Shown here one piece after another: positions 1-64,000 of a stretch of DNA of 64,000 nucleotides (position 1 is its first letter; every line of letters starts with the position of its first letter). The position numbers and the translations under genes were made by a program. The stretch is taken from positions 187,150-251,149 of the IMG/VR virus record IMGVR_UViG_3300021963_000023; one strand, written 5' to 3'. The notes under the pieces are model-generated. The model was not told where the DNA came from, made no database searches, and saw only the letters and a list, made by a program, of their open reading frames with translations.

Positions 1-1431
1 ACAACGAGTGGAGTCTCGTTAGCAAGAATTAACACCGCAAATAACGCGGTAATACCTCCAGCATATCAGGATGGTAAATTTGCAACAGTATTCTCACCAT
101 CATTATATGGTGCAAGCAGTGATGTTAGTTCAAGTGGATATTATCACATATCAAGTTCAATTAGTATTGCGAGTGGATCGAGTCCATTTACCACACCAAT
201 TGATAGTTATACCGAAGTATTCTACGCACCATTAACAACAATATCAACAAACATTCCGGCACAAACACCAACATTTAGTGGTGTAAGTGTTAATGCAATA
301 TCGGCGGTTTCTCGTTCATTGAGTGGAGCACCTTATTTAAGTTCAGCAACATATACAATATCGGGGTCAGTATTAGGACTATTTAATCCTTTATATTATG
401 CTGGTACGGGAATTACAACAATTACAGATTCAGATTCCTTAGTAACTGAGTCGGGCGGAATATTAACAGTATCAACTGCTGGAGGAACAATACAAACTGC
501 AAATGCGGTTTATGATTCAACAGGTGTAACCGCTAGAAGTACAGGAACGGTACCATATGAAACCGATATTGTAAAAGTATATACAACATCATCGTTTGTA
601 CCGGGTACATCTGACGAAAATATAAATCAAACAGGTTTAGGTACAACATCATTCTCATTATATATTAATGGTTTGAATAAAGCGGGAAGTACAACAACAA
701 ACACATCAACAGTTTCATATCATACCGCAGGTAATTTTGGACAACCAGCAGCAAGTGGTAGTTTAGCTTATTATGGTAAGACACAGGGTACAGATACATC
801 AACAACATTAGTTGAATCATTTACAGGAGAAAACAATAGACTACAAGTTAATAATAACATTTTAACATTTAGTGGTGATACCTGGTCAACAGCATTTGGG
901 TTGTACAATTTAGGTACTATAGATTTACAAGTTAAACCAGGATTTTTAGTTAAACCCGGTGGAACATATGGATATTGGTTAGCAAATCCAAGTTCTGCTA
1001 GTGATTACAAATATTACATTCGTAAAGTTAGTAGTGGTGCCGCATCAAATAAAGTGTCAATGACATTAAATCTTGGGCAAGCACTTGTAAACTGGACATC
1101 AACAACTTCAAATTCAGTTTCGGTAGCACTTCTTTTTGAATCTGCTAAAAGTGGAATTTATACACCACCAAGGTTCTTCGACCCTTCAGATACATTAAGT
1201 AACGTAATAAATTCTTCAATATCGGCAAATACGGATGGTACAAATCCATTTGGAAGTGCAATTGCGTTGTACGGAAATACAGGTGGTTCTTTATCAAGTA
1301 CAACATATACAATTCCTTTAAGACCAGCAGATGGTTTTACGGTAAATGCCACATATGATGAGGTGTATGTTATAATAAGATATAAAGGAGACCCAACACC
1401 AATAAGTTCGATAACAACAACATTTAGTTAA
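1..1431 (+). CDS. Virion structural protein, S/T/G-rich (5'-partial)
   Basis: Frame 1 is open from position 1 to TAA at 1431, so the track start at 319 is internal. Ser/Thr/Gly-rich and beta-like, next to fibre genes. Confidence 0.6.
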   Translation, partial: TTSGVSLARINTANNAVIPPAYQDGKFATVFSPSLYGASSDVSSSGYYHISSSISIASGSSPFTTPIDSYTEVFYAPLTTISTNIPAQTPTFSGVSVNAISAVSRSLSGAPYLSSATYTISGSVLGLFNPLYYAGTGITTITDSDSLVTESGGILTVSTAGGTIQTANAVYDSTGVTARSTGTVPYETDIVKVYTTSSFVPGTSDENINQTGLGTTSFSLYINGLNKAGSTTTNTSTVSYHTAGNFGQPAASGSLAYYGKTQGTDTSTTLVESFTGENNRLQVNNNILTFSGDTWSTAFGLYNLGTIDLQVKPGFLVKPGGTYGYWLANPSSASDYKYYIRKVSSGAASNKVSMTLNLGQALVNWTSTTSNSVSVALLFESAKSGIYTPPRFFDPSDTLSNVINSSISANTDGTNPFGSAIALYGNTGGSLSSTTYTIPLRPADGFTVNATYDEVYVIIRYKGDPTPISSITTTFS

Positions 1432-1445
1432 TAATTATATAGTAG

Positions 1446-2483
1446 ATGGCAGCAATAGATAGTACTAAAAAATCAGGTAGGTTCCTCCAAAGTAGAAGGT
1501 ATACACACGATACTTTCACCGACGCTCAAGAAGCTTTTACTTCTGTATTAGATATCAATGCGAGTGAAATTTACATAGACCATAGTTTAATACCAAGTAG
1601 TGGTTTACCATACAATAGTGTGGGTCAAGACGGTTCAATTTATTCTTCAAGTGGTCAACAAGTAATGAAATATTACTATAGACAAACAATGACTAAGTCT
1701 GATACAAACAACGAAGTTTGGTTTTTTTTAGTACCGACAGGTTCAACATCAGGTATTGGAGCAAGTTTAATTAATGGTGGACAACAAATAAATTTCATTT
1801 CCCCAAAATATTCAATTTCATCTTTAGCGAACTCAAATACTGAAGATGCTACACCAGGTTATGGTGTTAAAGTTTTAATTAACGGAGTTCAACAATCCGT
1901 AAACAACTACGCATTTGATTATAAAACTGGTGTTTTACAATTCGCATCAACCGCTGTTGCACCAACAAGTGGGCAAGTTGTAACCATATCTGCTTATCAA
2001 TATGTCGGTAGATTATTATCATCACAAATTGGTGGTGGAGGATCTTCAATTTATGATATTTTTAAACCCACAGGTTCATTTTTTGCAACAACGAATGATT
2101 TACAAGTTACGGGTTCATTAAAGATAACATCTGGTTCCGCTTTATTTGTTAGTTCAAGTATAACTGCCAATAATAGTAATGTATATCTTACAAGTGGTAG
2201 TGGTCTTTATATTAAAGATAACGCAGTTGTAGATATTACAGGATCACTTAATATGTCTGGTTCTGTTAGAATTAAAGGTGATTTAATTGTCGAGGGTACA
2301 ACTATAATGAGACAACCTAATGATCCAAATCTTGACACGCTTATTGTGTCTGGTGCTATGAATATAGTTAAAAACGAAATAAATGCGCAATTAGTTAGGG
2401 CGCAATTAAAGATAGAGAATCTTGGTGCATTATCAGATAGAGCACAAATTAGTGTTCTTGACTGTGGAGATGGATTTTTCTAA
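1446..2483 (+). CDS. Putative virion/baseplate-tail structural protein
   Basis: 345 aa with TGS/SGS repeats; ends LDCGDGFF, resembling the IDGG-type tail of the next gene. Confidence 0.5.
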   Translation: MAAIDSTKKSGRFLQSRRYTHDTFTDAQEAFTSVLDINASEIYIDHSLIPSSGLPYNSVGQDGSIYSSSGQQVMKYYYRQTMTKSDTNNEVWFFLVPTGSTSGIGASLINGGQQINFISPKYSISSLANSNTEDATPGYGVKVLINGVQQSVNNYAFDYKTGVLQFASTAVAPTSGQVVTISAYQYVGRLLSSQIGGGGSSIYDIFKPTGSFFATTNDLQVTGSLKITSGSALFVSSSITANNSNVYLTSGSGLYIKDNAVVDITGSLNMSGSVRIKGDLIVEGTTIMRQPNDPNLDTLIVSGAMNIVKNEINAQLVRAQLKIENLGALSDRAQISVLDCGDGFF

Positions 2484-2495
2484 TTAAAAATAAAG

Positions 2496-2503
2496 TATTT
2501 ATA
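2496..2503 (+). promoter_or_regulatory. TATTTATA putative late-promoter motif
   Basis: Recurs upstream of structural genes. Here it is part of the perfect palindrome TATTTATATAAATA (2496-2509). Confidence 0.55.
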
Positions 2504-2528
2504 TAAATAAAACAATTAAACACAAAAG

Positions 2529-4775
2529 ATGGCACAAATAATTAAACAGAGAAGAGGTAGTATAACCCAATTAAAGGATGTTACAGCCAGAATTAGTGAG
2601 CTTGTTGTTGCAACTGGATCAATTGGTAACCTAAACGGACCATTCCTTTTTGTTGGAGAAACAGAAGGTGTAGCCGGCGCATATAGACCAATTTCTAAGA
2701 TTTATCAGGGATCAGCGGCACCAACGATCACAGTCGGTTCATACGGTTCGATATTAGATGGTACACCCTTCTATGCATCTGCTAATAAATCATTATACAT
2801 ACTTAGTCAAGCCGGTAATTCTAGAATGGATTTTACTGGTAACATTGAAGGTAACACAATATCTAATGTTACTATTACCTCTTTAACAGGTAGTAACGCA
2901 AATTATACAAACCTAACAGGAACAACACTTACAAGTACAAATGGTAATATCACATCGCTTACTGGTAGTAACGCAGTTGTTACAAATATAACGGGAACCA
3001 CAATAACAGGTTCGAATGTACGGGTAACAAACGATTTAAATGTTGGTGGAAAAGTAACCGTAACTGGAGATATTTCTGGATCTAATTTAAATTTAACAGG
3101 AAACGCAACAATTGATGGTGATATAGTTTTAAAGGGTAATATTAGTATTGGTAACCAAACAACAGATTTAGTTACATTTGGTGCTGACGTTAGTTCTTCA
3201 ATTTTACCAGATGTACACAATGCATTCGATTTAGGTTCTTCAGAAAAAAATTGGAGAAACTTACACGTAAGTGGAACCGGGTATATTCAAACATTACAAG
3301 TAAATCAAGTAACTGTTACAAATATAGATGTTACAGGAGATTTAAGAGTTAGTGGTAGTACATTTTTAGGTAATGGTGGAGATAGTACAGTTATTAGTGG
3401 TTCAGTATACAATGACCAATTAACCGATAACAGAGTTCTTATTGTTGGGCCAAATGGTAGAATAGAAGATAGTCAATATTTCACATTTGATGATGTAACA
3501 TTAAAAGTTGGTACTGGAGGTGGAAATTTTGAGGTTGGTACTGCCGCTGGTGACGTTAGAACTTCAGGTTCATTATTAGTTAAAAGTGGTACAACTATAA
3601 CAGGTTCCTTAAACGTAACCGGTTCGGTTAATTTAAAGGGTAACACAACGGTAACAGGTTCATTAGATGTTACGGGTTCTGCAAATGTAGTAGGCCCGGT
3701 TGATGTTAAGGGTGATACAAAATTAACTGGTTCTTTAAATGTTAGTGGTTCTGCAAATGTAGTAGGTCCGGTCGATATTAAAGGGGACACAAAAATGACT
3801 GGTTCATTAAATGTAACCAACATCAAGGGTACAGGTTCGGTTTATTTACAACCCAACCAAGCCGACGCAAGATATTTTGAAATTTATAACACAGCAGCAA
3901 GTGGTGACGTACACATTAAATCTAATCAGGGATTAAGTTTCTTTGGTGATGATACCAATTATTTATTAATTAATGATGGCGCACAAACAGCAACAATTGT
4001 TGGTGTAAACGGTGTATTTGTTAGTTCTTCATTAACTGTAACTGGTTCTTTAAATGTTAGTGGTTCACAAACAATATCAAATAATTTAAATGTTTCAGGT
4101 AGTGCGTCTGTAACAGGAGCATTCACAGTAGGTTCAGGATCAATGACAAGTTTAGGTGGTGACTTATATGTGTCAGGTAACCTACAAGTTTTAGGTTCAT
4201 CAACAAGTGTTAATATCCAATCACAAACGGTTGAATTGGATGATAACATCATTAGATTAAACGCTTATTCACCATTCCAAAGTTATGCTGGATTTGAAGT
4301 TATGGATTCAGGATCATCAGGTGTTTCGGCTTCAATGCTTTGGGATTCACAAAATGATTATTGGATAGTAACAAATCAAAATGGTTCAGGTAGTAAATTT
4401 GTAGGTACAACGTTCGGAGCACAAGGTTCTGAAGTTAATTTAACAAGTGGAACATTCCCAATTGCAACATCAAACAATACAATTGGTGATAGTTTATTAA
4501 CAGATAATGCAACAACATTAAGTTATAATACCAATAAATTTCAAGTAACAGCATCAGATGGTGCTACTTTAATTGCGGGTAACGTAACCGTAAGTTCTGC
4601 TGGCGGTTCAGATTCAGGAACTAAGACTTCTAGAGTGGTTTTCAGAAACTCATCTAACGTTTTAGGTTATGTTTCAGCAACTGAATCAACAGATGTTCTT
4701 GATGGAATTTTAGGATATAAAAATTCAGACGGGGCTCTTAAGTTCTCAACTCTAATTGACGGAGGAACGTACTAA
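2529..4775 (+). CDS. Tail fibre-like protein
   Basis: MAQIIKQRRG N-terminus like Mtd_N-type fibre starts; 6-residue VTGSLN periodicity; C-terminal IDGGTY. Confidence 0.65.
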   Translation: MAQIIKQRRGSITQLKDVTARISELVVATGSIGNLNGPFLFVGETEGVAGAYRPISKIYQGSAAPTITVGSYGSILDGTPFYASANKSLYILSQAGNSRMDFTGNIEGNTISNVTITSLTGSNANYTNLTGTTLTSTNGNITSLTGSNAVVTNITGTTITGSNVRVTNDLNVGGKVTVTGDISGSNLNLTGNATIDGDIVLKGNISIGNQTTDLVTFGADVSSSILPDVHNAFDLGSSEKNWRNLHVSGTGYIQTLQVNQVTVTNIDVTGDLRVSGSTFLGNGGDSTVISGSVYNDQLTDNRVLIVGPNGRIEDSQYFTFDDVTLKVGTGGGNFEVGTAAGDVRTSGSLLVKSGTTITGSLNVTGSVNLKGNTTVTGSLDVTGSANVVGPVDVKGDTKLTGSLNVSGSANVVGPVDIKGDTKMTGSLNVTNIKGTGSVYLQPNQADARYFEIYNTAASGDVHIKSNQGLSFFGDDTNYLLINDGAQTATIVGVNGVFVSSSLTVTGSLNVSGSQTISNNLNVSGSASVTGAFTVGSGSMTSLGGDLYVSGNLQVLGSSTSVNIQSQTVELDDNIIRLNAYSPFQSYAGFEVMDSGSSGVSASMLWDSQNDYWIVTNQNGSGSKFVGTTFGAQGSEVNLTSGTFPIATSNNTIGDSLLTDNATTLSYNTNKFQVTASDGATLIAGNVTVSSAGGSDSGTKTSRVVFRNSSNVLGYVSATESTDVLDGILGYKNSDGALKFSTLIDGGTY

Positions 4776-4800
4776 ACGGTCATTTTAAAATAATAATTAA

Positions 4801-4827
4801 GGGAGGAATAAAAACCTCCCTTTTTTT
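4801..4827 (+). terminator. Rho-independent terminator
   Basis: GGGAGG-AATAAAAA-CCTCCC followed by T7. Confidence 0.85.
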
Positions 4828-4851
4828 ATTTATTTAATCCCAATTTTTGTG

Positions 4852-4859
4852 TATTTATA
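4852..4859 (+). promoter_or_regulatory. TATTTATA putative late-promoter motif
   Basis: Just downstream of the terminator and upstream of the 1358-aa fibre gene. Confidence 0.6.
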
Positions 4860-4927
4860 GTTAAGACCTACATAGGTCATAATTAACCGTGGTATATACC
4901 ACAAACACATAGGAGAGAACCATACAT

Positions 4928-7900
4928 ATGGCACAAATAGTAAAACTGCGTAGGAGTAGTGTATCCGGTCAAAAACCAACTAACTCAAATCTACAATTAG
5001 GTGAATTAGCTTTAAACACTACCGATGGTAAGGTTTATATGGCTAAATCAGGTTCTCTCGGACCATCAGTTGAAGAACTGATAACAACAAACACGGTTAA
5101 TACGGGCTCTTTACAATTAGTAGGCTCAATTACAGCATCGGCATTTAGTGGTAGTGCTGCTGGATTAATAAATGTTCCATTTCAAATTTCAGGTTCTGAT
5201 TTAAGTGGTAACACATACAACAAACAATTTACAAAATTACAATTTGATGATAGTACTGGTTTAAATGTTGAAGAAATAAATCCAGGAACCGCATTTATAT
5301 CAATTGGTTCTCACTTTAAAGATATTTTTGTTTCAGGTTCACCAATATTAAGTGCAACAGGTTCAGATGCGTTTGAAGTTATTGGTGCGGGTGGTCTTGG
5401 AATTTCAACATCAATCACAGATACTAATGGTAATGGATATGTTAAAGAATTAACAATTAGTGCAACAAGTTTATCTTCTTCATTAAATAATAGAATGGAT
5501 ACCATTACGGGTTCCATCACAACTTTATCATCCTCATTAAATTCGAGAATTAATACCCTTAATACATTTACATCAAGTGTTGTGTTAACATCACAAACAT
5601 CTTCGATGAATGTGTTAAGTGCATCATATGCGTTAACAGCGGCATTTGCATTAAACGCAGGTGCTGGTGGAGGTGGAGGATCGGCTATAGGTTCATATAG
5701 TTCTTTAGAAGTTACAAGTGCGGCTTCAACATGGAGTTTTGCACATAACTCTGGACAACAATACCCAATATTTCAAGTTTTTGATAGTAATGGTTTTGTT
5801 GTTATTCCAAGTCAAATTAGAGCGATTGATGAAGATCTCGCTGAAATTATTTTTCCAAGTCCACAAACAGGTATAGTAATTGCATCACTAGGAGGTGGTA
5901 ATGGAACAACACAGGAATTTACAAGTTCATCTTTATGGACAGTTGACCACTATTTGGGAACAGATTATCCCGATGTAACGGTTTGGGATTCAAATAGAAA
6001 TATTGTTTTTCCAAATAGAATTGAGTCGGTTAATACCAACCAAGTAAAAATTTATTTTAGTCAAGCAATATCGGGTAATGTTAGTGTATCAAGAGGTGGT
6101 CATGTTGTAACTGGAAGTATAACTTGGGCTAATGTATTAAATAAACCATCAGGTTTAGTTTCAGGTTCATCACAATTAACAGGGTCTTATGACACTCGTT
6201 ATGTGTTAAGTGGATCAATTACACAAACAACTTGGGATAATATTGCAAACAAACCAAGTGGATTAATATCAGGTTCAGTACAAGTAGACTTAACGAGTAC
6301 AACTGGATATTCAACATTTAGTTCTAGTATATCTACAAGCATAGGTGCATTATCTTCATCGGTTGCAACAACAACTAGTGGATTAAGTTCAAGCATTGGT
6401 TCGTTGAGTTCTAGTATTGCAACAACAACTAGTGGATTAAGTTCTTCGATTGGAAGTTTATCTTCATCAGTAGCAACAACAACCAGCGGATTAACAAGTA
6501 CAATAACAAGTTTAAGTTCATCATTAACATCTTCAATAGGTTCTTTATCTTCATCAGTAGCAACAACAACTAGTGGACTAAGTTCTTCTATAGGAAGTTT
6601 AAGTTCAAGCGTTGCCTCAATTGATAATACACAAAATGGTAGATTAGATTCACTTGAAACTACTAGTGGTAGCATTAGAAGTGATTTTAATACATTCACA
6701 TCCTCTTATAATACAGGTTCATTTACAGGTTCATTCAAAGGTGATGGTACAAATCTTTATAACATTCCAGCAAGTGGTGTAACCGGACTTAATTTAAATA
6801 AAATAATTTCGGGTTCGGTTAGTGCATCAATATCACCAGATAGAGGTTTAGAAATAAACACAAATGTTTATATTGATGGTTCTTTAACCGCCAAAGAATT
6901 ATTTATTAATTATGTAACATCTTCTGTTCTTCTTCAAAGTGGTAGTACAAAATTTGGTGATACATCAGACGATAATCATTTATTTACGGGGTCAATATTA
7001 GTTGATGGAAAAGTTAATGCAAGTTCATTAACAGGATCTATTAATTTTAATAATTTAACTAACGTACCTACATTAGTTTCAGGTAGTTCACAAATTGATA
7101 TAACAGGAACAACAGGTTATTCAACCTTTAGTTCTAGTATATCTACAAGTATTGGTTCTTTAAGTTCCTCAGTTGCAACTACCACGTCAGGATTAAGTTC
7201 TTCTATAGGAAGTTTAAGTTCTTCAGTATCTACAAGTATTGGTTCATTAAGTTCTAGTGTTGCAACAACAACACTTGATTTAAAAAATCGTGTTGATTCA
7301 ATTGAAGGTATAACCGGTTCTATTTCATCATTAAATTCATTTACATCTTCAATTAATACAACAATTAAGAGTAAGTTAGATAGTGATGGTGTTATATCTG
7401 GTTCGATACAAGTTATTTATAGTGGTTTAACAGGAATACCTTCAGGTATTGTATCTGGAAGTTCACAAATTATTTATTCAGGATTAACAGGAATACCATC
7501 AGGTATTGTTTCAGGTAGCTCACAATTAACAGGTTCATATGACACACGTTATGTTCTTAGCGGAAGTATAACACAGACAACTTGGGATAATATTGCAAAT
7601 AAACCAAATGATATTGTTTCAAGTAGTAATCAAATAAGTGCATTTGGATTTTTACAAACAAGTTCATTTAACACATACACATCAAGTAATGATGGTAGAG
7701 TTTCTTCATTAGAATCTTTTACCGCATCATTAAATACGAATTATGTTAGTGAAACAGAATTTGGTACGTATACAGGTTCGATTAACACATTTACAAGTAG
7801 TGTAAACACATACACATCAAGTAATGATGGTAGAGTTTCTTCATTAGAAAGTAAAACAGGTAGTTATGCAACAACAGGAAGTAATTCATTTATTGGTACT

Positions 7901-9004
7901 GAAAGAGTAACAGGTAGTTTAATTGTATCAAGTTCTTTAAATGTAATTGGAACTCAAAATGTAACAGGTAGTTTAATTGTATCAAGTTCTTTAAATGTAA
8001 TTGGAACTCAAAATGTAACAGGTAGTTTAATTGTATCCAATTCTTTAAAAGTAATTGGTAATCAAAATATAAATGGTAATTTATCTGTAACAGGTAGTGT
8101 TGTAATATCGGGTTCATTAGATTTATCAAACGCAAATGTTGATAATTCAAGATATCTACACATACAATCTACTAGCGGAACCACTTGGAATATTGTTCAC
8201 AATTTAAATTATTTATATCCAAGTATCACAGTATATGACGCATCAAATAAGGTGATGTTACCTGATGAAATTACATCAATTGATGCGAATACAACACAAG
8301 TAACATTTGCGGTTGCAGAAAGTGGACACGCTTTGGCTTCAGTCGGTGGTATATCAACAAGCACGGCTGATAGATATCTACATACACAAACATCTGCAAC
8401 AGGTTCGTGGGTTATTGACCATAACATTGGTTACAAATATGTAACAATAAATGTTTATGATGGTGCTGACGAACAATTAATACCACAAAAAATAACTGCG
8501 GTTTCTGTTAACAGAACACAAATTGATTTTGCAACACCAACAACAGGTAATGCAATTATAACTGTAGGTGGACCTCGTACAACATCATTATTTGTTCAAA
8601 CAGGTTCATTCTATAATACAACAACTAACATTGGAATCTCAGGTTCGTTGGTTGTAACAGGTGATGTGGATGGTAATAGTTTCAACACAACATCTGATAA
8701 GAAATTAAAAACAAATCTTGTTAGAATTGAAAACGCATTAGATAAGATTGAAAAATTAAATGGTTATACATTTGATTGGTTAGAAGAATATAGTGAAGAT
8801 AGAACAAGACAAATCGGAATGGTTGCCGATGAGGTATATGAAGTACAACCAGAATTGATATCACATAGAAATATTGTTTTATCAAACAAAGAAGAAAAAA
8901 TAAAATTATTAGACTACTCTAAAGTGACGGCAATATTAATTGAAGCAATTAAAGAGTTGAACGATAAGGTTACAAAATTAGAAAATAAAAAGAAGAAAAA
9001 ATGA
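4928..9004 (+). CDS. Long tail fibre with C-terminal peptidase S74-type intramolecular chaperone
   Basis: N-terminus MAQIVKLRRS..GELALNTTDGK (Mtd_N-like); four W-x-x-x-H-N/Y-x-G/N..V-x-D modules; Ser-rich coiled-coil repeats; C-terminus SDKKLKTN...IGMVADEV...LIEAIKEL. Confidence 0.85.
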   Translation: MAQIVKLRRSSVSGQKPTNSNLQLGELALNTTDGKVYMAKSGSLGPSVEELITTNTVNTGSLQLVGSITASAFSGSAAGLINVPFQISGSDLSGNTYNKQFTKLQFDDSTGLNVEEINPGTAFISIGSHFKDIFVSGSPILSATGSDAFEVIGAGGLGISTSITDTNGNGYVKELTISATSLSSSLNNRMDTITGSITTLSSSLNSRINTLNTFTSSVVLTSQTSSMNVLSASYALTAAFALNAGAGGGGGSAIGSYSSLEVTSAASTWSFAHNSGQQYPIFQVFDSNGFVVIPSQIRAIDEDLAEIIFPSPQTGIVIASLGGGNGTTQEFTSSSLWTVDHYLGTDYPDVTVWDSNRNIVFPNRIESVNTNQVKIYFSQAISGNVSVSRGGHVVTGSITWANVLNKPSGLVSGSSQLTGSYDTRYVLSGSITQTTWDNIANKPSGLISGSVQVDLTSTTGYSTFSSSISTSIGALSSSVATTTSGLSSSIGSLSSSIATTTSGLSSSIGSLSSSVATTTSGLTSTITSLSSSLTSSIGSLSSSVATTTSGLSSSIGSLSSSVASIDNTQNGRLDSLETTSGSIRSDFNTFTSSYNTGSFTGSFKGDGTNLYNIPASGVTGLNLNKIISGSVSASISPDRGLEINTNVYIDGSLTAKELFINYVTSSVLLQSGSTKFGDTSDDNHLFTGSILVDGKVNASSLTGSINFNNLTNVPTLVSGSSQIDITGTTGYSTFSSSISTSIGSLSSSVATTTSGLSSSIGSLSSSVSTSIGSLSSSVATTTLDLKNRVDSIEGITGSISSLNSFTSSINTTIKSKLDSDGVISGSIQVIYSGLTGIPSGIVSGSSQIIYSGLTGIPSGIVSGSSQLTGSYDTRYVLSGSITQTTWDNIANKPNDIVSSSNQISAFGFLQTSSFNTYTSSNDGRVSSLESFTASLNTNYVSETEFGTYTGSINTFTSSVNTYTSSNDGRVSSLESKTGSYATTGSNSFIGTERVTGSLIVSSSLNVIGTQNVTGSLIVSSSLNVIGTQNVTGSLIVSNSLKVIGNQNINGNLSVTGSVVISGSLDLSNANVDNSRYLHIQSTSGTTWNIVHNLNYLYPSITVYDASNKVMLPDEITSIDANTTQVTFAVAESGHALASVGGISTSTADRYLHTQTSATGSWVIDHNIGYKYVTINVYDGADEQLIPQKITAVSVNRTQIDFATPTTGNAIITVGGPRTTSLFVQTGSFYNTTTNIGISGSLVVTGDVDGNSFNTTSDKKLKTNLVRIENALDKIEKLNGYTFDWLEEYSEDRTRQIGMVADEVYEVQPELISHRNIVLSNKEEKIKLLDYSKVTAILIEAIKELNDKVTKLENKKKKK
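7907..8068 (+). repeat. 54-bp tandem repeat (2 identical copies + 1 diverged) in fibre gene
   Basis: gtaacaggtagtttaattgtatcaagttctttaaatgtaattggaactcaaaat at 7907-7960 and 7961-8014; diverged copy at 8015-8068. Confidence 0.9.
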
Positions 9005-11376
9005 GAATAGACGGACCTCAAATTACAGGTAGTTTTAATTTAAATGGTGATGTAATTGGTGATTTAGATGCGTTGGTAACAACATCATCATTAAACACCT
9101 ATACTTCATCGATAGGAACGACGATGGGTCACGTAAACACCGCAACCCATTCATTAAACACGTTCACAAGTAGTGCAACTACAAAACTAAACTCAATTGA
9201 AGGGGTAACTGGTTCATATGCAACAACTGGTAGTAACTTATTTGTTGGAACTCAGACATCATCTGGTTCTATTGTACCATCAGTTAATAACACATATGAC
9301 TTAGGAAGTCCAACACACCAATTTCGTCACGTCTATATTTCTTCAGGTTCATTATATGTTAATGGAACAAAGGTATTAGGTAGTACCGCACAAGAATTAC
9401 AAATTACAACCGACGCTGGACAATCGTTTAAAATATTAGAATCAAGTTCAGATACAATCACACTACAATCTGCTGATGGAAATATTACATTAACATCAAC
9501 AGGTCAAGGTGATATTGTTATGGACCCAAATACGGGTGTTATTGGTTTAAAAGGTACGGTTACAATTTATACAGGAAATAAAATAACATCAAGTGATGGA
9601 AATGCAATTCAATTCGGTAATGGTATTGCCGTTACTGGTAGTATTGTTGCAACTGGAACCGCTTTAGTTTCTGGTTCATCACAAATTACATATAGTGGAT
9701 TAAGTGGTTTACCTAGTAATATTATAAGTGGTAGTGGTCAATTAACAACATTGGGAATTGCAACAACTGGTAGCAATACCTTTAATGGTAATTTAACTGT
9801 TACAGGATTTATTGATGCACAAGAATTAAGAACAACATATATCAGTTCTTCCATATTATATCGTTCAGGATCAACAAAGTTTGGTGACGAATTAACGGAC
9901 ACACATTCATTTACTGGTTCCATTTTAATTAGCGGAAGTATTAGTGTTCCTGGTTCTAATTTGGTATCAGGGAGCTCACAAGTATTAAACGGTAGTGGTG
10001 TGTTTAGCGGTAGTGCTCAATTACCATCTGGTATTGTATCTAGTTCAGCACAAACAATTGCAAATTTACCGTCAGGTGTTGTATCTGGTAGTGCACAGAC
10101 GATTGCTAATTTACCATCGGGTACGGTTTCGGGTAGTGCACAAACGATTGCAAATTTACCAAGCGGAACAGTATCGGGTAGTGTACAAGTTGATGTTATG
10201 TCAACAACAAACATTGCTCGGTTGGCAACAACTGGTTCAAATACATTTACAAGTAATCAAATTGTTAGTGGTGCATTTACAACAACTGGAGATATTAACG
10301 TTAATTCAAGTGGTATTATAATTAATAGAAACACATCTGGAGAACCATATTTGTTTTTTAGAAAAGATGGTGTTAATAGAGGTTCTATATATGGTATAAC
10401 AGGTGGTGGTTTAAGAATGTTTGACCAAAGCGATAATCAAGTTCTAACTATGACCGGTAGTATGATAGGAATAAATAAATCATCACCTAGCGGCACACTT
10501 GATGTTCAATCATCGGGAGCAAATGGTATTGTTTTATCTTCTGATTCTAATGATACTAATAATAGTGGTAGAATATTCTTAATGAGAACCGGTGGTGAGG
10601 GGTTTGCAATTATGAATAATTCTGGTAACTTAAGTTTTAGAAGTAACGCAATACCAGGAAACACATCAGGTAATGAAAGAATGAAGTTAGATTCTTCGCA
10701 TAATTTAATATTAAATAATGGTTTAACTGTTGCGGGTGCAACTAACCATACTGGTGCGGTAAGGATGAATAATAGTTCTGCGGGTAATTCACCTAAAATT
10801 ACTTTTGGTACTGAAGATGAAAGTATTGCAGGAAATAAATCAATTTATCTTGATACCTATTGGATGATTCTTCAACCTCACGTAAATGAGGGTTTAAGAG
10901 TTAGATTTGTTAATGGGTCAGGAACACAAACTGAGACCGTTAGACTTCAATCAACCCAAGCAAGTTTTTACACATCCATAAGTTCTTCAAGTAGTATATC
11001 CGCTTCAGGTAATATGGGAGCAAGAAACTTTAATAACTTAGTTAGAAGTTGGTCCTCAAATGGTTCATATGTTTGGCACGAACAATTAAATGCAATCGCA
11101 AGTGTTTTTGATGATGGTGGATTGTATAGAGCATTTATTAGAGAATCAAATGCTGCACATTATTATGGATATATGTTTGACATTAATGTTAGTAGTAAAG
11201 GATATGGAGGAACATCACTTCAATATGTTGTTCGAAATATGACATCGTCTAATGGAGCGTGGCCAGCAGGTTGTGGAGCAACTTCATTTGCATCAATAGA
11301 TAATAGTGGATTTACAAAACAAAGTAGTGGTTGTTTTGATACTTTACATTTATATATAACAAAAATAGGAGGTTAA
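9001..11376 (+). CDS. Tail fibre protein
   Basis: Shares the YATTGSN...YDLGS...GTKVLGST.QEL cassette and the QTIANLPSG repeats with 11739 and 15395; unique C-terminal tip. Confidence 0.75.
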   Translation: MRIDGPQITGSFNLNGDVIGDLDALVTTSSLNTYTSSIGTTMGHVNTATHSLNTFTSSATTKLNSIEGVTGSYATTGSNLFVGTQTSSGSIVPSVNNTYDLGSPTHQFRHVYISSGSLYVNGTKVLGSTAQELQITTDAGQSFKILESSSDTITLQSADGNITLTSTGQGDIVMDPNTGVIGLKGTVTIYTGNKITSSDGNAIQFGNGIAVTGSIVATGTALVSGSSQITYSGLSGLPSNIISGSGQLTTLGIATTGSNTFNGNLTVTGFIDAQELRTTYISSSILYRSGSTKFGDELTDTHSFTGSILISGSISVPGSNLVSGSSQVLNGSGVFSGSAQLPSGIVSSSAQTIANLPSGVVSGSAQTIANLPSGTVSGSAQTIANLPSGTVSGSVQVDVMSTTNIARLATTGSNTFTSNQIVSGAFTTTGDINVNSSGIIINRNTSGEPYLFFRKDGVNRGSIYGITGGGLRMFDQSDNQVLTMTGSMIGINKSSPSGTLDVQSSGANGIVLSSDSNDTNNSGRIFLMRTGGEGFAIMNNSGNLSFRSNAIPGNTSGNERMKLDSSHNLILNNGLTVAGATNHTGAVRMNNSSAGNSPKITFGTEDESIAGNKSIYLDTYWMILQPHVNEGLRVRFVNGSGTQTETVRLQSTQASFYTSISSSSSISASGNMGARNFNNLVRSWSSNGSYVWHEQLNAIASVFDDGGLYRAFIRESNAAHYYGYMFDINVSSKGYGGTSLQYVVRNMTSSNGAWPAGCGATSFASIDNSGFTKQSSGCFDTLHLYITKIGG

Positions 11377-11387
11377 AATTTAAAAAT

Positions 11388-11723
11388 ATGGCAATTAATA
11401 TTACTATAGTATCAATTAAAAAAACAGATAATTTAGAGTTACCAAATGTGGTTACAGAAATTACCTATAAAATAACTAAAGAAGAAAATGGTAAAACCGC
11501 TTCATTAGAAGGTTTTGCTAATTTAGATTTTAGTGAGTTAACACAAGAAAATTATATCCCAATTTCAGGATTAACTGAAAATATGATTAAAGATTGGGTA
11601 TTGAATTCAATTGGAGATAGAATCACATCAATTGAAAGTTATTTGGATAATGAAATTGAAACTCAAGAAGAGAAATTAAAAATTGTTTCTACTGAAATAA
11701 AATTACCTTGGGAAACTAATTAA
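11388..11723 (+). CDS. Small acidic fibre-associated protein (possible chaperone)
   Basis: 111 aa with a ..DWV.. / LPW C-terminus typical of small proteins downstream of phage fibres. Confidence 0.5.
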   Translation: MAINITIVSIKKTDNLELPNVVTEITYKITKEENGKTASLEGFANLDFSELTQENYIPISGLTENMIKDWVLNSIGDRITSIESYLDNEIETQEEKLKIVSTEIKLPWETN

Positions 11724-11726
11724 AAC

Positions 11727-11734
11727 TATTTATA
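11727..11734 (+). promoter_or_regulatory. TATTTATA putative late-promoter motif
   Basis: 4 nt upstream of ATG 11739. Confidence 0.5.
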
Positions 11735-11738
11735 ACTA

Positions 11739-14700
11739 ATGGCAAACGGAGCATTTAAATTTAAAGACAATTCGGGTAATGTGGTATCATTTATCTCAGG
11801 AAGTGGTTCAAATATATCATTTTCAGGAGGTACGCTTGACCTATCAGGAATGACAGGTCTAACCTTAGGTAATCTTACCTTAAGTGGTACAACACAGAAC
11901 GCAATATCGGCTTCACACGCTGCGAGTTATCTATTAACATCTTCGTTTAACACATATAGTGGAACAACCGATACAGTTATCGGAACACTACAAACAAGTA
12001 CAAGTAGTTTAAATAGTTTTACATCAAGTGCAACAAGTAGATTATCATCTATAGAAACATCCACAGGTAGTTTAAACACATTCACCTCAAGTGCAACAAC
12101 AAGATTAAACTCTATTGAGGGTGTATCAGGTAGTTATGCAACAACAGGTTCCAACTTATTTAAAGGTAATCAAACAATTTCAGGTTCAATTATACCTGCA
12201 GTTGACAATGCCTACGATTTAGGTAGTGTTACACATCAATTTAGAGATTTATACCTTTCATCGGCATCATTATACATTGATGGAACAAAAGTTTTAGGTA
12301 GTACCGCACAAGAATTACAAATTACAACTGACACAGGTCAGTCATTTAAGATATTAGAAGCTGGTAGTGATAACATTACACTTCAATCTGCCGATGGTAA
12401 CATTGAATTAAAATCAAGTGGCGGTGGTGATGTTATATTAGACCCAACAACGGGAGTAATTGCACTTAAAGGAACAACCACATTATATGCGGGAAATAAA
12501 ATTTTATCAAGTGATGGAAACGCAATTCAAATTGGTAATAGTGCAACTATAACTGGTAGTTTAATTGTTACGGGATTTATTGAAACTCAAGAATTAAGAA
12601 CAACTTATATTTCATCATCTATATTATATAGAAGTGGAAGCACAAAATTCGGAGATGAGTTAAGTGATACTCACACATTTACTGGTAGTTTATTGGTTAG
12701 TGGAACGATTAGTGTTCCAGGTTCTGGATTAATTTCAGGATCATCGCAAATATTAAATGGTAGTGGGGTGTTTAGTGGTAGTGCACAATTGCCATCTGGT
12801 ATTGTTTCTAGTTCCGCACAAACAATTGCAAATTTACCGAGTGGAGTTGTATCAGGTTCTGCACAAACAATTGCTAACTTACCAAGTGGAACCGTAAGTG
12901 GTAGTGTTCAAGTTGATGTAATGTCAACAACAAATATTGCTCGGTTGGCAACAACAGGGTCAAACACATTCACAAGTAATCAAATTGTTAGTGGTAGTGT
13001 TTATATATCATCAGGTAGTTATTTTAATGTTGGTAGAGGTGCGGATAATAGTTATCCATTTAATGTAACGTCCCAATTTGCAAAAACAGATACTTCAGGT
13101 AGAGGTTTAATGTTTTTAGGTTCTAACGAATCAATTGCAACTAATCCTTTTGGGTTGGTTGTAACAGTAACAGGTGCAGCATCGTTAGCGGGTAGAACGG
13201 TAACAATGGGAACCACTGATTTTGGTTTAGCTAATGGTGGAACATTAAATTTGAATAATACATTATATGTTACGGGATCTAATATTGGTATTGGAACATC
13301 AACCCCAAATGCCTCATTAACAGTATCAGGTGGTGCAATATCTTTTCCATCAAATATGTCATCAGGATTTGTTGGATATTCTTTATTTCAAAATGGAAGT
13401 AAATTAACTATTGCAGGTGGTAGTGGTGGTATTCAACTCAACAATACAGCAAATTCAGCGGGACTTGTGAGTTTATTTGATAATGGAAATTTTCTAATAG
13501 GAACAACAGGAACAGATGGAGGATACAAGCTAGATGTTAATGGTACAGGAAGGTTTAGTGGTGATTTATATATTGATAATTCAAGTGCATTAGGATATTC
13601 AAGATTATGGTTAAGAAATAGTGGTGCATCTAATACTAACTATTTAATTGGTGTTGGTGGAAGTACTTCTGCAAGAGCAAATTTATTTTATATAAATAAT
13701 ACTACTTCTGACACTACTTTATTTAGTATGACATCCACAGGAGCAGCCACATTCTCTGCTAAAGTAAGTGCAAAAGGTGGAAGTGCTTCAGGTGGTTATT
13801 ATATGGATTATCAAACGGATGGTTCAAGTAGAAGTTTTAGAGTTTCAAGTGAACATTTAGTATATGCTGATTTTGTTATTCAAAGATCAACTACAAGAAC
13901 AGGAACTACCTACGAAGATTTACTTTATTTTGATGCAAATAGAGCGGCCACATTTTCTAGTAGCATAACGGCAGGAGGTGCAGTTATAGCAAATGTGGCT
14001 TCAGGATTTAGAAGCAATACTTACCAAGGTGGATTAAATCCTATTTGGTGTTTTAATACTGCTCCTGCTTATGGTATGGGGTACTACCAAGTTAATACCG
14101 ATATTTTAGGAATTGGTATGGATGCTATTGGATTTTTCTTTAGTAATACTTCTGCCCCTCAGTTTTTTGTTAAAGCAAATGGAGGTGCATATTTTGAAAA
14201 TAGTGTAGGTATAGGTGCAAAGTTTCCAAGAACAAGATTACAAGTTACACCAGCATCAAATGCTGAAACTCCTGTTTTAGGTACAGCAACTGGCGCTGTA
14301 ACATTTACATCTGCAAATACAAACTATGGAATACAGTTTAATAGTACATCAGATGGTTCATATTTTATTCAATCTCAAAGATTTGACGCATCAGCTACAG
14401 CGTATGCTCTTGGTTTAAATCCAGTAGGTGGATATGTTTATTTGGGTAAAGGTTGGGGAGCAGCAAACCATAGAATAAACTTAGAAGTAGCACAAGGTAA
14501 TAACATTCTTGTAGTAAGTGCATATGCTGGGGCTTCTAATGATAGTGTTCTTATAAGGGCGGCATCTGGAGCTAATCCTAACGATGCGGGTACCACAATG
14601 GGGGTTACAACTAACAGTGCAACGGGAAGATCAATATCAGCAGGTGGGACTATTAATGCATCCGGTAATGACTATGCTGAGTATATGTTAAAAGCTGTTA

Positions 14701-15146
14701 CTGATAATATTTCTAAAGGTGATATTGTTGGTATAGATAATGAAGGATTACTTACAAATATATTTTCTGATTCTGTGTCGTTCGTGGTTAAATCTACAAA
14801 TCCTTCTTATGTTGGAGGCGATGCTTGGGGAACTGTAGTTGGTAAAAGACCAGAAAGAACAACAGACCAAACAGAAGAAGAGTTTGCACCAATATTAGCA
14901 GAATTTGAAGCTAAATTAGAAGTTGAAAGACAAAAGGTAGATAGAATAGCATTTAGTGGTCAGGTTCCAGTAAATGTTACGGGATCAACCGTTGGTGATT
15001 ATATTATTCCAATATCAACTGAAGACGGAAAAATAACAGGACAAACAATAACAAACCCAACATTTGAACAATATCAAATTTCCGTAGGTAAAGTATGGAA
15101 AATAATGGAAGATGGTAGAGCATTTATTGCAGTTAAAATCGGTTAA
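11739..15146 (+). CDS. Tail fibre with C-terminal peptidase G2-like autocleaving chaperone domain
   Basis: Shared fibre cassette, IGIGT..P fibre repeats, C-terminus DYAEY...GDIVG...IAFSGQVPV...GDYI. Confidence 0.75.
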   Translation: MANGAFKFKDNSGNVVSFISGSGSNISFSGGTLDLSGMTGLTLGNLTLSGTTQNAISASHAASYLLTSSFNTYSGTTDTVIGTLQTSTSSLNSFTSSATSRLSSIETSTGSLNTFTSSATTRLNSIEGVSGSYATTGSNLFKGNQTISGSIIPAVDNAYDLGSVTHQFRDLYLSSASLYIDGTKVLGSTAQELQITTDTGQSFKILEAGSDNITLQSADGNIELKSSGGGDVILDPTTGVIALKGTTTLYAGNKILSSDGNAIQIGNSATITGSLIVTGFIETQELRTTYISSSILYRSGSTKFGDELSDTHTFTGSLLVSGTISVPGSGLISGSSQILNGSGVFSGSAQLPSGIVSSSAQTIANLPSGVVSGSAQTIANLPSGTVSGSVQVDVMSTTNIARLATTGSNTFTSNQIVSGSVYISSGSYFNVGRGADNSYPFNVTSQFAKTDTSGRGLMFLGSNESIATNPFGLVVTVTGAASLAGRTVTMGTTDFGLANGGTLNLNNTLYVTGSNIGIGTSTPNASLTVSGGAISFPSNMSSGFVGYSLFQNGSKLTIAGGSGGIQLNNTANSAGLVSLFDNGNFLIGTTGTDGGYKLDVNGTGRFSGDLYIDNSSALGYSRLWLRNSGASNTNYLIGVGGSTSARANLFYINNTTSDTTLFSMTSTGAATFSAKVSAKGGSASGGYYMDYQTDGSSRSFRVSSEHLVYADFVIQRSTTRTGTTYEDLLYFDANRAATFSSSITAGGAVIANVASGFRSNTYQGGLNPIWCFNTAPAYGMGYYQVNTDILGIGMDAIGFFFSNTSAPQFFVKANGGAYFENSVGIGAKFPRTRLQVTPASNAETPVLGTATGAVTFTSANTNYGIQFNSTSDGSYFIQSQRFDASATAYALGLNPVGGYVYLGKGWGAANHRINLEVAQGNNILVVSAYAGASNDSVLIRAASGANPNDAGTTMGVTTNSATGRSISAGGTINASGNDYAEYMLKAVTDNISKGDIVGIDNEGLLTNIFSDSVSFVVKSTNPSYVGGDAWGTVVGKRPERTTDQTEEEFAPILAEFEAKLEVERQKVDRIAFSGQVPVNVTGSTVGDYIIPISTEDGKITGQTITNPTFEQYQISVGKVWKIMEDGRAFIAVKIG

Positions 15147-15160
15147 AACTATTTATTAAT

Positions 15161-15367
15161 ATGGCATATAGAATACAAAAACAATTCGTACCGGTAGACA
15201 CCAACAATGGTGATCCAGATTGGGCAAAAAGACAAATATGGGTATCAAAATTAAACGCAGAAGATTCTGTGGATGAGTTTGATACATTAGAAGAAGCTGA
15301 AACCAAAAAGGGTGAATTGGAAACCGCAGATCCGTCTGAAAGAGTTTACAGAATTGTTGAGATCTAA
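15161..15367 (+). CDS. Small hypothetical protein
   Basis: 68-aa ORF with TATTTATT at 15150-15157, 3 nt before the ATG. Confidence 0.6.
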   Translation: MAYRIQKQFVPVDTNNGDPDWAKRQIWVSKLNAEDSVDEFDTLEEAETKKGELETADPSERVYRIVEI

Positions 15368-15394
15368 TCGGTCAATCGGACTATTTATTTACAT

Positions 15395-16642
15395 ATGAAA
15401 GTCCATAATCTCACAGTAACGGGTTCCCTAACAAGTGGTGGGGAAGTCATCACATCAATATCTTCATCCACCGTAACTAAACTTGGAAGTTTATCTTCTT
15501 CCTTGTCGACAAGTATCGGTCAATTATCATCATCGATGGCATCGTCAATGACAAGTCTATCTTCGTCATTAACGTCAAGTATGGGTAGTTTATCGTCCTC
15601 GATGGCGTCTTCTATGACAAGTTTATCTTCGTCATTGACAGGTAGTATGGGTAGTTTATCATCTTCGATGGCAACTTCGATGAATGACCTTTCATCTTCA
15701 ATGGGAAGTATAATGGCCACCACTGGTAGCAATCTATTTAAAGGTAATCAAACAATATCAGGTTCAATCATACCAGCCGTTAATGGTTTATATGACTTAG
15801 GTTCAATAACAAATGAATTTAGAGATTTATATCTTTCTTCCGCATCATTATATATCGACGGAACAAAGGTACTTGGAAGCACAACACAGGAACTTACAAT
15901 CACAACTGATACAGGACAATCATTTAAGATATTAGAAGCCGGTTCAGACACAATTACATTACAAGCAGCAGACGGAAATATTACACTTGCAACATCAGGT
16001 GGTGGAGATGTTATATTAGATCCAACAAGTGGACTTATTGCACTTAAGGGAACAACAACATTATATGCTGGTAATAAAATACTATCATCTGATGGGAATG
16101 CAATTCAAATCGGTAATAGTGTAACAATGACAGGTTCATTAATAGTAACCGGATTTATTGAAACACAAGAATTAAGAACAACATATATTAGTAGTTCAAT
16201 TTTATATAGAAGTGGTAGTACTAAGTTTGGTGACGAATTAGGTGACACACATTCATTTACAGGAAGTTTAACCGTTAGTGGGAGTATTAGTATACCTAGT
16301 TCAGGATTGGTCTCAGGATCGTCCCAAATTACGTATGGTGGATTAAGTGGTGTACCAAGTGGTATTATAAGTGGTAGTTCACAATTACCATCTGGATTGG
16401 TATCGGGTAGTGTACAAGTATTAAACGGAAGTGGAGTGTTTAGTGGTAGTGCACAATTGCCATCTGGTATTGTTAGCGGTAGTGCACAAACTATTGCTAA
16501 TTTACCAAGTGGAGTGGTGTCGGGTTCAGCACAAACTATTGCAAATCTACCAAGCGGAACCGTATCTGGTTCTAGTCAAGTATTAAATGGTACAACAATC
16601 CATTCTGGTTCATTCTTTAATGGTATCAGTTGTATCTGGTAG
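15395..16642 (+). CDS. Tail fibre, N-terminal part (frameshifted at ~16625)
   Basis: Fibre cassette and Met/Ser 11-mer repeats. Ends abruptly (NGISCIW*) where paralogues continue SGSVQVDVMSTT. Confidence 0.7.
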   Translation: MKVHNLTVTGSLTSGGEVITSISSSTVTKLGSLSSSLSTSIGQLSSSMASSMTSLSSSLTSSMGSLSSSMASSMTSLSSSLTGSMGSLSSSMATSMNDLSSSMGSIMATTGSNLFKGNQTISGSIIPAVNGLYDLGSITNEFRDLYLSSASLYIDGTKVLGSTTQELTITTDTGQSFKILEAGSDTITLQAADGNITLATSGGGDVILDPTSGLIALKGTTTLYAGNKILSSDGNAIQIGNSVTMTGSLIVTGFIETQELRTTYISSSILYRSGSTKFGDELGDTHSFTGSLTVSGSISIPSSGLVSGSSQITYGGLSGVPSGIISGSSQLPSGLVSGSVQVLNGSGVFSGSAQLPSGIVSGSAQTIANLPSGVVSGSAQTIANLPSGTVSGSSQVLNGTTIHSGSFFNGISCIW

Positions 16643-18263
16643 TGTGCAGGTGGATGTTATGTCAACAACAAATATTGCTCGGCTCGCAACAACTGGTTCG
16701 AACGTATTTACTGGTGCTCAAACAATCAACGCAAGTAATGTGGGTAGAATAAATTTAGGAAATACAACAGAAACAAAAACAGCGGGTGCAATCATCGCAC
16801 AAACATCCCCATCATATGGTGCAACCGGTAAACTTGGGTTTAGTGTTACAACCTGGGGTGTAAATACTGATTATGATTTAACCGAAGTAATGGCGATAGA
16901 TATGAGAAGCGCCGATACAAAGGGTGCTATAATTTATATGAATCCATTTGGTGGTGGTCGACTTGGTGTGGGAACACAAAACCCAACAGAAATGTTGCAC
17001 GTATATGGTTCTGGTTCAGCAACATCAATCAAGGTAGAAACAGCAACAAATCACGCAACATTTTTTGAGGCTAGTACATTTACCGGAACAACTAAAACAA
17101 GACTTCAATCTAATTCAAGTGCTGGATTTGTTGGTACAATAACAAGTCACCCATTTGATATTTTTTCTGGAAATGCATTTGCCGCGAGATATAACACGAA
17201 TGGTAATTTAAATGTTGGATATCAAGGAGATCAAGGAGCTAAATTATATGTCCAAGCAAACCTTGCCTCATATGCTGCATATATTGAACAGCTTGGTGGG
17301 GCCACAAGTTCTTATGGTGGTTTAAGAATTACAACAAATAGTACTGGTGTTAACTCTTTATATATTGATAACGCAGGTACTGAACGTTTTTCAGTAAAGG
17401 GCAGTGGTGTTGTACATATACAAAACGCTCTTGGTGTTGGTTACAGTGATCCACAATACACTTTACAGGTTCTTAATACAATAGGTTTAAGAGCTAATAG
17501 TCAAAACATTAAAGCAATAACAGGTACCGGTTGGGGTTATAGTCCGTCTACATATAAAGTTGTTATGCTTGGTGACACCGCTAATAATGTTACGGTATCA
17601 ATTGGTTATGATCCATCTGGTAATGCAAATAGTGCATTTAATGGTGCCGGTGGTGAGGTTTTATTTAGAAATGGTGCGTCATTTGCAACACCAAACGCAG
17701 CAAATACTTCATTTAATTTAAACACATTAGTATTAAAGGATGGAAAAGTTGGTTTTGGTAACGCCGATCCAACATACGGTGTGGATGTTAGTGGTAATAT
17801 TAGAATTAATGCTGGTGCAACATCATATCTTTATTTTAGTTCAACAATAACAAATAGATATCTAGCATATAATGGTGCGGATTCTTATTGGAGAAGTGAT
17901 GGTGTTCATTATTTTGAAAAAACATCTGGATATAAAGGTTCTTGGGATGCTAATGGTAATTTAACAGTAACGGGAACAATAACAGAATCATCAGCTAAAA
18001 GATATAAAGAAAATATTAAATTATTAGAAAACTCTTTAGATAAAATCATAAAACTAAGGGGTGTGTCTTATAATAAAATAGAAAGTGGTGATAAAGAAAT
18101 TGGTTTAATTGCGGAAGAGGTTAATGAGATATTACCTGAGTTAATTACCAAAAACACAAATGGAGAAATTGAATCTGTAGCATATGGTAGAGTGGTTAGT
18201 GTTTTAATTGAGGCAATAAAAGAATTAAAAATTGAAATTGAAGAATTAAAATCTAATTTATAA
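16587..18263 (+). CDS. Tail fibre, C-terminal part with peptidase S74-type chaperone (+1-frame continuation of 15395)
   Basis: Begins SVVSGSVQVDVMSTTNIARLATTGSN, matching the internal cassette of 9001 and 11739; C-terminus SAKRYKENI...IGLIAEEV...LIEAIKEL. Confidence 0.75.
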   Translation: MVQQSILVHSLMVSVVSGSVQVDVMSTTNIARLATTGSNVFTGAQTINASNVGRINLGNTTETKTAGAIIAQTSPSYGATGKLGFSVTTWGVNTDYDLTEVMAIDMRSADTKGAIIYMNPFGGGRLGVGTQNPTEMLHVYGSGSATSIKVETATNHATFFEASTFTGTTKTRLQSNSSAGFVGTITSHPFDIFSGNAFAARYNTNGNLNVGYQGDQGAKLYVQANLASYAAYIEQLGGATSSYGGLRITTNSTGVNSLYIDNAGTERFSVKGSGVVHIQNALGVGYSDPQYTLQVLNTIGLRANSQNIKAITGTGWGYSPSTYKVVMLGDTANNVTVSIGYDPSGNANSAFNGAGGEVLFRNGASFATPNAANTSFNLNTLVLKDGKVGFGNADPTYGVDVSGNIRINAGATSYLYFSSTITNRYLAYNGADSYWRSDGVHYFEKTSGYKGSWDANGNLTVTGTITESSAKRYKENIKLLENSLDKIIKLRGVSYNKIESGDKEIGLIAEEVNEILPELITKNTNGEIESVAYGRVVSVLIEAIKELKIEIEELKSNL

Positions 18264-18739
18264 TGGCGTCATTACAAGGAACAACGGTAACAACATTTAA
18301 TGCAACAACATCAGCCACAGCATCCTCTATTTGGAACACATCCTCAGGATCTGTTCAACAATGGGCCGGATATGTTGGTGTACCAACACCTTATTATGAA
18401 CCATCAAATAATTTTGCTAATTTAATTGGAAATAATAATGGATATGCTTGGATTATGGGTCACGTTTCAATCCCAGCAAATCAATCATATAATAGTTGTC
18501 ACGATTTTTGGTTTGCATTATCAAGATATGGTATAAAAACCTCTTTTGTTACAACAAACGATGGTTTATTAGGTTTATCACATTATCAAGATCCTGGAAA
18601 TGCAAACATAAATTATTTAAGAATTACAAATAACTATAATGCAAGTTGGGCTTATGGTAATTATCACGTGTGTGCAACAATCTTTACCGGTAGTGCCAAT
18701 AACTCGGTCATATCATCAGTTTTAACAAGAATTAATTAA
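18263..18739 (+). CDS. Virion-associated protein, paralogue 1 of 3
   Basis: MASL.. start, F-x-x-S-x-Y and RxTN motifs, LTRIN end; these are shared with the next two ORFs. Confidence 0.55.
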   Translation: MASLQGTTVTTFNATTSATASSIWNTSSGSVQQWAGYVGVPTPYYEPSNNFANLIGNNNGYAWIMGHVSIPANQSYNSCHDFWFALSRYGIKTSFVTTNDGLLGLSHYQDPGNANINYLRITNNYNASWAYGNYHVCATIFTGSANNSVISSVLTRIN

Positions 18740-18740
18740 T

Positions 18741-19211
18741 ATGGCAACGCTAATAGCATCATCAATCAATGGGACATTAACAGCAACTACTAGTATAGTT
18801 TCCCCTAAATTATTACAAACATATTCAACACAACAATTTAAAGAGTATATTGGTAGTGCTTCAATACCTAGTTCTGCAAATAGCGCAACAAATTACATAG
18901 ATTTGTTTGGAAATACGGGAGCACACGAAAGAATGCTTGGGTATGTTTCCTGGACCGTTTATCAATCACAAATACATACAGGATCATTTATGTTTCAATT
19001 ATCTGAATATGGTTTAAGTACATACAACTTACAGAATAGTGGATATTGGTCACTCGCTAGACATAATCCAACTTATGGTACTAACTATATTAGATTTACA
19101 AATACTGTTGGTACTGAATGGGGTAACGGAACATATTATTTTGTTGCTAGAATAACCGGTTTAGGTGGTCACTCATTTGTATCATCATATTTAACAGAAA
19201 GAATAAGATAG
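18741..19211 (+). CDS. Virion-associated protein, paralogue 2 of 3
   Basis: MATL.., FQLSEY, IRFTN, LTERIR. Confidence 0.55.
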   Translation: MATLIASSINGTLTATTSIVSPKLLQTYSTQQFKEYIGSASIPSSANSATNYIDLFGNTGAHERMLGYVSWTVYQSQIHTGSFMFQLSEYGLSTYNLQNSGYWSLARHNPTYGTNYIRFTNTVGTEWGNGTYYFVARITGLGGHSFVSSYLTERIR

Positions 19212-19212
19212 T

Positions 19213-19659
19213 ATGGCAAATTTAATAAGCACAACAGCACCAACAATATCAGCGTCTTTAATAACATCACCATTAACATATATGGAGACGGGTAACGGAA
19301 TGATTGAATATACTGGTTCTGTTTTCTTAAATAACAATGGATCGGTGGATATTTTAACCAATAATAGTGGTTATTCTAGAGTTGTTGGTTTAGGTTATTT
19401 TATGGCGGTTAGATCCAGCTCTTCTTGGTCTTTTGGACACTTTAGTTTTCAATGTTCAAGATACGAAACCTCATACACAAATTTATTACAATCAGATTGG
19501 GGAGGGTATTCAATAGCTAATTACCAAAATCCGGGTAATGTTGACATAAACTCCGTTAGATTCACAAATACTTCTGGTGATAGTGGGACGTTTTATTTTA
19601 ATTTTTTATTACAAAACCACGTAAGCGAATCATCGGCAAATTTAACAAGAATTAAATAA
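19213..19659 (+). CDS. Virion-associated protein, paralogue 3 of 3
   Basis: MANL.., FQCSRY, VRFTN, LTRIK. Confidence 0.55.
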   Translation: MANLISTTAPTISASLITSPLTYMETGNGMIEYTGSVFLNNNGSVDILTNNSGYSRVVGLGYFMAVRSSSSWSFGHFSFQCSRYETSYTNLLQSDWGGYSIANYQNPGNVDINSVRFTNTSGDSGTFYFNFLLQNHVSESSANLTRIK

Positions 19660-19667
19660 TTATAATT

Positions 19668-19925
19668 ATGACACATCCATTAGACGACGGAACCGAATTA
19701 ATAAATCCACAAGATGGAACACCATATACCGAAATTCAAAGGTTTGGTTTTTACACTGGATTACAAGAAGTTTTTGATACGGAATATCAAAGACAAAGAA
19801 AGAATGAATATCCACCAATTGAGGAGTATATTGACGGTGTAGTTAAAGGTGATCAATATCAAATTGACGACTATATTCAAAAATGCTTGGCGGTTAAATT
19901 AAAATACCCAAAACCAACTAATTAA
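19668..19925 (+). CDS. Small tail-fibre-associated protein
   Basis: YQRQR..EYP.I.E..D...VK.KYPKP motif, common next to phage fibre genes. Confidence 0.6.
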   Translation: MTHPLDDGTELINPQDGTPYTEIQRFGFYTGLQEVFDTEYQRQRKNEYPPIEEYIDGVVKGDQYQIDDYIQKCLAVKLKYPKPTN

Positions 19926-19954
19926 TATTTCCGCCCCATAACCGATATCCCAAG

Positions 19955-19962
19955 TATTTATA
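19955..19962 (+). promoter_or_regulatory. TATTTATA putative late-promoter motif
   Basis: Intergenic, 16 nt before ATG 19979. Confidence 0.55.
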
Positions 19963-19978
19963 GTTAAACTATAAATTA

Positions 19979-22900
19979 ATGGAATTATACGGTTCGTTAT
20001 TAAACATTTCGGGGTCAGTAACAGCCTCAGCATTTACCGGTTCCTTCAATGGAGATGGTGGAGGTTTATATAACCTTCCAGCGTCAGGTGTTACAGGTTT
20101 AAACCTATCACAAATAGCAAGTGGAAACGCCACAGCATCAATTTCATCATCGGGGTTTACGGTTAATAAAAGTACCCAAATTCAAGGTGATTTATCCGTT
20201 ACAGGGTCAATTATTGCAACCAACTATATTGTAAGTTCATCTGTAACTTATATGACCACAAGTTTTGCTAGTGGTTCATCTATGTTTGGTAACGATGGTA
20301 ATGATGTACATCAATTTACAGGTTCCGTTCAAATTACGGGTTCAATATCATTAAATGGACAAGCAATTGGTACGGGTAAGTTAGACGAAACAACATTTCA
20401 ATCATATACATCATCAATATCAAGTTCAATTGGTTCATTAAGTTCATCAATTGCATTAACAGATGTTTCACAAAGTAATAGATTAACAACGATTGAAGGT
20501 AATTATGCAACGACTGGTAGTAATTTATTTAAAGGTAGTCAAACCATATCAGGTTCAATTATACCATCTGTAGATAACACATATGATTTGGGTAGTTCAA
20601 CATATCAATGGAGAGACGTTTATATCTCTTCAGGGTCATTATACATCGATGGTACTAAAGTATTGGGAAGTACCTCACAGGAACTTACAATTACAACAGA
20701 TACAGGTCAATCAATTAAAATATTAGAGGCAGGTTCGGATTCAATTATATTACAATCTGCCGATGGTGATATCGAATTAAAATCATCAGGTGGTGGAGAT
20801 ATATTATTTGACCCAACAAACGGTCTTATATCAATTAAGGGAACAACACAAATACAAGATGGTTTTAAAATAACTTCATCAGGTGGAACCAACATAGTTT
20901 TTGGTGACACTATAATTGTTAGTGGTTCAATAGATTTAACAGGTAATGTTGATGGTATTGATTTACAATCATTCAGTTCTTCGGTATCTGCAAGTATTAG
21001 TTCATTGTTAGGTGGAAATACATCATTAAGTACTAGTATTGCAACCACAACTAGTGGATTAAGTTCTAGTATTGGTTCATTAAGTTCATCGGTTGCAACA
21101 ACAACAAGTGGATTGAGTTCTAGTATGGGAAGTTTATCTTCATCTGTTGCAACAACAACATCAGATTTAAGTTCTAGTATTGGAAGTTTGTCATCTTCTG
21201 TGGCAACTACAACATCAGGATTGAGTTCTAGTATAGCAACAACAACTCTTAACTTAAAAAATCGGGTTGATTCTATTGAAACAACAACAGGTAGTTTAAA
21301 CACATTCACATCAAGTGCAAGTGGAAGATTAACATCTATCGAAGGAATTACGGGATCAATAAGTTTACTTAACACATATACAGGTAGTAACAATACTGTT
21401 ATTGGTACTTTACAAACAAGTACAAGTTCATTAAATTCTTATACAAGTTCTAACACAACAAACATAGACGCGATTCACATTTCAACGGGTTCGTTTAAAT
21501 CGTTTACTTCATCATTCGATACTGCATTTGGAATGAGTGGTGCGGACGTTACCGTTAAAGGTAATTTAACTGTTTCAGGAACACAGACAACGGTCAATTC
21601 AACAACAGTTGCCATTGGTGATAATATCATTCAATTAAACGGAACGGGAGCGACAAACGCAGGTTTAGTGGTTAGAGACGCGACCGCACCAAATACCTTA
21701 TCGGGATCATTATTATGGGATAGTACCAGCGATAAATGGATAGCAGGAACTTTAGGTTCCGAAGATGATATTGTATTAAAAACAGCAACTCAAACATTAA
21801 CAAATAAAACAATTAATGCGTCACAATTAGTCGATGCATCTGTAACAAACACTAAATTAGCTAATTCATCTATAACAATAGCTGGAACATCAACATCATT
21901 AGGTGGTACAATATCTGCAGCGACAATATTATCAGGTACGGGAACTGTATCGGGGTCTGCACAAATTGATTTAACCGCAACAGCAAATTACGCTTCAGGT
22001 ATATTAACAAGATTAAATGCGGTTGGTGTATTTTCTGGTTCTGCTCAGGTTACTGGAATTGGTAATGCACAATTAACAAATTCATCTGTAACCGTTACTG
22101 CAGGTACAGGTATGAGTGGCGGTGGTGCAGTATCGTTAGGAGGTACTGTAACATTAACAAATGCGGGTGTAACTTCATTAACAACTAACACTGGTTTAAG
22201 TTCAAACGTAAGTGCAACAGGTGCGGTTACAATTACAAATACAATAACTAATAATAACCAATTAACCAATGGTGCGGGATATATAACCTCCGCAGGTACA
22301 GCAACTAATGTTAGTGGAATAGTTGCAGTTGTAAATGGTGGTACAGGTGCGTCAACCACATCTACAGCAAGAACAAACTTAGGATTGGCAATTGGTTCAG
22401 ATGTTTTAGCATATAGAACATTTGGAACCGCAGCAAATAATAACACAGGCGATTTTGCTTTAGTTAATGCCACACATTATGTTGGTACAACAGCAATCGC
22501 AGCTAACAGAGCATCCGCATCACAAACATTAACGGGAGTGTCAATTGATGGTAATGCTGCAACCGCAACAATTTTTAATAATGGTAGTCTATATATTTCA
22601 ACAGTAAATGGAAATACCTTAAATTCGGGATTTAGTAATGCAGGAGATGGTAGTGATATTTGGATTAACTATAGAGGATATAATGACGCTCAGTTATACT
22701 TTAGAGATTTTAGGGTGGGTAATGGAAAAGGTACGCAAATTGCTTTATTTACCGGTTCTAATGGTAGTTTAGCGGTAACAGGTACCATAGGAGCATCAAA
22801 CTATAGTGGAACACATAGTGGAGCATCTTCAGGAACAAATACTGGTGACCAAACAAATATTTCGGGTAATGCTGCAACCGCAACAACTGCCGGTAGTACT

Positions 22901-23449
22901 GGTACATTATCAAGTAATGCTGTTACAAATGGATATTTGGTTATCGGTGGTAACTATTCAAACAACGCATATAATGGTGTTGCTGGTGGAACAAGATTAA
23001 TGTTTGGTGGCGGTAACTCTGATGCTGTTGATAATTACTACATTGGTACAAATATGGAAGATTATGGTGGTAACTACAATAAATTAGATTTAAGATGGCA
23101 TACAGGTATTCGTATGGGTGCACAGGCGGGTTATGGCGGTATTAGATTTTACAATAATGAAGACTTAAGTTCCGTTCTATTTTCAATCGGTGCCAGTGAT
23201 GGTAACGTTAGAAGCCACACGAATTTATTACCATCTGCAAACAATTCATACAATTTAGGTAGTGCATCACTTAGATGGGCTAACTTATACACCAACGACT
23301 TACATTTAAGTAATGAAGGTAAAGAAGGTGGAAATGAAATAGATGGAACAACAGGTGACTGGACTATACAAGAAGGTCAAGAAAATCTGTATATTATAAA
23401 TCATAAGAACGGTAAGAAGTTCAAAATAGATTTAACTGAAATAGTATAG
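19979..23449 (+). CDS. Long tail fibre
   Basis: Shared cassettes and coiled-coil repeats; C-terminus LRWANLYTNDLHLSNE..N.IDGT.G.WTIQEG, typical of large-phage fibres. Confidence 0.8.
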   Translation: MELYGSLLNISGSVTASAFTGSFNGDGGGLYNLPASGVTGLNLSQIASGNATASISSSGFTVNKSTQIQGDLSVTGSIIATNYIVSSSVTYMTTSFASGSSMFGNDGNDVHQFTGSVQITGSISLNGQAIGTGKLDETTFQSYTSSISSSIGSLSSSIALTDVSQSNRLTTIEGNYATTGSNLFKGSQTISGSIIPSVDNTYDLGSSTYQWRDVYISSGSLYIDGTKVLGSTSQELTITTDTGQSIKILEAGSDSIILQSADGDIELKSSGGGDILFDPTNGLISIKGTTQIQDGFKITSSGGTNIVFGDTIIVSGSIDLTGNVDGIDLQSFSSSVSASISSLLGGNTSLSTSIATTTSGLSSSIGSLSSSVATTTSGLSSSMGSLSSSVATTTSDLSSSIGSLSSSVATTTSGLSSSIATTTLNLKNRVDSIETTTGSLNTFTSSASGRLTSIEGITGSISLLNTYTGSNNTVIGTLQTSTSSLNSYTSSNTTNIDAIHISTGSFKSFTSSFDTAFGMSGADVTVKGNLTVSGTQTTVNSTTVAIGDNIIQLNGTGATNAGLVVRDATAPNTLSGSLLWDSTSDKWIAGTLGSEDDIVLKTATQTLTNKTINASQLVDASVTNTKLANSSITIAGTSTSLGGTISAATILSGTGTVSGSAQIDLTATANYASGILTRLNAVGVFSGSAQVTGIGNAQLTNSSVTVTAGTGMSGGGAVSLGGTVTLTNAGVTSLTTNTGLSSNVSATGAVTITNTITNNNQLTNGAGYITSAGTATNVSGIVAVVNGGTGASTTSTARTNLGLAIGSDVLAYRTFGTAANNNTGDFALVNATHYVGTTAIAANRASASQTLTGVSIDGNAATATIFNNGSLYISTVNGNTLNSGFSNAGDGSDIWINYRGYNDAQLYFRDFRVGNGKGTQIALFTGSNGSLAVTGTIGASNYSGTHSGASSGTNTGDQTNISGNAATATTAGSTGTLSSNAVTNGYLVIGGNYSNNAYNGVAGGTRLMFGGGNSDAVDNYYIGTNMEDYGGNYNKLDLRWHTGIRMGAQAGYGGIRFYNNEDLSSVLFSIGASDGNVRSHTNLLPSANNSYNLGSASLRWANLYTNDLHLSNEGKEGGNEIDGTTGDWTIQEGQENLYIINHKNGKKFKIDLTEIV

Positions 23450-23450
23450 T

Positions 23451-24044
23451 ATGCCATTAAATGTAGAAGGTACAATATTTGGAGATAAAACAATCACACC
23501 AGCATCTGGTACATTGTCATTACCAAGCACATCATTGGCAATTAGTGGTTGGCATAGAAGAGGTATTAATAATCCAATATTTAGAGCAAATGGATCATTA
23601 CAAGCGTGGCGGTACCCAACTGATTCTGGTTGGAATGGAGCAGCAACTTGGAATATATTAGATTCAAGAATTGCATGGGTAACAACGGATAGAACAGGTA
23701 ATTTTAGCACATCAACAGGTAGGTTCACCGCACCTTCTGCTGGTTATTATCATTTCATGATGAATCTTTATATGTTAAACGATATTTCCGCACCATACAA
23801 CACCGGTGCCGGTTATATTCACCCACAATTTGCAAAAAATGGTGGATTAGGTTGGAATAATGGTCAAACACCATATACAATTTACACATATGGTGCCGCA
23901 GGAAATTATCCCGATGGTATTGATATATCTGCGGTTATGTCTTTAGCTGCGGGTGACTATGTTGATATTAGAGTTTACATTAATGCGAGCACAACTAGAC
24001 TTTATGGTGCACACACAGGATTTTGGGGGTGGAAAATTGGTTAA
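23451..24044 (+). CDS. C1q-domain protein
   Basis: FSTSTGRFTAP..GYYHF, L.AGDYV, F.GWKIG motifs. Confidence 0.75.
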   Translation: MPLNVEGTIFGDKTITPASGTLSLPSTSLAISGWHRRGINNPIFRANGSLQAWRYPTDSGWNGAATWNILDSRIAWVTTDRTGNFSTSTGRFTAPSAGYYHFMMNLYMLNDISAPYNTGAGYIHPQFAKNGGLGWNNGQTPYTIYTYGAAGNYPDGIDISAVMSLAAGDYVDIRVYINASTTRLYGAHTGFWGWKIG

Positions 24045-24075
24045 AAATTAATTATATTTATAAAAAACAAAAAAT

Positions 24076-24366
24076 ATGGCACAGTACACAGTAACATTAA
24101 CAGACGCACAAGAGAAAGCATTAAGATGGGTTGCAGTAGATCCACAAGATTGGTTTGAAAATTTTGTATTTGCGAGATGTGAATCCGCAATTGATGAAAT
24201 TGTAAGTAATGAGATAACAAGAAAATTAGCTGCGGGTGAAACAATATCAGGGTCAAAAGAAGAAATTGTTATGGCGTCAAACATTGTTTCGGCTGAAGAA
24301 AGAAGTCTAATACAACCAGATGTCTATAACGATATGATAAACCCAACACCAGATCCCTTTTTATAA
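24076..24366 (+). CDS. Small hypothetical (fibre/C1q-associated) protein
   Basis: 96-aa ORF with TATTTATA at 24055-24062 upstream. Confidence 0.6.
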   Translation: MAQYTVTLTDAQEKALRWVAVDPQDWFENFVFARCESAIDEIVSNEITRKLAAGETISGSKEEIVMASNIVSAEERSLIQPDVYNDMINPTPDPFL

Positions 24367-24953
24367 TGCCAATTTATTTAGGAGGAGCAACATATAGTAA
24401 CAATACAATCGCTGGTGCCAGTGGTGCGCTAGCGTTGACCGGTAATTTGGTTCAACCATCACCTTCGGCCTATTCAACAACTATTGGTGTTCAACCAGCA
24501 TTTAATGCAAATGGTAGTGGAGCTTGGATTTATCCATCTGCATTTGGTGGTGGAAATGCTTGGAGAGAATTGGGTAGTCCAATTGGCTGGGGTGTAACGC
24601 AACAAGGTGCAGGATCTTATGGTTTTAGTACGTCTACTGGTAGATATACGGCACCCGTTGCGGGAAAGTATTATTTTCATTCCTCAACATATTATAATAT
24701 TGATAGTAATAGTACATCAGGGTATATTCATTATCAATTAGCAATAAATGGTAATGTAACTTGGAACAATAGTAGAACCCCATATAATATTTATGGTCAT
24801 GGAGAATTAGCGAATCACTCAGATGGTATAAACGTATCGGCAATAATGAGTTTAGGTGTTGGCGATTACGCTAGTGTGATTCCATATTGGGGTGGTACGA
24901 TTGGTAGACTTTATGGTAGTTATACATTATTCTGTGGATATTTAATAGGTTAA
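24366..24953 (+). CDS. C1q-domain protein
   Basis: FSTSTGRYTAPVAGKYYF, LGVGDY, FCGYLIG. Confidence 0.75.
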   Translation: MPIYLGGATYSNNTIAGASGALALTGNLVQPSPSAYSTTIGVQPAFNANGSGAWIYPSAFGGGNAWRELGSPIGWGVTQQGAGSYGFSTSTGRYTAPVAGKYYFHSSTYYNIDSNSTSGYIHYQLAINGNVTWNNSRTPYNIYGHGELANHSDGINVSAIMSLGVGDYASVIPYWGGTIGRLYGSYTLFCGYLIG

Positions 24954-24956
24954 GTT

Positions 24957-25541
24957 ATGGCAATATACGTAGGAGATACAACATATTCTGAATCAACAAT
25001 AAATCAAAACTCTGGTGCGTTTGATACGGGAGTATCCTTGAATGGTAATTTAAGTGTTGGTACAAATTTACGGGCATCAGGACAACCATCTTTTAATGCC
25101 TCTGGAACTGTGGCTACTTGGATGTACTCCGCAAATTTTGGAGGAACTGGATGGAGAGAAGTTGGTAGTCAAATGGGTTATACTTCAACGCAAGTTGGTT
25201 CCGGTTTTAGTAATTCAACAGGTAGATTCACCGCACCATTAGCTGGTCATTATTATTTTTACGCACAAGCATATTATTACAATGACAACAATTCAACATC
25301 TGGATATATCCATTTTGGATTCGGTAAAAATGGTGTAGACTCTTGGAATGAAGGATATACCCCATTAAACATATATGGTCACGGTGCCGTTGCGAATCAC
25401 GTAGATGGTATTCATACACACGGTATTATTTATTTAGGTATAGGTGACTATGTTAGTGTTAGACCATATTTTGGTGGGGGTGTTGGTAGATTCTACTCAG
25501 ATTACTTTTTATTTACGGGAATGTTTTTAGGTGCTATGTAA
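24957..25541 (+). CDS. C1q-domain protein
   Basis: FSNSTGRFTAPLAGHYYF, LGIGDYV, FTGMFLG. Confidence 0.75.
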   Translation: MAIYVGDTTYSESTINQNSGAFDTGVSLNGNLSVGTNLRASGQPSFNASGTVATWMYSANFGGTGWREVGSQMGYTSTQVGSGFSNSTGRFTAPLAGHYYFYAQAYYYNDNNSTSGYIHFGFGKNGVDSWNEGYTPLNIYGHGAVANHVDGIHTHGIIYLGIGDYVSVRPYFGGGVGRFYSDYFLFTGMFLGAM

Positions 25542-25570
25542 TTTACATTCTAATAAAAATTATATATATT
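25542..25570 (+). promoter_or_regulatory. sigma70-like promoter TTTACA-N17-TATATT
   Basis: -35 at 25542-47, -10 at 25565-70, ATG 6 nt downstream. Confidence 0.6.
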
Positions 25571-25576
25571 TTACCT

Positions 25577-26311
25577 ATGAATAACATAGGATTTGGAATA
25601 TTTTGTTTTGGTGAAGACTATTATTATCGAGGAACCAAAGAAAAAATTAAACAACTATTAAATGCTGAATTATCTGTTTACGTATTAACAGACAAACCTG
25701 AAGAATTTATAGAATACCCACAAGTACATGTTATCCAATACAATAGACACTTAAAGTCATATTCAGATAAGATGATATTACCAAAATACATCTTAAAAAA
25801 TCATGATATTTGCATTTTACTTGATGCGGACACACACGTCACAGATTATTCATTTTTAGAATTATTAAAAACATATAGTTTTAATAAAGGTGTATCATAT
25901 ATTGATACTTTATTGAATCATAGTGCAAAAAAAGGTATTGTAAAAGATTTGGTTAATCAAACCAATCCCGAATGGAAAACATATGTTGAATACGCATCTA
26001 AACTATATCCACCATTCTTTAATTTTGAAACAATGTGGGAATACTTCTTAGTTATTAATAAAGATGGATTTGATGTGAATTCATTTTACTATTATTATGA
26101 GAAATTACAAGTGGTAAAAGAATTTTCAGACTTACCTTTGAAAAAAGAAATAAGTGGTGCGGGTGAAGGTATATCAATACAAATAAGTTGCAAATCTGCT
26201 AATATAGAAATACAAAGAGATCTCGTATTGTATGGTTTACTAGAAGGTAAGATGATAAGTATAAGTAGAATACACACACCACGACATTTGTGGCCAAATT
26301 GGATGAAATGA
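25577..26311 (+). CDS. Putative GT-A fold glycosyltransferase
   Basis: YVLTDKP and LLDAD (DxD) motifs. Confidence 0.55.
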   Translation: MNNIGFGIFCFGEDYYYRGTKEKIKQLLNAELSVYVLTDKPEEFIEYPQVHVIQYNRHLKSYSDKMILPKYILKNHDICILLDADTHVTDYSFLELLKTYSFNKGVSYIDTLLNHSAKKGIVKDLVNQTNPEWKTYVEYASKLYPPFFNFETMWEYFLVINKDGFDVNSFYYYYEKLQVVKEFSDLPLKKEISGAGEGISIQISCKSANIEIQRDLVLYGLLEGKMISISRIHTPRHLWPNWMK

Positions 26312-27039
26312 TAACAAATAACGATTACATAAAAAACAATATTACCAACAACGGTGATCAACCAGTACCATATAGATGGACACATGGGGCTACCGATTTA
26401 CATATGGGTGATGGTATTATTGTATATTCTATGATTCAACACATGAGAGCCAAAAATTGTGTATGTATTGGTTCTGGTGGTGGATTTATACCTAGAATAA
26501 TGACACAGGCTAGAATCGACTTATATCACGCTAATATCTTTGAGGGTGATGATAACCATAGTTGGGGTGATATTGGAGCTACATATGTTGTTGATGCATG
26601 TAATGGTATTGGAGGACCAAATGATTTAGATGATAAAAATTCCTTTTATAGAAAAAATTTTAATCCTAGGTTTATTAAAGAAACCTCGGAAGCTGCGTTT
26701 TATAATTTCTTTATTAGACAAGATATTAAAATAGATTTATTATTTATCGACGGCGATCATTCATACGAGGGTGTTAAGAAGGATTTTGATCTTTATTCTC
26801 AAATATTATCACCCAAAGGTGTTATCATCTTACATGATACGGACGATGAATATGAAGAAACATTAATTGTTTCCGAAGACTCAAAAAAAGATCACCATAG
26901 ATTTGATGGCCCAAGCAAACTGGTTAAAGAACTCCAAAAAAATTCTGACTGGAACTTGATTAATTTACATAATTTCCGTATATTAATGGATAAACCATCA
27001 TCTAGTGGTATAACCATTATTAATAGGAAATATGATTAG
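26308..27039 (+). CDS. Class I SAM methyltransferase (Methyltransf_24-like)
   Basis: IGSGGG and FIDGDHSYEGVKKDF..GVIILHD. Start moved to ATG 26308 (ATGA overlap with the upstream stop). Confidence 0.8.
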   Translation: MITNNDYIKNNITNNGDQPVPYRWTHGATDLHMGDGIIVYSMIQHMRAKNCVCIGSGGGFIPRIMTQARIDLYHANIFEGDDNHSWGDIGATYVVDACNGIGGPNDLDDKNSFYRKNFNPRFIKETSEAAFYNFFIRQDIKIDLLFIDGDHSYEGVKKDFDLYSQILSPKGVIILHDTDDEYEETLIVSEDSKKDHHRFDGPSKLVKELQKNSDWNLINLHNFRILMDKPSSSGITIINRKYD

Positions 27040-27814
27040 GCTTTTAACAGTTATTGCTGACGGAATTGAATTACTTCCACACTTCATAAAACACTATCGA
27101 CAATATGTTGATGAAATCAATATTGCTGTTTATGAAACAGATGCACATCCATTATTAGGTAATGAAATATCACAACTCATTGGAAATGAGGAGAATGTTA
27201 AGATAGTAAAGGTCATTAAAAACAAAACATATGATGTTGATAAGGCCACTCTATTATATAATTTTATAAAGTCACAAAAGCCAAATGATTGGTGGGTTAT
27301 TGCTAACATTAATGAATTTCATTTATATCCACACGACAATCTCCGTTATATGATTGATAATTGTGAAGAGAATGGTTATCAATTAGTTAGAGGTGGTGTA
27401 ATAGATAGAATTTCCACAGATAGTCAATACTCACAAATTATTGAAGATCAATTAATATTTGATCAATACCCAACAATGGGTTTTTTTGCACACCCGATGA
27501 ATAAAAAAAACCCTAACAGAGTCTGCGTGATGAAAGGTCATATCGAATTAACTCCTGGTCAACACTATGCCAAAATAGATGGTGAAACAACATGGAAGTG
27601 GCAAGGATGGGAACATCCATTAATAGCTAAAACATACACAGTTCAAGTACATGATTTCAAGTTAGATTCTAAAACTACAGACCAATTAAGAAAAAATAAA
27701 TTTAAAATAGATTTAAATAACCCAGATTTTATGATTCAGGGTAATGGAGAAATACCTAAACATCGGGTTTATAGAAAATGGGATAAACTAATAAAAAAAA
27801 TAACATCAATATGA
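27032..27814 (+). CDS. GT2-like glycosyltransferase homologue, degenerate acidic motif
   Basis: Paralogue of 30836 (LPH..KHY, WW, GG..DR, GQHYA) with NINE in place of DDDE. Confidence 0.6.
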   Translation: MIRLLTVIADGIELLPHFIKHYRQYVDEINIAVYETDAHPLLGNEISQLIGNEENVKIVKVIKNKTYDVDKATLLYNFIKSQKPNDWWVIANINEFHLYPHDNLRYMIDNCEENGYQLVRGGVIDRISTDSQYSQIIEDQLIFDQYPTMGFFAHPMNKKNPNRVCVMKGHIELTPGQHYAKIDGETTWKWQGWEHPLIAKTYTVQVHDFKLDSKTTDQLRKNKFKIDLNNPDFMIQGNGEIPKHRVYRKWDKLIKKITSI

Positions 27815-28017
27815 GTACTAAAGCAGAAAAAGAACAAGAAGAATTGCTTTTGGAACAACGCAAAGTAAAAGCATTAGAAAAAATTGCAAATTCAATGGAT
27901 GCCTTAACCGTTTGGTTTGAGGAGGTTGATAAACAAGAATGGAGTGATAGAATTCAACATTACTTGGCTGAATGGCACAAATCAATACAACCTAAAGATC
28001 CAACAATAAATGGGTAA
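27811..28017 (+). CDS. Small hypothetical protein
   Basis: 68 aa, translationally coupled on both sides. Confidence 0.6.
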   Translation: MSTKAEKEQEELLLEQRKVKALEKIANSMDALTVWFEEVDKQEWSDRIQHYLAEWHKSIQPKDPTING

Positions 28018-29437
28018 ACATAAATTAGGTATCATTGTTCCGTATCGAAATAGAGCAAATCAACTTGGTCTTTTTAAAAGAAGTATGTCACATTTTTTAA
28101 AAAAAGAACACATTGATCATGAGATCTTTATTATCGAACAAGATGGTGCAAAATTATTTAATAGAGGTATGATATTAAACATTGGTTTTAACTATGCGGT
28201 AAAGCGTGGTTGTGACTATGTTGCTTTTCATGATATTGACATGTTACCACTATATGTAGATTATTCATATTCAGACGTTCCACTTCATTTAGCTACAGAC
28301 TTCGAATTTGAAAAAGGGGAAAAAGAAAGAGAAATTTTTGAAGAATATTTTGGGGGTGTAACATTATTCCCGGTTGAAGCATTTAAAAAAATTAATGGTT
28401 ACTCTAACAAATATTGGGGATGGGGTTATGAAGATACCGATTTATTATTAAGATGTAGAATTAATGATATTGAATTAAATACCCTAAAAATAAAGAACAT
28501 GGGTAAAAACGGGAAGGCGTTAAAATTCAATGGAGTAAACACCTATGTTGAATGTGAAAACACGATTGATTTAAATAATGATGCAACATTTTTTATTTCC
28601 TTTTGCCCAGAAAATATGATATTTGATCATAAAAAAGATAGTGATGAGTTTACTGTCTTTAGCATACCTGGATGGGATTTTGCAATATCCTATAATTCTT
28701 TTTGTAGATATAATTTTTGTGCATTTGATAGTAAACATACTCCACATTTTGTTAATTCAGAAATTAAAACCAACTATAAAACAAACATGGTTGTTGTTTT
28801 TAATAGAGATGAAAAATTTATCAAGGTGTATCAAGACGGTGAGTTAATTGGAAAAACAGAATGTTTTAAAAGACTTTTATATTATAAAAAAGAACCAAAA
28901 TTTTATCTAGGCGCCGGAAAGCCAGAAAGGGAAAAGATACCAAATCACTTTAAAGGAACAATAGATAGTTTCGCCTACTTCGATAAGATGTTGTCAGAAG
29001 AAGAAATTAAAGAAATATCTAATAATGAAACATTTTACTTGAATGAATCTTTTGGGGAATATAAATCTAAAAACGATCTTAAAATTTATTACGATGGTGA
29101 TTTTATTGAAAATTATCAGTTAGTTGATTTAAGTAATAATGGTGTAAAAGGTAAAATATTTAATTGTGAAATAATAAAACAAAACTATCCAGAATATACC
29201 GAATTAAAAGTTCCGCATAGAAGAAGATCAAAATTTAAATCAATTAAACATGAGGAAAATGGATTTCTGGGAAATAGATGGAAAGATGATAATACCAGAT
29301 GGAATCAATTAAGATTTCATAATGAGGTTTCTTTAAATAATAATTTAATGATTGATGATGGGGTATCAAGTGTGGAATTTGTTCAACACGCATTCATTAA
29401 AGACAATAATACGTATCAAGCAATAGTTGGAATATGA
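28010..29437 (+). CDS. GT7 (beta-1,4-galactosyltransferase-like) with inserted LamG/ConA-like domain
   Basis: VPYRNR, FNRG, FHDID, GYSN.YWGWGYED; insert ALKFNG...FKGTID. Confidence 0.8.
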   Translation: MGKHKLGIIVPYRNRANQLGLFKRSMSHFLKKEHIDHEIFIIEQDGAKLFNRGMILNIGFNYAVKRGCDYVAFHDIDMLPLYVDYSYSDVPLHLATDFEFEKGEKEREIFEEYFGGVTLFPVEAFKKINGYSNKYWGWGYEDTDLLLRCRINDIELNTLKIKNMGKNGKALKFNGVNTYVECENTIDLNNDATFFISFCPENMIFDHKKDSDEFTVFSIPGWDFAISYNSFCRYNFCAFDSKHTPHFVNSEIKTNYKTNMVVVFNRDEKFIKVYQDGELIGKTECFKRLLYYKKEPKFYLGAGKPEREKIPNHFKGTIDSFAYFDKMLSEEEIKEISNNETFYLNESFGEYKSKNDLKIYYDGDFIENYQLVDLSNNGVKGKIFNCEIIKQNYPEYTELKVPHRRRSKFKSIKHEENGFLGNRWKDDNTRWNQLRFHNEVSLNNNLMIDDGVSSVEFVQHAFIKDNNTYQAIVGI

Positions 29438-30843
29438 GTCATAAATTAGGTATATGTATACCATATAGAAACAGAAAGGATCACATTGAAAGGTTAATAC
29501 CTCATTTAACAAAACATTTAAATGAAAAAGGTATTGAACACGCATTTTATGTTGGGCATCAAATAGATGATAAACTTTTTAATCGAGGTGCAATGAAAAA
29601 TATTGCAGCTCATTACGCATTTGAAGATGGTTGTGATTATGTGGCTTGGCATGATGTCGATATGCTTGGGCACGAGGAATCTGATTATTCATATTCAGAT
29701 GATACACCGATTCATATCTCAACAAAGTTATCAAAATACAACTATACCTTAGGTTATGATCAATACTTTGGTGGTGTGGTATTATTCACAAAAGAACAAG
29801 CATATAAAACTAACGGTTATTCAAATGAGTATTGGGATTGGGGTCAAGAAGATGATGATTTATTTTGGAGATGTCATTTTGAAGGGATGACAACTGGTAG
29901 GGTTATAGACACTGAAAAAAACAAACTCATTGCAAATTTCAATGGTGATGATTCTGCGATTTATATACCAACTAATCGTGAGATCAGTTCGTGCTTACAC
30001 AATGATCATACAATAACATTAACCTTTAACGCTGAACAACAAGATGATAAAGTTCCCATTTTTAGAGTTGGTGATAAGAATAAAAAATTCATAGAATATC
30101 CAATATTAAGAAAAGACGGTAGTTGGACCTGGGGAGTTTCATTTAACAATTCTAGAGCAGTTACTATGTCGTTATTTGATAGAGATGGTTTAAATCATTA
30201 TAACTGGGCTAAAAGATTTGAGGGTATGTGGACAAAGGTTACTTTTAGTTATAGTAGTGAAGAAAAGAATGCATATTTTTATATTAATGATGAGTTGATT
30301 TCACAAATAAGTGGTATAAAACAAAACGCACCATTTCTTGTAAAGAATGATCTTAAAACACACGATTCAATAAAGCCGTTTTTACTAGGATTTTGTTCAC
30401 ATGTAAACACCAGATTTAAAGGTAAAATATCTGATTTTAAAATTTATAATAAGTATTTTAGTGATATAAATCTAATATCACAAAATAAAGAAAATATGGT
30501 ATTGGAAATGGATCTAACAAGTGATGGTATAATTAAACAAAACATAAACTTAACTAACGAAGACATTGAGATCTTTGAAAATGTTGTACCCTTTAGAAGA
30601 GAGGGTAGGTTTTATTGTTTACCACATGTTGATGAAGGATTTATTCATGGTAACTGGGCCAAAGGTGAAACAACAGCAAAAAATGAAAAACGCTTTGTTA
30701 CAGAAATGCAACAAGGTAAATTAAACTATAAAGAAGACGGATTAAATAAAATATTAGAAGTGTTAGAAATTGATAATGTTGATGAGACACTATACCCTAA
30801 TACTAAATTTATAAATGTTAAAATGATTACCAACTATGCTTAA
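29434..30843 (+). CDS. GT7 (beta-1,4-galactosyltransferase-like) with inserted LamG/ConA-like domain
   Basis: IPYRNR, FNRG, WHDVD, GYSNEYWDWGQEDDD; insert FNGD...FKGKISDFKIYN. Confidence 0.8.
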   Translation: MSHKLGICIPYRNRKDHIERLIPHLTKHLNEKGIEHAFYVGHQIDDKLFNRGAMKNIAAHYAFEDGCDYVAWHDVDMLGHEESDYSYSDDTPIHISTKLSKYNYTLGYDQYFGGVVLFTKEQAYKTNGYSNEYWDWGQEDDDLFWRCHFEGMTTGRVIDTEKNKLIANFNGDDSAIYIPTNREISSCLHNDHTITLTFNAEQQDDKVPIFRVGDKNKKFIEYPILRKDGSWTWGVSFNNSRAVTMSLFDRDGLNHYNWAKRFEGMWTKVTFSYSSEEKNAYFYINDELISQISGIKQNAPFLVKNDLKTHDSIKPFLLGFCSHVNTRFKGKISDFKIYNKYFSDINLISQNKENMVLEMDLTSDGIIKQNINLTNEDIEIFENVVPFRREGRFYCLPHVDEGFIHGNWAKGETTAKNEKRFVTEMQQGKLNYKEDGLNKILEVLEIDNVDETLYPNTKFINVKMITNYA

Positions 30844-31675
30844 CCTCGTAACAGTAGTTGGAAGAAACACTCACATATTACCTCATATGCTAAAACACTA
30901 TGAAGGTATGGTAGATAAGATATATGTTGGTGTTTATAGACAACACGAAAACGATGGTATCTTAGAAGAAGTTAGAAATCTTGGTATTGAACCATTTATA
31001 GTTGTTACTGAACCAAAGTATAATTGGAATAAGGTAACTGAAATGTATAATACCATTAAGCGTACCAAACCTAATGAATGGTGGATCGTTTCAGATGATG
31101 ATGAGTTACAAGTATACCCATATGATATCAGAGATATCATTAAAGAATGTGAAGAAAATAATTTTACATTTGTAACCGGTGGATTTTTAGATAGATTAGG
31201 GGAAGGTGGAACATTTCCTATTGTTGAAAGAGATAGTGATATACATAAGCTATTCCCATATGCTGGATTTTTCAGATACCCAATGTCAAATGCGTGCCCG
31301 AATAAAGTCACACTAATGCTTGGTTCTCAAGATGTTACATCTGGCCAACATTATGCTGATTTTGGTAATAATAAGAATAGTTGGGGTAGATGGCATAGAA
31401 AAAGAATGCCAATTGATATTGTTTTCACACAAGTACATCACTTTAAATGGGATTCTACATGCAATACCAGAATTAAGGAGGTTGCGGATACTAGAATTGA
31501 TTATACTTGGTTCTGGGAGTATGAAAAATTATATGAAGAGTTAGAAAAGAACAAGTGGATTGTAGATATTAATAAACCTGAGTTTTTATTTGAAAAACTA
31601 GATAATTTTTCGTATATTAACTTTAATGACTATTCAAAATGGGATGTCTTAAGAGATAAAATTGTAACAATTTAG
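30836..31675 (+). CDS. GT2-like glycosyltransferase
   Basis: LPHMLKHY, WWIVSDDDE, HHFKW. Confidence 0.65.
   Translation: MLNLVTVVGRNTHILPHMLKHYEGMVDKIYVGVYRQHENDGILEEVRNLGIEPFIVVTEPKYNWNKVTEMYNTIKRTKPNEWWIVSDDDELQVYPYDIRDIIKECEENNFTFVTGGFLDRLGEGGTFPIVERDSDIHKLFPYAGFFRYPMSNACPNKVTLMLGSQDVTSGQHYADFGNNKNSWGRWHRKRMPIDIVFTQVHHFKWDSTCNTRIKEVADTRIDYTWFWEYEKLYEELEKNKWIVDINKPEFLFEKLDNFSYINFNDYSKWDVLRDKIVTI
31590..31618 (+). promoter_or_regulatory. Internal sigma70-like promoter TTGAAA-N17-TATATT ahead of radical SAM array
   Basis: Same -10 and 17-nt spacer as the other promoters; ends 60 nt before ATG 31679. Confidence 0.45.
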
Positions 31676-31678
31676 ATA

Positions 31679-33037
31679 ATGAGCAAAAAAACACCAGTTA
31701 GTGATACTTTCTGTATTTTACCATGGACGCATTTAATGATACAACCAAATGGTAATATACAACCTTGTTGCATGACCCCACATGATATGCCAATCGGTAA
31801 CACCAAAGAAGATACCTTAGAGGAAGTGTGGAACGGATTTGTTATGAAGAACATTCGTAAAAAAATGTTAAAGGGAGAAAAACCTATGCTTTGTAATAGA
31901 TGTTACATGATGGAAGATAACGGTGCGGTTAGTCCTAGAGTTAACATGACTGAAAAGTTTGGTGCTGATGTTGATAAAATGATTGCAAACACAAATAGAG
32001 AAACTGGCCACAATAATGATTTTTCTTTAAAGTATTGGGACTTTAGATTCTCTAACATTTGTAATTTTAAATGCAGAATGTGTGGAACGTTTGCTAGTAG
32101 TAAATGGGCGGATGATGAAATGGCTATTCATGGTCAATCCAATAATGGGTTAATGAATTTTAGAAGTGAATCCAGAGAAGATATCATGAACTATGTGGAT
32201 AAATTTATTGGTGATGTCCAAGAGATTTATTTTGCTGGCGGTGAACCACTGATCATGGATGAACATTATATTATTTTAGAAAAGTTAATTGCTGCAGGTA
32301 GAACAGATGTAATTTTAAGATATAATACAAACTTTAGTCACATACAATTTAAAAAATGGGATTTAAATAAACTATGGGAACCATTTATTAATTGTGCTAA
32401 AAATCCAAAGGGTAGAGTGCAATTATTTGCGTCGTTAGATGCAGTTGGGCCTGTTGCAGAATTAGCTAGACATGGCACTGTTTGGGAAAACGTCTATAAA
32501 AATATTGAAACCGCGCTCAAGTTGGGTGTTGAGGTTTTTGTTTCCCCAACAATTAGTATACTAAACGTCTTTCATGTTACTGATTTATTTGATGCGATTG
32601 TTAAATTAGGAATCAAACCTTCATATATTATCTTCAATAATTTTTTAACAGATCCACAATGTTATGATATAAGAATCTTACCTGAAGATCTAAAAGAAGA
32701 ATTAATGAATAAGCTAGAATCATATCACAAGAACTTACCAGAAGGTGCATACAAAAACGCTATTGGTTCAGCAATCGGTGCCTGGGTTCATTTTCTTTAT
32801 TCTGAAATTAATATAGATTTATTACAATTACAAATCAGTAGAAGAGAACTACTAAGAGTTACAACAATATTAGATGTTAGAAGAAATGAAAACTTCTTAG
32901 ATGTTAATCCACAATATAAAGATTGGTTTAAAGAGGTTAGAGCAACGGTTAAAAACTATGAGACTGAAGAATTTTTCTTTAGAGATAGAAGTTTACCTGA
33001 CCCACCTAATGAAATACCTAAAACAATCGAAAACTAA
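31679..33037 (+). CDS. Radical SAM protein with N-terminal SPASM/Twitch domain
   Basis: FCILPW..G...PCC..CNRC; CNFKCRMC; FAGGEP. Confidence 0.9.
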   Translation: MSKKTPVSDTFCILPWTHLMIQPNGNIQPCCMTPHDMPIGNTKEDTLEEVWNGFVMKNIRKKMLKGEKPMLCNRCYMMEDNGAVSPRVNMTEKFGADVDKMIANTNRETGHNNDFSLKYWDFRFSNICNFKCRMCGTFASSKWADDEMAIHGQSNNGLMNFRSESREDIMNYVDKFIGDVQEIYFAGGEPLIMDEHYIILEKLIAAGRTDVILRYNTNFSHIQFKKWDLNKLWEPFINCAKNPKGRVQLFASLDAVGPVAELARHGTVWENVYKNIETALKLGVEVFVSPTISILNVFHVTDLFDAIVKLGIKPSYIIFNNFLTDPQCYDIRILPEDLKEELMNKLESYHKNLPEGAYKNAIGSAIGAWVHFLYSEINIDLLQLQISRRELLRVTTILDVRRNENFLDVNPQYKDWFKEVRATVKNYETEEFFFRDRSLPDPPNEIPKTIEN

Positions 33038-33042
33038 AATTT

Positions 33043-34062
33043 ATGTTAGATAAAAAAGATTTTGTTTGTTTACAACCATTTGAGTTCACCGAATTCTTTG
33101 ATTACAAAACATATATGTGCTGTCCTAATTGGTTACCAGTTGATTTGGGTGATCCAATTGATATTAAAAACACCTGGGTTTCTGATCTAGCAAATAAGGT
33201 TAGAGAAAGTATGATAGATGGTAGTTACAAATATTGTATTGAAGCTAGATGTCCTAAATTAACGGGGTTAAAAGAAGGTAAAAGCGAAGGCTTTATGCCA
33301 AAGGAAGAGTTCTTAAGAAAAATCGATCAGTTTAAAGATCCGGTACCCAAAAGTGTTAAATTTAATTTTGATCAAAGCTGTAATCTACAGTGCCCTAGTT
33401 GTCGTTTAGAAAAAATAAATTATGTTGGGGAAGAAAGAACAAGAACGGAATTGATATTACAAAGTATTGAAGAACAATTGTCTGAGGGTCTTGAGCATAT
33501 AGAATGTACCGGATCTGGTGATCCATTTTTTTCTAGAACATTTAAGAAGTGGTTAATGACATTTAAGCCCAGTATGTACCCTAATTTAAAAAGTATACAC
33601 TTACATACCAACGGTACTCTTTGGAACGAATCTAACTGGTCTAAAATGACAAATGTGCATAGATTTATTAAGTCTGCTGAGATATCTGTTGATGCAGCAA
33701 CAAAAGACACGTATGAAAATTATACAAGGTTAGGTGGCAAATGGGAAGACATCCAAAACAATCTTAGGTTTATTGCAACATTACCCAATCTAGAATATGT
33801 TACCATGTCTTTTGTTGTTCAAAATTCAAATTATAAAGAAATGGAAATGTTCTATAAGATGTCAGAAGAAATATTTGATGACACACATATCAATTGGCAG
33901 ATATTTTTTAATAGAGTTGTTAACTGGGGAACATTTAAAAGTGAAGAATTTAAAATTGTTGATGTTGGTAATCCAGAACATCCAAACTACAAAGAGATGA
34001 TTGAAATATACCATAGACTACCTGTTTCTAATAATATTAGACATAATTTAACAATAGAGTAA
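33043..34062 (+). CDS. Radical SAM protein with N-terminal SPASM/Twitch domain
   Basis: CLQPF..CC..C; CNLQCPSC; GSGDPF. Confidence 0.85.
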   Translation: MLDKKDFVCLQPFEFTEFFDYKTYMCCPNWLPVDLGDPIDIKNTWVSDLANKVRESMIDGSYKYCIEARCPKLTGLKEGKSEGFMPKEEFLRKIDQFKDPVPKSVKFNFDQSCNLQCPSCRLEKINYVGEERTRTELILQSIEEQLSEGLEHIECTGSGDPFFSRTFKKWLMTFKPSMYPNLKSIHLHTNGTLWNESNWSKMTNVHRFIKSAEISVDAATKDTYENYTRLGGKWEDIQNNLRFIATLPNLEYVTMSFVVQNSNYKEMEMFYKMSEEIFDDTHINWQIFFNRVVNWGTFKSEEFKIVDVGNPEHPNYKEMIEIYHRLPVSNNIRHNLTIE

Positions 34063-35336
34063 TGATTGAATGTAAAAATTTAACAAATGGTTTTAGAATC
34101 GCCACCTCTGGAGGTTATTTTGCGTGTTGTCACACGTTTAATAACCCATTTAAAGATGAAAATGGTGATGAGATGGTAGCTAGCACACATTCAATTGAAG
34201 AAGGGTTAAAAAGCCCAACTAGAATGAAAATGTTAGATGATTTTAAAAATGATATTAGGCATCCGGCTTGTGTTGTTTGTTGGTCAGCAGAAGATGCTGG
34301 ATTTGTTAGTAAAAGACAAAGAGATAATGAGACATATAAAAAAATACTTGAATTTTACCCAGAAAGAAAAGATTCTGATTTATTTTTTTTAGAATTAAAT
34401 CTTGGTAACACATGTAATCTTGCATGTAGAATATGTCATATATCTGCATCATCAAAATGGAAAGAATTTCATCATGTAACAGAAACCGATGTAACTGAAG
34501 AAAGATTAGACTTTTATGTAGATAAATATTCAAAAGCATTTAGAGACAATAGTATTGTTTGGGCTGAATTAATGAGTATACTTCCTGAAGTTAGAAGTTT
34601 AGACATATATGGGGGTGAACCAATGTTGATGAAAAAGCAATGGGAGATTTTAGAAATGTCCGTTAAGTTGGGGTATTCTAAAAAACAACAAATGAGTTTT
34701 AACACAAACGGTACAATTATAAATGAGAAGTATATTGATATTTTAAGTTCATTTGCACAGTGTAGAATTGGGTTTAGTATTGATGGCGTTGGTAAAAGAT
34801 TCAACTATTTAAGACATTTTGGGAAATGGGATGTGGTTAGTGAAAATATTAATATTTGGCAAAATAAAGTTAAATTAATTCCAGACAATAAAATAATCTT
34901 TGAGGTATGTTGTACTATATCAATGCTAAATGTTCTTCATGTTTTTGAGATGGTTGATTTTGTTATTGAGAACCATTTAAAATTAATGATAGCTTTTGTT
35001 TACAACCCCAGACACTTACACATTGGATATATGCCAGAGAAGTGTAAAAAACTTATTTTAGAAAAACTTGAAGCCGAGTATGATCTTAGGATTACACAAA
35101 TTAATGATGATACAACAATAGATGATTCTGAAAAACAATATAGATGGGATGTAATGAGGCAAGCACATAAAGTTATAAACACATTAAAATTACCTGTTGA
35201 GGGTACACAAGGTGATTGGCAAGAATTTAAGAGACAAACATTAGCATTAGACATTTTAAGGAATGAATCTTTTGCTGATACATTTGCGGATTTAGAAGAA
35301 ATATATAATATTACAAAAACAACAAAATTAATATAA
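34062..35336 (+). CDS. Radical SAM protein with N-terminal SPASM/Twitch domain
   Basis: ACC..CVVCW; CNLACRIC; YGGEP; ends TKLI. Confidence 0.9.
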   Translation: MIECKNLTNGFRIATSGGYFACCHTFNNPFKDENGDEMVASTHSIEEGLKSPTRMKMLDDFKNDIRHPACVVCWSAEDAGFVSKRQRDNETYKKILEFYPERKDSDLFFLELNLGNTCNLACRICHISASSKWKEFHHVTETDVTEERLDFYVDKYSKAFRDNSIVWAELMSILPEVRSLDIYGGEPMLMKKQWEILEMSVKLGYSKKQQMSFNTNGTIINEKYIDILSSFAQCRIGFSIDGVGKRFNYLRHFGKWDVVSENINIWQNKVKLIPDNKIIFEVCCTISMLNVLHVFEMVDFVIENHLKLMIAFVYNPRHLHIGYMPEKCKKLILEKLEAEYDLRITQINDDTTIDDSEKQYRWDVMRQAHKVINTLKLPVEGTQGDWQEFKRQTLALDILRNESFADTFADLEEIYNITKTTKLI

Positions 35337-35337
35337 G

Positions 35338-36810
35338 ATGTCAGAAAGACTATTAAAATTTAAAGAAGAAAAATTAGATTCAGTTAGCTGTAGCTTCTGT
35401 CCTGCTAAGTGGTATAATGCAACTATCGATTTAGGTAGTGGTTATAGTAGGTCATGTTTCCTACCATTACCACACCCAATTGATTTAGAAGAAATTAAAA
35501 CAAACCCATCAGCATTACATAACACTTCACATAAAAAGAAAATGAGAAGAATGATGTTATCAGGTATTAGACCTGCTGAATGTTCTTATTGTTGGAAGGT
35601 TGATGACATTGGTAGAAACAATATTTCAGATAGAGTTTATAGAAGCATGGAATACAAACATGAAGATATTGATATCTTAAAAGATTTACCTTGGGATGCT
35701 GATGTTAATTTGAGAACCGTAGAACTATCATTTGATAGAAGTTGTAATTTTGCTTGTTCATATTGTAACCCAAGCTATTCAACAACCTGGGGTAAAGATA
35801 TTGATGAACATGGACCATATCAAAAATTTAAAACATTAACTGCTGGTGCATATCAACAAAACGGTTCATGGGCAGATCCTGAAAATAAATTTATTGGTGA
35901 TAACCCATATGTTACAGCATTTTTAGAATGGTGGCCAGACTTATCAAAAGATTTACAAACATTAAGAATCACTGGTGGTGAACCATCAACTAGTCATAAC
36001 TTTTGGAAATTCTTAGATAAAATTAAAGATCAATCATATCCTAATTTAAATCTATCTATAAATTCTAATTTAGGTGTTAAAGATGAATTGATTGATAAAT
36101 TAATTAGAACAACCCACGAATTAGATATTCAATCATATGACATCTACACAAGTTGTGAATCATATGGTGATCACGCAGAATATCTTAGAGATGGTTTAAT
36201 TTATTCTAAATGGAGAGGTAATGTTGTTAGAATGATTGAAGAGGCTAACATTAGACAAATTGTAATCATGATGACTGTGACTGGTTTATCATTAATGTCA
36301 ATGACTGAGTTCATGGATGATATGTTGGAGTTAAAGAAAAAGTATGGTCCTAATAAACCAACAATGGATCTTAACTTCTTAAGATGGCCAGGATTTATGT
36401 CACCATTGAATTTACCAGATAATATTAAGATTGAAGCTAAAAATAAAATTCAAGTTTGGTTAGATAAGAATAGAGATTCTGGTTTATTATTAGAACATGA
36501 GATAACACAAACACAAAGAGTAATTGATTACATTGATGTTGTTGATCAAGGACACGCTAGAGCTGAGTTCGATAAAGATAAACACTTCCATGACTTCAAA
36601 AGTTTTTATGTACAATATGATATTAGAAGAAACAAAGACTTTAGAAAAACATTCCCAATGTTAGTTGATTGGTACGATTCTATTCAAATAGACAACTATA
36701 TACCAGATGTTAAATTGTCTGGTGGTGGTATGGAAGGTTGGGAGCTTGGTGAATATAAACCAGACATCATGGCTAGAAATGAAGCCAGACAAAAAAATGA
36801 TTTAAACTAA
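35338..36810 (+). CDS. Radical SAM protein with N-terminal SPASM/Twitch domain
   Basis: FCPAKW..C..CSYCW; CNFACSYC; TGGEP. Confidence 0.9.
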   Translation: MSERLLKFKEEKLDSVSCSFCPAKWYNATIDLGSGYSRSCFLPLPHPIDLEEIKTNPSALHNTSHKKKMRRMMLSGIRPAECSYCWKVDDIGRNNISDRVYRSMEYKHEDIDILKDLPWDADVNLRTVELSFDRSCNFACSYCNPSYSTTWGKDIDEHGPYQKFKTLTAGAYQQNGSWADPENKFIGDNPYVTAFLEWWPDLSKDLQTLRITGGEPSTSHNFWKFLDKIKDQSYPNLNLSINSNLGVKDELIDKLIRTTHELDIQSYDIYTSCESYGDHAEYLRDGLIYSKWRGNVVRMIEEANIRQIVIMMTVTGLSLMSMTEFMDDMLELKKKYGPNKPTMDLNFLRWPGFMSPLNLPDNIKIEAKNKIQVWLDKNRDSGLLLEHEITQTQRVIDYIDVVDQGHARAEFDKDKHFHDFKSFYVQYDIRRNKDFRKTFPMLVDWYDSIQIDNYIPDVKLSGGGMEGWELGEYKPDIMARNEARQKNDLN

Positions 36811-38109
36811 ATGGAAAAAAATTATAATAAAGAAACCTTTTGTGTTGCTCCATGGATTGCATCGCATTTAAGTACATTTGGAAATGTTGTTCCTTGTTGT
36901 TTATATAAACAAGAACGAGTTTTCGGAGAACTTAAACAAGGTGTTCCATTAAATGAAATGTATAATTCTGATGTTGCAAAGGATATTAGAAAAAGATTGT
37001 GGAATGGTGAGAAGATAAATGAGTGTCAAATTTGCTGGTATAGAGAAGAGGTTTCAAAAGGGAAGAGCCAAGTTGATAGTTACAGATTTAATTTAAACAA
37101 ACAGTTTGAAGATGAAATAGAAAACATTGTGGATAACACAAATGAAGATTTTTCATTAAAAATTATACAATTTAAACACTTAGATCTACGTTTTGATAAT
37201 AAATGTAATTTAAAATGTAGGATTTGTAATCCCGGTTTTTCATCATCATTATATAAAGAGTATAAAGCGTTAGGCTTCAATAATTTTAAAGATTATGGTC
37301 AACCATATAGTATGTCGGTTGATGATGATGAGTTTAATTTTATTTTAAGCCAATTAAAGCATGTTAAGTCATTATTTTTTGCTGGTGGCGAACCATTAAC
37401 ACAAGATAAACATTATCAAATATTACAATACTGCATAGACAATGACTATGCTAAAAATATAACAGTGTGGGTTACAACCAATTTCACAAAATTATATTAT
37501 AAAGATTACAATATAATTGAGATGTGGAAGAAGTTCAAAGCTGTTGAGATAACAGCGAGTATAGATGGGTTTGAAGAGAGAGGTCAATACCTTAGAAGCG
37601 GATCCAAATGGTCTGAAATAGTTGAGAATAGAAAAACACTTTTGAGAGAACTACCAGATACTTTTTTTGGAATTGTACCAACAATTAACATAATGAATAG
37701 CTATACCATAATTGATTTATATAAAAATTGGATAGAAAATGGCTACTTACTTCCCGGTAAAATCCATATTAATTTATTGACACATCCAGAACACCTTCAG
37801 ATAAAAATGCTACCTGAAAGACATAAAGAGGTTCTTAGAATATTGTATAATAACCTTATAATTTGGATAAAAAATAACATAGCGGATAACAGTGAAGCAC
37901 AACGAGACATAGGACAATTTGAATTTGTAATAGACTTGTTAAATCAAGAAAGAGATGAAGAAATGTTCCAAAAGTTTTTAAAAATGACAGACATGGTTGA
38001 CACATTCAGAGGTGATGATTTCTTTTCTGTGTTTACTGAGTTTAGAGATTTTATTGATCCAAATGTTATCATTGAATTACCCAAAGATGATAATGTAAAA
38101 TTATTATAA
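36811..38109 (+). CDS. Radical SAM protein with N-terminal SPASM/Twitch domain
   Basis: FCVAPW..PCC..CQICW; CNLKCRIC; AGGEP; ends VKLL. Confidence 0.9.
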   Translation: MEKNYNKETFCVAPWIASHLSTFGNVVPCCLYKQERVFGELKQGVPLNEMYNSDVAKDIRKRLWNGEKINECQICWYREEVSKGKSQVDSYRFNLNKQFEDEIENIVDNTNEDFSLKIIQFKHLDLRFDNKCNLKCRICNPGFSSSLYKEYKALGFNNFKDYGQPYSMSVDDDEFNFILSQLKHVKSLFFAGGEPLTQDKHYQILQYCIDNDYAKNITVWVTTNFTKLYYKDYNIIEMWKKFKAVEITASIDGFEERGQYLRSGSKWSEIVENRKTLLRELPDTFFGIVPTINIMNSYTIIDLYKNWIENGYLLPGKIHINLLTHPEHLQIKMLPERHKEVLRILYNNLIIWIKNNIADNSEAQRDIGQFEFVIDLLNQERDEEMFQKFLKMTDMVDTFRGDDFFSVFTEFRDFIDPNVIIELPKDDNVKLL

Positions 38110-39332
38110 TGAATTCCATCTCAGAAAAATTTTGCTATTTACCCTTTGGTTCAATTTATGTTGGGGCATCTGGTACACTATCACCTTGTTGTATTGCTTC
38201 TCCATTTAAAGAGAATATTCATTTCAAGGATTTCAATTCTGTTGATGAAGCAATTAATAGCGAACCATATAAACGTATTAGAAAAGAGATGTTATTTAAT
38301 ATTGCGCCATCTGAATGTGCGGAATGTTTTGTATATAAAAATAGACACAAAGAACATAGTAATATTGAGTTTAGAGAAGAAATAGCGGACCCATCATTAT
38401 ATAATGAAGACTATAGTGTAAACAAAATTGTTTACACAGATTTGAGACTTTCTAATCATTGTAATTTTAAATGTAGAATGTGTTTTCATGGATCATCATC
38501 AACCTGGTTTGAGTATTGGGGATATGTTCAAAATCAACCAGAATATGATACCATCAATACCAAGTACTTAACAGCGGGTGACGACGCTCTTGATAAGTTT
38601 TCAGAAGAAAATATTGATTCTATTCGTAAAGTTTATTTAGCTGGTGGTGAACCATTTATAACGCCAACAACATTTACCTTGTTAGATAGATTCAGTGACG
38701 AACAGGCTAAAAATGTTTATATATTAATTAATACAAACTTATCCACACTAACATACAAAGGTATTGACATACTTGATAAACTTAAACGTTTTAAAACTGT
38801 AGACATCTCTTGTTCATGTGATGGGTATGGTAAAATTGGTGAATATCAAAGACCAGGATTTAATTCTGAAAAATTCTTTAAAAATCTGGAAACGCTAATT
38901 AAGTTTAAAGAAACCAACGACAATTTCAAAGTTTCTATTGATTATACTATTTCAACAATAAACATGTACCATTCTTTTGATTTCATAAAGTTTGTTGAAG
39001 AAAATTACCTCCATTCAGATCACATTAGGTTTCATACTGTGACTCAACCTTTTTATTTTGCACCTGGAATTTGTAAGGGTGGCATGAAACAAGCGTTAAT
39101 AGAACTTTATGAAAACAACATAAACAATTTAACATCACTTTGTAGATATACGTTGATTGAATTTGTTAAATATTTAAGAAACACTGAGGATGAGGAAGTT
39201 TATAGCCACCTATTAGATAAGAAGAAATATGTTACTATTTCACTACCGGAAACCTTAAGGAGATTTGACGAAATTAATAAAACCGATTATAAGGAAATAT
39301 GCCCATGGTTAGGTGATATTTTTATTGATTAA
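38109..39332 (+). CDS. Radical SAM protein with N-terminal SPASM/Twitch domain
   Basis: FCYLPF..PCC..CAEC; CNFKCRMC; AGGEP. Confidence 0.9.
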   Translation: MNSISEKFCYLPFGSIYVGASGTLSPCCIASPFKENIHFKDFNSVDEAINSEPYKRIRKEMLFNIAPSECAECFVYKNRHKEHSNIEFREEIADPSLYNEDYSVNKIVYTDLRLSNHCNFKCRMCFHGSSSTWFEYWGYVQNQPEYDTINTKYLTAGDDALDKFSEENIDSIRKVYLAGGEPFITPTTFTLLDRFSDEQAKNVYILINTNLSTLTYKGIDILDKLKRFKTVDISCSCDGYGKIGEYQRPGFNSEKFFKNLETLIKFKETNDNFKVSIDYTISTINMYHSFDFIKFVEENYLHSDHIRFHTVTQPFYFAPGICKGGMKQALIELYENNINNLTSLCRYTLIEFVKYLRNTEDEEVYSHLLDKKKYVTISLPETLRRFDEINKTDYKEICPWLGDIFID

Positions 39333-39335
39333 AAA

Positions 39336-39364
39336 TTGACTTTTCAACTTGTTTTAGCTATATT
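39336..39364 (+). promoter_or_regulatory. sigma70-like promoter TTGACT-N17-TATATT
   Basis: -35 at 39336-41, -10 at 39359-64, ATG 6 nt downstream (likely leaderless). Confidence 0.75.
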
Positions 39365-39370
39365 ATCATT

Positions 39371-39805
39371 ATGATATACTGGTTAACTGGACAACCCGGA
39401 GCAGGTAAAACAACCCTAGCAAAATACTTGGTGGAATATTTCCCTCAAAACGAGGTTACTCACATTGATGGGGATGATCTAAGAGACATCTTTAATAATA
39501 AAGACTATTCCATTACAGGAAGAAGACTAAACATCCAAAGAGCACAATACATTGCGCAATTCATGCATAGTAAAGGACACAATGTCATTGTATCCTTAGT
39601 TTCACCGTATAGAGATCAGAGAGAGGCATTTAAGTTCAGCACATCGGTTGTTGAGATTTATGTTCACACCACAGAAGATCGAGGTAGAAATCAATTCCAC
39701 GTTGAGGAATATGAACCACCATTAGAAAATTTTATAGATATAGACACAACAATAAAGAACGAGACAGATTCATATTATGAACTGTTAAAAAAATTATCAT
39801 TATGA
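39371..39805 (+). CDS. cysC: Adenylyl-sulfate (APS) kinase
   Basis: WLTGQPGAGKTT P-loop, IDGD.LR, SLVSPY, YEPP. Confidence 0.85.
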   Translation: MIYWLTGQPGAGKTTLAKYLVEYFPQNEVTHIDGDDLRDIFNNKDYSITGRRLNIQRAQYIAQFMHSKGHNVIVSLVSPYRDQREAFKFSTSVVEIYVHTTEDRGRNQFHVEEYEPPLENFIDIDTTIKNETDSYYELLKKLSL

Positions 39806-40182
39806 GTAAAAAATACGCAATGTATGTTGGTAGATGGCAAAATTGGCATAAGGGCCACGAATGGCTTATTAACCAACAATTAGATAAAGGAAAAGATGTG
39901 TGGGTTGCAATTAGGAACGTGCCAACGGATGAAAATAACCCTAAGACCGCACAGCAAGTTATGATGGATCTAAGTGAAGAACCTTTCTTTAGAGAAAATT
40001 CACAAAGAATTAACATATCAATTATTCCTGATATTGAGAGCATTAATTATGGTAGAGGGGTTGGTTATGATGTAATATACCACGAACCTCCTGCGGATGT
40101 GGCGGTTATTAGTGGAACGGCAATTAGAACCGGACATATGACACCCGATGGTACAATAACATATGACCAAACTAAAGGATAA
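39802..40182 (+). CDS. HxGH-family (cytidylyltransferase-like) nucleotidyltransferase
   Basis: GRWQNWHKGH, YGRGVGY, ISGTAIR. Confidence 0.75.
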   Translation: MSKKYAMYVGRWQNWHKGHEWLINQQLDKGKDVWVAIRNVPTDENNPKTAQQVMMDLSEEPFFRENSQRINISIIPDIESINYGRGVGYDVIYHEPPADVAVISGTAIRTGHMTPDGTITYDQTKG

Positions 40183-40391
40183 TGATAGTAGAAAAGAAAA
40201 GACATATAGCTAAAACCATCTCATATCGAATTGTAAGTACCTTAATTGGATTCTTATTAATGTGGATGATTAGTGGGTCGATTAAAGTTGGTGCGGCTTT
40301 TGGTGTTGCAGAATTGATTTACAAGCCAATACAGTATTATCTACATGAAAGAATATGGTATAGATGGATTAAGTATGGTCTTAAAAAATAA
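40182..40391 (+). CDS. DUF2061-like small membrane protein
   Basis: KTISYR...YYLHERIW. Confidence 0.75.
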   Translation: MIVEKKRHIAKTISYRIVSTLIGFLLMWMISGSIKVGAAFGVAELIYKPIQYYLHERIWYRWIKYGLKK

Positions 40392-40400
40392 TAAAACGCT

Positions 40401-40880
40401 ATGATTAACACATATCAAAATTTATTATCTGAAGAAGATTTGTTTTTCTTGAACTCGATATGTTTAAATTTTGTGGAAACACAAGTACCATATAAAAATA
40501 ATAACTATGTTAGAAAAAGTTTAAACGTAAAAGAAGAATTATTAGAATACCAAGAAAGGTGTTCAAAATATTTACCAGATGGGTATAAATTAAGTGGGTT
40601 ATGGATTAATAAGGTAACCGAAGAAACAAATATTAATGATGATTTTCATAACGATGAGGCGGACTTAACTATCATTACCTACATTAATGAAGATTTTGAG
40701 GGTGGGGAATTTGAGTATTTTTTAAAAGATAAAGAAATAAAAATAACACCTCAAATAAATCATACAATTATGTTAAATAAAAAAACAAAACACCGAGTTT
40801 TAAATGTAATTAGTGGATGTAGATTTAGTTTAATTTCATTTTATACAACAATAAAAAAAGAAGAAAAAACACTAATATGA
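40401..40880 (+). CDS. 2OG-Fe(II) oxygenase
   Basis: HND, FEGGEF, HRV..V.SG.RFSL; ends KTLI. Confidence 0.8.
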   Translation: MINTYQNLLSEEDLFFLNSICLNFVETQVPYKNNNYVRKSLNVKEELLEYQERCSKYLPDGYKLSGLWINKVTEETNINDDFHNDEADLTIITYINEDFEGGEFEYFLKDKEIKITPQINHTIMLNKKTKHRVLNVISGCRFSLISFYTTIKKEEKTLI

Positions 40881-41440
40881 TTGATAATATAGAAATATTT
40901 GAAAACTTTCTATCACCTGAAGAATGTAATATTATTTTAAATAAATGTAAGAGTGAATTAACATTAGAAACTGCTAAAGTGTATAATAATAAAAATAATA
41001 AAAATAGTGAAAATACACGTAGAAAATCGTCTATTGCTTGGATATCTGATTTAGGATTTTTAAATGAAAGATTAACAAGTAAATTAAGAGAGTCATTCAA
41101 TATAAACGGAATGGAAGTTACTGGTTTAGGTGATTATCAATTCACTGAGTATAAAGAACAAGAATACTTTGATTGGCATGTAGATAGTACTGATTTGTTA
41201 TATAGAGATAGATTCGCATCTATAGTAATTCAGCTAAATGATAACTACACCGGTGGCATATTGGAAATTAAAAACAGTAAAGGTGAAGTTGTACCAATAG
41301 AGAATAGAATTGGAACATTATATGTTTTTAATTCAAGATTACTTCATAGAGTAGTACCTGTGGTTGAGGGTGTACGTTATTCGTTAGTTAATTGGATATC
41401 ATTGGTTAAAACCGATTTTAAAAAACAAAATTTAATATGA
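40877..41440 (+). CDS. 2OG-Fe(II) oxygenase (prolyl-4-hydroxylase-like)
   Basis: WHVD, YTGG, HRVVPV.EG.RYSLV.W; ends KQNLI. Confidence 0.85.
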   Translation: MIDNIEIFENFLSPEECNIILNKCKSELTLETAKVYNNKNNKNSENTRRKSSIAWISDLGFLNERLTSKLRESFNINGMEVTGLGDYQFTEYKEQEYFDWHVDSTDLLYRDRFASIVIQLNDNYTGGILEIKNSKGEVVPIENRIGTLYVFNSRLLHRVVPVVEGVRYSLVNWISLVKTDFKKQNLI

Positions 41441-42054
41441 TAAACGGGTACCACATATTTGATGATATAATTCCAGAATTAAATCAAAATAAATTAGAAG
41501 AATATGTTAAGTTTTCAAATTTAAAATGGAATTATCAACACAACATTACGGGGCTATATGGTGGAACGGATTCATTAGAATTACCCGCAAATGTTTTAAA
41601 GGGTATTGATATTACAGACACTACAATTCTTAATATAATAAATTCAATAAAGTTAAATTTACTAAATAAACTTAATTTGGAATTTGAAAAGGATTATCGA
41701 TATAAAATAAATTGGACCACCCCTATAGGAAAAAAATATGATTTTAAAAATTTAATACATATTGATATGGATGTGGCCCATATTGCTATTGTTTATTATA
41801 TAAACGATACCGATGGCAACACTATTTTTTTAAATAATAAAAATGGAAATTCTTCAGAATCCCATCAAAATAATTTTAAAGGTGTCAATTTGGATGATTT
41901 TGAAATTGTAAATAGAATACCACCCAAAAAAGGTAGGGCGGTTATATTTGATGGTAACATTTATCACTATGGCGAATACCCAACAATAACCGATAGATTT
42001 ATAATTAATTTTGATTTAGTTGGTAAAAATAAGAACAAAAATAAATTAATATAA
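41437..42054 (+). CDS. 2OG-Fe(II) oxygenase-like protein
   Basis: HID, VYYIND.DG.T, PKKGR..FDG..YH, R..IN; ends NKLI. Confidence 0.75.
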   Translation: MINGYHIFDDIIPELNQNKLEEYVKFSNLKWNYQHNITGLYGGTDSLELPANVLKGIDITDTTILNIINSIKLNLLNKLNLEFEKDYRYKINWTTPIGKKYDFKNLIHIDMDVAHIAIVYYINDTDGNTIFLNNKNGNSSESHQNNFKGVNLDDFEIVNRIPPKKGRAVIFDGNIYHYGEYPTITDRFIINFDLVGKNKNKNKLI

Positions 42055-42055
42055 T

Positions 42056-42694
42056 ATGGAAAAGATATTTTTTGATGACACAACATACATTTGGAAAACC
42101 AAATTAAATTATACAGGTGATAAATCATCTTTTTTAAAAGAAGCGTACTCTCTTATAGAATCCCAACCTAAAGTTAAATCAGATGGATTTGGATATAAAA
42201 GAGAATGGAACGAACATTTAAATTTTATTGGTGATGTTAAGGTTGAAACAAAATTAGATGAAATTTTTAAAATCGGTATTAATAAATGTAAAGAAATTTA
42301 TAATGAAAAAAATATAAATTACAATAAAATCAATACAGACTCTTGGGTTAATGTTGTTCGATCAAAAAATCCAGTACAAGACAATTTTCACAATGGTAAA
42401 AAATATCATATACATACCGAAATTAATAAAGGAAACAAACAATTTATTCCACACTATACATATGTTTATTATATTCAAATGCCAGATGTAATGAATGGCG
42501 ATGATGGTGTATTGTGTTTTTTAGGTGAAAATAAGAAAGAATATTTCATCAAACCAGAAGAAGATGATTTAATTATTATGGAGGCACATATCCCACACTC
42601 TCCAAATAGTGCACCAAACTCCACATTAGATAGAATAGTTATGGCTGGAAACGTTGGTTTTGATTTTATTAAAAAAGAAAAAACAATATTATAA
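42056..42694 (+). CDS. 2OG-Fe(II) oxygenase-like (DSBH) protein
   Basis: WVN, HIH, YVYY, PEE.DL...H.P, RIV.AGN; ends KTIL. Confidence 0.65.
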   Translation: MEKIFFDDTTYIWKTKLNYTGDKSSFLKEAYSLIESQPKVKSDGFGYKREWNEHLNFIGDVKVETKLDEIFKIGINKCKEIYNEKNINYNKINTDSWVNVVRSKNPVQDNFHNGKKYHIHTEINKGNKQFIPHYTYVYYIQMPDVMNGDDGVLCFLGENKKEYFIKPEEDDLIIMEAHIPHSPNSAPNSTLDRIVMAGNVGFDFIKKEKTIL

Positions 42695-43416
42695 TGCTAG
42701 TAGAAAATAAATTTTTATTTGTAAATCTACCAAGATGTGCTTCAACCTCTTTTCATATATCATGTTTAAGAAGTGGATTTAAAATTGAACATTACGGCCA
42801 ATCATTTGTAGACAATTATCATACACCAATTAATTTAACACTTAGTAATGAAGAGCTAGCAGACAACATGGTTCATCTTCATGAAAGATTAGATGTGTTA
42901 CTTTCAAAATTTGGGAATGAATATGATATCATATCCATAAAAAGAGATAAGTACGAAAGATTCTTATCATTGTGGAAGCATATAATCGATATAGCACACA
43001 TGGAAGGTAATATCGAATTATATAATATATTTAAAAAACTAGAGTTAGAAGATATTTTATTTTATAATTATTCAGATTTAATATCGAATGAGGAGTCTGT
43101 AATATCTGAATTTGTGAGAAGAAATAAAATTGAAAAACATATGACAGACATTCTTTATACTATGTTAATTATTTTAGTTAGACATGTCTCATTTTGGCAT
43201 AATAATAATCCCAAAATAAAATGGTTTGAATTTGGTGAGTTTACAGAATTAGAAGAATGGGTTTCTAATAAAACAGGTAAACCATTTAAAATGGGGAAAT
43301 CAAATGGAAGTCAACATTTTGATTGCAAATTAAAAATGAATAGTGATTTCATAAAAAGATATAATAATATTTATGATTATTATGATTTTCAAAAAAATGT
43401 TAAGACACTAATATAA
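42694..43416 (+). CDS. Sulfotransferase (family 2-like)
   Basis: FVNLPRCASTS PAPS loop, RDKYERFLS; ends KTLI. Confidence 0.7.
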   Translation: MLVENKFLFVNLPRCASTSFHISCLRSGFKIEHYGQSFVDNYHTPINLTLSNEELADNMVHLHERLDVLLSKFGNEYDIISIKRDKYERFLSLWKHIIDIAHMEGNIELYNIFKKLELEDILFYNYSDLISNEESVISEFVRRNKIEKHMTDILYTMLIILVRHVSFWHNNNPKIKWFEFGEFTELEEWVSNKTGKPFKMGKSNGSQHFDCKLKMNSDFIKRYNNIYDYYDFQKNVKTLI

Positions 43417-43417
43417 C

Positions 43418-43720
43418 ATGATTAACACCCCTAATATCGATTATAAAGAAATATTTGAAGCCTGGAAAATTTCACTCAAACCAACACTAAAACAAGAAGA
43501 ATTGGCTAAACTTAGGCTTGAGGTTTGTTTGGGGTGTAATTATAGAAAAGAAGTGGTTAAGGGGTTAAAATGGAGCACTCTTTGTGGAAAATGTGGATGC
43601 CCCTTAAATAAAAAAGTGTTTTCCCCAAATTATAATTCCTGCCCAGAAAAATTATGGGGTGATATTGATTCTAATTATTTGGAACCTCTTAACCCCAAAA
43701 ATAAAAACACTTTAATATAA
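43418..43720 (+). CDS. Small Cys-rich (Zn-finger-like) protein
   Basis: RLEVCLGC...CGKCGCPL..K....CP...W; ends NTLI. Confidence 0.65.
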   Translation: MINTPNIDYKEIFEAWKISLKPTLKQEELAKLRLEVCLGCNYRKEVVKGLKWSTLCGKCGCPLNKKVFSPNYNSCPEKLWGDIDSNYLEPLNPKNKNTLI

Positions 43721-43771
43721 ATAGTATATATCTATATATGTATATACAAATTTTAAAATGGTGATTAGTGA

Positions 43772-43779
43772 TATTTATA
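43772..43779 (+). promoter_or_regulatory. TATTTATA putative late-promoter motif
   Basis: Upstream of the ATP-grasp-Hint gene; same motif as before the fibre genes. Confidence 0.5.
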
Positions 43780-43805
43780 TAATAAGAAATAAAAAATAAG
43801 ATTTT

Positions 43806-45299
43806 ATGAAAGCAACAATAATTGGTAGTGATTTTTTACAAAAAGATGGTTCGGTCAAATTTTTGGAAATAAATACAAACACCACAATCTATAATGAGGG
43901 CGCGGATTTGTTAGAATATGACGCGTTATTTAATATGTTAAATGTTAATAATATTACAGAATTTCATTATATATGGACGGAAAATGATGCATATAGCCCA
44001 TTAAATCAGGCACACAGATTTGTGCAAATATTAAAAACAAAATGTGAGGAAAATAATATATCATATACTGATCATATTGTGCCAATGAATTCGGTAACTG
44101 TACCTTTTATTGAAGACGCTAATAATAAATTTATCTTAAGACAGTCCTTTGATACTACCGCATTGGTAGATGAAACATATTGTGCTGATAAATTTGAATT
44201 TTTTAATTTAATGAAAGATTCACAATATATCCCCAAAACACATTACACATCGGATACATTAAATTTAAATACTTTGGATGAGGTGAATTATACTGATACT
44301 GAAAACCCAAACGTATTAATAAAATATCGTTATCCACAATATGATAAATCATTATACCCGGCCCTATATGCAGTTTCTAATAATACCGAATTATCTGATA
44401 CAATAAATTCTGCTGAAAGTAATTTTTTAGTTCAAGAATTTATATTTTCAGAAGAAAATTTGGTGGAGGGTAGATATTCGATTATAAGAGGGATTGATAT
44501 CATATATGGGTCTAATTTAGATGTTATTAATATGGGTGGCTATAGTCAATCCACGATAATACCGGTTTTATTTGCAACTACAGAACTTATTCCCAATACA
44601 AAAAAATTAAACCAAAAAAGTAGATACAAATATATTACAAAAGATGTTGGTGGATCAAAAGGAAAAGATTATCATACCGATGATGATTCAAATATTTTAA
44701 ACTATGATGGCTCATTAACAAATGTTAGTACAATACAATTGGGTGATTATGTTCGTTCTATTAATTTTGTGGATTCAAATGAAAATGAAGCTAAAGCTTT
44801 TACTAATGAAATTTTAACATACGGTTGGGATAGTACATTACAGCAATCAAATGACACATTAGTACCATTACAATCTGAATTAGTGGGTATGATATCATCA
44901 TCAGTTGAAATGGTAATGATAAAAATAACATTAGAAGATGGTAGAACTTGGTCAGATACTCCTGCGTGTGTATATTATATTGAAGAAAAAGATTCAACAG
45001 CAACTAGGTTTGAAAAGGTAAATAGTCTATATGTTGGTGATAAATTAGTTATAACCGATTCAAATACTAATCAATTAACAACCATAACAATTACGGGATT
45101 AGAAATGATATATGAAACCAAAACAATTTACACATTAGATTTTGCACCTTCTGATTTATTCTTAGTTGATATTGGCGATTTTCAATTTAGTGTAATGCAT
45201 AATGGTTGCTGGTGTAGTTATTCATATTGTGGTAACTGGTGTTATTCATCATGGTGTCCAACCTGTCAATATGGCGGGTTTCAAAAATTTCAACCCTAA
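43806..45299 (+). CDS. Circularly permuted ATP-grasp-like domain + Hint domain + C-terminal Cys-rich peptide
   Basis: N-terminal D......KFLEINTN, later VLIK and LVQEFI; Hint-like SNILNYDGS...IQLGDYVRS ... LYVGDKL ... IYTLDF...VMHN; then GCWCSYSYCGNWCYSSWCPTCQYGGFQKFQP. Confidence 0.7.
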   Translation: MKATIIGSDFLQKDGSVKFLEINTNTTIYNEGADLLEYDALFNMLNVNNITEFHYIWTENDAYSPLNQAHRFVQILKTKCEENNISYTDHIVPMNSVTVPFIEDANNKFILRQSFDTTALVDETYCADKFEFFNLMKDSQYIPKTHYTSDTLNLNTLDEVNYTDTENPNVLIKYRYPQYDKSLYPALYAVSNNTELSDTINSAESNFLVQEFIFSEENLVEGRYSIIRGIDIIYGSNLDVINMGGYSQSTIIPVLFATTELIPNTKKLNQKSRYKYITKDVGGSKGKDYHTDDDSNILNYDGSLTNVSTIQLGDYVRSINFVDSNENEAKAFTNEILTYGWDSTLQQSNDTLVPLQSELVGMISSSVEMVMIKITLEDGRTWSDTPACVYYIEEKDSTATRFEKVNSLYVGDKLVITDSNTNQLTTITITGLEMIYETKTIYTLDFAPSDLFLVDIGDFQFSVMHNGCWCSYSYCGNWCYSSWCPTCQYGGFQKFQP

Positions 45300-45333
45300 G
45301 ATTTTTAATAAAAATATAAAATAAAAACATATC

Positions 45334-45480
45334 ATGGCAAAGACCCCAAAAATAAGAGAAGAAAGACCATCAACTGTTATCAAGTTAGTAATTAGTCCAC
45401 TATCTACGGATGTAAAGACAAAAATATCAACAGCATTTCAAGCAGTTGTTACCGCTATAAAAGATAAACACTTATCATAA
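45334..45480 (+). CDS. Small 48-aa basic protein (not in ORF track)
   Basis: ATG 45334 to TAA 45480: MAKTPKIREERPSTVIKLVISPLSTDVKTKISTAFQAVVTAIKDKHLS; A-rich leader; fills the gap between neighbours. Confidence 0.6.
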   Translation: MAKTPKIREERPSTVIKLVISPLSTDVKTKISTAFQAVVTAIKDKHLS

Positions 45481-45515
45481 GTTAAAAAGACGAATGTTTG
45501 TTCATCCATTTATAT

Positions 45516-46085
45516 ATGATAAATCATTCAATCAATAATAACGTATTTACACAAACCGAATGTCTTGATATAATTGATTTTTGTATTCAACACGGTAAAC
45601 CTTTTTCATATCGTCCGAATGAATTTTGGGATTGTAGAAGAATACATGATGAGGGATTTAAGGAACAAATAATTACTTCATTAATGAATAATTATAAAAC
45701 CGGGAATTTTAATTTATGGTTTGATTTTGATGATTTTAATCTAAGGAATTTTCTTATTAGTTTAACATCTTATTACGATGGTAGATACCTAAATTTACAC
45801 AAAGATATTGATAGTGAGTTAACGTCGGTAATTGTATTATCAAATGGATTTGAAGGTGGTCAATTCGCATTAAGTGATAGTAACAGACCAGATATTCATT
45901 TTAATAAAATGGATGATATTACTACTTATGATTTAAAAATTGGTGATATGATATCCTTCAATGGGTCAAAAACCTATCATGGGGTTTTACCGGTCACAAA
46001 TGGTACACGATATGCCTTAAATATTTGGATGGATAACATCAATTCTGACCGATTAAAACGTAAAGTTGAAAAAACATTGATATGA
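45516..46085 (+). CDS. 2OG-Fe(II) oxygenase
   Basis: LHKD, FEGGQF, HGVLPV..G.RYAL; ends KTLI. ATG 45516 preferred over TTG 45498. Confidence 0.8.
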   Translation: MINHSINNNVFTQTECLDIIDFCIQHGKPFSYRPNEFWDCRRIHDEGFKEQIITSLMNNYKTGNFNLWFDFDDFNLRNFLISLTSYYDGRYLNLHKDIDSELTSVIVLSNGFEGGQFALSDSNRPDIHFNKMDDITTYDLKIGDMISFNGSKTYHGVLPVTNGTRYALNIWMDNINSDRLKRKVEKTLI

Positions 46086-46579
46086 GTATATTAATTGTTG
46101 CATTACCTAGAACCGGTTCAACTTCATTATTATATAAATTAGCAAAAGAAAAGGGATTAACTCCGATATTTGAACCATTCGATAATAGTGGAAGATTTAA
46201 GTATAATGGTGAAAAAAACGTAGTCCTTAAAACAATAATATGTCATCACCCAAACAATTTTGAATTAAGTAAGTACTTTGACAAGGTAATATTATTATCT
46301 AGAAAAAATATATTAGAATGTGTAGAATCTCACGCATACCAAATCTACTTCTCAAAAAAGAAAAATTACAATTCAAATCATCAATATTATTACGAAGAAG
46401 TACCATCTAAGTTATTTGATTTATGTTATAATGATGTAATGAAATGGAATAAGGATTTGAGTGAATTATCTTATAGACTTAACACCCCAATTACATATTA
46501 TGAAGACATATATGATATCAATAGTAATGAAAGATTACGAAAAGGGAATAAAAGTGAATTTAATAAAAAACTAATTTAA
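46082..46579 (+). CDS. Sulfotransferase-like P-loop protein
   Basis: ALPRTGSTS, FEPF, LSRKN, YYED; ends KKLI. Confidence 0.7.
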   Translation: MSILIVALPRTGSTSLLYKLAKEKGLTPIFEPFDNSGRFKYNGEKNVVLKTIICHHPNNFELSKYFDKVILLSRKNILECVESHAYQIYFSKKKNYNSNHQYYYEEVPSKLFDLCYNDVMKWNKDLSELSYRLNTPITYYEDIYDINSNERLRKGNKSEFNKKLI

Positions 46580-46584
46580 TTATT

Positions 46585-46992
46585 GTGAATTATACAACAC
46601 CATATGATTTTTTAAAAAATTGTGTAATGACTAGAATCAAACCAAGTGGGGTACACGGTGTTGGTGTTTTTGCAATTAGGGATATTAAAAAGGGTGAAAC
46701 CGTTTTTGAATTTTGGCAAGGAAAAACGGGGATATATGAAATTTCTAAAGCTGAGTTTGACACCTTTTCAGAGGAATTACAAGATTTTATAAGAGCAATG
46801 CGTGGTCACCCGTATAAAGTTAAACTTACAAATGGGTGTGTATATGGTTGTACAAATCATTATATTAATACAAATTTTGAAAACGGAACGGTTGATTGTT
46901 TCACATTTAAAGCATTGGCCGATATTCCATTAAATGAGGAGTTGTTTAGTAATTATGGGAATAACCATAGACATGAATATAAATTAATATAA
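46585..46992 (+). CDS. SET-domain protein
   Basis: SGVHGVGVFAIRDIKKGE, YIN, DI..NEEL..NYG; ends YKLI. Confidence 0.75.
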   Translation: MNYTTPYDFLKNCVMTRIKPSGVHGVGVFAIRDIKKGETVFEFWQGKTGIYEISKAEFDTFSEELQDFIRAMRGHPYKVKLTNGCVYGCTNHYINTNFENGTVDCFTFKALADIPLNEELFSNYGNNHRHEYKLI

Positions 46993-46993
46993 A

Positions 46994-47557
46994 ATGATTA
47001 TTACAATACTATGTGAACCTAGAAGTGGATCTACAAATTTGGCCAATTGGTTTTTTATAAGAAAGGATTTCACGGTATTATATGAACCATATAATATTAA
47101 GTCAGAATGGTACAAGAACAAAATACCACCCCAAAACTGGGAATTTACAACTGAACATCTATTAATAAAGGAAATTTATTCAAAAGAAATAAATTATACC
47201 GATTTATTAGACATATCAGACAAAATCATTATTCTTTATAGAGAAAATGAATATGAACAATCGCTATCCTGGGAAAATGCTGTTGCAACAAATAACTGGG
47301 ATAGGCCGTGGGTTTATGAAGAAAACTCTGAAAAAAAACAAACCGTAGGGTTGGATTATTTTTATGATATAAAAGAAGGTATTAAAGAAAATTATATTAA
47401 TAAGAATTATTTCACAATATCATACGAAGAATTATATTATAATAATGGGTTTCAAAGGGTTGTGGATTACCTTAATATTGATGGTGTTGAGAACACTGGG
47501 TTCCCATATGGCCAGAAATATAGAATTAATACTGACAAACCCAGGCCATTAATTTAA
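46994..47557 (+). CDS. Sulfotransferase-like P-loop protein
   Basis: EPRSGSTNL, YEP, LYREN...Q..S, ISYEELY; ends RPLI. Confidence 0.7.
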   Translation: MIITILCEPRSGSTNLANWFFIRKDFTVLYEPYNIKSEWYKNKIPPQNWEFTTEHLLIKEIYSKEINYTDLLDISDKIIILYRENEYEQSLSWENAVATNNWDRPWVYEENSEKKQTVGLDYFYDIKEGIKENYINKNYFTISYEELYYNNGFQRVVDYLNIDGVENTGFPYGQKYRINTDKPRPLI

Positions 47558-47633
47558 ATCCTTTTATAAAACCAATATTTTAATTACCATAATCAAAGGA
47601 CAAACTATTTATCTATGTATAATACACATTTAG

Positions 47634-50600
47634 ATGAATATATTTGATCCTCACATATCGGGCTCCCTATCAGTATCTGGTTCGGGAGAAATTTCAGGAG
47701 ACTTAAGGGTACTGGGTACCATTTCTGGCTCTATTAAGGGAGACGGGTCTCAACTCTTTAATATACCCTCTAGCGGTGTTACAGGGCTCAATTTAACACG
47801 AATTGCTGATGGGGTTGCCACAGCATCCATTTCTTCAGCAAACGGCTTAAGAATTAACTCAAATACCGAAATTACGGGGACATTAAAACTTAATAAAGTA
47901 AACTTAGGTAGTAACAACATTGTTGATATTACTCTTACAGATGGGGGAGGGAAATATTTCATCAACGGAGTTAGAGCTCCAAGGTTATCCTTCATTAAGG
48001 GATTCAAATATAGATTTTATTTTAATAACAATAACGTACACCCATTACTTTTTTCTTTAACTAGCGAAGGGGAACACAATGGAGGTACAATATATACCAC
48101 TGGAATAACAACCAACTCCGACCCTTTTTATGTTGAAGTTGATGTTACCGATGCCACAGCCACAACATTCTATTATTGGTGTGACCATCACGTTGGGATG
48201 GGTAATGCTATAACAGTATATTCGGATTTTATACATGGTCAATCTAGTATTGGTCTCATTAACGTAGATACAACTGCACTTGCCACAACCGGGTCAAATA
48301 ACTTTACAAATATTCAAAGAACAAGTGGGTCCTTAGTGGTGACCGGTTCCGTTGATATCACAGGTTCAATTACATTGAATGGTCAAGCAATTGGAACAGG
48401 AAAATTGGATGAAACAACATTTCAATCATATACAAGTTCAAACGATTCAACCAACTCAACACAAAATAGTCGGTTAACATCAATCGAGTCTGCAACGAGT
48501 AGTTTGAATTCATTTACTAGTTCCATCGATAATACAATTAAAAATAAACTTAATACGGAAGCAGTTATAACTGGAAGCGTTCAAGTTTTAATAACAGGAA
48601 CAACAGGATATTCCACGTTTAGCTCAAGTGTGTCTACAAGTATAGGTTCATTATCTAGTTCAGTTGCCACCACAACAAGTGGATTATCATCTAGCATTGG
48701 TTCTTTGAGTTCTAGTGTTGATTCTTTATCCTCATCAATTGCAACAACAACTAGTGGGTTAAGTTCTAGTGTTGCAACAACAACAAGTGGATTAAGCTCA
48801 AGTATTGGAAGTTTATCTTCGTCTTTTAGTTCCACTAATGATACTCAGAATGGTAAATTAACAAGTATTGAAACATCAACAAGTAGTTTAAATACATTTA
48901 CTAGTTCTATTGACACAACAATTAAAAATAAACTTAACACAGAAACGGTTATATCGGGAAGTGTTCAAGTTATAATAACAGGAACAACTGGTTATTCAAC
49001 ATTCAGCTCAAGTATATCAACAAGTGTAGGATTATTAAGTTCGTCAGTTGCTACAACAACAAGTGGATTAAGCTCAAGTATTGGAAGTTTATCTTCATCT
49101 TTTAGTTCTACCAGTGATGCACAGAATAATAAAATTACAAGTATTGAAACATCAACAAGTAGTTTAAATTCATATACAAGTAGTAATATTACTAACATAA
49201 ATGCAATTCATACATCAACAGGTAGTTTAAATACATTTAGTTCATCAATATTAGGTAGTATTGAACTTACTGGTTCTAATTTAACAGTTAAAGGAGATTT
49301 ACTTGTTAAAGGAACAACAACACAAATCGATTCAACAACCGTAAACATTGGCGATAATATCATTCAATTAAATGGTACTGGTGCAACCAATGCGGGTATT
49401 GTTGTTAGAGATGCAACAGCACCAAATACCATTTCAGGATCATTGTTATGGGACACAACAAATGATTATTGGAAGGCTGGAATTGTAGGAAGTGAAGAAA
49501 AAATAATTCTTAATACTGAATACTCAACGTTCTCTACATCAATAGATTCTAGAGCAACTAGTTTACAAACATCAACAAGTTCTTTAAACACATATACCAG
49601 TTCTAATAATACTAACATAAGTGCTATTCACACATCAACCGGTAGTTTAAATACATTTACATCTAGTGCTAATACTAAATTTGGTGTTATCGAAACCTCC
49701 ACATCAAGTTTAAATACATTTACTTCTTCGTTATTAACGGCAATAGAGTTAACAGGTTCTAACCTTACAGTTAGAGGTAACTTCTTGGTTAAAGGTACAA
49801 CAACAAACGTTAATACAACAACGTTAGATGTTGATAATAATCTAATTAACTTAAATGGTAATGGTGCGTCATTTGCTGGTATACGAGTTAAAGATACAAC
49901 AGGTCCAAATTTAATATCAGGGTCATTATTATGGGATGCAACAAATGATTATTGGATTGCGGGTCAATTAGGTTCAGAACAAAGATTAGTAAGAGAAACA
50001 GAATTTAACAATGCCGTTACAAGAGTAGGTAATGTTGAAACTTCAACAGGTTCATTAAACTCTTTTACGAGTTCTATTAATACAACCATTAAAACAAAAT
50101 TAAATACTGAAGGTGTTTTAAGTGGATCCATTCAAGTTAATCACAATACAACAACAAATTATGTTGCAAATGAACATATAAACCATACGGCGGTTTCAAT
50201 TACTGCAGGAAGTGGTTTAACTGGTGGCGGAGATATATCAACAACACGGACAATTAATGTGGGTGCGGGTAACGGTATAACAGTAAATGCTGATGATATT
50301 GCAATTGATACATCGTCAGCAACATTTACCACGGGTGTTAAAACTAAATTAAATACTGAAGGTGTAATATCAGGTTCTGCACAAGTTACTGGATTAAGTA
50401 ACGCACAATTAACAAACTCATCGTTTCATGTTGGAACAACATCAATATCATTAGGTAGAACAAGTGCGTCTCAAACATTAACGGGAATATCAATTGATGG
50501 CACCTCAGCTTATGCCACTCAATGGGGTACTAGTGCTGGATATGCTAATTTTAGTTCAACTGCTATATCAAGTGGTGTAGGATGGGTTTTGGGTACTACA

Positions 50601-51950
50601 GGCAATGGTTATTATGCTCCTGTTTCACTTGCTAGTGTGTCTTCTTTACTAAACTTAAGTGGTACAAACACGGGTGATGAAACATTAGCGAGAGTAAATG
50701 CATTAGCAATAACCACAGTGGGCACAATTACTTCAGGTACTTGGAACGGTACTGCAATTGGAAATGCATATTTGGCAAACTCATCTTTTCATGTTGGAAC
50801 AACATCAATATCATTAGGTAGGGCATCCGCATCACAAACATTAACGGGAGTATCGATTGATGGTAATGCCGCAACAGTAACAAACGCAACCTTCTATCGT
50901 CAGTTCACGGTAAGAGATGATAGAAGCGATGGAGGTAATTATAATTTATCAGGAAGAGCAACTGGTTTATATGCGATTGAAAGTTCAGGATCTAATGGTC
51001 CGGGTTCTGGGTATTTAAGTTTGATACACGTTGCTAATGGTACAGATGTTGCTTTCCAAATTGCGGGTGGATATACCTCTGATAATATGTATTTTAGAGG
51101 AACATCAGCATTACAAAGCGGAACTGGATATAGTGCTTGGAGAACGGTTATTCATAGTGGTAACATTGGTTCACAAACAGTATCAAACGTATCTGGAACG
51201 GTTGCAATTGCTAATGGTGGAACAGCAGCAACAGACGCAACAACAGCAAGAACAAATTTAGGTTTAGCAATTGGTACAAACGTTTTAGCATATAGAACAT
51301 TTGGAACTGCGGCAAATAGTGCAACAGGAGATTTTGCAACAGCAGCACAAGGAACAACCGCAGATGCCGCATTAGCTAGATCGGGTGGAACCATGACGGG
51401 TAATTTACTATTCTCTAACAAGGGTATTAACATGAAGAGAGATAGTGGTGCGAATACAGGTATATCTTGGTATTCTACATCATATTCAGCGTGGTGTGAT
51501 TATATGTCACCAGCAGCGACGACAGGTTGTGGCCCGAATGGTAATATTACCGCACCAGCAGGAACATATGTAACTTCGTGGGGATTAAGACGGTTTATTG
51601 AGGATAACGCGGGATTTGGTTGGACTTGGGAATCAGGAACATCAACTCAAGTAACACCAACTATTAAAGCAGAATTAAGAGCATCTGATGGTTTATTTAG
51701 TGTTGCTGGTGCAATGTATTCTGCGGGTAGTGTTGTGAAAACTGTTGCTAACTCATCATATTCAACATCATTTAGTAGTGTATCATCAGTAACAGTTACA
51801 CATAGTTTAGGAACAAAAGACGTGGCAGTATTTGTTTATGACAGTTCAGATAATATGTTCTGGCCATCATCAATCGTTACAACAAGCACATCGGTGGTTA
51901 CAATAACTTTTTCATCTTCTAGATCAGGTAGGGTTGTAGTTGTAAGATAA
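47634..51950 (+). CDS. Long tail fibre with cupredoxin-like N-proximal domain
   Basis: HPLLF...YYWCDHHVGMG; cassettes shared with 4928 and 19979; C-terminal HSLGT..V.VYD module; TATTTATC at 47606-13. Confidence 0.8.
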   Translation: MNIFDPHISGSLSVSGSGEISGDLRVLGTISGSIKGDGSQLFNIPSSGVTGLNLTRIADGVATASISSANGLRINSNTEITGTLKLNKVNLGSNNIVDITLTDGGGKYFINGVRAPRLSFIKGFKYRFYFNNNNVHPLLFSLTSEGEHNGGTIYTTGITTNSDPFYVEVDVTDATATTFYYWCDHHVGMGNAITVYSDFIHGQSSIGLINVDTTALATTGSNNFTNIQRTSGSLVVTGSVDITGSITLNGQAIGTGKLDETTFQSYTSSNDSTNSTQNSRLTSIESATSSLNSFTSSIDNTIKNKLNTEAVITGSVQVLITGTTGYSTFSSSVSTSIGSLSSSVATTTSGLSSSIGSLSSSVDSLSSSIATTTSGLSSSVATTTSGLSSSIGSLSSSFSSTNDTQNGKLTSIETSTSSLNTFTSSIDTTIKNKLNTETVISGSVQVIITGTTGYSTFSSSISTSVGLLSSSVATTTSGLSSSIGSLSSSFSSTSDAQNNKITSIETSTSSLNSYTSSNITNINAIHTSTGSLNTFSSSILGSIELTGSNLTVKGDLLVKGTTTQIDSTTVNIGDNIIQLNGTGATNAGIVVRDATAPNTISGSLLWDTTNDYWKAGIVGSEEKIILNTEYSTFSTSIDSRATSLQTSTSSLNTYTSSNNTNISAIHTSTGSLNTFTSSANTKFGVIETSTSSLNTFTSSLLTAIELTGSNLTVRGNFLVKGTTTNVNTTTLDVDNNLINLNGNGASFAGIRVKDTTGPNLISGSLLWDATNDYWIAGQLGSEQRLVRETEFNNAVTRVGNVETSTGSLNSFTSSINTTIKTKLNTEGVLSGSIQVNHNTTTNYVANEHINHTAVSITAGSGLTGGGDISTTRTINVGAGNGITVNADDIAIDTSSATFTTGVKTKLNTEGVISGSAQVTGLSNAQLTNSSFHVGTTSISLGRTSASQTLTGISIDGTSAYATQWGTSAGYANFSSTAISSGVGWVLGTTGNGYYAPVSLASVSSLLNLSGTNTGDETLARVNALAITTVGTITSGTWNGTAIGNAYLANSSFHVGTTSISLGRASASQTLTGVSIDGNAATVTNATFYRQFTVRDDRSDGGNYNLSGRATGLYAIESSGSNGPGSGYLSLIHVANGTDVAFQIAGGYTSDNMYFRGTSALQSGTGYSAWRTVIHSGNIGSQTVSNVSGTVAIANGGTAATDATTARTNLGLAIGTNVLAYRTFGTAANSATGDFATAAQGTTADAALARSGGTMTGNLLFSNKGINMKRDSGANTGISWYSTSYSAWCDYMSPAATTGCGPNGNITAPAGTYVTSWGLRRFIEDNAGFGWTWESGTSTQVTPTIKAELRASDGLFSVAGAMYSAGSVVKTVANSSYSTSFSSVSSVTVTHSLGTKDVAVFVYDSSDNMFWPSSIVTTSTSVVTITFSSSRSGRVVVVR

Positions 51951-51969
51951 AATCCGTATATTATATAAT

Positions 51970-53109
51970 ATGTTAAGAGAAAATGTAGAAGTTAGTGGGT
52001 CCTTAAATGTTAGTGGACAATATATTATACCAAGAGGGCCACGAGCAAATAGGCCATCTAGTCCTGATATTGGATCATTATATTTGGAAGAATCTACTAG
52101 TGGTAGTTTTGTTGTAACATACACAGCCTCATCAAATTATGACGATGGGTGGGAACCTGTCGGTTCGCAAAACACAGATAGAACTGGGTTCAAATATAGA
52201 CAGGTTATTAATTACTCATACTTAGCTGGTGGTTATAAATCCGCATCACCATGGAAGAACGTTCATAGAACAACCAATTCAACAGATCAAACGGTTCACT
52301 TAGGGGAATTATTGGATTACCCCGCATCATATACCTCCGGAGCGTGTAGTAAAAGTATTTTATTTCTTTGGTCAACAAATACCGATGGAGCATTTAAAGG
52401 AGATAATACTATTCATTCAACTTGGACCAGTGGTGTTAATATGGTAAATGAAACATCATATGCACACCAATCAAAATGGGATTTGGCAAATGCGAGAGAT
52501 GACTGTGGTACTTTACATCAAGAAACAGAATTTGCTTGGATATTTGGTGCTGGGGTTGCTGCAGTTGAGAAGTTCAATTTAACAAACGAAACAATGTATA
52601 GTGTTTATTACCAAGCGGGTGTCCCATACATTACAACAACATCATCAATCACGGGTAGTGGCCCTTCTGGTGCATCAGGATTTTCAGATGAGAATTATGG
52701 TTATGGATGGACACAACAAAGTGGTACAAAACTATTCTTCGCAAATGATACATTCACAAATAATCAGCAGTGGGGTGCGAGTGGTCAACAAAAAGGTATT
52801 AGTTCAAAGGTGGGTAAAGGTTATGCGGGAAATGAAGGAACATATAATGGGGGTTATAATTTAAGAAGATGGAATGTTTTTACTGAAACTAATTTAGGTA
52901 ATGTTTCAAAACCTCACGGTAACTGTGGTGAAGAAAACTTTACAATGGGACAAGATCATCAATATATGTTAGGTTGTTATGACGGTGCACAGGTAAATAC
53001 TAGTTGGAAATTTGGTTACACTACGGATACTGGTACAGTAAACCCTAGTGGTTTGGCGCCAGGAGTAAATGGTGGAACATCATCAGGTCATTGCGGTTGG
53101 AGAACATAA
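51970..53109 (+). CDS. Virion-associated beta-rich protein, paralogue 1 of 3
   Basis: Fibre-like N-terminus (EVSGSL, GSLYLEE), YLAGGY, NCGEEN, ends GTSSGHCGWRT. Confidence 0.6.
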   Translation: MLRENVEVSGSLNVSGQYIIPRGPRANRPSSPDIGSLYLEESTSGSFVVTYTASSNYDDGWEPVGSQNTDRTGFKYRQVINYSYLAGGYKSASPWKNVHRTTNSTDQTVHLGELLDYPASYTSGACSKSILFLWSTNTDGAFKGDNTIHSTWTSGVNMVNETSYAHQSKWDLANARDDCGTLHQETEFAWIFGAGVAAVEKFNLTNETMYSVYYQAGVPYITTTSSITGSGPSGASGFSDENYGYGWTQQSGTKLFFANDTFTNNQQWGASGQQKGISSKVGKGYAGNEGTYNGGYNLRRWNVFTETNLGNVSKPHGNCGEENFTMGQDHQYMLGCYDGAQVNTSWKFGYTTDTGTVNPSGLAPGVNGGTSSGHCGWRT

Positions 53110-53127
53110 AATTTATATTTATAAGAT

Positions 53128-54234
53128 ATGCTACACGAAAATATTGAAATTAGTGGGTCCCTAAAAGCACAAGGCGTGATAAAATCACCAATTGGAACAC
53201 GGGCAAATAGACCGAGCAGTCCACAAACTGGTTCACTTTATCTAGAACAGGCAACTAGTGGTAGTTTTTTAATGGTTTATATTGGTGTAAGTAACAACGA
53301 TAGTGGTTGGGTTAGAGTATCGTCTCAGGTAAATGCTAATGTTGGGTTTAAATTCAGACAAATTATTAACTATTCATACCTAGCCGGTGGATATAAAGAT
53401 TCATCACCATGGAAGAATGTTCATAGAACAATAAATGCAACGGATCAAACAACACATTTAGGTGAGTTGTTGGACTATCCAGCATCATACACATCTGGAG
53501 CTTGTAGTAGGTATATCTTATTTATATGGTCAGTCAATACGGATAATGTGTGGAAATCTGCATCAGATATACACGGAACAACAACCGCGGCGGTTAATAT
53601 GACCAATGAAACAAAGTACGCACATAATGTAAAGTTTAATATAACAAACATAAGGTCAGATTGTGGTACCATGCATAAAGAAACCGCCACCGCCTACATT
53701 TTTAGTGGAGGTAATGCAACCGTTGAAAAATTCGATTTGAATACAGAAACAATTGCCACCGGTTTTAATTTAACAACAATAACCGGTAACGATGGTGGTA
53801 GTGCATTCTCCGATGAAAATTTTGGATATGGATGGACAAGTAGTGAAGGTGTTAAAATGAGTTTTGCAACAGAAACATTCAGCTCAAGTGGAATGTGGGG
53901 AAACCACTCACAACAAAAAGGAATTAGTTCAAAAGTTGGTAAGGGTTACGCGGGTGCCGATGGTTCTTATAATGGTGGATATGCTTTAAGAAGATGGAGC
54001 AACGCTAACGATACTAATATTGGTAACGTTGCTAAACCACATGGCAACTGTGGAGAAGAAAATTTTACAATGGGGCAAGATCATCAATACATGTTAGGTA
54101 ATTATGATGGTGCACAAAATAATACAAGTTGGAAATTTAGTTACACAACAGACACAGGAACAGTAAACCCTAGTGGTTTAGCTCCTGGTGTTAATGGTGG
54201 AACGTCATCCGGACATTGTGGATGGAGAGGATAA
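53128..54234 (+). CDS. Virion-associated beta-rich protein, paralogue 2 of 3
   Basis: Same motifs; TATTTATA at 53116-23; ends GHCGWRG. Confidence 0.6.
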   Translation: MLHENIEISGSLKAQGVIKSPIGTRANRPSSPQTGSLYLEQATSGSFLMVYIGVSNNDSGWVRVSSQVNANVGFKFRQIINYSYLAGGYKDSSPWKNVHRTINATDQTTHLGELLDYPASYTSGACSRYILFIWSVNTDNVWKSASDIHGTTTAAVNMTNETKYAHNVKFNITNIRSDCGTMHKETATAYIFSGGNATVEKFDLNTETIATGFNLTTITGNDGGSAFSDENFGYGWTSSEGVKMSFATETFSSSGMWGNHSQQKGISSKVGKGYAGADGSYNGGYALRRWSNANDTNIGNVAKPHGNCGEENFTMGQDHQYMLGNYDGAQNNTSWKFSYTTDTGTVNPSGLAPGVNGGTSSGHCGWRG

Positions 54235-54247
54235 AACTAATTAAAAT

Positions 54248-55357
54248 ATGATATACGAGAATTTAGAAATTAGTGGAAGTTTAACATCAGATCGTGTAGT
54301 TAATAGACCACCTAAAGGCGTTAGAGCAAGTAGACCTGGTTCACCATTATCTGGTTCTTTATATTTGGAAGAATCTACTAGTGGTAGCTTTTTAATGTTA
54401 TATACCGGAGTATCAAATATTGATAACGGATGGGAAAGAATTGCAGCACAAGAAACCATCCCAATAGCATTTAAATATAGACAAGTTTTATCATATTCGT
54501 ACTTAGCCGGTGGTTATAAAGATTCATCACCGTGGAGAAACGTACATAAAACAACAAACTCAACGAATCAAACAACACACGTTGGTGAATTATTAGATTA
54601 TCCAGCGTCTTATACATCCGGTGCTTGTAATAAAACAATATTGTTTATTTGGTCAGTAAATGATGATGGGGCATGGAAAGGTCCAGATAGTATTCATGGG
54701 ACTCGGACATCAGCAATTAATTTGTTTAACGATACAAACTATGCTCATCAAGCTAAATTTAACACAGGTATTGCTAGAAGTGACGTTGCCACTATGCAAA
54801 AAGAAACGGAGTTCGCCTATCTAATTTCAGGTGGATCGACAACCATTGAAAAATTTAATCTATCTAACGAAAGTTATGTAAGTGGATTTGGTGTAACGTC
54901 AATAAATGGTAATGATGGTGGAGCCGCATTCTTTGACGAAAGTTTTGGATATGCTTGGACAAATAGTGGAGGTATCAAGTTTAATTTTTCAAATGAAACT
55001 CCCTCATCGTCAACACAATGGGGAGCACACGCTCAACAAAAAGGAATTAGTTCTAAGGTTGGAAAAGGATATGCGGGGAATGAAGGTTCATATAATGGGG
55101 GTTACAACTTAAGAAGATGGAGTAACTCTACCGATACAAATATTGGTAATGTTGCAAAGCCACATGCCAACTGTGGTGAAGAAAACTTCGCATTAGGACA
55201 AGACTGGCAATATATGTTAGGAAATTATGATGGAACAGGACAAAACAATACGTCTTGGATAATGGTTTATGCAACCGACACAGGTTCAAATGCCATTACG
55301 GGATTAGCACCACGGGTTAACGCTGGGACATCATCTGGACATTGTGGTTGGAGATAA
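54248..55357 (+). CDS. Virion-associated beta-rich protein, paralogue 3 of 3
   Basis: Same motifs; ends GHCGWR. Confidence 0.6.
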   Translation: MIYENLEISGSLTSDRVVNRPPKGVRASRPGSPLSGSLYLEESTSGSFLMLYTGVSNIDNGWERIAAQETIPIAFKYRQVLSYSYLAGGYKDSSPWRNVHKTTNSTNQTTHVGELLDYPASYTSGACNKTILFIWSVNDDGAWKGPDSIHGTRTSAINLFNDTNYAHQAKFNTGIARSDVATMQKETEFAYLISGGSTTIEKFNLSNESYVSGFGVTSINGNDGGAAFFDESFGYAWTNSGGIKFNFSNETPSSSTQWGAHAQQKGISSKVGKGYAGNEGSYNGGYNLRRWSNSTDTNIGNVAKPHANCGEENFALGQDWQYMLGNYDGTGQNNTSWIMVYATDTGSNAITGLAPRVNAGTSSGHCGWR

Positions 55358-55360
55358 CAT

Positions 55361-55389
55361 TTGACTTTATGAATATTTTTAAGTATATT
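55361..55389 (+). promoter_or_regulatory. sigma70-like promoter TTGACT-N17-TATATT
   Basis: -35 at 55361-66, -10 at 55384-89. Confidence 0.75.
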
Positions 55390-55408
55390 AGATGAAAACA
55401 AATTAATT

Positions 55409-56173
55409 ATGGAACAAGGTTACAAATATGATAGATCAAATTTTATCAATAACCCATTTGATGAAAAACTAATGCAAATTTCTGAAAGTATGTCTTTTGC
55501 ATTACCAAAATATAAAGCATATAACTTTGTGGGTGGAGCACAAATCACACCTTACGCGAGGTTAAAACAATGGTTATTAGAACTAAGAGGTAGAGAAGAT
55601 GCTGTAGAGCATTTGGAATATACCGTTAGAAAGATGGAACTTGAAATCCAAATGGATGAGGAAAGTAAAGAATTCATAACTGACCCCAAAAGAAAGGAAA
55701 TGGTTAATATAACCATTGCTGATAAAATGATTGATTTAAGAAAGTTTAATAGAAATCTTAAAGATGCATATAGAGAAAGACAAGGGTTTATTGATTTGAT
55801 AAAAGAATTCTTGGAATCTGATCAGGCGATTTTACCTAACGGAACGAAATTAATTGATGTATTTGGAAATCCCGAATTAGAAGAAAAATATGAACATGAA
55901 TACTGGACCGTTCGTATGGCAAAGCAAGCTATGCTAGATATGATTTCATATGGTAGAATTGGTACTGGTAATTTAGATTCGATTCTTATGATGGACCCAG
56001 AACAACAAAAACAAGTGCTAGCATTAGCATCCGCATATACTATCTCAACCGATAAAAATATAAACCAATTAATGACAGAAGCAACAACAAACAATTTTAC
56101 AATTGAAGAGTCATTAAAAAATCAGTTAAGATTAAGTGAACCAAATAAAACAGAAACAGAAAAATTATTATAA
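55409..56173 (+). CDS. Hypothetical helical/coiled-coil protein
   Basis: 254 aa, E/K-rich; ends EKLL. Confidence 0.6.
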   Translation: MEQGYKYDRSNFINNPFDEKLMQISESMSFALPKYKAYNFVGGAQITPYARLKQWLLELRGREDAVEHLEYTVRKMELEIQMDEESKEFITDPKRKEMVNITIADKMIDLRKFNRNLKDAYRERQGFIDLIKEFLESDQAILPNGTKLIDVFGNPELEEKYEHEYWTVRMAKQAMLDMISYGRIGTGNLDSILMMDPEQQKQVLALASAYTISTDKNINQLMTEATTNNFTIEESLKNQLRLSEPNKTETEKLL

Positions 56174-56913
56174 TGACACATATTCTTTTTAAAGTACAGG
56201 GAGACGTTCCAGGTTACATACAAGTAGTTGGGATGTATTTAAATTACAATTATGGTAGAATTGCTGACGAGTACAACGATATGAGAGTTGAGTTGAATAA
56301 ACTTGGGGCAATAGTTATACCAGAAATTGTGGCTAAAGGCTTTGTTTTTGCTGACATATATAAAGATTATATTAGCGTTAGAACAAACTCGCATATTATG
56401 GACGAAATTCCTCAGTTAGCCGAATCTAGTGAGTCTGAAGAAGAAAAAGTAAAATATTTTCTTAATGAGGATGACAAACTATCAGCTGTACTTTTTAATA
56501 AAGCTGCAATGAGAAAAGTTGTTGCTGATAGATTTTCAGAAAGATATAAAGAGTTAATGGTTGATGCTTCTATACTAGAAAAAGATACTTGGGAAGAACA
56601 GAAAAGAGAAGCGTTTGGTTGGACAGCTGACGAAGATTATCAAACTCCGATCATAGATATTTTATGTGCGGGTAGAAATATAGATAAAACATTATTTGTA
56701 CAAAAGATAATTAACAATGTTACAGCATATAATGTTAAATTAGCAAATCTATTATTAGAACAACAACTATTAGAAGAAAGAATTAAGGCGTGTGTAAACA
56801 TCGCAGATTGCCACAGACTTAAGCACGAAAAATTTGGTGTTGCATTGAGCAAACAACAAAGGGAAGATGAAAATATTCCAACAACACCTCTCACATTGAA
56901 AATGGATTTTTAA
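56173..56913 (+). CDS. Hypothetical protein, resembles tail-fibre assembly-type helical domain
   Basis: E..TW..Q..EA..W...TP....L...R pattern. Confidence 0.45.
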   Translation: MTHILFKVQGDVPGYIQVVGMYLNYNYGRIADEYNDMRVELNKLGAIVIPEIVAKGFVFADIYKDYISVRTNSHIMDEIPQLAESSESEEEKVKYFLNEDDKLSAVLFNKAAMRKVVADRFSERYKELMVDASILEKDTWEEQKREAFGWTADEDYQTPIIDILCAGRNIDKTLFVQKIINNVTAYNVKLANLLLEQQLLEERIKACVNIADCHRLKHEKFGVALSKQQREDENIPTTPLTLKMDF

Positions 56914-57914
56914 TGAATTTAGCTATTAACGGGACGTGTGCCAAAGGATGCTCATTTTGTTTCACAAAAGAAGACGCAAGACTAAAACACACACTCGGAG
57001 AAATGGATATAAACATGGTCGATAAAGTTATCGACCATTTTCATCTAAACAACTCCAACGAAGAAATCACAATACTCGGAGGTGAACCAACACAACATTC
57101 TAATTTTATTGGGATAATGGATCACATTTTCTCTAGAGGTTATAAGGTAAATCTAGTTAGTAATTTTCTTTTTGGTAAAACAACCAGAGATTATATTATA
57201 GATAATATTAAAAACATTAGATGGGCCTTTCCTAATGCCGCGGAACTCAATGAGAAAAACCGAATGGTTGTTTTTAAAAAGAACTATTTAGAAATCTATA
57301 AGGCTTATGCTAACACATGGGGATTCGATAACCACCCAAGATTATATTTGGCACTAACAATGTCAAGTGATTGGAAAGATAGAAATTTTTATGAATATAT
57401 CAAATGGTTATACCACGAGTTAGATGGTAATATAAACGCCATAAGACTAGGTTTAGACCTTACTGGAACATATCTTATCAACAATAAAGAGATGGGCGTT
57501 GAGATGACCAAAATACTTAAATTTGGACGTTATAATGAGATTAAAATAACATCAGATTGTCAAGTTCCGCCATGTCTTTGGGAGGGTAAAACAAAAGGGG
57601 CTGTGATGGAAAATTCATTAAACTTTGCTACGTTTAAAATACCTGAATATGAAACAATATGTGGGTTTATGCCATTGGATATATTCCCAGATGGTAGTTC
57701 TATTCATTGTTATCCATTAGAAGATAAAGTAAAGATCAATAATGTTTTGGAAATATCGGGAGAAAATGGTATATTAGGTCTTAGAGAAGAGTTCGATAAA
57801 CTTTATATAGAAAACCATAAAAATTATTCAATACCACAAGGATGTTTAGATTGTGTTTTTTACAAGACAGAATGTAATGGAATTTGTGGTGGTTGTTTAG
57901 AGGGAACCAAATGA
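56913..57914 (+). CDS. Radical SAM protein with C-terminal SPASM-like Cys cluster
   Basis: CAKGCSFC, LGGEP, C-terminal CLDC..C..ICGGC. Confidence 0.85.
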   Translation: MNLAINGTCAKGCSFCFTKEDARLKHTLGEMDINMVDKVIDHFHLNNSNEEITILGGEPTQHSNFIGIMDHIFSRGYKVNLVSNFLFGKTTRDYIIDNIKNIRWAFPNAAELNEKNRMVVFKKNYLEIYKAYANTWGFDNHPRLYLALTMSSDWKDRNFYEYIKWLYHELDGNINAIRLGLDLTGTYLINNKEMGVEMTKILKFGRYNEIKITSDCQVPPCLWEGKTKGAVMENSLNFATFKIPEYETICGFMPLDIFPDGSSIHCYPLEDKVKINNVLEISGENGILGLREEFDKLYIENHKNYSIPQGCLDCVFYKTECNGICGGCLEGTK

Positions 57915-58951
57915 CAAATAAAATATTTTCAATACCGTTTAATCCGATGCTATCGGAAGAAGTATTCTTGAAAGAGTTCTACCCATTCCTGGAAAGGAAC
58001 AAGGAATCAATCTATGACATTTATTTTACCTGTAGAATACCACCTTTCACACAAGATGCGATGGGTGCTATCTTTAGAGAAGAGGATAGAGACATTGTGT
58101 TTGAAAACGCAATGATTATACAAAAGGCTTTAGGTATTAGAATTAGTGCAACGTTCAATAATATTAATGTTTCTCCAAAATATGAGAACTATAAATTGTT
58201 TGTTGATAATTTAAAACCATTATATGAAAAGGGATTAAGGTGTATAACTATTCCTCATGGTCATTGGGTTGCAATGGGATTGAAGAAACATTTTCCAGAG
58301 ATGGAAATTAAAAATACCATATTAAGAAAAGTTGCAACCGGTCAGGACTTTTGGTACAATGCTGATCAGGGATTTGATTATATTAATCTCGATAGAATTT
58401 TAATGAGAGATATTGAGGAGCTTAAAAACATTAAGCGTGCCCAATTAAGATATTACGAAGAGAAGGGTAGGTATGTTAAACTATCACTCTTGGTTAACGA
58501 GGGTTGTTTAGGTAGATGCCCAGTAATGGATGAACACTATTCATATAATAACCTTAGGCAACCTAATGAACTACCATATTTTCATCATGAGATATCTAAA
58601 GTAACATGTGAATACAAATGGGAAAAAGAGATCAATGCATTCTTTTTTAAAGCCGCAACAATACCACCATTCAAAGAAGAGTTTGACGAATTGCTAGAAT
58701 ATATCGATGTCTTTAAAATGCATGGTAGAGATAGCTTTAATCGTTTAAATGAAACAATAGAGATTGTGGATTCATATGTTGCAGGTAATGAAATTTTATC
58801 TGAAACATCAAATCTTTATCTTGATGGTATACCACACGAAGAATTAAAAGGTTGGAGAAATAAAATAAAGAAATGTAAATTTCAATGTTGGGATTGTAAC
58901 TATTGTGATGTAGTTGCTGACCACAAAAAGAAATCATATGGACTTAGTTAA
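57911..58951 (+). CDS. Peptidase U32-family (Fe-S hydroxylase-like) protein
   Basis: LLVNEGCLGRC, FKMHGR, C-terminal CKFQCWDCNYC. ATG 57911 overlaps the upstream stop. Confidence 0.7.
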   Translation: MTNKIFSIPFNPMLSEEVFLKEFYPFLERNKESIYDIYFTCRIPPFTQDAMGAIFREEDRDIVFENAMIIQKALGIRISATFNNINVSPKYENYKLFVDNLKPLYEKGLRCITIPHGHWVAMGLKKHFPEMEIKNTILRKVATGQDFWYNADQGFDYINLDRILMRDIEELKNIKRAQLRYYEEKGRYVKLSLLVNEGCLGRCPVMDEHYSYNNLRQPNELPYFHHEISKVTCEYKWEKEINAFFFKAATIPPFKEEFDELLEYIDVFKMHGRDSFNRLNETIEIVDSYVAGNEILSETSNLYLDGIPHEELKGWRNKIKKCKFQCWDCNYCDVVADHKKKSYGLS

Positions 58952-59603
58952 ACATATTGACGATTCAATTGAATGGGGTAAACTAGAGGTATCTAAATTA
59001 ACACAAGACATTTTAGATATTCATGGGATTACAAGTAATAAAGTGAGATCATTTCTTAATAACATATGTAGTCTGGATAACGCAACTTATCTTGAGGTTG
59101 GTGTGTTCAGGGGTGCCACATTTTGTTCTGCGATATATGGTAATGATATTAAATCAATTGCAATTGATAATTTTATGTCACCTAATTTAACACCAAAAGG
59201 TGTTAGTCAGAAGTTAGGTAACTATTACAAACATAATATTGATATTTTACCACAAGAAGAATTTTTGCATAATGTAAAACGATTTGGTAATGTGAATAAC
59301 ATATCAGTATATAAAACTGATTACCAAACATTTGATTTTAAAACGCTACCACATGTTGACATTATTTTTTATGATGGTGAAACAAAATATCATGATCAAT
59401 ATGTTGCATTAACAAACATGTTACCAATTTTTTCTAAAGAAACCATAGTCATTATGGATGATTGGAATTGGAACAGTGGTGCTTTCGATAAATTCATTGA
59501 AGATAATAATTTAATGATAACATATTACAAGGAGTTAATCACATCTGGTGAAGACTCAAAGGATTTTTGGAATGGTCTTGGGGTATTTTTAATTGAGAGA
59601 TAG
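58938..59603 (+). CDS. Class I SAM methyltransferase
   Basis: YLEVGVFRGAT, AIDNF, FYDG, IMDDWNW. Confidence 0.75.
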   Translation: MDLVKHIDDSIEWGKLEVSKLTQDILDIHGITSNKVRSFLNNICSLDNATYLEVGVFRGATFCSAIYGNDIKSIAIDNFMSPNLTPKGVSQKLGNYYKHNIDILPQEEFLHNVKRFGNVNNISVYKTDYQTFDFKTLPHVDIIFYDGETKYHDQYVALTNMLPIFSKETIVIMDDWNWNSGAFDKFIEDNNLMITYYKELITSGEDSKDFWNGLGVFLIER

Positions 59604-59632
59604 TTGATTATGTGATATTTTTTGTTTATATT
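59604..59632 (+). promoter_or_regulatory. sigma70-like promoter TTGATT-N17-TATATT upstream of tRNA
   Basis: -35 at 59604-09, -10 at 59627-32, 17 nt before the tRNA 5' end. Confidence 0.65.
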
Positions 59633-59649
59633 AATAATAATAATTGTAA

Positions 59650-59739
59650 GGGGAGGTGGGTGAGTGGTTTAAACCGACAGCCTCCGAAGCTGCTATTGGA
59701 CTTAACATTCAATCGAGAGTCCGAATCTCTTCCTCCCCG
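59650..59739 (+). tRNA. tRNA with CCG anticodon (nominally Arg) on a type II, Ser-like body
   Basis: Acceptor GGGGAGG/CCTCCCC, discriminator G; D arm GGT-GAGTGGTTTAA-ACC; anticodon arm CAGC-CTCCGAA-GCTG; variable stem ATTGGA/TTCAAT; T arm GAGAG-TCCGAAT-CTCTT; CCA not encoded. Confidence 0.85.
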
Positions 59740-59772
59740 CAATTTTATAAACTTTTCTTAAACAAAAACAAA

Positions 59773-60657
59773 ATGAGAAAAACAATCACAATGCTATCGC
59801 TAATGTTAGCATTTTTGTTTATTACTAGATTGTCATATGGTCAGTATAGTAGTAGTGCAATTCAGAAAGGTTCAGAACAATCCTTAAAAGTTCAAACGGA
59901 CACAGTCCCTAATCAATTACAAGAAATTGTTGTTACAGCAAAGAAGGTACCTTTAATGACCAAGGTAGGCCCTTATGGTCAACCACTTTGGACAACAATG
60001 AGAATGTTTGCATCCACTAGAGTTTATGTGATGAACCCACCAGGTACCGCAATGTACGAGAAGTGGTTTGACATTAGACAAAGAAGAAACGGACCGGCAC
60101 AAATTAGAATGAGAGATGAATTCACATTCGGTTTAGGTAAGAGGCTTCAGTTGGATTTATATTCCCACACGGTTTATGACGGTAAAGATGGGGATAAACA
60201 ATTCAAATGGAGAGGTTTTTCTTGGGAGTTTCGTTATGCTCTTGCTGATTGGGGTAAATTATGGGGTAATCCAACTCTATATTGGGAAACAAAAATGTTA
60301 AATGGTCGCTGGGGTATTGAACCAAAGTTATTACTCGGTGATAGAATCGGTAAAAGTGGTATCTGGGGTTTCAATGCTATCTACGAAGGTAATCTAGCAG
60401 ATAAAAAAGAACTCCGTGAAGATGAATATGCGTATACCGCATCATATGCAAACATAATCAATAATGATTTGACATTAGGGGTTTCTCACATGTTTAGGTA
60501 TAACGACTTCGATGGTGGATCACAAGAATGGTACCTTGGGCCACTTTTACAATATCGTTTTAATAACAAAGGTTATTTGAATATTGAGCATATGCCAGGT
60601 TTAAACCAAGACGCAAAACAATCAAGAACCACAATTATATTCGCATGGAGATTCTAA
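59773..60657 (+). CDS. Outer-membrane beta-barrel protein with signal peptide and TonB-box-like motif
   Basis: MRKTITMLSLMLAFLF signal peptide, LQEIVVTA, alternating aromatic strands, terminal AWRF. The track start at 59656 lies inside the tRNA and is rejected. Confidence 0.7.
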   Translation: MRKTITMLSLMLAFLFITRLSYGQYSSSAIQKGSEQSLKVQTDTVPNQLQEIVVTAKKVPLMTKVGPYGQPLWTTMRMFASTRVYVMNPPGTAMYEKWFDIRQRRNGPAQIRMRDEFTFGLGKRLQLDLYSHTVYDGKDGDKQFKWRGFSWEFRYALADWGKLWGNPTLYWETKMLNGRWGIEPKLLLGDRIGKSGIWGFNAIYEGNLADKKELREDEYAYTASYANIINNDLTLGVSHMFRYNDFDGGSQEWYLGPLLQYRFNNKGYLNIEHMPGLNQDAKQSRTTIIFAWRF

Positions 60658-61652
60658 TCAACGGACAAGTATTCCTTGTCTATTTAATATTCATTATGTT
60701 CGTAACAGGTATCCTCAAAGAAAGAGGATACCTTATGGACATCTTTAGATTACTGGAACAAAGAGTTAAGTCAAAGAGAACGGTGGTATTCTTAGTATCA
60801 CTATTTGGTGGGATCTTACCAATCCCTGGACGAGTTGCATTATCAGCATCTATGTTAAACAGCATAGCACCAGTTGATAATAAGAAACGTAAGAAGTTTG
60901 GTATCATTGACTACCTAGCAACACATCACTATTATCTATGGTCACCTTTAGAGAAAACTGTTATTATTCCAATGGCTGTGTTAAGTTTAACCTATATGCA
61001 ATTCATGTCATATATCTGGCCATTACTTTTAATCTCAGCGTTATATATTACTTATTATATCTTATCATTAAAAGATGATGAAATAGATATTGAAGTTAAA
61101 GATGAACCAATTAATATGCAAAACATAACGATGGTGGTTATACCATTTTTAGTAACCATATTAATGTGTGTGTTTTTTACTGAATACTATTTTGGTTTCT
61201 TCACAGGATTCACAATATGGTTAGTATATTACTCTAAAAGCTGGAGTAAAATATTGAGCTATATCGACTGGGAACTAATATGGATCGTTGCTTTGGTTAT
61301 TATTTTAGGTAACCTTGTTGGATCTTACTATACACAGATAGAAGCTATAATAAAACAGTACAGTGAACCATCTAACATATTGATTGTCTCTGTGTTAGGT
61401 TTTTTAGCTTCATTTTTATTAGGTTCTTCAGCAAAATATGCTGGAATTGTTAGTTTATTAACTAGTGTATTTGGAATGCATTATTTTGTTCTATTCTTTA
61501 CTTTAGAATATTCAGCATACCTAATTTCACCATCACATAAGTGTTTACCTATTGGCCAAAGGTATTTTCATACTGGGTTTCTAACATATCTAAAAGCATT
61601 AATAATTTGGATATCAATGATGATAACTTATGCAATATTTACAGTTCTGTAA
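60645..61652 (+). CDS. Multi-pass inner-membrane transporter (DUF401/ion-transporter-like)
   Basis: About 9-10 hydrophobic segments, GILPIPG, SPSHKCL. Confidence 0.65.
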   Translation: MEILINGQVFLVYLIFIMFVTGILKERGYLMDIFRLLEQRVKSKRTVVFLVSLFGGILPIPGRVALSASMLNSIAPVDNKKRKKFGIIDYLATHHYYLWSPLEKTVIIPMAVLSLTYMQFMSYIWPLLLISALYITYYILSLKDDEIDIEVKDEPINMQNITMVVIPFLVTILMCVFFTEYYFGFFTGFTIWLVYYSKSWSKILSYIDWELIWIVALVIILGNLVGSYYTQIEAIIKQYSEPSNILIVSVLGFLASFLLGSSAKYAGIVSLLTSVFGMHYFVLFFTLEYSAYLISPSHKCLPIGQRYFHTGFLTYLKALIIWISMMITYAIFTVL

Positions 61653-61654
61653 GG

Positions 61655-61683
61655 TTGACTTTTTGAAAAATAAAATATATATT
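61655..61683 (+). promoter_or_regulatory. sigma70-like promoter TTGACT-N17-TATATT
   Basis: -35 at 61655-60, -10 at 61678-83. Confidence 0.75.
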
Positions 61684-61704
61684 ATAAAAGAAAATTAAAA
61701 ATTT

Positions 61705-62184
61705 ATGGAAAAAATCACATTAAAATTAGGAGACGTTCTACAATTAGAAAGTGAAATAAACGGGTATATTGAACCACAAACTGGAGAACAGGTGTTCGAG
61801 GGATTCAGTAAACAAAACCTTTCAATAATTTTGAAATACGAATTGAGTGACTTCTCAACGGAACTTAAAGGTGAGAGAACTAAGGTTGAGGCGTTAAGAG
61901 ATGAATTAATCAAAAAGTATGGAGAAGAAGATGGTAATGGCGGTGTCTTAGTAAAAATGTACAATGAAGTTAAGGACGATGAAGGTAACGTAACTGGTAA
62001 AGTTGTTAACCCTCAATACATCGAATTTGATAATGAATATGGTGTACTTTTAAATCAAGAAATTGAAATTGAATACCCTGAAATTACAAAAGAAGATTTA
62101 AAGGATGCAGGTAAAACGAAAGACAAATATCAGGTGTTATTTAAACTGATCAAAAAGGAAGTAAAAAAAGAAGGAGCTAATTAA
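61705..62184 (+). CDS. Hypothetical acidic phage protein
   Basis: 159 aa, LIKKYG motif; has its own promoter and terminator. Confidence 0.65.
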   Translation: MEKITLKLGDVLQLESEINGYIEPQTGEQVFEGFSKQNLSIILKYELSDFSTELKGERTKVEALRDELIKKYGEEDGNGGVLVKMYNEVKDDEGNVTGKVVNPQYIEFDNEYGVLLNQEIEIEYPEITKEDLKDAGKTKDKYQVLFKLIKKEVKKEGAN

Positions 62185-62195
62185 GCTCCTTTTTT
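62163..62195. terminator. Bidirectional intrinsic terminator between convergent genes
   Basis: A-tract, AAGGAGCT-AATTA-AGCTCCTT, T-tract; both stop codons fall in or next to the loop. Confidence 0.8.
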
Positions 62196-63026
62196 GTGTT
62201 CATTAATATAATCTGATAGATTAATGATTGGATACCAATTCAATACAAATTTAGCTAAATTACTTTCACATAAAGTTTCCTGAGCTTCACCTGGTTTATC
62301 ATCAAAATATAATCGATCTTGCTTAAACATATCCGCAACTTCATTTAACGAAAAGTTTTCACCTCTACCTAGTTCAAAAATATGCCCCCAAGCATTTCTT
62401 TCTTGTATCTTAATTAATCCATTAACAATATCGTCAATGTGTGTAAAATCTCTCCTCTTGGAACCGTCGCCATATATTGTTAAAGGTTCACCATCATCAT
62501 ATTGTTTTTCCCACCTACCAATCACAGTACTATAACCGCCATCCCTTAAATGATATGGGCCGTATACATTATAAAAACGAGTAATAGAAGCATTTAATTT
62601 AAAATGATCCTGATAAAGTTTAATAATCTCCTCACCAATATCTTTACTGAATGTGTATGGATTTTTAAACTTACCGCTATGGTGTGAACTACTTCCAGCA
62701 TAAACTAATGGTATATTATTGTTAACACAATACTGTGCTATGTTTAATGTACCATTTGTGTTTGTTTCAAAATATTCTACTGGCTGTTCAAATGATGGTT
62801 GTATTCTAGCTATTGCAGCTAAATGATAAACCATATCAAACTTCACATCATGCAAAATACTTAAATCTTTAACGTCACCAAATATATAATTTGCACCATC
62901 TTGATGATTAGTTATATATCCACTTAAATAGTTATCAATTGATGTGACACCATGTCCATCTTTCAATAATCTCTTAATCAAATTGGTGCCAACAAATCCA
63001 GCACCGCCAGTTACAAGTATATTCAT
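62181..63026 (-). CDS. NAD-dependent nucleotide-sugar epimerase/dehydratase
   Basis: ILVTGGAGFVG, HLAA, YxxxK (YTFSK), RFYNVYGP, RDFTHIDD. Confidence 0.9.
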   Translation of the reverse strand: MNILVTGGAGFVGTNLIKRLLKDGHGVTSIDNYLSGYITNHQDGANYIFGDVKDLSILHDVKFDMVYHLAAIARIQPSFEQPVEYFETNTNGTLNIAQYCVNNNIPLVYAGSSSHHSGKFKNPYTFSKDIGEEIIKLYQDHFKLNASITRFYNVYGPYHLRDGGYSTVIGRWEKQYDDGEPLTIYGDGSKRRDFTHIDDIVNGLIKIQERNAWGHIFELGRGENFSLNEVADMFKQDRLYFDDKPGEAQETLCESNLAKFVLNWYPIINLSDYINEHKKGA

Positions 63027-64000
63027 TAAATTATCTTTTTAATATCAATCATCATATTACCAATTTGATACTCTCCTGGTTCATAATGAGGGATTGAAAG
63101 TCTTAGTTTTTTAAGTGTTTCTAGATCCTGTTCATCAAATGGGCTGGTTTCATAAATCATCACGTCAACGTCCTCTGTAAGGATAAATTTCGATCTTAAA
63201 TCATATTTGGTATTCTTCTGTTCATTCTCTATATAGTCCTCAGGAATGAGCCCTAAATTAATTTTATCAAAGAATGGTTCTATCTGTAATAAATAAGCTC
63301 TACTTTTAGTGGTTAATCCCATATTGAATGTTTTATATTTGAAGTCATTATCCTCCCAATACCTGATCTCACTAAACGCTGAGATGGGTAACCCCCATTT
63401 TCTTATGAAGTTTCTGTTTGATGACACTTCAATTAATTGTCTATTATTCTTCATATCATCACTAAATCTAGATGTCTGAGAAACAAAATGATATGTAATG
63501 GCTGAATCACAAGTCTTTAGTTCATAGCCCTTTAATTTTGCTCTGATTAGGAAGTCATCATCTTCACAGAAGCATGGTACAAAACTAAACCCATCAAAGA
63601 ATCCAACATCCTCAAACATCTTTTTGTATCCAGACATAAAGAATACAGCACCATCAGATAACTTATCATTTTTATTCCATTGTTTAACATAGGTATTAAA
63701 ATTAAAGTCATCGAAATTATCGAATCCACTTCCAAGATCTAACAAGACCTTACCAGGTCTTTGGTGACCTCTGAATATTGGTGGCTCAATAGTGGTATAT
63801 GATAATAACATATTCGGTTGTAACAATCTTTCAATTGCTTCTAAGAATCCTTCACCAATAACCATATCATTATGTATCAAGACTAACTTATCGGTATCAA
63901 CTAATTTAATACCGGTATTATAGGTGTCAGAGAATGTTAATCTATCATCATCATGAATATAGGACACATTATTATCCACTAATGATGATAACCATTCCTT
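63026..64000 (-). CDS. GT2-family glycosyltransferase (5'-partial)
   Basis: LIHNDM, FCEDDDF..R, YHFVS; frame stays open to the window edge; ends KKII. Confidence 0.75.
   Translation of the reverse strand, partial: KEWLSSLVDNNVSYIHDDDRLTFSDTYNTGIKLVDTDKLVLIHNDMVIGEGFLEAIERLLQPNMLLSYTTIEPPIFRGHQRPGKVLLDLGSGFDNFDDFNFNTYVKQWNKNDKLSDGAVFFMSGYKKMFEDVGFFDGFSFVPCFCEDDDFLIRAKLKGYELKTCDSAITYHFVSQTSRFSDDMKNNRQLIEVSSNRNFIRKWGLPISAFSEIRYWEDNDFKYKTFNMGLTTKSRAYLLQIEPFFDKINLGLIPEDYIENEQKNTKYDLRSKFILTEDVDVMIYETSPFDEQDLETLKKLRLSIPHYEPGEYQIGNMMIDIKKII

Follow-up and report, generated by a model that had tools for sequence, protein, structure and literature searches.

A conserved Lys-x-Leu-Ile C-terminal tail on the tailoring enzymes of an uncultivated phage, proposed to be recognised by a common partner

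Background

Tandem arrays of dioxygenases, Trp halogenases, sulfotransferases and PAPS synthetases occur in cyanophages and bacteria, and have been predicted to modify peptides or proteins (Iyer et al. 2010, PMC2938197). A related array lies in a large uncultivated phage, IMG/VR record IMGVR_UViG_3300021963_000023, of which we analysed a 64,000-nucleotide stretch (positions 187,150 to 251,149), hereafter the window. An earlier note, made from the sequence alone, reported that ten genes around a Hint fusion protein end in a basic-x-Leu-Ile tag, with related ends on four more distant genes. It proposed that the tag is selected at the protein level and is a docking or targeting signal, a degron, or the carboxylate to which an ATP-grasp domain ligates a Hint-released Gly-peptide. 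Why should enzymes of different families share one short C-terminus? We first asked whether the tail is real and conserved, then whether nucleotide sequence alone could account for it, and finally what might read it.

Genomic context of the tagged genes

The features of the window that bear on these questions are as follows; counts in brackets are tagged members of each gene family among the loci compared.

34062..35336 (+): radical SAM enzyme (Pfam Radical_SAM), tagged, ends KTTKLI (7 of 13).
36811..38109 (+): radical SAM/SPASM enzyme (Pfam), tagged, ends DNVKLL.
39371..39805 (+): APS kinase (Pfam APS_kinase, E 4e-17), untagged conserved core gene, ends KLSL (0 of 15).
39802..40182 (+): HxGH nucleotidyltransferase, NMNAT-like (profile search against PDB hits NMN adenylyltransferases, E 5e-6), untagged conserved core gene (0 of 21).
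40182..40391 (+): DUF2061 small membrane protein (Pfam, E 2e-16), untagged conserved core gene (0 of 21).
40401..40880 (+): 2OG-Fe(II) oxygenase (Pfam), tagged, EEKTLI (10 of 10).
40877..41440 (+): 2OG-Fe(II) oxygenase (Pfam, E 3e-14), tagged, KKQNLI (45 of 46).
41437..42054 (+): 2OG-Fe(II) oxygenase-like (weak Pfam hit), tagged, NKNKLI (8 of 9).
42056..42694 (+): 2OG-Fe(II) oxygenase-like (weak Pfam hit), tagged, KEKTIL (35 of 40).
42694..43416 (+): probable sulfotransferase (PHROG Gal-3-O-sulfotransferase, E 3e-4; PRxxSTS N-terminal motif), tagged, NVKTLI (43 of 43).
43418..43720 (+): 100-aa Cys-rich, zinc-finger-like protein with invariant Cys residues in alignment, tagged, NKNTLI (30 of 36), followed by 85 nt of spacer.
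43806..45299 (+): untagged centre of the island (0 of 65); an N-terminal domain with a weak ATP-grasp/glutathione-synthetase-like fold match, a Hint domain ending in HN, and a 25-33 aa Cys/Trp/Tyr/Pro-rich peptide.
45334..45480 (+): conserved 48-aa ORF directly downstream of 43806, untagged; found by tblastn in 68 of 75 sequences and called as a gene in three of them (L069-L071).
45498..46085 (+): 2OG-Fe(II) oxygenase (Pfam, E 5e-9), tagged, VEKTLI (23 of 24); the ATG at 45516 is the likely start.
46082..46579 (+): probable sulfotransferase (PRSGSTS loop in alignment; weak NodH and CurM sulfotransferase hits), tagged, FNKKLI (43 of 43, despite tail indels).
46585..46992 (+): SET-domain methyltransferase (Pfam SET, E 7.5e-8), tagged, HEYKLI (3 of 3).
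46994..47557 (+): probable sulfotransferase, paralog of 46082 and of the same family, tagged, KPRPLI, followed by 76 nt of spacer.
55409..56173 (+): protein of unknown function (PHROG 1409), tagged, ETEKLL.
63026..63979 (-): protein of unknown function next to a sugar epimerase, tagged, DIKKII.

The observation made in the earlier note is correct, and the evidence for it is stronger than was reported there. All ten genes between 40401 and 47557 end in LI or IL, the four outlying genes end in LI, LL or II, and the Hint fusion and all 19 structural genes at 1-25.5 kb lack the tag, as the note had stated. By comparison, [LI][LI] precedes 5.8% of non-gene stop codons in all six frames and interior composition predicts about 2.9%, such that ten tagged genes among 11 consecutive genes would arise with P about 4e-12. 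The note's description of the tagged proteins as having unrelated folds overstated the diversity of these ten genes, as five are 2OG-Fe(II) oxygenases, although from distinct families, and 46082 and 46994 are paralogs. It becomes fully right when relatives are added, because Trp halogenase, radical SAM, methyltransferase, DUF6071 and DUF6734 proteins are also tagged, and at least eight unrelated folds carry the tail.

Conservation of the tail

The tag is conserved in over 60 related metagenomic phage loci, down to 46% identity, in which 41% of non-redundant genes end in [LI][LI]. Gene families tend to be either almost fully tagged or untagged, with 18 families at least 80% tagged and 23 at most 10% tagged. 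Of 120 halogenase homologues down to 42% identity, 118 end in two hydrophobic residues. The consensus is K-x-x-K-[T/S/K/N]-[L>I]-[I>L]-COOH, carried on a tail of 8-14 residues that varies in sequence and length while the terminal LI stays fixed. The last residue is I in 73% and L in 27% of tails, and Lys is enriched at -6 to -3. Position -2 is tolerant (T 31%, S 22%, K 19%, N 12%, E 4%), being mostly K in the family of 46082 and mostly E in a halogenase family.

The tail is not a general property of these genomes, as structural regions of the same clade show only 2.4%. It is also an addition to these enzymes, since long-form halogenases (2.9%) and the homologous enzyme arrays of phages Syn9 and HTVC008M lack it. 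Within the operon the tagged proteins are macromolecule-tailoring enzymes, namely 2OG oxygenases, Trp halogenase, radical SAM enzymes, SET protein, methyltransferase and probable sulfotransferases, while the PAPS-supply enzymes (APS kinase and nucleotidyltransferase), DUF2061 and the Hint protein are untagged. Tagged genes flank the Hint gene symmetrically. Genes at positions -6 to -1 and +1 to +4 around the 43806-family gene are 63-100% tagged, although the loci were collected using 43806 as bait and its co-occurrence with tagged genes is therefore partly built in. Some tagged genes (34062, 55409 and 63026) lie 10-18 kb from 43806.

Selection at the protein level

Shared ends could in principle reflect TTAATATGA-type stop/start overlaps, a translation-initiation motif for the next gene, AT-rich composition, or plain inheritance among paralogs, and the abundance of 2OG oxygenases in the window would fit the last of these. 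Overlapping genes are indeed tagged more often (59%) than genes with more than 30 nt downstream (23%), and ATA is over-used at the last Ile (0.77 against 0.42). However, the ATA excess is confined to overlapping genes, and uncoupled genes, which keep the tag, show ATA 30 to ATT 30. In the family of 43418, the terminal Ile codons are ATT 13 and ATA 8. Codon use at -1 Leu and at -2 Ser/Thr equals interior use, and the orthologous family of 42056 uses AGT, AGC, TCG, TCT, TCA and TCC for Ser at -2. Starts preceded by long spacers carry no TTAATA motif, and the tightly overlapping Syn9 enzyme array has no tag. Together with the composition null of 3-6% and the 2.4% in structural regions, these tests refute an artefact, which we consider very improbable. 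The note had named genome-wide LI ends, overlap nucleotides and lack of conservation in homologues as grounds for rejecting its proposal, and none of the three was found.

The Hint protein at the centre of the array

Foldseek comparison of 43806 with the Hedgehog C-terminal domain, BIL domains and mini-inteins gave E 4e-8 to 1e-5 with target TM up to 0.8 (E 4e-8 and TM 0.78 to Hedgehog and inteins), and H465 and N466 are invariant. The protein therefore contains a Hint fold, as the note had claimed. Splicing needs a nucleophilic +1 residue (Cys, Ser or Thr), a requirement that is not satisfied by the family: among 120 homologues the residue after HN is S in 54, G in 33, A in 16, T in 8, N in 5, D in 3 and Y in 1, which suggests cleavage rather than splicing. 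It is Gly in the window, but the Gly-peptide of the note is not a conserved feature. The peptide that follows has six Cys, is rich in W, Y and P, and has variable loops.

The ATP-grasp assignment of the N-terminal domain is weak, and rests only on a Foldseek match to glutathione-synthetase-type ligases (E 2.7e-4, TM 0.33) and on RimK Pfam hits in 2 of 31 members at E 0.06. The ligation proposed in the note, in which this domain would activate the C-terminal carboxylate of tagged enzymes and join it to the N-terminus of the Hint-released peptide or to an amino acid, thus seems unlikely to us. Glutathione-synthetase-type ligases activate a peptide C-terminal carboxylate, tagged genes surround 43806, and the HN junction with a non-nucleophilic +1 residue fits release of a free peptide amine. 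An invariant E-x-N triplet near the N-terminus could be the ATP-grasp metal site in a permuted arrangement, although this is only our inference. On the other hand, the known ATP-grasp enzymes that act on protein C-termini (RimK on S6, tubulin-tyrosine ligase, LysX on LysW) use acidic termini, whereas the present tails are basic and aliphatic, with E at -4 (13%) and -2 (4%) and never at the end. Covalently tagging some twenty different enzymes has no obvious purpose, and the domain could equally act on its own tail peptide, as in graspetide-type ligases.

Possible functions of the tail

The interpretation given in the earlier note was partly supported: selection on the protein held, while the evidence does not single out one of its three proposed functions. 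Our best guess, held tentatively and at less than even confidence, is that the tail is a carboxylate-dependent docking motif for a common partner. It is a short linear motif kept by selection on the protein, on a flexible extension after the last fold element, and marks the tailoring enzymes of a phage peptide/protein-modification island (hydroxylases, halogenase, sulfotransferases, methyltransferases, radical SAM enzymes and a zinc-finger protein). As the motif is fixed to the very end of each chain, we infer that it is read together with the free carboxylate by one common partner, which would bring interchangeable enzymes to one shared substrate or scaffold. The best candidate partner or substrate is 43806, together with its 48-aa neighbour, as 43806 lies at the centre of the tagged array and carries a putatively self-cleavable peptide rich in residues (Cys, Trp, Tyr and Pro) that such enzyme classes are known to modify. 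Our analysis establishes the motif, its conservation at the protein level, its restriction to the island and the Hint fold, but docking, the identity of the receptor and the peptide as substrate are inferred, as would be any degradation directed by the tail. No PDZ, TPR or other known C-terminus-binding domain appeared in about 50 window proteins scanned with Pfam. The tolerance at position -2, the distance of some tagged genes from 43806 and the weak fold assignment of its N-terminal domain also count against this reading.

The main rival is a degron read by a host AAA+ protease, ClpXP-type or another, or by a phage-encoded one, which would keep the tailoring enzymes short-lived or clear them at a set time. 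We regard this as possible but unlikely. A nonpolar C-terminus with upstream Lys resembles the MuA C-terminal ClpX signal RRKKAI (PMC8138137), ClpX is reported to accept other hydrophobic C-terminal signals (PMC5143411), and a host factor would explain why the motif stays the same across phages down to 46% identity. In MuA, basic residues are likewise followed by a small and an aliphatic residue at the very end, but here there are two aliphatic residues, the Lys spacing differs, and the tail is shared by a whole enzyme set rather than one regulator. Cofactor-supply genes of the same operon, presumably expressed together, are never tagged, which timing control does not predict, and no benefit of destabilising some twenty biosynthetic enzymes is evident. 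The ssrA-type LAA end is absent, with no Ala among the listed residues at -1 and 0, and no tmRNA was found in the window.

A localisation signal directing the enzymes to the inner membrane, a protein compartment or the procapsid is also unlikely. A shared C-terminal peptide on unrelated enzymes is the logic of the PTS1 peroxisomal tripeptide, in which upstream basic residues are favoured, and of encapsulin cargo peptides. Moreover, the small membrane protein DUF2061 is a conserved core gene, Lys-rich tails with hydrophobic ends can bind anionic membranes, and sugar and glycosyltransferase genes lie in the same island. However, only two residues are consistently hydrophobic and they sit next to the charged carboxylate, which is poor for membrane insertion, and the glycosyltransferases themselves are untagged. 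Enzymes needing O2, 2OG, FADH2 or SAM would not work inside a capsid. The tail (basic at -3, S/T at -2 and two aliphatic residues at the end, K-[ST]-L-I) does not fit PTS1, [SAC]-[KRH]-[LM]-COOH, and no organelle is evident. Nor does it fit the GSL-type encapsulin peptide, as Gly does not exceed about 2% at any listed position and no shell-like gene lies within or next to the array.

Comparison with known systems

The tail also recalls PDZ class I ligands, x-[S/T]-x-hydrophobic-COOH, in which a scaffold gathers several enzymes. The hydrophobic last residue with a free carboxylate agrees, as the motif is always terminal despite tail indels. Ser or Thr occupies -2 in 53% of tails, but K, N or E is found there in whole families, and no PDZ domain was found among the window proteins scanned. 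The tail does not fit a sliding-clamp binding motif of the QL[SD]LF type, which has Gln four to five residues from a hydrophobic end, as Q is 6% at -3 and 4% at -4.

The closest arrays are those of Iyer et al. (PMC2938197), which contain the same enzyme classes, likewise assembled from distant families next to phage tail-fibre genes. What differs here is the shared C-terminal tail, which Syn9 and HTVC008M lack and which the passages of that paper we examined do not mention, and the Hint protein, as no 43806 homologue exists in 50,697 phage records. In RiPP pathways, many different tailoring enzymes are directed to one ribosomal precursor by a single shared recognition element, the leader peptide read by an RRE. 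By analogy, a more speculative reading, which we consider possible but improbable, is a phage-encoded, RiPP-like assembly line with inverted recognition, the shared peptide being on the enzymes rather than on the precursor. A universal C-terminal address of five to seven residues would plug interchangeable enzymes onto the self-cleaving ATP-grasp-like/Hint precursor, whose putative leader would be a 460-residue ATP-grasp-like plus Hint module that removes itself. The six-Cys peptide would then be halogenated, sulfated, hydroxylated and cross-linked, and finally released by Asn cyclisation, and new enzymes would join the pathway simply by acquiring the tail.

Genomic context of the enzyme island

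The 64 kb examined are the last part of the 251-kb IMG/VR contig UViG_3300021963_000023 and were supplemented only by a further 8.5 kb upstream taken from locus L075. GC content is low (26-38%) and all but two of the called genes lie on one strand. Bases 1-25.5 kb hold large structural, fibre-like genes, whereas bases 25.5-64 kb form an enzyme island with methyltransferases, GT2 and GT7-like glycosyltransferases, seven radical SAM or SPASM genes, an APS kinase, an HxGH nucleotidyltransferase, a DUF2061 protein, at least five 2OG-Fe(II) oxygenases, a SET protein, probable sulfotransferases and sugar epimerases. A DNA search of the 7-kb region of tagged genes against 50,697 phage records found nothing, nor did a tblastn search with the product of 43806, the Hint fusion gene at the centre of the island, and no cultured relative carries the system. 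The nearest isolate homologues of the enzymes are in T4-like cyanophages and pelagiphages, at 25-39% identity. Features of the island outside the tagged array include the following.

28010-29437 and 29434-30843 (+), two paralogs that combine a GT7 catalytic domain (beta-1,4-galactosyltransferase-like, a mostly eukaryotic family) with a concanavalin-A-like lectin domain
31679-33037, 36811-38109 and 38109-39332 (+), radical SAM proteins in which Pfam places the SPASM domain at residues about 10-76, N-terminal to the radical SAM core (about 113-290), the reverse of the usual order
39371-40391 (+), an APS kinase, a small HxGH (NMNAT-like) nucleotidyltransferase and a DUF2061 membrane protein, forming a conserved untagged trio upstream of the tagged array
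59650-59740 (+), tRNA-Arg(CCG), overlapped by the mechanically called ORF 59656-60657, so that this ORF, or at least its GTG start at 59656, is probably spurious

The nucleotidyltransferase of the trio may act as a non-canonical sulfate adenylyltransferase, which would give the phage a PAPS supply. We also looked for a phage tmRNA whose tag might end in LI, but the window contains none and has only the tRNA-Arg.

Occurrence and conservation of the C-terminal motif

All fourteen C-termini listed in the earlier note are present, and its observation is therefore confirmed. Ten of the eleven genes between 40401 and 47557 end in LI (nine) or IL (one), the exception being the Hint fusion 43806. The background is low, as [LI][LI] precedes 5.8% of the stop codons that do not end a called gene, counted in all six frames, and interior amino-acid frequencies predict about 2.9%. 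The probability of 10 out of 11 is about 4e-12. The note's statement that the tagged proteins have unrelated folds is only partly right for the window, since five of the ten are 2OG oxygenases, although from families too distant to cluster together, and 46082 and 46994, both probable sulfotransferases, are paralogs.

Searching IMG/VR with 43806 returned 62 loci at 46-100% identity, and further loci were found with the probable sulfotransferase 42694, with two distant halogenases and with a structural gene. Genes were called with a simple longest-ORF rule; C-termini are defined by stop codons and so are robust, but some untagged ORFs may be spurious. Across 791 gene clusters (90% identity) from the island loci, 323 (41%) end in [LI][LI]. 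Families are bimodal: of 50 families with at least four members, 18 are at least 80% tagged and 23 are at most 10% tagged.

Members ending in [LI][LI] in selected gene families of the island loci
Family 0, 2OG oxygenase: 45 of 46
Family 1, probable sulfotransferase: 43 of 43
Family 3, probable sulfotransferase: 43 of 43
Family 8, halogenase: 23 of 24
Hint fusion: 0 of 43
Nucleotidyltransferase: 0 of 21
DUF2061: 0 of 21
APS kinase: 0 of 15

The sequence logo of the tail is K at -6 (44%), two variable positions, K at -3 (54%), then T (31%), S (22%), K (19%) or N (12%) at -2, L (76%) or I (24%) at -1, and I (73%) or L (27%) at 0. Of the 120 best database homologues of the tagged halogenase, down to 42% identity, 118 end in two hydrophobic residues, mostly preceded by a Lys-rich stretch. 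Family alignments show the last conserved strand of the fold, then a linker of variable sequence and length, and then the fixed terminal pair; family 3 has many indels in the linker.

Selection at the protein level

Four tests favour selection on the protein rather than on the nucleotide sequence. First, synonymous codon use at the tag matches interior use: Leu at -1 is coded by TTA at a frequency of 0.69, against 0.62 in gene interiors, Ser at -2 is spread over TCT, TCC, TCA, TCG, AGT and AGC much as in gene interiors, and Thr behaves likewise. Within one orthologous family, Ser at -2 is coded by AGT 10, TCG 6, TCT 4, AGC 3, TCA 2 and TCC 2, a spread that a nucleotide signal cannot explain. 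Second, the one codon bias, ATA at the last Ile (0.77 against 0.42), exists only where the next gene overlaps (ATA-TGA or ATA-TAA-TG). In genes without a coupled downstream gene the counts are ATA 30, ATT 30 and ATC 2, which is close to interior usage. Third, start codons preceded by long spacers show no TTAATA-like motif, but only mild A-richness at -13 to -10 and no Shine-Dalgarno signal. Across all loci, the regions upstream of starts likewise have no Shine-Dalgarno signal and only A-richness at -13 to -10, which together with the 26-38% GC and contigs of 230-330 kb resembles, in these general features alone, the freshwater Bacteroidetes-infecting huge phages of PMC9723584. Fourth, the motif is anchored to the stop codon and not to the next start, as it persists before spacers of 76-85 nt (after 43418, encoding a Cys-rich protein, and 46994) and in 23% of genes with more than 30 nt downstream. 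Explanations of the motif as an artefact are rejected.

Distribution of the motif

The earlier note had proposed that equally frequent LI ends across the genome would count against a dedicated signal, and we found instead that the tag is island-specific. Structural-region loci of the same clade give 7 of 291 (2.4%), and in the window 0 of 19 structural genes are tagged against 14 of 41 island genes (Fisher P 0.003). When genes are indexed on the 43806-family gene, positions -6 to -1 are 63-100% tagged and positions +1 to +4 are 70-95% tagged, while the gene itself is tagged in 0 of 65 cases. Most loci were collected with 43806 as bait, so its co-occurrence with the tag is partly built in. Beyond about eight genes the rate falls to 25% or less.

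The tag is also a clade-specific add-on. The Trp halogenase and four 2OG/phytanoyl-CoA dioxygenases of Pelagibacter phage HTVC008M have unrelated ends, as do the ten-gene dioxygenase/halogenase array and the two halogenases of Synechococcus phage Syn9, although those genes overlap just as tightly. Among 50%-identity representatives, the short halogenase clade (about 405 aa) is tagged, while the 137 long-form homologues (about 500 aa, 36-45% identity) show 2.9%. The edge of the tagged clade was sought through two distant halogenases, P0253 and P0156, whose contigs (1.4-4.9 kb) were too short to show whether a 43806 homologue is present; in one such locus, L073, the halogenase and its upstream neighbour are tagged and thymidylate synthase is not. 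In other distant relatives, an epimerase-2OG oxygenase fusion (ending KKKII) and a protein of about 830 aa and unknown function (ending GII) are also tagged, on the opposite strand from the main array (locus L069, 764-2461 and 2458-4953; locus L070, 2955-5444).

Tagged and untagged proteins

Tagged proteins are enzymes that typically tailor peptides or proteins, or other macromolecules. They comprise several 2OG-Fe(II) oxygenase families, a flavin-dependent Trp-halogenase family, some radical SAM/SPASM paralogs, a SET protein, a class I methyltransferase, DUF6071 and DUF6734, two families with sulfotransferase-type PSB loops and weak sulfotransferase hits, and a 100-aa Cys-rich, zinc-finger-like protein. 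Profile searches of PDB sequences with the zinc-finger family and with family 1 were uninformative. Untagged proteins are the enzymes that would supply PAPS (APS kinase and the NMNAT-like nucleotidyltransferase), the DUF2061 membrane protein, carbamoyltransferase, Hsp20, UvdE, a helicase, the glycosyltransferases and all structural genes. As an Hsp20 gene lies in some loci, we considered whether the tag might be the I-x-I docking motif of small heat shock proteins, but rejected this because the two aliphatic residues of the tag are adjacent and position -2 is polar.

The central Hint-domain protein

The untagged product of 43806 gave no hit in Pfam, and a profile of its family gave no hit against PDB sequences; only fold comparison revealed the Hint domain. 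Its AlphaFold model (pLDDT 71.5) matches the Hedgehog autoprocessing domain, BIL domains and mini-inteins, with E 4e-8 and target TM up to 0.8, and the His-Asn pair is invariant. The N-terminal 345 residues resemble glutathione-synthetase-type ATP-grasp ligases only weakly (E 2.7e-4, TM 0.33), with RimK Pfam hits in 2 of 31 members. The family has 648 database clusters, all about 495 aa and all unnamed. Two features lie at and beyond the end of this protein.

45204-45299, the C-terminal ~30 residues of 43806, which here and in the homologues in loci L001-L062 are a peptide of 25-33 residues after the invariant Hint His-Asn
45334-45480 (+), a 48-aa ORF directly downstream of the Hint fusion, conserved in 68 of 75 sequences, untagged and ending in KHL[S/G/N]

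The peptide has a conserved six-Cys frame with variable inter-Cys loops, and its composition is C 21%, G 12%, W 10%, Y 10%, S 10% and P 9%. The +1 residue is S/G/A/T/N/D, so C-terminal cleavage by Asn cyclisation is plausible and splicing is not. It looks like a self-released, possibly heavily modified peptide rather than an extein. The 48-aa ORF has no assigned function and is a candidate partner of 43806.

Possible roles of the motif

The analysis demonstrates that the motif is a protein-level, strictly C-terminal short linear motif on a flexible tail, that it was acquired by many unrelated enzyme families, and that it is confined to one island surrounding a Hint protein, whose self-cleavage is predicted from its fold and sequence. 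What the motif does, what recognises it and which substrate is modified are inferred. Strict terminal anchoring points to recognition that includes the free carboxylate. The sorting within one operon, with macromolecule-tailoring enzymes tagged and cofactor suppliers untagged, points the same way as the symmetric clustering around 43806, and together they tentatively favour a recruitment signal that gathers interchangeable enzymes on a common partner or substrate. The composition of the 43806 tail peptide (Trp, Tyr, Pro, Cys) matches the kinds of residues such enzymes are known to modify, but this too is inference.

The main rival, which we consider less likely, is a degron, because a basic stretch followed by an aliphatic C-terminus resembles the MuA ClpX signal (PMC8138137). 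The suggestion in the earlier note that the tail is a ligation substrate is possible but poorly supported. A localisation signal is likewise doubtful, and a membrane-targeting amphipathic helix was rejected as the main model because only the last two positions are consistently hydrophobic. The interpretation offered in the note is thus partly supported, with selection on the protein upheld and the choice among its proposed functions not settled by these data.

Arrays of dioxygenases, Trp halogenases, sulfotransferases and PAPS synthetases in phages and bacteria have been described by Iyer et al. 2010 and were predicted to modify peptides (PMC2938197), and the island described here belongs to that kind. 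The shared C-terminal tail and the ATP-grasp-like/Hint centre are not mentioned in the parts of that study consulted, are absent from the Syn9 and HTVC008M arrays tested here, and were not found described in the literature searched. The logic resembles that of PTS1, encapsulin cargo peptides, PDZ ligands and C-terminal degrons. The motif fails the sequence definitions of PTS1, ssrA-type degrons, encapsulin peptides and clamp-binding motifs, and fits the PDZ class I pattern only in part.

A single short C-terminal address shared by about twenty unrelated enzymes is how eukaryotic organelles and encapsulins sort cargo, and we found no description of such a system for a phage biosynthetic island in the literature searched. 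If the tail is a docking peptide, it would show how a phage keeps a fast-changing set of horizontally acquired tailoring enzymes focused on one substrate, and would offer a minimal, portable tag for building enzyme assemblies. If it is a degron, it would be a new, transferable degradation signal and an example of a phage placing a whole pathway under proteolytic control. Either way, it gives a concrete handle on the long-unexplained dioxygenase/halogenase arrays of marine and freshwater phages and ties them to a previously unnamed, widespread Hint-domain protein family.

Other recurring C-termini

Two further recurring endings were seen in the window, neither of which matches the enzyme tag.

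51970-53109, 53128-54234 and 54248-55357 (+), three tandem paralogs (PHROG 1417, unknown function) that share the conserved C-terminus GHCGWR followed by zero or one residue
18263-19659 and 19979-23449 (+), three small structural paralogs and a 1156-aa protein that end in L-T-x-I-x type sequences (LTRIN, LTERIR, LTRIK, LTEIV)

The first is a second, unrelated C-terminal motif within the enzyme island, and the other is a separate recurring ending in the structural module.

Follow-up and report, generated by a model that had tools for sequence, protein, structure and literature searches.

The window, a stretch of 64,000 nucleotides taken from the IMG/VR record IMGVR_UViG_3300021963_000023, comes from an uncultured giant phage and carries a gene for a 497-residue protein with a compact set of neighbors (Table 1). 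The product has a ligase-like N-terminal domain, a Hint domain and a Cys-rich tail. The first-pass annotation, made from the letters of the sequence, had described such a three-part protein, and its coordinates, motifs, terminal His-Asn and tail composition proved correct throughout. The three-part layout is real: 648 homologues of ~495 aa share it, which places it far above chance. The open reading frame is likewise real and under purifying selection, with dN/dS values of 0.22-0.23 for the ligase-like and Hint domains and 0.25 for the core of the tail. A deep profile search with the family gave 319 cluster representatives at 50% identity. Scans of the protein against curated models returned no Pfam and no NCBIfam match, and no PHROG family was matched. 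In addition, tblastn searches of 50,697 cultured phage genomes with the protein, two distant members and the 100-aa partner found no match, nor did a search at the DNA level. A genome scan with the family alignment A1 found no match, and that with alignment A7 yielded one 2.8-kb contig, in a Cyanobium MAG. The protein is a member of a large, undescribed, virus-only family, and literature searches found no description of its architecture. A scan for promoters and terminators gave no excess over shuffled sequences, and a candidate gene-junction motif behind '...TLI(stop)' endings, TTAATATG, was dropped, as only 2 of its 9 occurrences lie at gene starts.

Table 1. Features at the locus, with positions numbered along the window.
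Feature	Position	Strand	Description
2OG-Fe(II) oxygenase-like protein, 212 aa	42056..42694	+	67/73 loci; Pfam 2OG-FeII_Oxy_3 E 1.6e-3; phrog_81 E 4e-7
240-aa partner	42694..43416	+	weakly sulfotransferase-like; PRCASTS loop
100-aa Cys-rich partner	43418..43720	+	C-x2-C ... C-x2-C-x-C-P ... C-P..W
Ligase-like/Hint/Cys-rich-tail gene	43806..45299	+	ORF, 497 aa; permuted-ATP-grasp-like, Hint, Cys-rich tail
N-terminal domain, residues 1-285	43806..44660	+	candidate circularly permuted RimK-like ATP-grasp ligase; motifs, weak profile matches
N-terminal beta-hairpin, residues 1-30	43806..43895	+	D9...E21-x-N23; putative equivalent of the C-terminal Mg-binding hairpin of classical ATP-grasp enzymes
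Hint domain, residues 286-466	44661..45203	+	H290 in place of the N-terminal nucleophile; C388 in place of the block-B His; D450 at F:13
His465-Asn466	45198..45203	+	predicted Asn-cyclization cleavage site N466|G467
31-aa tail	45204..45296	+	x-C-W-C-x4-C-G-x2-C-x4-C-x2-C; aromatic-rich; near-terminal Lys
48-aa mini-ORF	45334..45480	+	conserved C-terminus ...IK.KHL(S)
2OG-Fe(II) oxygenase, 195 aa	45498..46085	+	63/80 loci; Pfam E 4.8e-9
165-aa protein with PRTGST P-loop	46082..46579	+	52/79 loci; sulfotransferase-like by eye only

The structure of the protein was predicted by AF2 from the deep alignment A2 (pLDDT 90.9, pTM 0.86), which was used instead of the shallow alignment A1, whose model had a pLDDT of 47 and was unusable. 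Comparison of the model with known structures by Foldseek retrieved 1at0 with a TM-score of 0.78 (E 1e-7) and the RecA intein 2in0 with a TM-score of 0.80, and the best PDB sequence match of the domain in a profile search by hmmsearch is the KlbA intein 2jmz (E 6e-9). These matches show a Hint fold for residues ~286-466, as first read from the sequence. Alignment of this domain (Hint1) against the canonical Hint2 of the same family by hhalign gave a probability of 98.4% and an E-value of 8e-15, and bore out the proposal that a His stands at Cys1 and a Cys at the block-B His. The segment HTDDDSNILNYDG begins at residue 290 (nt 44673), and H290 aligns to Cys1. In 121 diverse family members, down to about 20% identity, which are the basis of the residue counts for the Hint and N-terminal domains, this column holds His 38 times, Lys 18 times and Gly 15 times, besides other residues. 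Block B corresponds to the TPAC motif at residues 385-388, with Thr385 and Cys388; its B:10 column is occupied by Ser (53), Thr (21), Ala (13), Asn (9) and Cys (7), and His is not among its six commonest residues in these members. Asp450 aligns to the His at F:13, where Asp (77) and His (27) predominate. The terminal His-Asn is retained as the first reading had it, His465 in 115 and Asn466 in 120 of the 121 members.

In Hint and intein chemistry, cyclization of Asn(G:7) is aided by His(G:6) and His(F:13), and without Cys1 the N-terminal steps are blocked (PMC4031507). Since both Cys1 and the block-B His are lost and the terminal His-Asn is kept, only C-terminal cleavage by Asn cyclization is plausible, and the domain may cut only at its C-terminal junction, if at all. 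Canonical inteins perform isolated C-terminal cleavage slowly, and mutation of the block-B His or of the Asp at F:4 drastically lowers it in the class 2 intein KlbA (PMC4031507). Both of these residues are absent from the present domain, where F:4 is Thr by eye-alignment. The resemblance to KlbA, a class 2 intein without Cys1 and the closest PDB sequence match, together with the Cys at +2, raises the question of whether an intein of class 2 or 3 splices the N-terminal domain to the tail via the Cys just past His-Asn. Class 2 inteins require Thr(B:7), His(B:10), Asp(F:4) and a Cys at +1 (PMC4031507). In the present family, however, B:10 is Cys, Ser or Thr and the F:4 column, aligned by eye, shows no Cys, while the +1 residue is Gly here and G/S/N/A/D/T/Y in relatives, many of them non-nucleophilic; some members have no nucleophile at all past His-Asn. 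Moreover, the Hint domain sits at one position in every member and is not sporadic. We reject such splicing, which is hardly credible when the catalytic residues do not fit.

Hint domains are known to function in splicing, hedgehog maturation and toxin release. Similar to the BIL and hedgehog domains, with which it has the fold in common (Foldseek TM 0.77-0.79 to 2lwy, 1at0 and 6tyy), the present domain ends in His-Asn and has no need of a +1 nucleophile. However, those domains retain Cys1 as well as the block-B TxxH and work at their N-terminal junction, whereas this family has lost both, with His, Lys or Gly at position 1 and Ser, Thr, Ala or Cys at B:10. Canonical BIL-like units occur as extra domains in some family members. 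The BIL and hedgehog domains autoprocess rather than splice (PMC4031507).

The segment that follows His-Asn contains 6 Cys, 3 Trp and 4 Tyr. His-Asn and the six-Cys spacing are kept in nearly all of the 120 close homologues listed, and the dN/dS value, 0.25 for the core of the tail, rises to 0.40 at its non-Cys positions and to 0.61 over its last 10 aa. The first-pass annotation had suggested checking whether the peptide varies while its Cys spacing is kept: the six-Cys tail is constrained yet moderately variable, with the conserved scaffold and variable positions expected of a RiPP-like core peptide. Across the family, tails are 33-fold enriched in Cys and depleted in Asp and Glu (0.4-0.5x relative to the body), the number of Cys is even in 80 of 81, and a near-terminal Lys is found in 117 of 118. 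A metallothionein-like role is unlikely, given the aromatic richness and the even Cys counts. The cargo behind His-Asn comprises Cys-rich peptides of 20-100 aa, extra BIL-like Hint domains and Peptidase_S74 modules. In some members a Cys-rich stretch is followed by a Hint domain that bears Cys1 or by the Peptidase_S74 autoprotease, and is thus bracketed by self-cleaving modules. Judged from these sequences, the segment behaves like a cassette behind a fixed processing engine. About 8 of the 121 members have just 5-8 residues after His-Asn and 15 run directly into a second Hint domain; therefore, His-Asn must be conserved for more than the release of a peptide.

Members with almost no tail are also what would be expected if the protein were an enzyme that does not cleave itself, its Hint domain a degenerate structural or adaptor module, the attached tail metal-binding or disulfide-stapled, and its substrate something else, such as a small molecule or a virion protein. 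The missing N-terminal catalytic residues of the Hint domain fit such an enzyme, as do the similar evolutionary rates of body and tail and a small, Cys-rich and possibly metal-binding upstream partner. However, His-Asn persists in 95-99% of members even at identities of about 20%, accompanied by Asp or His at F:13, a conservation that is hard to explain otherwise and favors Asn-cyclization chemistry. In addition, unrelated cargoes, self-cleaving modules among them, have been swapped into the segment after His-Asn, and AF2 leaves the tail unmodeled and undocked on the body (pLDDT <50). We consider a non-cleaving enzyme an unlikely, although serious, alternative, and predict that self-release of the tail peptide is likely.

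Cleavage might instead serve the virion, the protein being a structural accessory in which the Hint domain, in the manner of Peptidase_S74 in tail spikes, matures or sets free a small knob, aromatic and rich in Cys, for attachment to glycans on the host surface or for decoration of the particle. Tails rich in Gly, aromatic residues and Cys would suit this role, as such richness is typical of small carbohydrate-binding knots; the even Cys counts suggest an extracellular, oxidized state, Peptidase_S74, an intramolecular-chaperone module, follows the Cys-rich stretch in some members, and tail-fiber genes are located upstream within the window. However, the tail-fiber gene is ~25 kb away and the gene is surrounded by enzymes, not structural genes; no PHROG structural family was matched, and the near-invariant, catalytic-type residues of the N-terminal domain point to an enzyme. 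A function in virion or adhesin maturation is thus quite improbable. Still more doubtful is a conflict system resembling polymorphic toxins, in which the Hint domain would free a variable toxic or signaling peptide against phages, hosts or grazers, with the small ORFs as immunity proteins or chaperones. Pretoxin-HINT (PF07591), a model that also matches the extra Hint domains of this family, similarly precedes, without a gap, a variable cassette at the C-terminus, which it presumably releases; the cargo varies widely, one genome encodes two paralogues with different tails, and small conserved ORFs directly adjoin the gene. Unlike pretoxin-HINT proteins, the present family is found only in viruses, has no N-terminal trafficking domain, is fused to a ligase-like domain and carries as cargo a Cys-rich peptide of 20-100 aa. 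Pfam scans of 69 members revealed no secretion, trafficking or toxin domain, the tail evolves under purifying rather than diversifying selection (dN/dS 0.25-0.6), and the mini-ORF is conserved without co-variation with the tail.

The N-terminal domain had been proposed to be a circularly permuted ATP-grasp ligase related to glutathionylspermidine synthase. The motif KFLEINTN at residues 18-25 lies ahead of VLIK (170-173) and LVQEFI (208-213), so that the predicted Mg-binding D...E-x-N motif of the ATP-grasp superfamily is found at the very start of the domain. Residues 8-32 align to residues 256-280 of E. coli DdlB (hhalign, P 9.5e-4), and positions 229-268/276 of TIGR00768 match residues 1-40 of the family member P0209. 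The order of the D...E-x-N hairpin, the Lys173 strand, the QEF hinge and Arg228 is the one expected of a circularly permuted ATP-grasp. Asp9 is present in 119 members and Glu21 and Asn23 in all 121, while Arg112, Asp122, Lys173 and Arg228 are kept in 120-121. Weak matches to the RimK HMM fall on two diagonals, the +30 diagonal and the hairpin mapping, with 11+9 for the real sequences versus 0-3+0 for the null sets. TIGR00768 is matched by 5 of 69 members, with a best E-value of 1.3e-3, which is below the curated threshold; P0209, looked at singly, scores 12 bits versus a cut-off of 143. None of the curated family models reached its threshold for the N-terminal domain. The weak Pfam matches among members are two to RimK and one to GSP_synth (E 0.011), and RimK appears to be the best-supported relative, ahead of glutathionylspermidine synthetase. 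In hhalign comparison with a shallow RimK profile, only the hairpin of the domain aligned (P about 0.09-0.13), and moving residues 1-30 to the end of the domain alignment brought no gain against RimK. No ATP-grasp structure occurred among the best 50 of three Foldseek lists, obtained with the whole confident model against PDB and BFVD and with the poor model; all were Hint. The motif order agrees with the one first proposed, the evidence for the fold consists of motifs and weak profile matches, and we treat the domain as a candidate permuted RimK-like ATP-grasp ligase.

The conserved linked partners of the gene are a Cys protein of ~100 aa, a KHL ORF of ~45 aa, a protein of ~240 aa and 2OG oxygenases; the first three had gone unnoticed in the initial reading. 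The 100-aa partner is directly upstream in 75 of 76 loci and present in 96% of group A and 99% of group B, and is 38-39% identical to the copies that adjoin distant family members. It matches phrog_13558 (E 2e-7), has 496 unnamed homologues, gave nothing significant in a PDB profile search and is probably metal-binding. The 48-aa mini-ORF was found by tblastn in 79 of 80 loci, and an ORF ending in KHL lies directly downstream in 64/75 loci of group A, 27/75 of group C and none of group B. P0260 was considered as a fusion with this mini-ORF and rejected, as no significant similarity was found. The 240-aa partner occurs in 74 of 74 loci, with a homologue beside the distant member P0185 (E 5e-43); it matches the Gal-3-O-sulfotransferase family phrog_3347 (E 3e-4), and no Pfam or PDB match was found. 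The 165-aa PRTGST protein matched no Pfam or PHROG family. Among the neighbors once suggested to tailor the peptide, SET and most radical SAM genes accompany the gene, as do the glycosyltransferase genes of the window, in just 0-5 loci, all in near-identical genomes, so that the SET and most radical SAM candidates fall away. The 2OG oxygenases remain linked. However, marine T4-like phages that do not carry the gene commonly encode 2OG oxygenases and halogenases as accessory functions, and the proximity of these enzymes is therefore weak evidence.

Based on the conserved His-Asn, the constrained tail and the candidate ligase, we propose, with slightly better than even confidence, that the product is a self-processing enzyme-peptide fusion. 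After folding, Asn466 would cyclize and the bond between Asn466 and Gly467 would be cut, so that the tail would leave as a ~3.6-kDa peptide whose N-terminus is a new alpha-amine. The freed peptide may then become fully oxidized, with three disulfides. The ATP-grasp domain would spend ATP on an amide bond involving this peptide, most likely between its new N-terminus or its near-terminal Lys on one side and, on the other, either its own C-terminal carboxylate or that of the 45-aa partner, which ends in the conserved KHL. Candidate helpers or tailoring enzymes are the 2OG oxygenases, the ~100-aa Cys protein, the ~240-aa protein and, in many relatives, a Trp halogenase. Cyclization and RiPP-like tailoring of the peptide may follow. 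The complete scheme is more tentative, and we regard it as possible rather than probable. In it, an all-in-one precursor would combine a permuted ATP-grasp, a Hint 'asparagine lyase' and the ribosomally encoded, disulfide-rich phage peptide on which both act. Once freed, the peptide would be cyclized by the ATP-grasp or joined by it to another chain, such as the mini-protein at its KHL terminus, and linked oxygenases, Trp halogenases and sulfotransferase-like proteins would optionally hydroxylate, halogenate or sulfate it.

Several known systems share parts of this scheme. RimK/LysX-type ATP-grasp ligases (TIGR00768) modify the C-terminus of a small protein, S6 or LysW. Similar to them, the 497-residue protein has the D...E-x-N Mg hairpin, the Lys strand and the conserved Arg, and a small partner with a conserved C-terminus adjoins its gene; unlike them, it is permuted with the hairpin N-terminal, is fused to a Hint domain and scores far below the family threshold. 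In borosin-type RiPP precursors, the modifying enzyme carries its own core peptide as a C-terminal extension, which proteolysis later releases. Enzyme and ribosomal core peptide likewise share one polypeptide here, whereas the present protein has a candidate built-in protease, the Hint domain, and an ATP-grasp-like enzyme instead of a methyltransferase. Graspetides such as the microviridins are RiPPs modified by ATP-grasp enzymes, and their cores need Asp or Glu together with Thr, Ser or Lys side chains. They also pair an ATP-grasp or ATP-grasp-like enzyme with a ribosomal peptide; in the present protein, however, precursor and enzyme are fused with the Hint domain between them, and the tail is rich in Cys and aromatic residues. 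Crosslinking of the graspetide type was rejected because no Asp or Glu is conserved in the tail.

Having given up N-terminal chemistry while keeping the Asn-cyclization end in hundreds of phage lineages, the family would be a natural self-cleaver dedicated to the C-terminal side, and the combination of a ligase-like domain, a Hint domain and a constrained Cys-rich peptide points to an undescribed phage route to small peptides. If true, the all-in-one precursor would put Hint domains to a new use and bring a new logic to the biosynthesis of peptide natural products, one that is widespread among large uncultured phages of aquatic habitats. For protein engineering, useful parts could come from both the natural single-turnover C-terminal cleaver and the permuted ATP-grasp. 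The 2OG oxygenases and halogenases that marine phages encode have, to our knowledge, no identified substrates, and the gene gives these enzymes a candidate substrate context; a Trp halogenase is encoded near the gene in many relatives.

The target gene encodes an N-terminal domain (residues 1-285), a Hint domain (286-466) and a Cys-rich tail. All motifs quoted in the first-pass annotation were found in the translation where it had placed them, and the 31 residues following His465-Asn466 (HN) indeed comprise 6 Cys, 3 Trp and 4 Tyr. The best reading of the protein is a self-processing enzyme-peptide fusion, in which the Hint domain would cut N466|G467 and thereby free a disulfide-forming peptide, and the ligase-like domain would then form an ATP-dependent amide bond involving the freed peptide. 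Sequence and locus data establish the domain layout, the catalytic map, the constraint on the tail and the synteny; cleavage, disulfide formation, the ligase activity and its substrate are inferred.

The target protein has no match in Pfam or PHROGs, and searches of 50,697 cultured phage genomes with its DNA and with its protein sequence were both negative. In public metagenomes, 648 proteins of ~495 aa align to the target over the full length, and an exhaustive profile search with the family yielded 319 representatives at 50% identity clustering. The window matches a 251-kb IMG/VR contig at 100% identity, and the largest contig among the loci of the window's subfamily is 316 kb. Across 185,579 species genomes the subfamily has zero matches, and a deep family group is represented by a single 2.8-kb contig of a Cyanobium MAG, a weak hint that picocyanobacteria are among the hosts. 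The family is effectively confined to viruses. One gene-bearing 10-kb contig (IMGVR_UViG_GVMAG-M-3300009164-63_000001; L061) had been assigned to a 'giant virus' MAG; because every other locus has phage-type context, it is probably a mis-binned phage contig. The 211-kb contig IMGVR_UViG_3300042892_005961 (loci L088 and L148) carries two paralogues of 46% identity, with 8-Cys and 6-Cys tails.

A profile of 121 diverse members, with identity down to about 20%, matched the KlbA intein (2jmz) best in the PDB (E 6e-9), followed by the PolII, VMA and RadA inteins, hedgehog (1at0) and a BIL domain. The AlphaFold model from a deep alignment has a pLDDT of 90.9 and a pTM of 0.86, with residues 471-497 alone below 50. 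Its top 50 Foldseek matches in the PDB are all Hint folds (1at0, TM 0.78, E 1e-7; RecA intein, TM 0.80), and a viral structure library also returned Hint proteins. Alignment with the extra canonical Hints of some members (98.4% probability, E 8e-15) places H290 at Cys1, T385 at Thr(B:7), C388 at His(B:10) and D450 at His(F:13). Among the 121 members, position 1 varies (His, Lys, Gly or others), B:10 holds Ser, Thr, Ala, Asn or Cys, and F:13 carries Asp in 77 members and His in 27, while 115 retain H465 and 120 retain N466. In inteins, cyclisation of Asn(G:7), aided by His(G:6) and His(F:13), cuts the C-terminal junction, and the N-terminal steps require Cys1 and block B (PMC4031507). The loss of Cys1 and the B:10 His with HN kept argues that the family Hint retains C-terminal chemistry alone, a prediction that makes splicing implausible. 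True intein splicing was rejected, since Cys1 and His(B:10) are absent and even class 2 inteins, which lack Cys1, require Thr(B:7), His(B:10), Asp(F:4) and Cys+1 (PMC4031507). The main rival to self-processing is a non-cleaving enzyme whose tail stays attached as a metal or disulfide module; it is kept in play by the lost block-B His, the probable absence of the F:4 Asp and the existence of members with a short tail.

The N-terminal domain carries eight near-invariant residues (D9, E21, N23, R112, D122, P168, K173 and R228; 119-121 of 121). Residues 8-32 align by hhalign to 256-280 of E. coli DdlB (P 9.5e-4, probability 22%), pairing D9, E21 and N23 with D257, E270 and N272. When 69 diverse members were scanned one by one, TIGR00768 (RimK family) was the sole family besides Hint to recur with a meaningful E-value (5 members, best 1.3e-3); weak Pfam matches were to RimK (2) and GSP_synth (1). 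Residues 1-40 of member P0209 fall on positions 229-268 of the 276 in this model, and therefore the protein starts with the RimK end. Weak RimK HMM matches lie on two diagonals (RimK 31-184 on family 62-214, and 244-273 on 5-35), which hold 11 and 9 of 45, compared with 0-3 and 0 in reversed or shuffled sequences. No curated family threshold was reached by the domain, the hhalign score was no higher after the alignment had been re-ordered, and ATP-grasp structures are absent among the matches listed in three Foldseek searches. We consider a permuted RimK-like ATP-grasp domain a likely candidate.

The tail pattern HN-x-C-W-C-x4-C-G-x2-C-x4-C-x2-C is kept by nearly all of 120 listed close homologues. 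Codon analysis of 57 unique genes revealed a dN/dS of 0.25 for the tail core versus 0.22-0.23 for both domains, rising to 0.40 at non-Cys tail positions and 0.61 in the last ten residues. This pattern points to coding sequence under constraint, in which the scaffold is fixed and the loops are looser; the expected fixed Cys spacing was borne out, and the variability is confined to the looser loops, short of hypervariability. Family-wide, Cys is enriched 33-fold after HN, together with Gly, Trp and Pro. Of 81 Cys-rich tails, 80 have an even number of Cys (6 in 36, 8 in 33), suggesting full disulfide pairing. Lys occurs among the last five residues in 117 of 118 close members, those having no further Lys in the last 45, and near-terminally in 72% of deep representatives versus 15% expected. 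Graspetide chemistry for the tail was rejected.

What follows HN varies. In the 121-member alignment, a Cys-rich tail, typically of 20-100 aa, occurs in 91 members; a Cys-rich stretch ahead of a complete BIL-like Hint (Cys1 to HN, then K, KK or KF only) in 5; HN leading almost directly into a BIL-like Hint, sometimes two, in 15; and merely 5-8 residues in 8. A few of 150 representatives have a Cys-rich stretch and then a self-cleaving Peptidase_S74 module. The post-HN position thus behaves as a cassette site, its Cys-rich stretch often bracketed by putative self-cleaving modules. A released cargo may instead have a polymorphic-toxin-like or virion-maturation role.

The architecture of the target is undescribed in Pfam, PHROGs, the 50,697 cultured phage genomes and the literature searched. 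Enzyme-fused ribosomal precursors are known from borosins and Hint-released cassettes from polymorphic toxins. As its parts also belong to known superfamilies, the target is not categorically new.

Features of the window, with matches among 80 loci of the window's subfamily
Feature	Position	Strand	Description	Loci
212-aa protein			2OG-oxygenase-like	67/73
240-aa protein				74/74
100-aa Cys protein				75/76
Target	43806-45299	+	497 aa	80/80
48-aa mini-ORF				79/80
195-aa protein			2OG oxygenase	63/80
165-aa protein				52/79
Kinase pair	39371-40182		APS-kinase-like; small kinase/cytidylyltransferase-like	28-38/80
P-loop proteins	42694-43416; 46082-46579		'PRxxST'; the 240-aa and 165-aa proteins above	
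Radical SAM genes	31679-39332		six in a row, 339-490 aa	
SET-domain protein	46585-46992		135 aa, Pfam E 7.5e-8	
Glycosyltransferase-lectin pair	28010-30843		tandem; each eukaryote-type family 7 galactosyltransferase (Glyco_transf_7N/7C) plus concanavalin-A-like lectin	
GT2-like gene	30836-31675		follows the pair	
Very large ORFs	4928-9004; 11739-15146; 19979-23449; 47634-51950		1135-1438 aa, no clear family match	
Tail-fibre-like gene	16587-18263		PHROG tail-fibre matches, E 1e-22	
Membrane protein	60645-61652		DUF401/citrate-transporter-like, Pfam E 3e-10	

Partner genes still adjoin relatives at 20-45% identity. In a survey of 243 loci from group A (the window's subfamily) and the more distant groups B and C, the 100-aa protein lies alongside 96% of A and 99% of B, a ~230-250-aa protein alongside 96% and 83%, and 2OG oxygenases alongside 99%, 87% and 72% of A, B and C. 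A mini-ORF ending in K.KHL directly follows the target stop in 64/75 group A and 27/75 group C loci. The partner proteins have no informative match in Pfam or PDB; the 240-aa protein is weakly sulfotransferase-like (phrog_3347, E 3e-4). The kinase pair and the P-loop proteins hint at a sulfation module. A flavin-dependent Trp halogenase homologue lies ~2.4 kb upstream in 42/78 group A loci (54%; L083 1220-2446, L085 6415-7644), with no match near the target on the contig that holds the window. Relatives of this homologue are common in cyanophages and Pelagibacter phage HTVC008M, and Kyanoviridae such as the latter commonly carry genes for halogenases and 2OG oxygenases amid structural genes, without an annotated target counterpart. 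Therefore, proximity is weak evidence for a shared pathway.

The radical SAM and SET proteins had been put forward as tailoring partners, but four of the six radical SAM genes and the SET gene recur in 0-5 loci only, all near-identical genomes. One remaining radical SAM gene has three weak matches (29% identity) and the other paralogous matches in 24 loci, mostly elsewhere. The SET gene is found in 5 subfamily loci, whereas it adjoins 36% of distant relatives with the extra canonical Hint. The two glycosyltransferase-lectin genes recur in 0-5 of 80 loci, again near-identical genomes. The target has no conserved partner among these genes. Three of the six radical SAM proteins place a SPASM-type Fe-S domain N-terminally instead of at the usual C-terminal place. 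The tail-fibre-like gene shares a block with the very large ORFs, and the DUF401-type protein is phage-encoded. By eye, Shine-Dalgarno-like motifs are few upstream of most + strand genes, which are preceded by A/T-rich sequence. The window has 33% GC, and many stops overlap the following start (ATGA).

What the first reader, a model, noticed from the sequence alone, without database searches (positions are those of the whole stretch)
51970..59603. Second module: three GHCGWR-ending paralogues next to a radical SAM + U32 + methyltransferase operon
Seen in sequence: three ~370-aa paralogues with fibre-type N-termini and invariant Cys motifs (SGAC, NCGEEN, terminal GTSSGHCGWR). They are followed by a separately promoted operon of two helical proteins, a radical SAM-SPASM enzyme, a U32-family protein with an extra Cys4 tail and a methyltransferase. 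Established: U32 proteins (RlhA, TrhP, UbiU/V) are Fe-S, O2-independent hydroxylases. Inference: a dedicated maturation pathway for a virion appendage (modification or cofactor insertion at the conserved Cys/His/Trp), possibly an anaerobic counterpart of the 2OG oxygenase cluster. The adjacent odd tRNA is an alternative substrate.
Basis: partly seen in the sequence, partly recalled or inferred. Interest (0 to 1): 0.62.

Follow-up and report, generated by a model that had tools for sequence, protein, structure and literature searches.

The report
Phage propeller fibre-tip cassette with Fe-S enzymes
Three copies of a propeller-shaped, probably fibre-tip, protein sit next to two unknown proteins and a set of iron-sulfur and methylating enzymes, and this same gene cassette recurs in very different phages, so the enzymes probably mature the propeller by a chemistry not yet described for any virus particle.

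Summary
Three paralogues (379, 368 and 369 aa; 60-66% identical), all ending GTSSGHCGWR, are followed by two unknown proteins (H1, H2), a radical SAM enzyme, a TIM-barrel protein and a Methyltransf_24 methyltransferase.

New here:
- Residues about 78-368 of the paralogues form a six-bladed Kelch-type beta-propeller. The terminal motif is its last strand.
- The "U32" protein gets no Pfam hit. Its model's best solved match is the U32 peptidase Mk0906, and it has a U32-like Cys motif, so it is a distant U32-superfamily member.
- Propeller, H1, H2 and the U32-like/methyltransferase gene travel together: in 69 of 70 informative IMG/VR loci, in 123 cyanomyovirus genomes, in Ralstonia jumbo phage RP12, and behind 1493- and 2368-aa fibre proteins.
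- The radical SAM gene is an accessory, and the tRNA is specific to the closest relatives.
- The U32-like enzyme occurs alone in anaerobic and microaerophilic bacteria and in one virus. The propeller was never found without it.

Best reading: the propeller is the client of an Fe-S hydroxylase/O-methyltransferase pair (confidence 0.4). No modification has been shown.

The parts
47634..51950 (+). 1438-aa fibre-like protein directly upstream (context; shares repeats with other giant ORFs of the window)
   Evidence: (internal repeats shared with other large ORFs). In L005 the equivalent upstream gene is a 3698-aa protein with a Peptidase_S74 domain.
51970..53109 (+). T1: propeller paralogue 1 (379 aa); N-terminal ~75-aa beta domain plus a six-bladed Kelch-type propeller
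   Evidence: phrog_1417 E 3e-43; 65% and 60% identical to T2 and T3; orthologues form a supported clade in the tree (99).
53128..54234 (+). T2: propeller paralogue 2 (368 aa); this is the copy that was modelled
   Evidence: AF2 pLDDT 87.7. Residues 77-368 match the KLHL17 Kelch domain with Z 29.3, rmsd 2.5 A over 270 residues; Foldseek E 1e-13 to Keap1. Last strand is 360-367.
54248..55357 (+). T3: propeller paralogue 3 (369 aa)
   Evidence: phrog_1417 E 5e-41; 66% identical to T2.
55409..56173 (+). H1: cassette-specific protein (254 aa, phrog_1409) with invariant Q54, E58, E123, W166, R169, K172, Q173, G182, G187, N188
   Evidence: Present in 69 of 70 informative loci. Absent from a virus and three bacterial genomes that carry the U32-like gene alone.
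56173..56913 (+). H2: second cassette-specific protein (246 aa, phrog_1604); its order relative to H1 is swapped in cyanophages
   Evidence: Weak leads only: PHROG 'tail protein' E 0.0016; Atlas feature hit to HI1402_helical at 0.91.
56913..57914 (+). Radical SAM enzyme with a SPASM-like C-terminal half (333 aa); an accessory part of the cassette
   Evidence: PF04055 33 bits. Invariant C9, C13, C16 plus C216, C221, C250, C266, C311, C314, C321, C325. Present in 61 of 70 loci, but absent from deposited phages.
57911..58951 (+). U32-superfamily TIM-barrel protein (346 aa from the ATG) with invariant C208, C212, C242 and a C-terminal Cys4 tail (C331, C335, C338, C341; numbering of the 355-aa ORF from 57884)
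   Evidence: AF2 pLDDT 86.6. Best solved match is U32 peptidase Mk0906: Z 15.5, rmsd 3.2 A over 221 residues, against 13.1 for the next chain. Motif comparison; Atlas neighbours named or partly annotated as Peptidase U32.
58938..59603 (+). SAM-dependent methyltransferase (Methyltransf_24); fused to the U32-like protein in most distant relatives
   Evidence: PF13578 E 1.3e-7; phrog_1458 covers both genes; fusions of 540-570 aa, some named 'predicted O-methyltransferase YrrM' by JGI.
59650..59740 (+). tRNA with anticodon CCG and a long variable arm; adjacent to the cassette but not a conserved part of it
   Evidence: Present in 19 of 80 related loci only.
59773..60657 (+). Exported, outer-membrane-like protein (294 aa from the ATG; signal-peptide-like N-terminus); clade-specific companion
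   Evidence: No Pfam or PHROG hit. Present in 32 of 44 loci with enough downstream DNA.
60645..61652 (+). DUF401 / TIGR00529 integral membrane protein (permease-like), a frequent member of the cassette
   Evidence: PF04165 40.4 bits against a cut-off of 24; phrog_14035 E 9e-82. Directly after the U32-like gene in RP12 (37% identical). Present in 42 of 44 loci; also in L005, L090 and L106.
61705..62184 (+). 159-aa protein (phrog_1401) that follows DUF401 throughout the window's clade

Best explanation
This is a mobile phage cassette built around a propeller domain.

Shown:
- The core is a Kelch-type six-bladed beta-propeller. In this phage it is present as three short, recently duplicated paralogues. 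In other phages it is the C-terminal domain of fibre-like proteins up to 2368 aa long.
- Two cassette-specific proteins (H1, H2) and a distant U32-superfamily TIM-barrel protein, fused or translationally coupled to a SAM methyltransferase, always follow it.
- This lineage adds a radical SAM enzyme with a SPASM-like Cys set, a DUF401 permease and an exported protein.

Inferred:
- The propeller is a virion fibre-tip (host-recognition) domain.
- Late in infection, in the cytoplasm, H1 and H2 hold or present the new propeller to the U32-like enzyme.
- That enzyme, by analogy with RlhA, TrhP and UbiU/UbiV, hydroxylates an sp2 carbon without O2. The target would be an invariant residue or a bound ligand among the conserved polar positions (Y89, Y121, K264, K269, E310, N312, Q330, N332, S360, S361).
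- The methyltransferase then caps the new hydroxyl. The radical SAM enzyme adds a further, lineage-specific step.

The conserved C-terminal motif is structural: it is the last strand of the propeller. It is not the modification site.
For: - Fold of the propeller. The domain always sits at the C-terminus, in proteins of 300-2368 aa. In some relatives the protein carrying it, or its neighbour, has He_PIG, CBM_5_12, TIG, Peptidase_S74 or collagen-repeat domains.
- Kelch-like propellers are annotated as virion structural proteins in other jumbo phages.
- Synteny: 69 of 70 IMG/VR loci with enough upstream DNA have T, H1 and H2 in front of the U32-like gene.
- Among deposited phages, 126 records hold the U32-like gene and 123 hold T. 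The cyanophage counts by organism name are identical for the two (77/38/8). The other three are RP12-like, and RP12 ORF142 is a divergent T (hhalign E 4.8e-5 end to end; Foldseek E 3.8e-12).
- Very divergent T proteins, picked without regard to their neighbours, are again followed by H2, H1 and the U32-like/MT gene.
- Asymmetry: the U32-like gene occurs without T or H1 in bacteria and in one virus. T was never seen without it. This fits a client that depends on a more general enzyme.
- U32 relationship. Sullivan et al. 2005 described P-SSM4 orf35 as having homology only to 'an archaeal protease' (PMC1079782).
- Enzyme pairing also seen in cells: Campylobacterales homologues sit beside radical SAM-SPASM genes, a class that mostly acts on peptides and proteins (established knowledge).
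- Stop/start overlaps run from H1 through the methyltransferase.
- The window holds a large block of further candidate protein- or glycan-modifying enzymes next to fibre genes.
Against: - There is no direct evidence of any modification, and no evidence that T is in a virion.
- PhiRP31 virion mass spectrometry found the collagen-repeat gene product next to T, but not T, H1 or the enzymes, among 32 proteins from gel bands (PMC5468394 Table S3).
- The three cyanophages with virion proteomes lack the cassette, so they give no information.
- Known U32 enzymes act on RNA or quinones, not proteins.
- A permease (DUF401) fits a small-molecule pathway better than a protein modification.
- The polar positions are conserved across phages of cyanobacteria and Ralstonia and uncultured relatives, which is unusual for a receptor-binding site.
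- The complex prediction of T with H1 and H2 gave no answer.
- Most of the sampled loci are close relatives, so the count of 69 of 70 overstates the number of independent observations. Independent lineages number about six to eight.
Confidence: 0.4

Rival explanations
1. Small-molecule pathway. The U32-like hydroxylase, the methyltransferase and the variable tailoring enzymes (radical SAM, flavin halogenase-like, 2OG oxygenase) build or alter a small aromatic or sugar-like compound. DUF401 carries the precursor or product across the membrane. The propeller holds the compound non-covalently among its conserved polar positions as a ligand or cofactor, or merely sits next to the pathway.
For: - DUF401 permease in most lineages.
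- Interchangeable tailoring enzymes next to the U32-like/MT gene: Trp_halogenase and 2OG-FeII_Oxy_5 in L088 and L090; radical SAM here.
- Polar residues in blades 5-6 and the closing strand are conserved regardless of host.
- Established: hydroxylation followed by O-methylation of an aromatic ring is the logic of ubiquinone synthesis (UbiU/V plus UbiG), and six-bladed propellers can hold cofactors such as PQQ.
Against: - SPASM-type radical SAM enzymes mostly act on peptides or proteins.
- No precursor-supplying enzymes are conserved in the cassette.
- P-SSM4 has no DUF401 within 9 kb of the cassette, and RP12 has no methyltransferase within 9 kb.
- H1 and H2 remain unexplained.
Confidence: 0.2
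2. Nucleic-acid modification. The U32-like/methyltransferase pair makes 5-hydroxy- and then 5-methoxy-pyrimidine in tRNA, rRNA or phage DNA, like TrhP plus TrmR (the yrrMNO genes) in Bacillus subtilis. Its place next to the propeller gene reflects only shared inheritance.
For: - Same enzyme pairing as TrhP/TrmR (established knowledge). JGI names the fused methyltransferase domain 'predicted O-methyltransferase YrrM'.
- The genome has 23 tRNAs and a tmRNA.
- In the one virus with a stand-alone U32-like gene, it lies among replication and nucleotide-metabolism genes, next to a dCTP-deaminase-like gene. RP12 has a dCTP deaminase 4 kb away.
Against: - Strict adjacency to T, H1 and H2 across unrelated phage groups, including when T is the end of a 2368-aa fibre protein.
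- The neighbouring tRNA is kept in only 19 of 80 loci.
- The family is not recognised by the U32 model that finds the true U32 proteins in the same bacterial genomes.
Confidence: 0.12
3. No functional link. H1 and H2 are ordinary fibre assembly chaperones for the propeller. The enzymes and the permease are unrelated auxiliary metabolic genes that hitch-hike in a hyperplastic fibre region.
For: - Genes right after receptor-binding genes are often chaperones (established knowledge).
- H2 has weak leads to a tail protein PHROG and to a helical prophage family.
- H1 is absent wherever T is absent.
Against: - Hitch-hiking should break down over the distances sampled (T4-like cyanophages, the phiKZ-like RP12, uncultured jumbo phages), yet the order T, H, H, U32-like is kept while everything around it changes.
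- Gene overlaps suggest co-translation.
Confidence: 0.13
4. The U32-like protein is a real peptidase, as the family was first named (collagenase-like). It trims collagen-like or fibre precursors during assembly.
For: - The historical U32 annotation (established knowledge).
- A collagen-repeat virion protein is encoded next to the cassette in RP12/RP31.
- Fibre genes with self-cleaving S74 domains lie upstream in L003 and L005.
Against: - Every U32 member whose function has been worked out is an Fe-S hydroxylase (established knowledge).
- Seven invariant Cys and a fused SAM methyltransferase point to redox and methyl chemistry, not proteolysis.
Confidence: 0.05

Closest known systems
U32 family O2-independent hydroxylases (RlhA, TrhP, UbiU/UbiV; Pfam PF01136; structure 5d88 Mk0906)
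   Same: - TIM-barrel fold whose best solved match is Mk0906 (Z 15.5).
- A strand ending V-x-x-G-C followed by G-R-C, at the place of the U32 Fe-S Cys pair.
- Some structural neighbours in the ESM Atlas carry PF01136.
- Bacterial homologues are all from anaerobes or microaerophiles.
   Different: - Not found by PF01136; profile-profile match is only E 9e-4, probability 23%.
- The Cys pair is spaced C-x3-C instead of C-x6-C.
- Only three invariant Cys in the barrel, plus an extra C-x3-C-x2-C-x2-C tail.
- Fused to a methyltransferase.
- Always next to a propeller gene in phages. No activity is known.
Bacillus subtilis yrrM-yrrN-yrrO (TrmR with TrhP1/TrhP2: ho5U then mo5U in tRNA)
   Same: A U32-type enzyme paired with a YrrM-like SAM O-methyltransferase, which suggests hydroxylate-then-methylate logic. 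Tandem U32-like paralogues occur in some bacterial loci.
   Different: This resemblance comes from my own knowledge and from a JGI name. It was not tested. The methyltransferase here is Methyltransf_24. The conserved neighbours are a propeller and two unknown proteins, not RNA genes.
Kelch-type six-bladed beta-propellers (Keap1, KLHL family; galactose oxidase-type and lectin propellers; Kelch-like virion proteins of jumbo phages)
   Same: Fold (Z 25-29, rmsd about 2.5 A). The last strand completes the propeller. GG-Y-type blade motifs. Phage Kelch-like proteins are annotated as structural.
   Different: No Pfam Kelch hit. Conserved residues are concentrated asymmetrically in blades 5-6 and the closing strand. 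The protein ends 1-2 residues after the last strand. Obligatory enzyme neighbours.
Radical SAM-SPASM protein and peptide maturases (anSME/AslB, PqqE, QhpD, AlbA)
   Same: CX3CX2C plus eight more invariant Cys in a SPASM-like pattern. One homologue is named AslB-like by JGI. A protein client is encoded nearby.
   Different: The Pfam SPASM model does not hit. No short precursor peptide is evident. The gene is dispensable for the cassette in cyanophages and RP12.
Virus-encoded modification of virion proteins (mycobacteriophage capsid and tail glycosylation; mimivirus collagen hydroxylase/glycosyltransferase)
   Same: Modifying enzymes encoded beside fibre genes. The window also holds glycosyltransferases and 2OG oxygenases.
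   Different: Those systems use O2-dependent oxygenases or glycosyltransferases. An Fe-S U32-type enzyme with a methyltransferase has not been reported for a virion protein in the searched literature.

Membership tests
Peptidase_U32 (PF01136) / U32 hydroxylases | Match to the family HMM above its cut-off | tested here: not met
   No hit in the protein at E <= 0.1. None in the whole genome at E <= 10. One of 29 homologues hits at E 0.22. In five bacterial genomes the model finds the true U32 genes but not the homologues of this protein.
Peptidase_U32 (PF01136) / U32 hydroxylases | TIM-barrel fold closest to a solved U32 protein | tested here: met
   5d88 is the top hit among 48,161 representative chains: Z 15.5, rmsd 3.2 A over 221 residues; the next is 13.1. 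Foldseek E 8e-7. Atlas neighbours at TM 0.90 are named Peptidase U32, or 20% of their members carry PF01136.
Peptidase_U32 (PF01136) / U32 hydroxylases | Conserved Cys set that binds the 4Fe-4S cluster (C-x6-C-x15-C-x3-C in typical members) | tested here: inconclusive
   C208-x3-C212 sits at the equivalent strand end with the same G-R-C, and C242 is followed by an aromatic/W as in U32. Only three Cys are invariant in the barrel; four more form a separate tail.
Peptidase_U32 (PF01136) / U32 hydroxylases | Prephenate-dependent, O2-independent hydroxylase activity | not testable with these tools
   Needs anaerobic biochemistry.
Radical SAM superfamily (PF04055) | CX3CX2C motif and an HMM match above the cut-off | tested here: met
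   33 bits against 29.5. C9, C13 and C16 are invariant in 20 homologues.
SPASM subgroup of radical SAM (PF13186) | C-terminal domain with 7-8 Cys for two auxiliary clusters | tested here: inconclusive
   No PF13186 hit. Eight extra invariant Cys are present, including C250-x15-C266 and C311-x2-C314-x6-C321-x3-C325.
Kelch-type beta-propeller | Six four-stranded blades closed by a terminal strand | tested here: met
   Model pLDDT 87.7. Z 29.3, 28.7 and 28.4 to the KLHL17, KLHL12 and Keap1 Kelch domains over 266-270 residues.
Kelch-type beta-propeller | Match to a Pfam Kelch repeat model | tested here: not met
   No Pfam family at E <= 0.1 for any of the three paralogues.
Methyltransf_24 (PF13578) class I SAM methyltransferases | HMM match above the cut-off | tested here: met
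   32.9 bits against 26.3, covering the full profile. The same domain is annotated in the fused homologues.
DUF401 / TIGR00529 membrane proteins | HMM match above the cut-off | tested here: met
   PF04165 40.4 bits against 24. The TIGR00529 score of 51 bits is far below its equivalog cut-off of 378, so family level only.
Virion tail-fibre / receptor-binding protein | Detected in purified virions | not testable with these tools
   Published proteomes are uninformative. S-PM2, Syn9 and S-SM1 lack the gene. PhiRP31 gel-band MS lists 32 proteins without it.
Virion tail-fibre / receptor-binding protein | C-terminal domain of long fibre-like proteins, next to fibre genes | tested here: met
   The domain is C-terminal in proteins of up to 2368 aa. 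Neighbours include S74, collagen-repeat and PTL_trimer genes.

The most novel reading that the evidence does not exclude
The U32 superfamily has a branch whose substrate is a protein. A phage-encoded Fe-S hydroxylase/O-methyltransferase, helped by two dedicated adaptor proteins, installs an O2-independent hydroxyl and then methoxy modification, or a derived cofactor, in a Kelch-type fibre-tip propeller. This modification would be needed for host recognition in many marine cyanophages, phiKZ-like jumbo phages and uncultured jumbo phages.
Probability: 0.3. Interest if true: 0.85.

Novelty: new variant of a known kind. Interest (0 to 1): 0.66.

Why it matters
The cassette is common. At least 587 IMG/VR contigs hold it, as do 123 sequenced cyanomyoviruses, including the well-studied P-SSM4 and P-HM2. 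All of its genes are still 'hypothetical'. In 2005 two of them were set aside as probably transient, non-functional pick-ups.

If the enzymes do mature the propeller, three things follow:
- It would be the first Fe-S, O2-independent modification of a virus particle.
- It would be the first protein, or protein-bound, substrate for the U32 superfamily.
- It would add a new factor to host recognition by ocean phages.

Culturable carriers exist (cyanophages, and Ralstonia phages RP12 and RP31), so the question can be tested directly. The bacterial stand-alone homologues next to radical SAM-SPASM genes point to an uncharacterised cellular pathway of the same kind.

Tried and rejected
- Megablast of the whole region against deposited phages: no match.
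- tblastn of the radical SAM protein against phages: no match.
- Complex prediction of H1 + H2 + T2: 'no answer', score 0.00. This counts neither for nor against binding.
- Profile or sequence searches of PDB sequences with the U32-like profile, the methyltransferase, the radical SAM protein, and the H1 and H2 profiles: nothing significant.
- Atlas feature search for H1: only its own viral cluster.
I looked up individual divergent members instead.
- hhalign of the U32-like alignment against seven ORFs cut from the bacterial U32 loci (two of them, L115 and L118, look like wrong-frame ORFs without the U32 Cys set): weak, E 9e-4, probability 23%.
- The idea that the three Cys form a conserved disulfide or metal site: rejected. 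The positions vary independently, and 19 of 70 members have none.
- The idea that the triplication is ancient and points to a fixed heterotrimer: not supported. Paralogues group by phage lineage in a quick tree.
- The idea that the viral Trp-halogenase genes are regular members: rejected. In deposited phages they occur mostly in cyanophages that were not among the carriers of the cassette listed.
- The N-termini as shared 'fibre-type' adaptors: no similarity to other proteins of the genome.

Full report
**Where the window lies.** The window is the last 64 kb of a single 251,149-bp viral contig (IMG/VR record, linear, estimated 75% complete). GC content is about 32%. Nothing in the deposited-phage collection is close at the DNA level.

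**The observation.** Three tandem genes (T1 51970-53109, T2 53128-54234, T3 54248-55357) encode proteins of 379, 368 and 369 aa. They are 60-66% identical, and each ends in GTSSGHCGWR plus at most one further residue. Five tightly packed genes follow:
- H1 (55409-56173) and H2 (56173-56913).
- A radical SAM enzyme (56913-57914; PF04055 above its cut-off; CX3CX2C at residues 9-16).
- A 346-aa protein that most likely starts at ATG 57911, an ATGA overlap with the previous stop.
- A Methyltransf_24 methyltransferase (most likely 58938-59603).

The T3-H1 gap holds a sigma-70-like site, but such sites are no more frequent in this region than in shuffled sequence.

**What the three paralogues are.** No Pfam or NCBIfam model hits them. 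They belong to phrog_1417, which has no assigned function.
- A profile search of 1.8 billion representative proteins found 221 clusters. The roughly 300-residue core is always at the C-terminus, in proteins from about 300 to 2368 aa.
- An AlphaFold2 model of T2, built on a 70-sequence alignment, has pLDDT 87.7.
- Residues about 78-368 form a six-bladed Kelch-type beta-propeller: Z 29.3, rmsd 2.5 A over 270 residues to KLHL17, and Foldseek E 1e-13 to Keap1.
- The terminal motif is the last beta-strand (360-367), which completes the propeller (an inference from the Kelch fold). That explains why the protein stops right after it.

Across the family the invariant or near-invariant residues are G88, Y89, W95, G112, Y121, G124, K264, K269, G309, E310, N312, G316, Q317, Y321, G324, Q330, N332, G358, S360 and S361.

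Cys126 occurs in 28 of 70 members, Cys308 in 20, Cys364 in 38 and His363 in 22. Nineteen members have none of these Cys, and the positions vary independently.

Among predicted viral structures, the nearest are the cyanophage 'sericin 1-like' protein, an RP12 protein, and Kelch-like proteins of jumbo phages, some annotated as structural.

A quick tree groups the paralogues by phage lineage. Duplication to two or three copies has therefore happened repeatedly, or the copies are being homogenised. Copy number in related loci is 3 (36 loci), 2 (4 loci) or 1 (5 loci).

**What the 'U32' protein is.** Pfam PF01136 does not detect it, nor anything else in the genome. In bacteria that carry homologues, the model finds the true U32 genes but not these. 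Several lines still point to a distant U32 relationship:
- The model (pLDDT 86.6) is a TIM barrel. Its best solved match, in a Foldseek-based search and in an exhaustive search of 48,161 chains, is the U32 peptidase Mk0906: Z 15.5, rmsd 3.2 A over 221 residues. The next TIM barrels score 13.1.
- Profile-profile alignment to a small U32 alignment is weak but in register (E 9e-4).
- The invariant C208-x3-C212 sits on the strand end where U32 proteins have their first Fe-S Cys pair, and shares the G-R-C. C242 resembles the last U32 Cys.
- ESM Atlas structural neighbours at TM 0.90 are named 'Peptidase U32', or 20% of their members carry PF01136.
- In 2005 the P-SSM4 homologue was described as having homology only to an 'archaeal protease' (PMC1079782).

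I therefore treat it as a distant U32-superfamily member. It has three invariant barrel Cys and an extra invariant C-x3-C-x2-C-x2-C tail. In most distant relatives it is fused to the methyltransferase. These fusions are 540-570 aa, and JGI names some of them 'predicted O-methyltransferase YrrM'.

**The radical SAM enzyme.** Besides C9, C13 and C16, eight more Cys are invariant in a SPASM-like spacing. The Pfam SPASM model does not hit.

- Deposited phages. The U32-like protein occurs in 126 records: 123 cyanomyoviruses and 3 Ralstonia RP12-like phages. The propeller occurs in 123, with the same breakdown by organism name.
- P-SSM4. The order is T (orf32), H2, H1, U32-like/MT fusion (orf35).
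- RP12, a phiKZ-like phage. The order is collagen-repeat protein, ORF142, ORF141, H1, U32-like, DUF401. ORF142 is a divergent propeller of the same family (hhalign E 4.8e-5 end to end; Foldseek E 3.8e-12).
- IMG/VR. Of 80 loci fetched through the U32-like protein, 70 have at least 4.5 kb upstream. Of these, 69 carry T, H1 and H2, and 61 carry the radical SAM gene. Of the 44 loci with enough downstream DNA, 43 carry the methyltransferase, 42 DUF401 and 32 the exported protein.
- Loci reached through the radical SAM protein. A 57-kb contig has three roughly 690-aa He_PIG proteins ending in the propeller. A 110-kb Tara contig has an S74 fibre followed by three propeller genes. Both continue with H1, H2, radical SAM and U32-like/MT.
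- Loci reached through very divergent propellers of 2368 and 1493 aa. Both continue with H2, H1 and U32-like/MT. Their further neighbours are Trp_halogenase, 2OG oxygenases and DUF401.

The core is therefore T, H1, H2 and U32-like, with the methyltransferase usually attached. The radical SAM gene, DUF401, the halogenase, the oxygenases and the exported protein are accessories.

The tRNA is present in only 19 of the 80 loci, all in the window's own clade.

**The enzyme without the propeller.**
- One 224-kb viral record has the U32-like gene alone, among replication and nucleotide-metabolism genes. It has no T and no H1 anywhere in the record.
- Among 21 loci in bacterial and archaeal genomes and MAGs, those from Smithella/Syntrophaceae, Campylobacterales (including a complete Halarcobacter chromosome), Cloacimonadota, Desulfocapsa, Bacillota and Victivallales carry stand-alone homologues, 38-51% identical, without T, H1, H2 or the methyltransferase.
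- In Campylobacterales these homologues occur as paralogue pairs flanked by radical SAM-SPASM genes.

The dependence is thus one-sided. The propeller, H1 and H2 always come with the enzyme, but the enzyme family exists without them.

**Interpretation.** The recurrent, order-preserving association across unrelated phage groups argues for a functional unit. The one-sided dependence suggests the propeller, with H1 and H2, is a specialised client of a more general Fe-S enzyme.

By analogy with characterised U32 enzymes (established knowledge: RlhA, TrhP and UbiU/V hydroxylate sp2 carbons without O2) and with the fused O-methyltransferase-like domain, I propose hydroxylation followed by methylation. 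The target would be an invariant residue, or a ligand held among the conserved polar positions of the propeller. The SPASM-like radical SAM enzyme would add a lineage-specific step.

This step is inference. No tool here can show a modification. The complex prediction was uninformative.

Published virion proteomes do not settle whether T is in the particle:
- The three cyanophages with virion proteomes lack the cassette.
- PhiRP31 gel-band mass spectrometry detected the flanking collagen-repeat protein and another neighbour, but not T, H1 or the enzymes.

The rivals are a small-molecule pathway with DUF401 as transporter, a TrhP/TrmR-like nucleic-acid modification, plain hitch-hiking, and a true protease. 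They are scored in their own sections.

**Context.** The same window carries two GT7-like glycosyltransferases with lectin-like domains, a GT2, six radical SAM paralogues, several 2OG-Fe(II) oxygenases and a SET-domain protein, all upstream of the 1438-aa fibre gene. This phage therefore invests heavily in candidate modifying enzymes beside its fibre genes. Both O2-dependent and O2-sensitive enzyme types are present, so the module is not simply an 'anaerobic replacement'.

**Novelty.** Full-text searches found no paper that links these genes or describes a U32-type or radical SAM modification of a phage fibre. The genes are catalogued only as hypothetical: T4-GC 351-354, and phrogs 1417, 1409, 1604 and 1458.

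I rate it a new variant of a known kind, namely virus-encoded maturation of virion proteins. There is a real chance that it is something categorically new.

Noticed in passing
window 59650-59740 (+): 91-nt tRNA with anticodon CCG (Arg codon CGG), a long variable arm like Ser/Leu/Tyr tRNAs, and G after the acceptor stem. CGG is the rarest sense codon of the genome (19 of 76,629 codons). Six of the 19 lie in the fibre, T2 and T3 genes just upstream. Which amino acid the tRNA carries is unknown. It is kept at this spot in 19 of 80 related loci.
   Followed up: partly
window 28010-47557 (+): A large block of candidate modifying enzymes: two GT7-like glycosyltransferases with Laminin_G_3 domains, a GT2, six radical SAM paralogues (four of them with a SPASM hit at the N-terminus), at least five 2OG-Fe(II) oxygenases and a SET-domain protein.
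   Followed up: partly
G000 contig 39720-50489 (outside the window): A tmRNA gene and a cluster of 21 tRNA genes.
   Followed up: no
window 59773-60657 (+); locus L091: The exported protein has a signal-peptide-like N-terminus that looks Bacteroidota-like to me (untested). The nearest hit of the window's clade among cellular genome bins is a Bacteroidota MAG contig that carries T, T, H1, H2 and the radical SAM gene (67% identity in the U32-like gene). Both hint at a Bacteroidota host.
   Followed up: no
L088 14402-15895; L090 9603-11123: Flavin-dependent Trp-halogenase-like genes directly follow the U32-like/MT gene in two divergent cassettes. The characterised viral halogenase VirX1 has no known natural substrate (PMC8407142). 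In deposited phages the halogenase mostly occurs in cyanophages that were not among the listed carriers of the cassette.
   Followed up: partly
L098 8-3013; L105 7985-12153: In Campylobacterales bins, U32-like paralogues are interleaved with or flanked by radical SAM-SPASM genes (anSME-like Cys patterns). L105 also has a Cys-rich 292-aa protein. This looks like an uncharacterised cellular pathway.
   Followed up: partly
L072 9980-11095 (224-kb viral record G001): A stand-alone U32-like gene sits between an SPFH protein and a dCTP-deaminase-like gene, near a GGDEF-EAL protein, an intein-containing DnaB helicase, a ligase and a PD-(D/E)XK nuclease. The record has no propeller and no H1.
   Followed up: yes
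L054 46-3321: In one related contig the propeller genes are broken into about eleven short ORFs while the enzyme genes are intact. This is either assembly error or decay of the propeller genes.
   Followed up: no
window 62181-63026 (-): An NAD-dependent nucleotide-sugar epimerase/dehydratase (phrog_540, LegB/RmlB-like) lies on the opposite strand right after the module, behind a bidirectional terminator-like hairpin at 62167-62195.
   Followed up: no
L093 8744-13804, L095: In Syntrophaceae bins the stand-alone U32-like gene is followed by a conserved 258-aa unknown protein, a GNAT, a TauE exporter and sulfate-activation genes (CysD-like, CysN/C).
   Followed up: no
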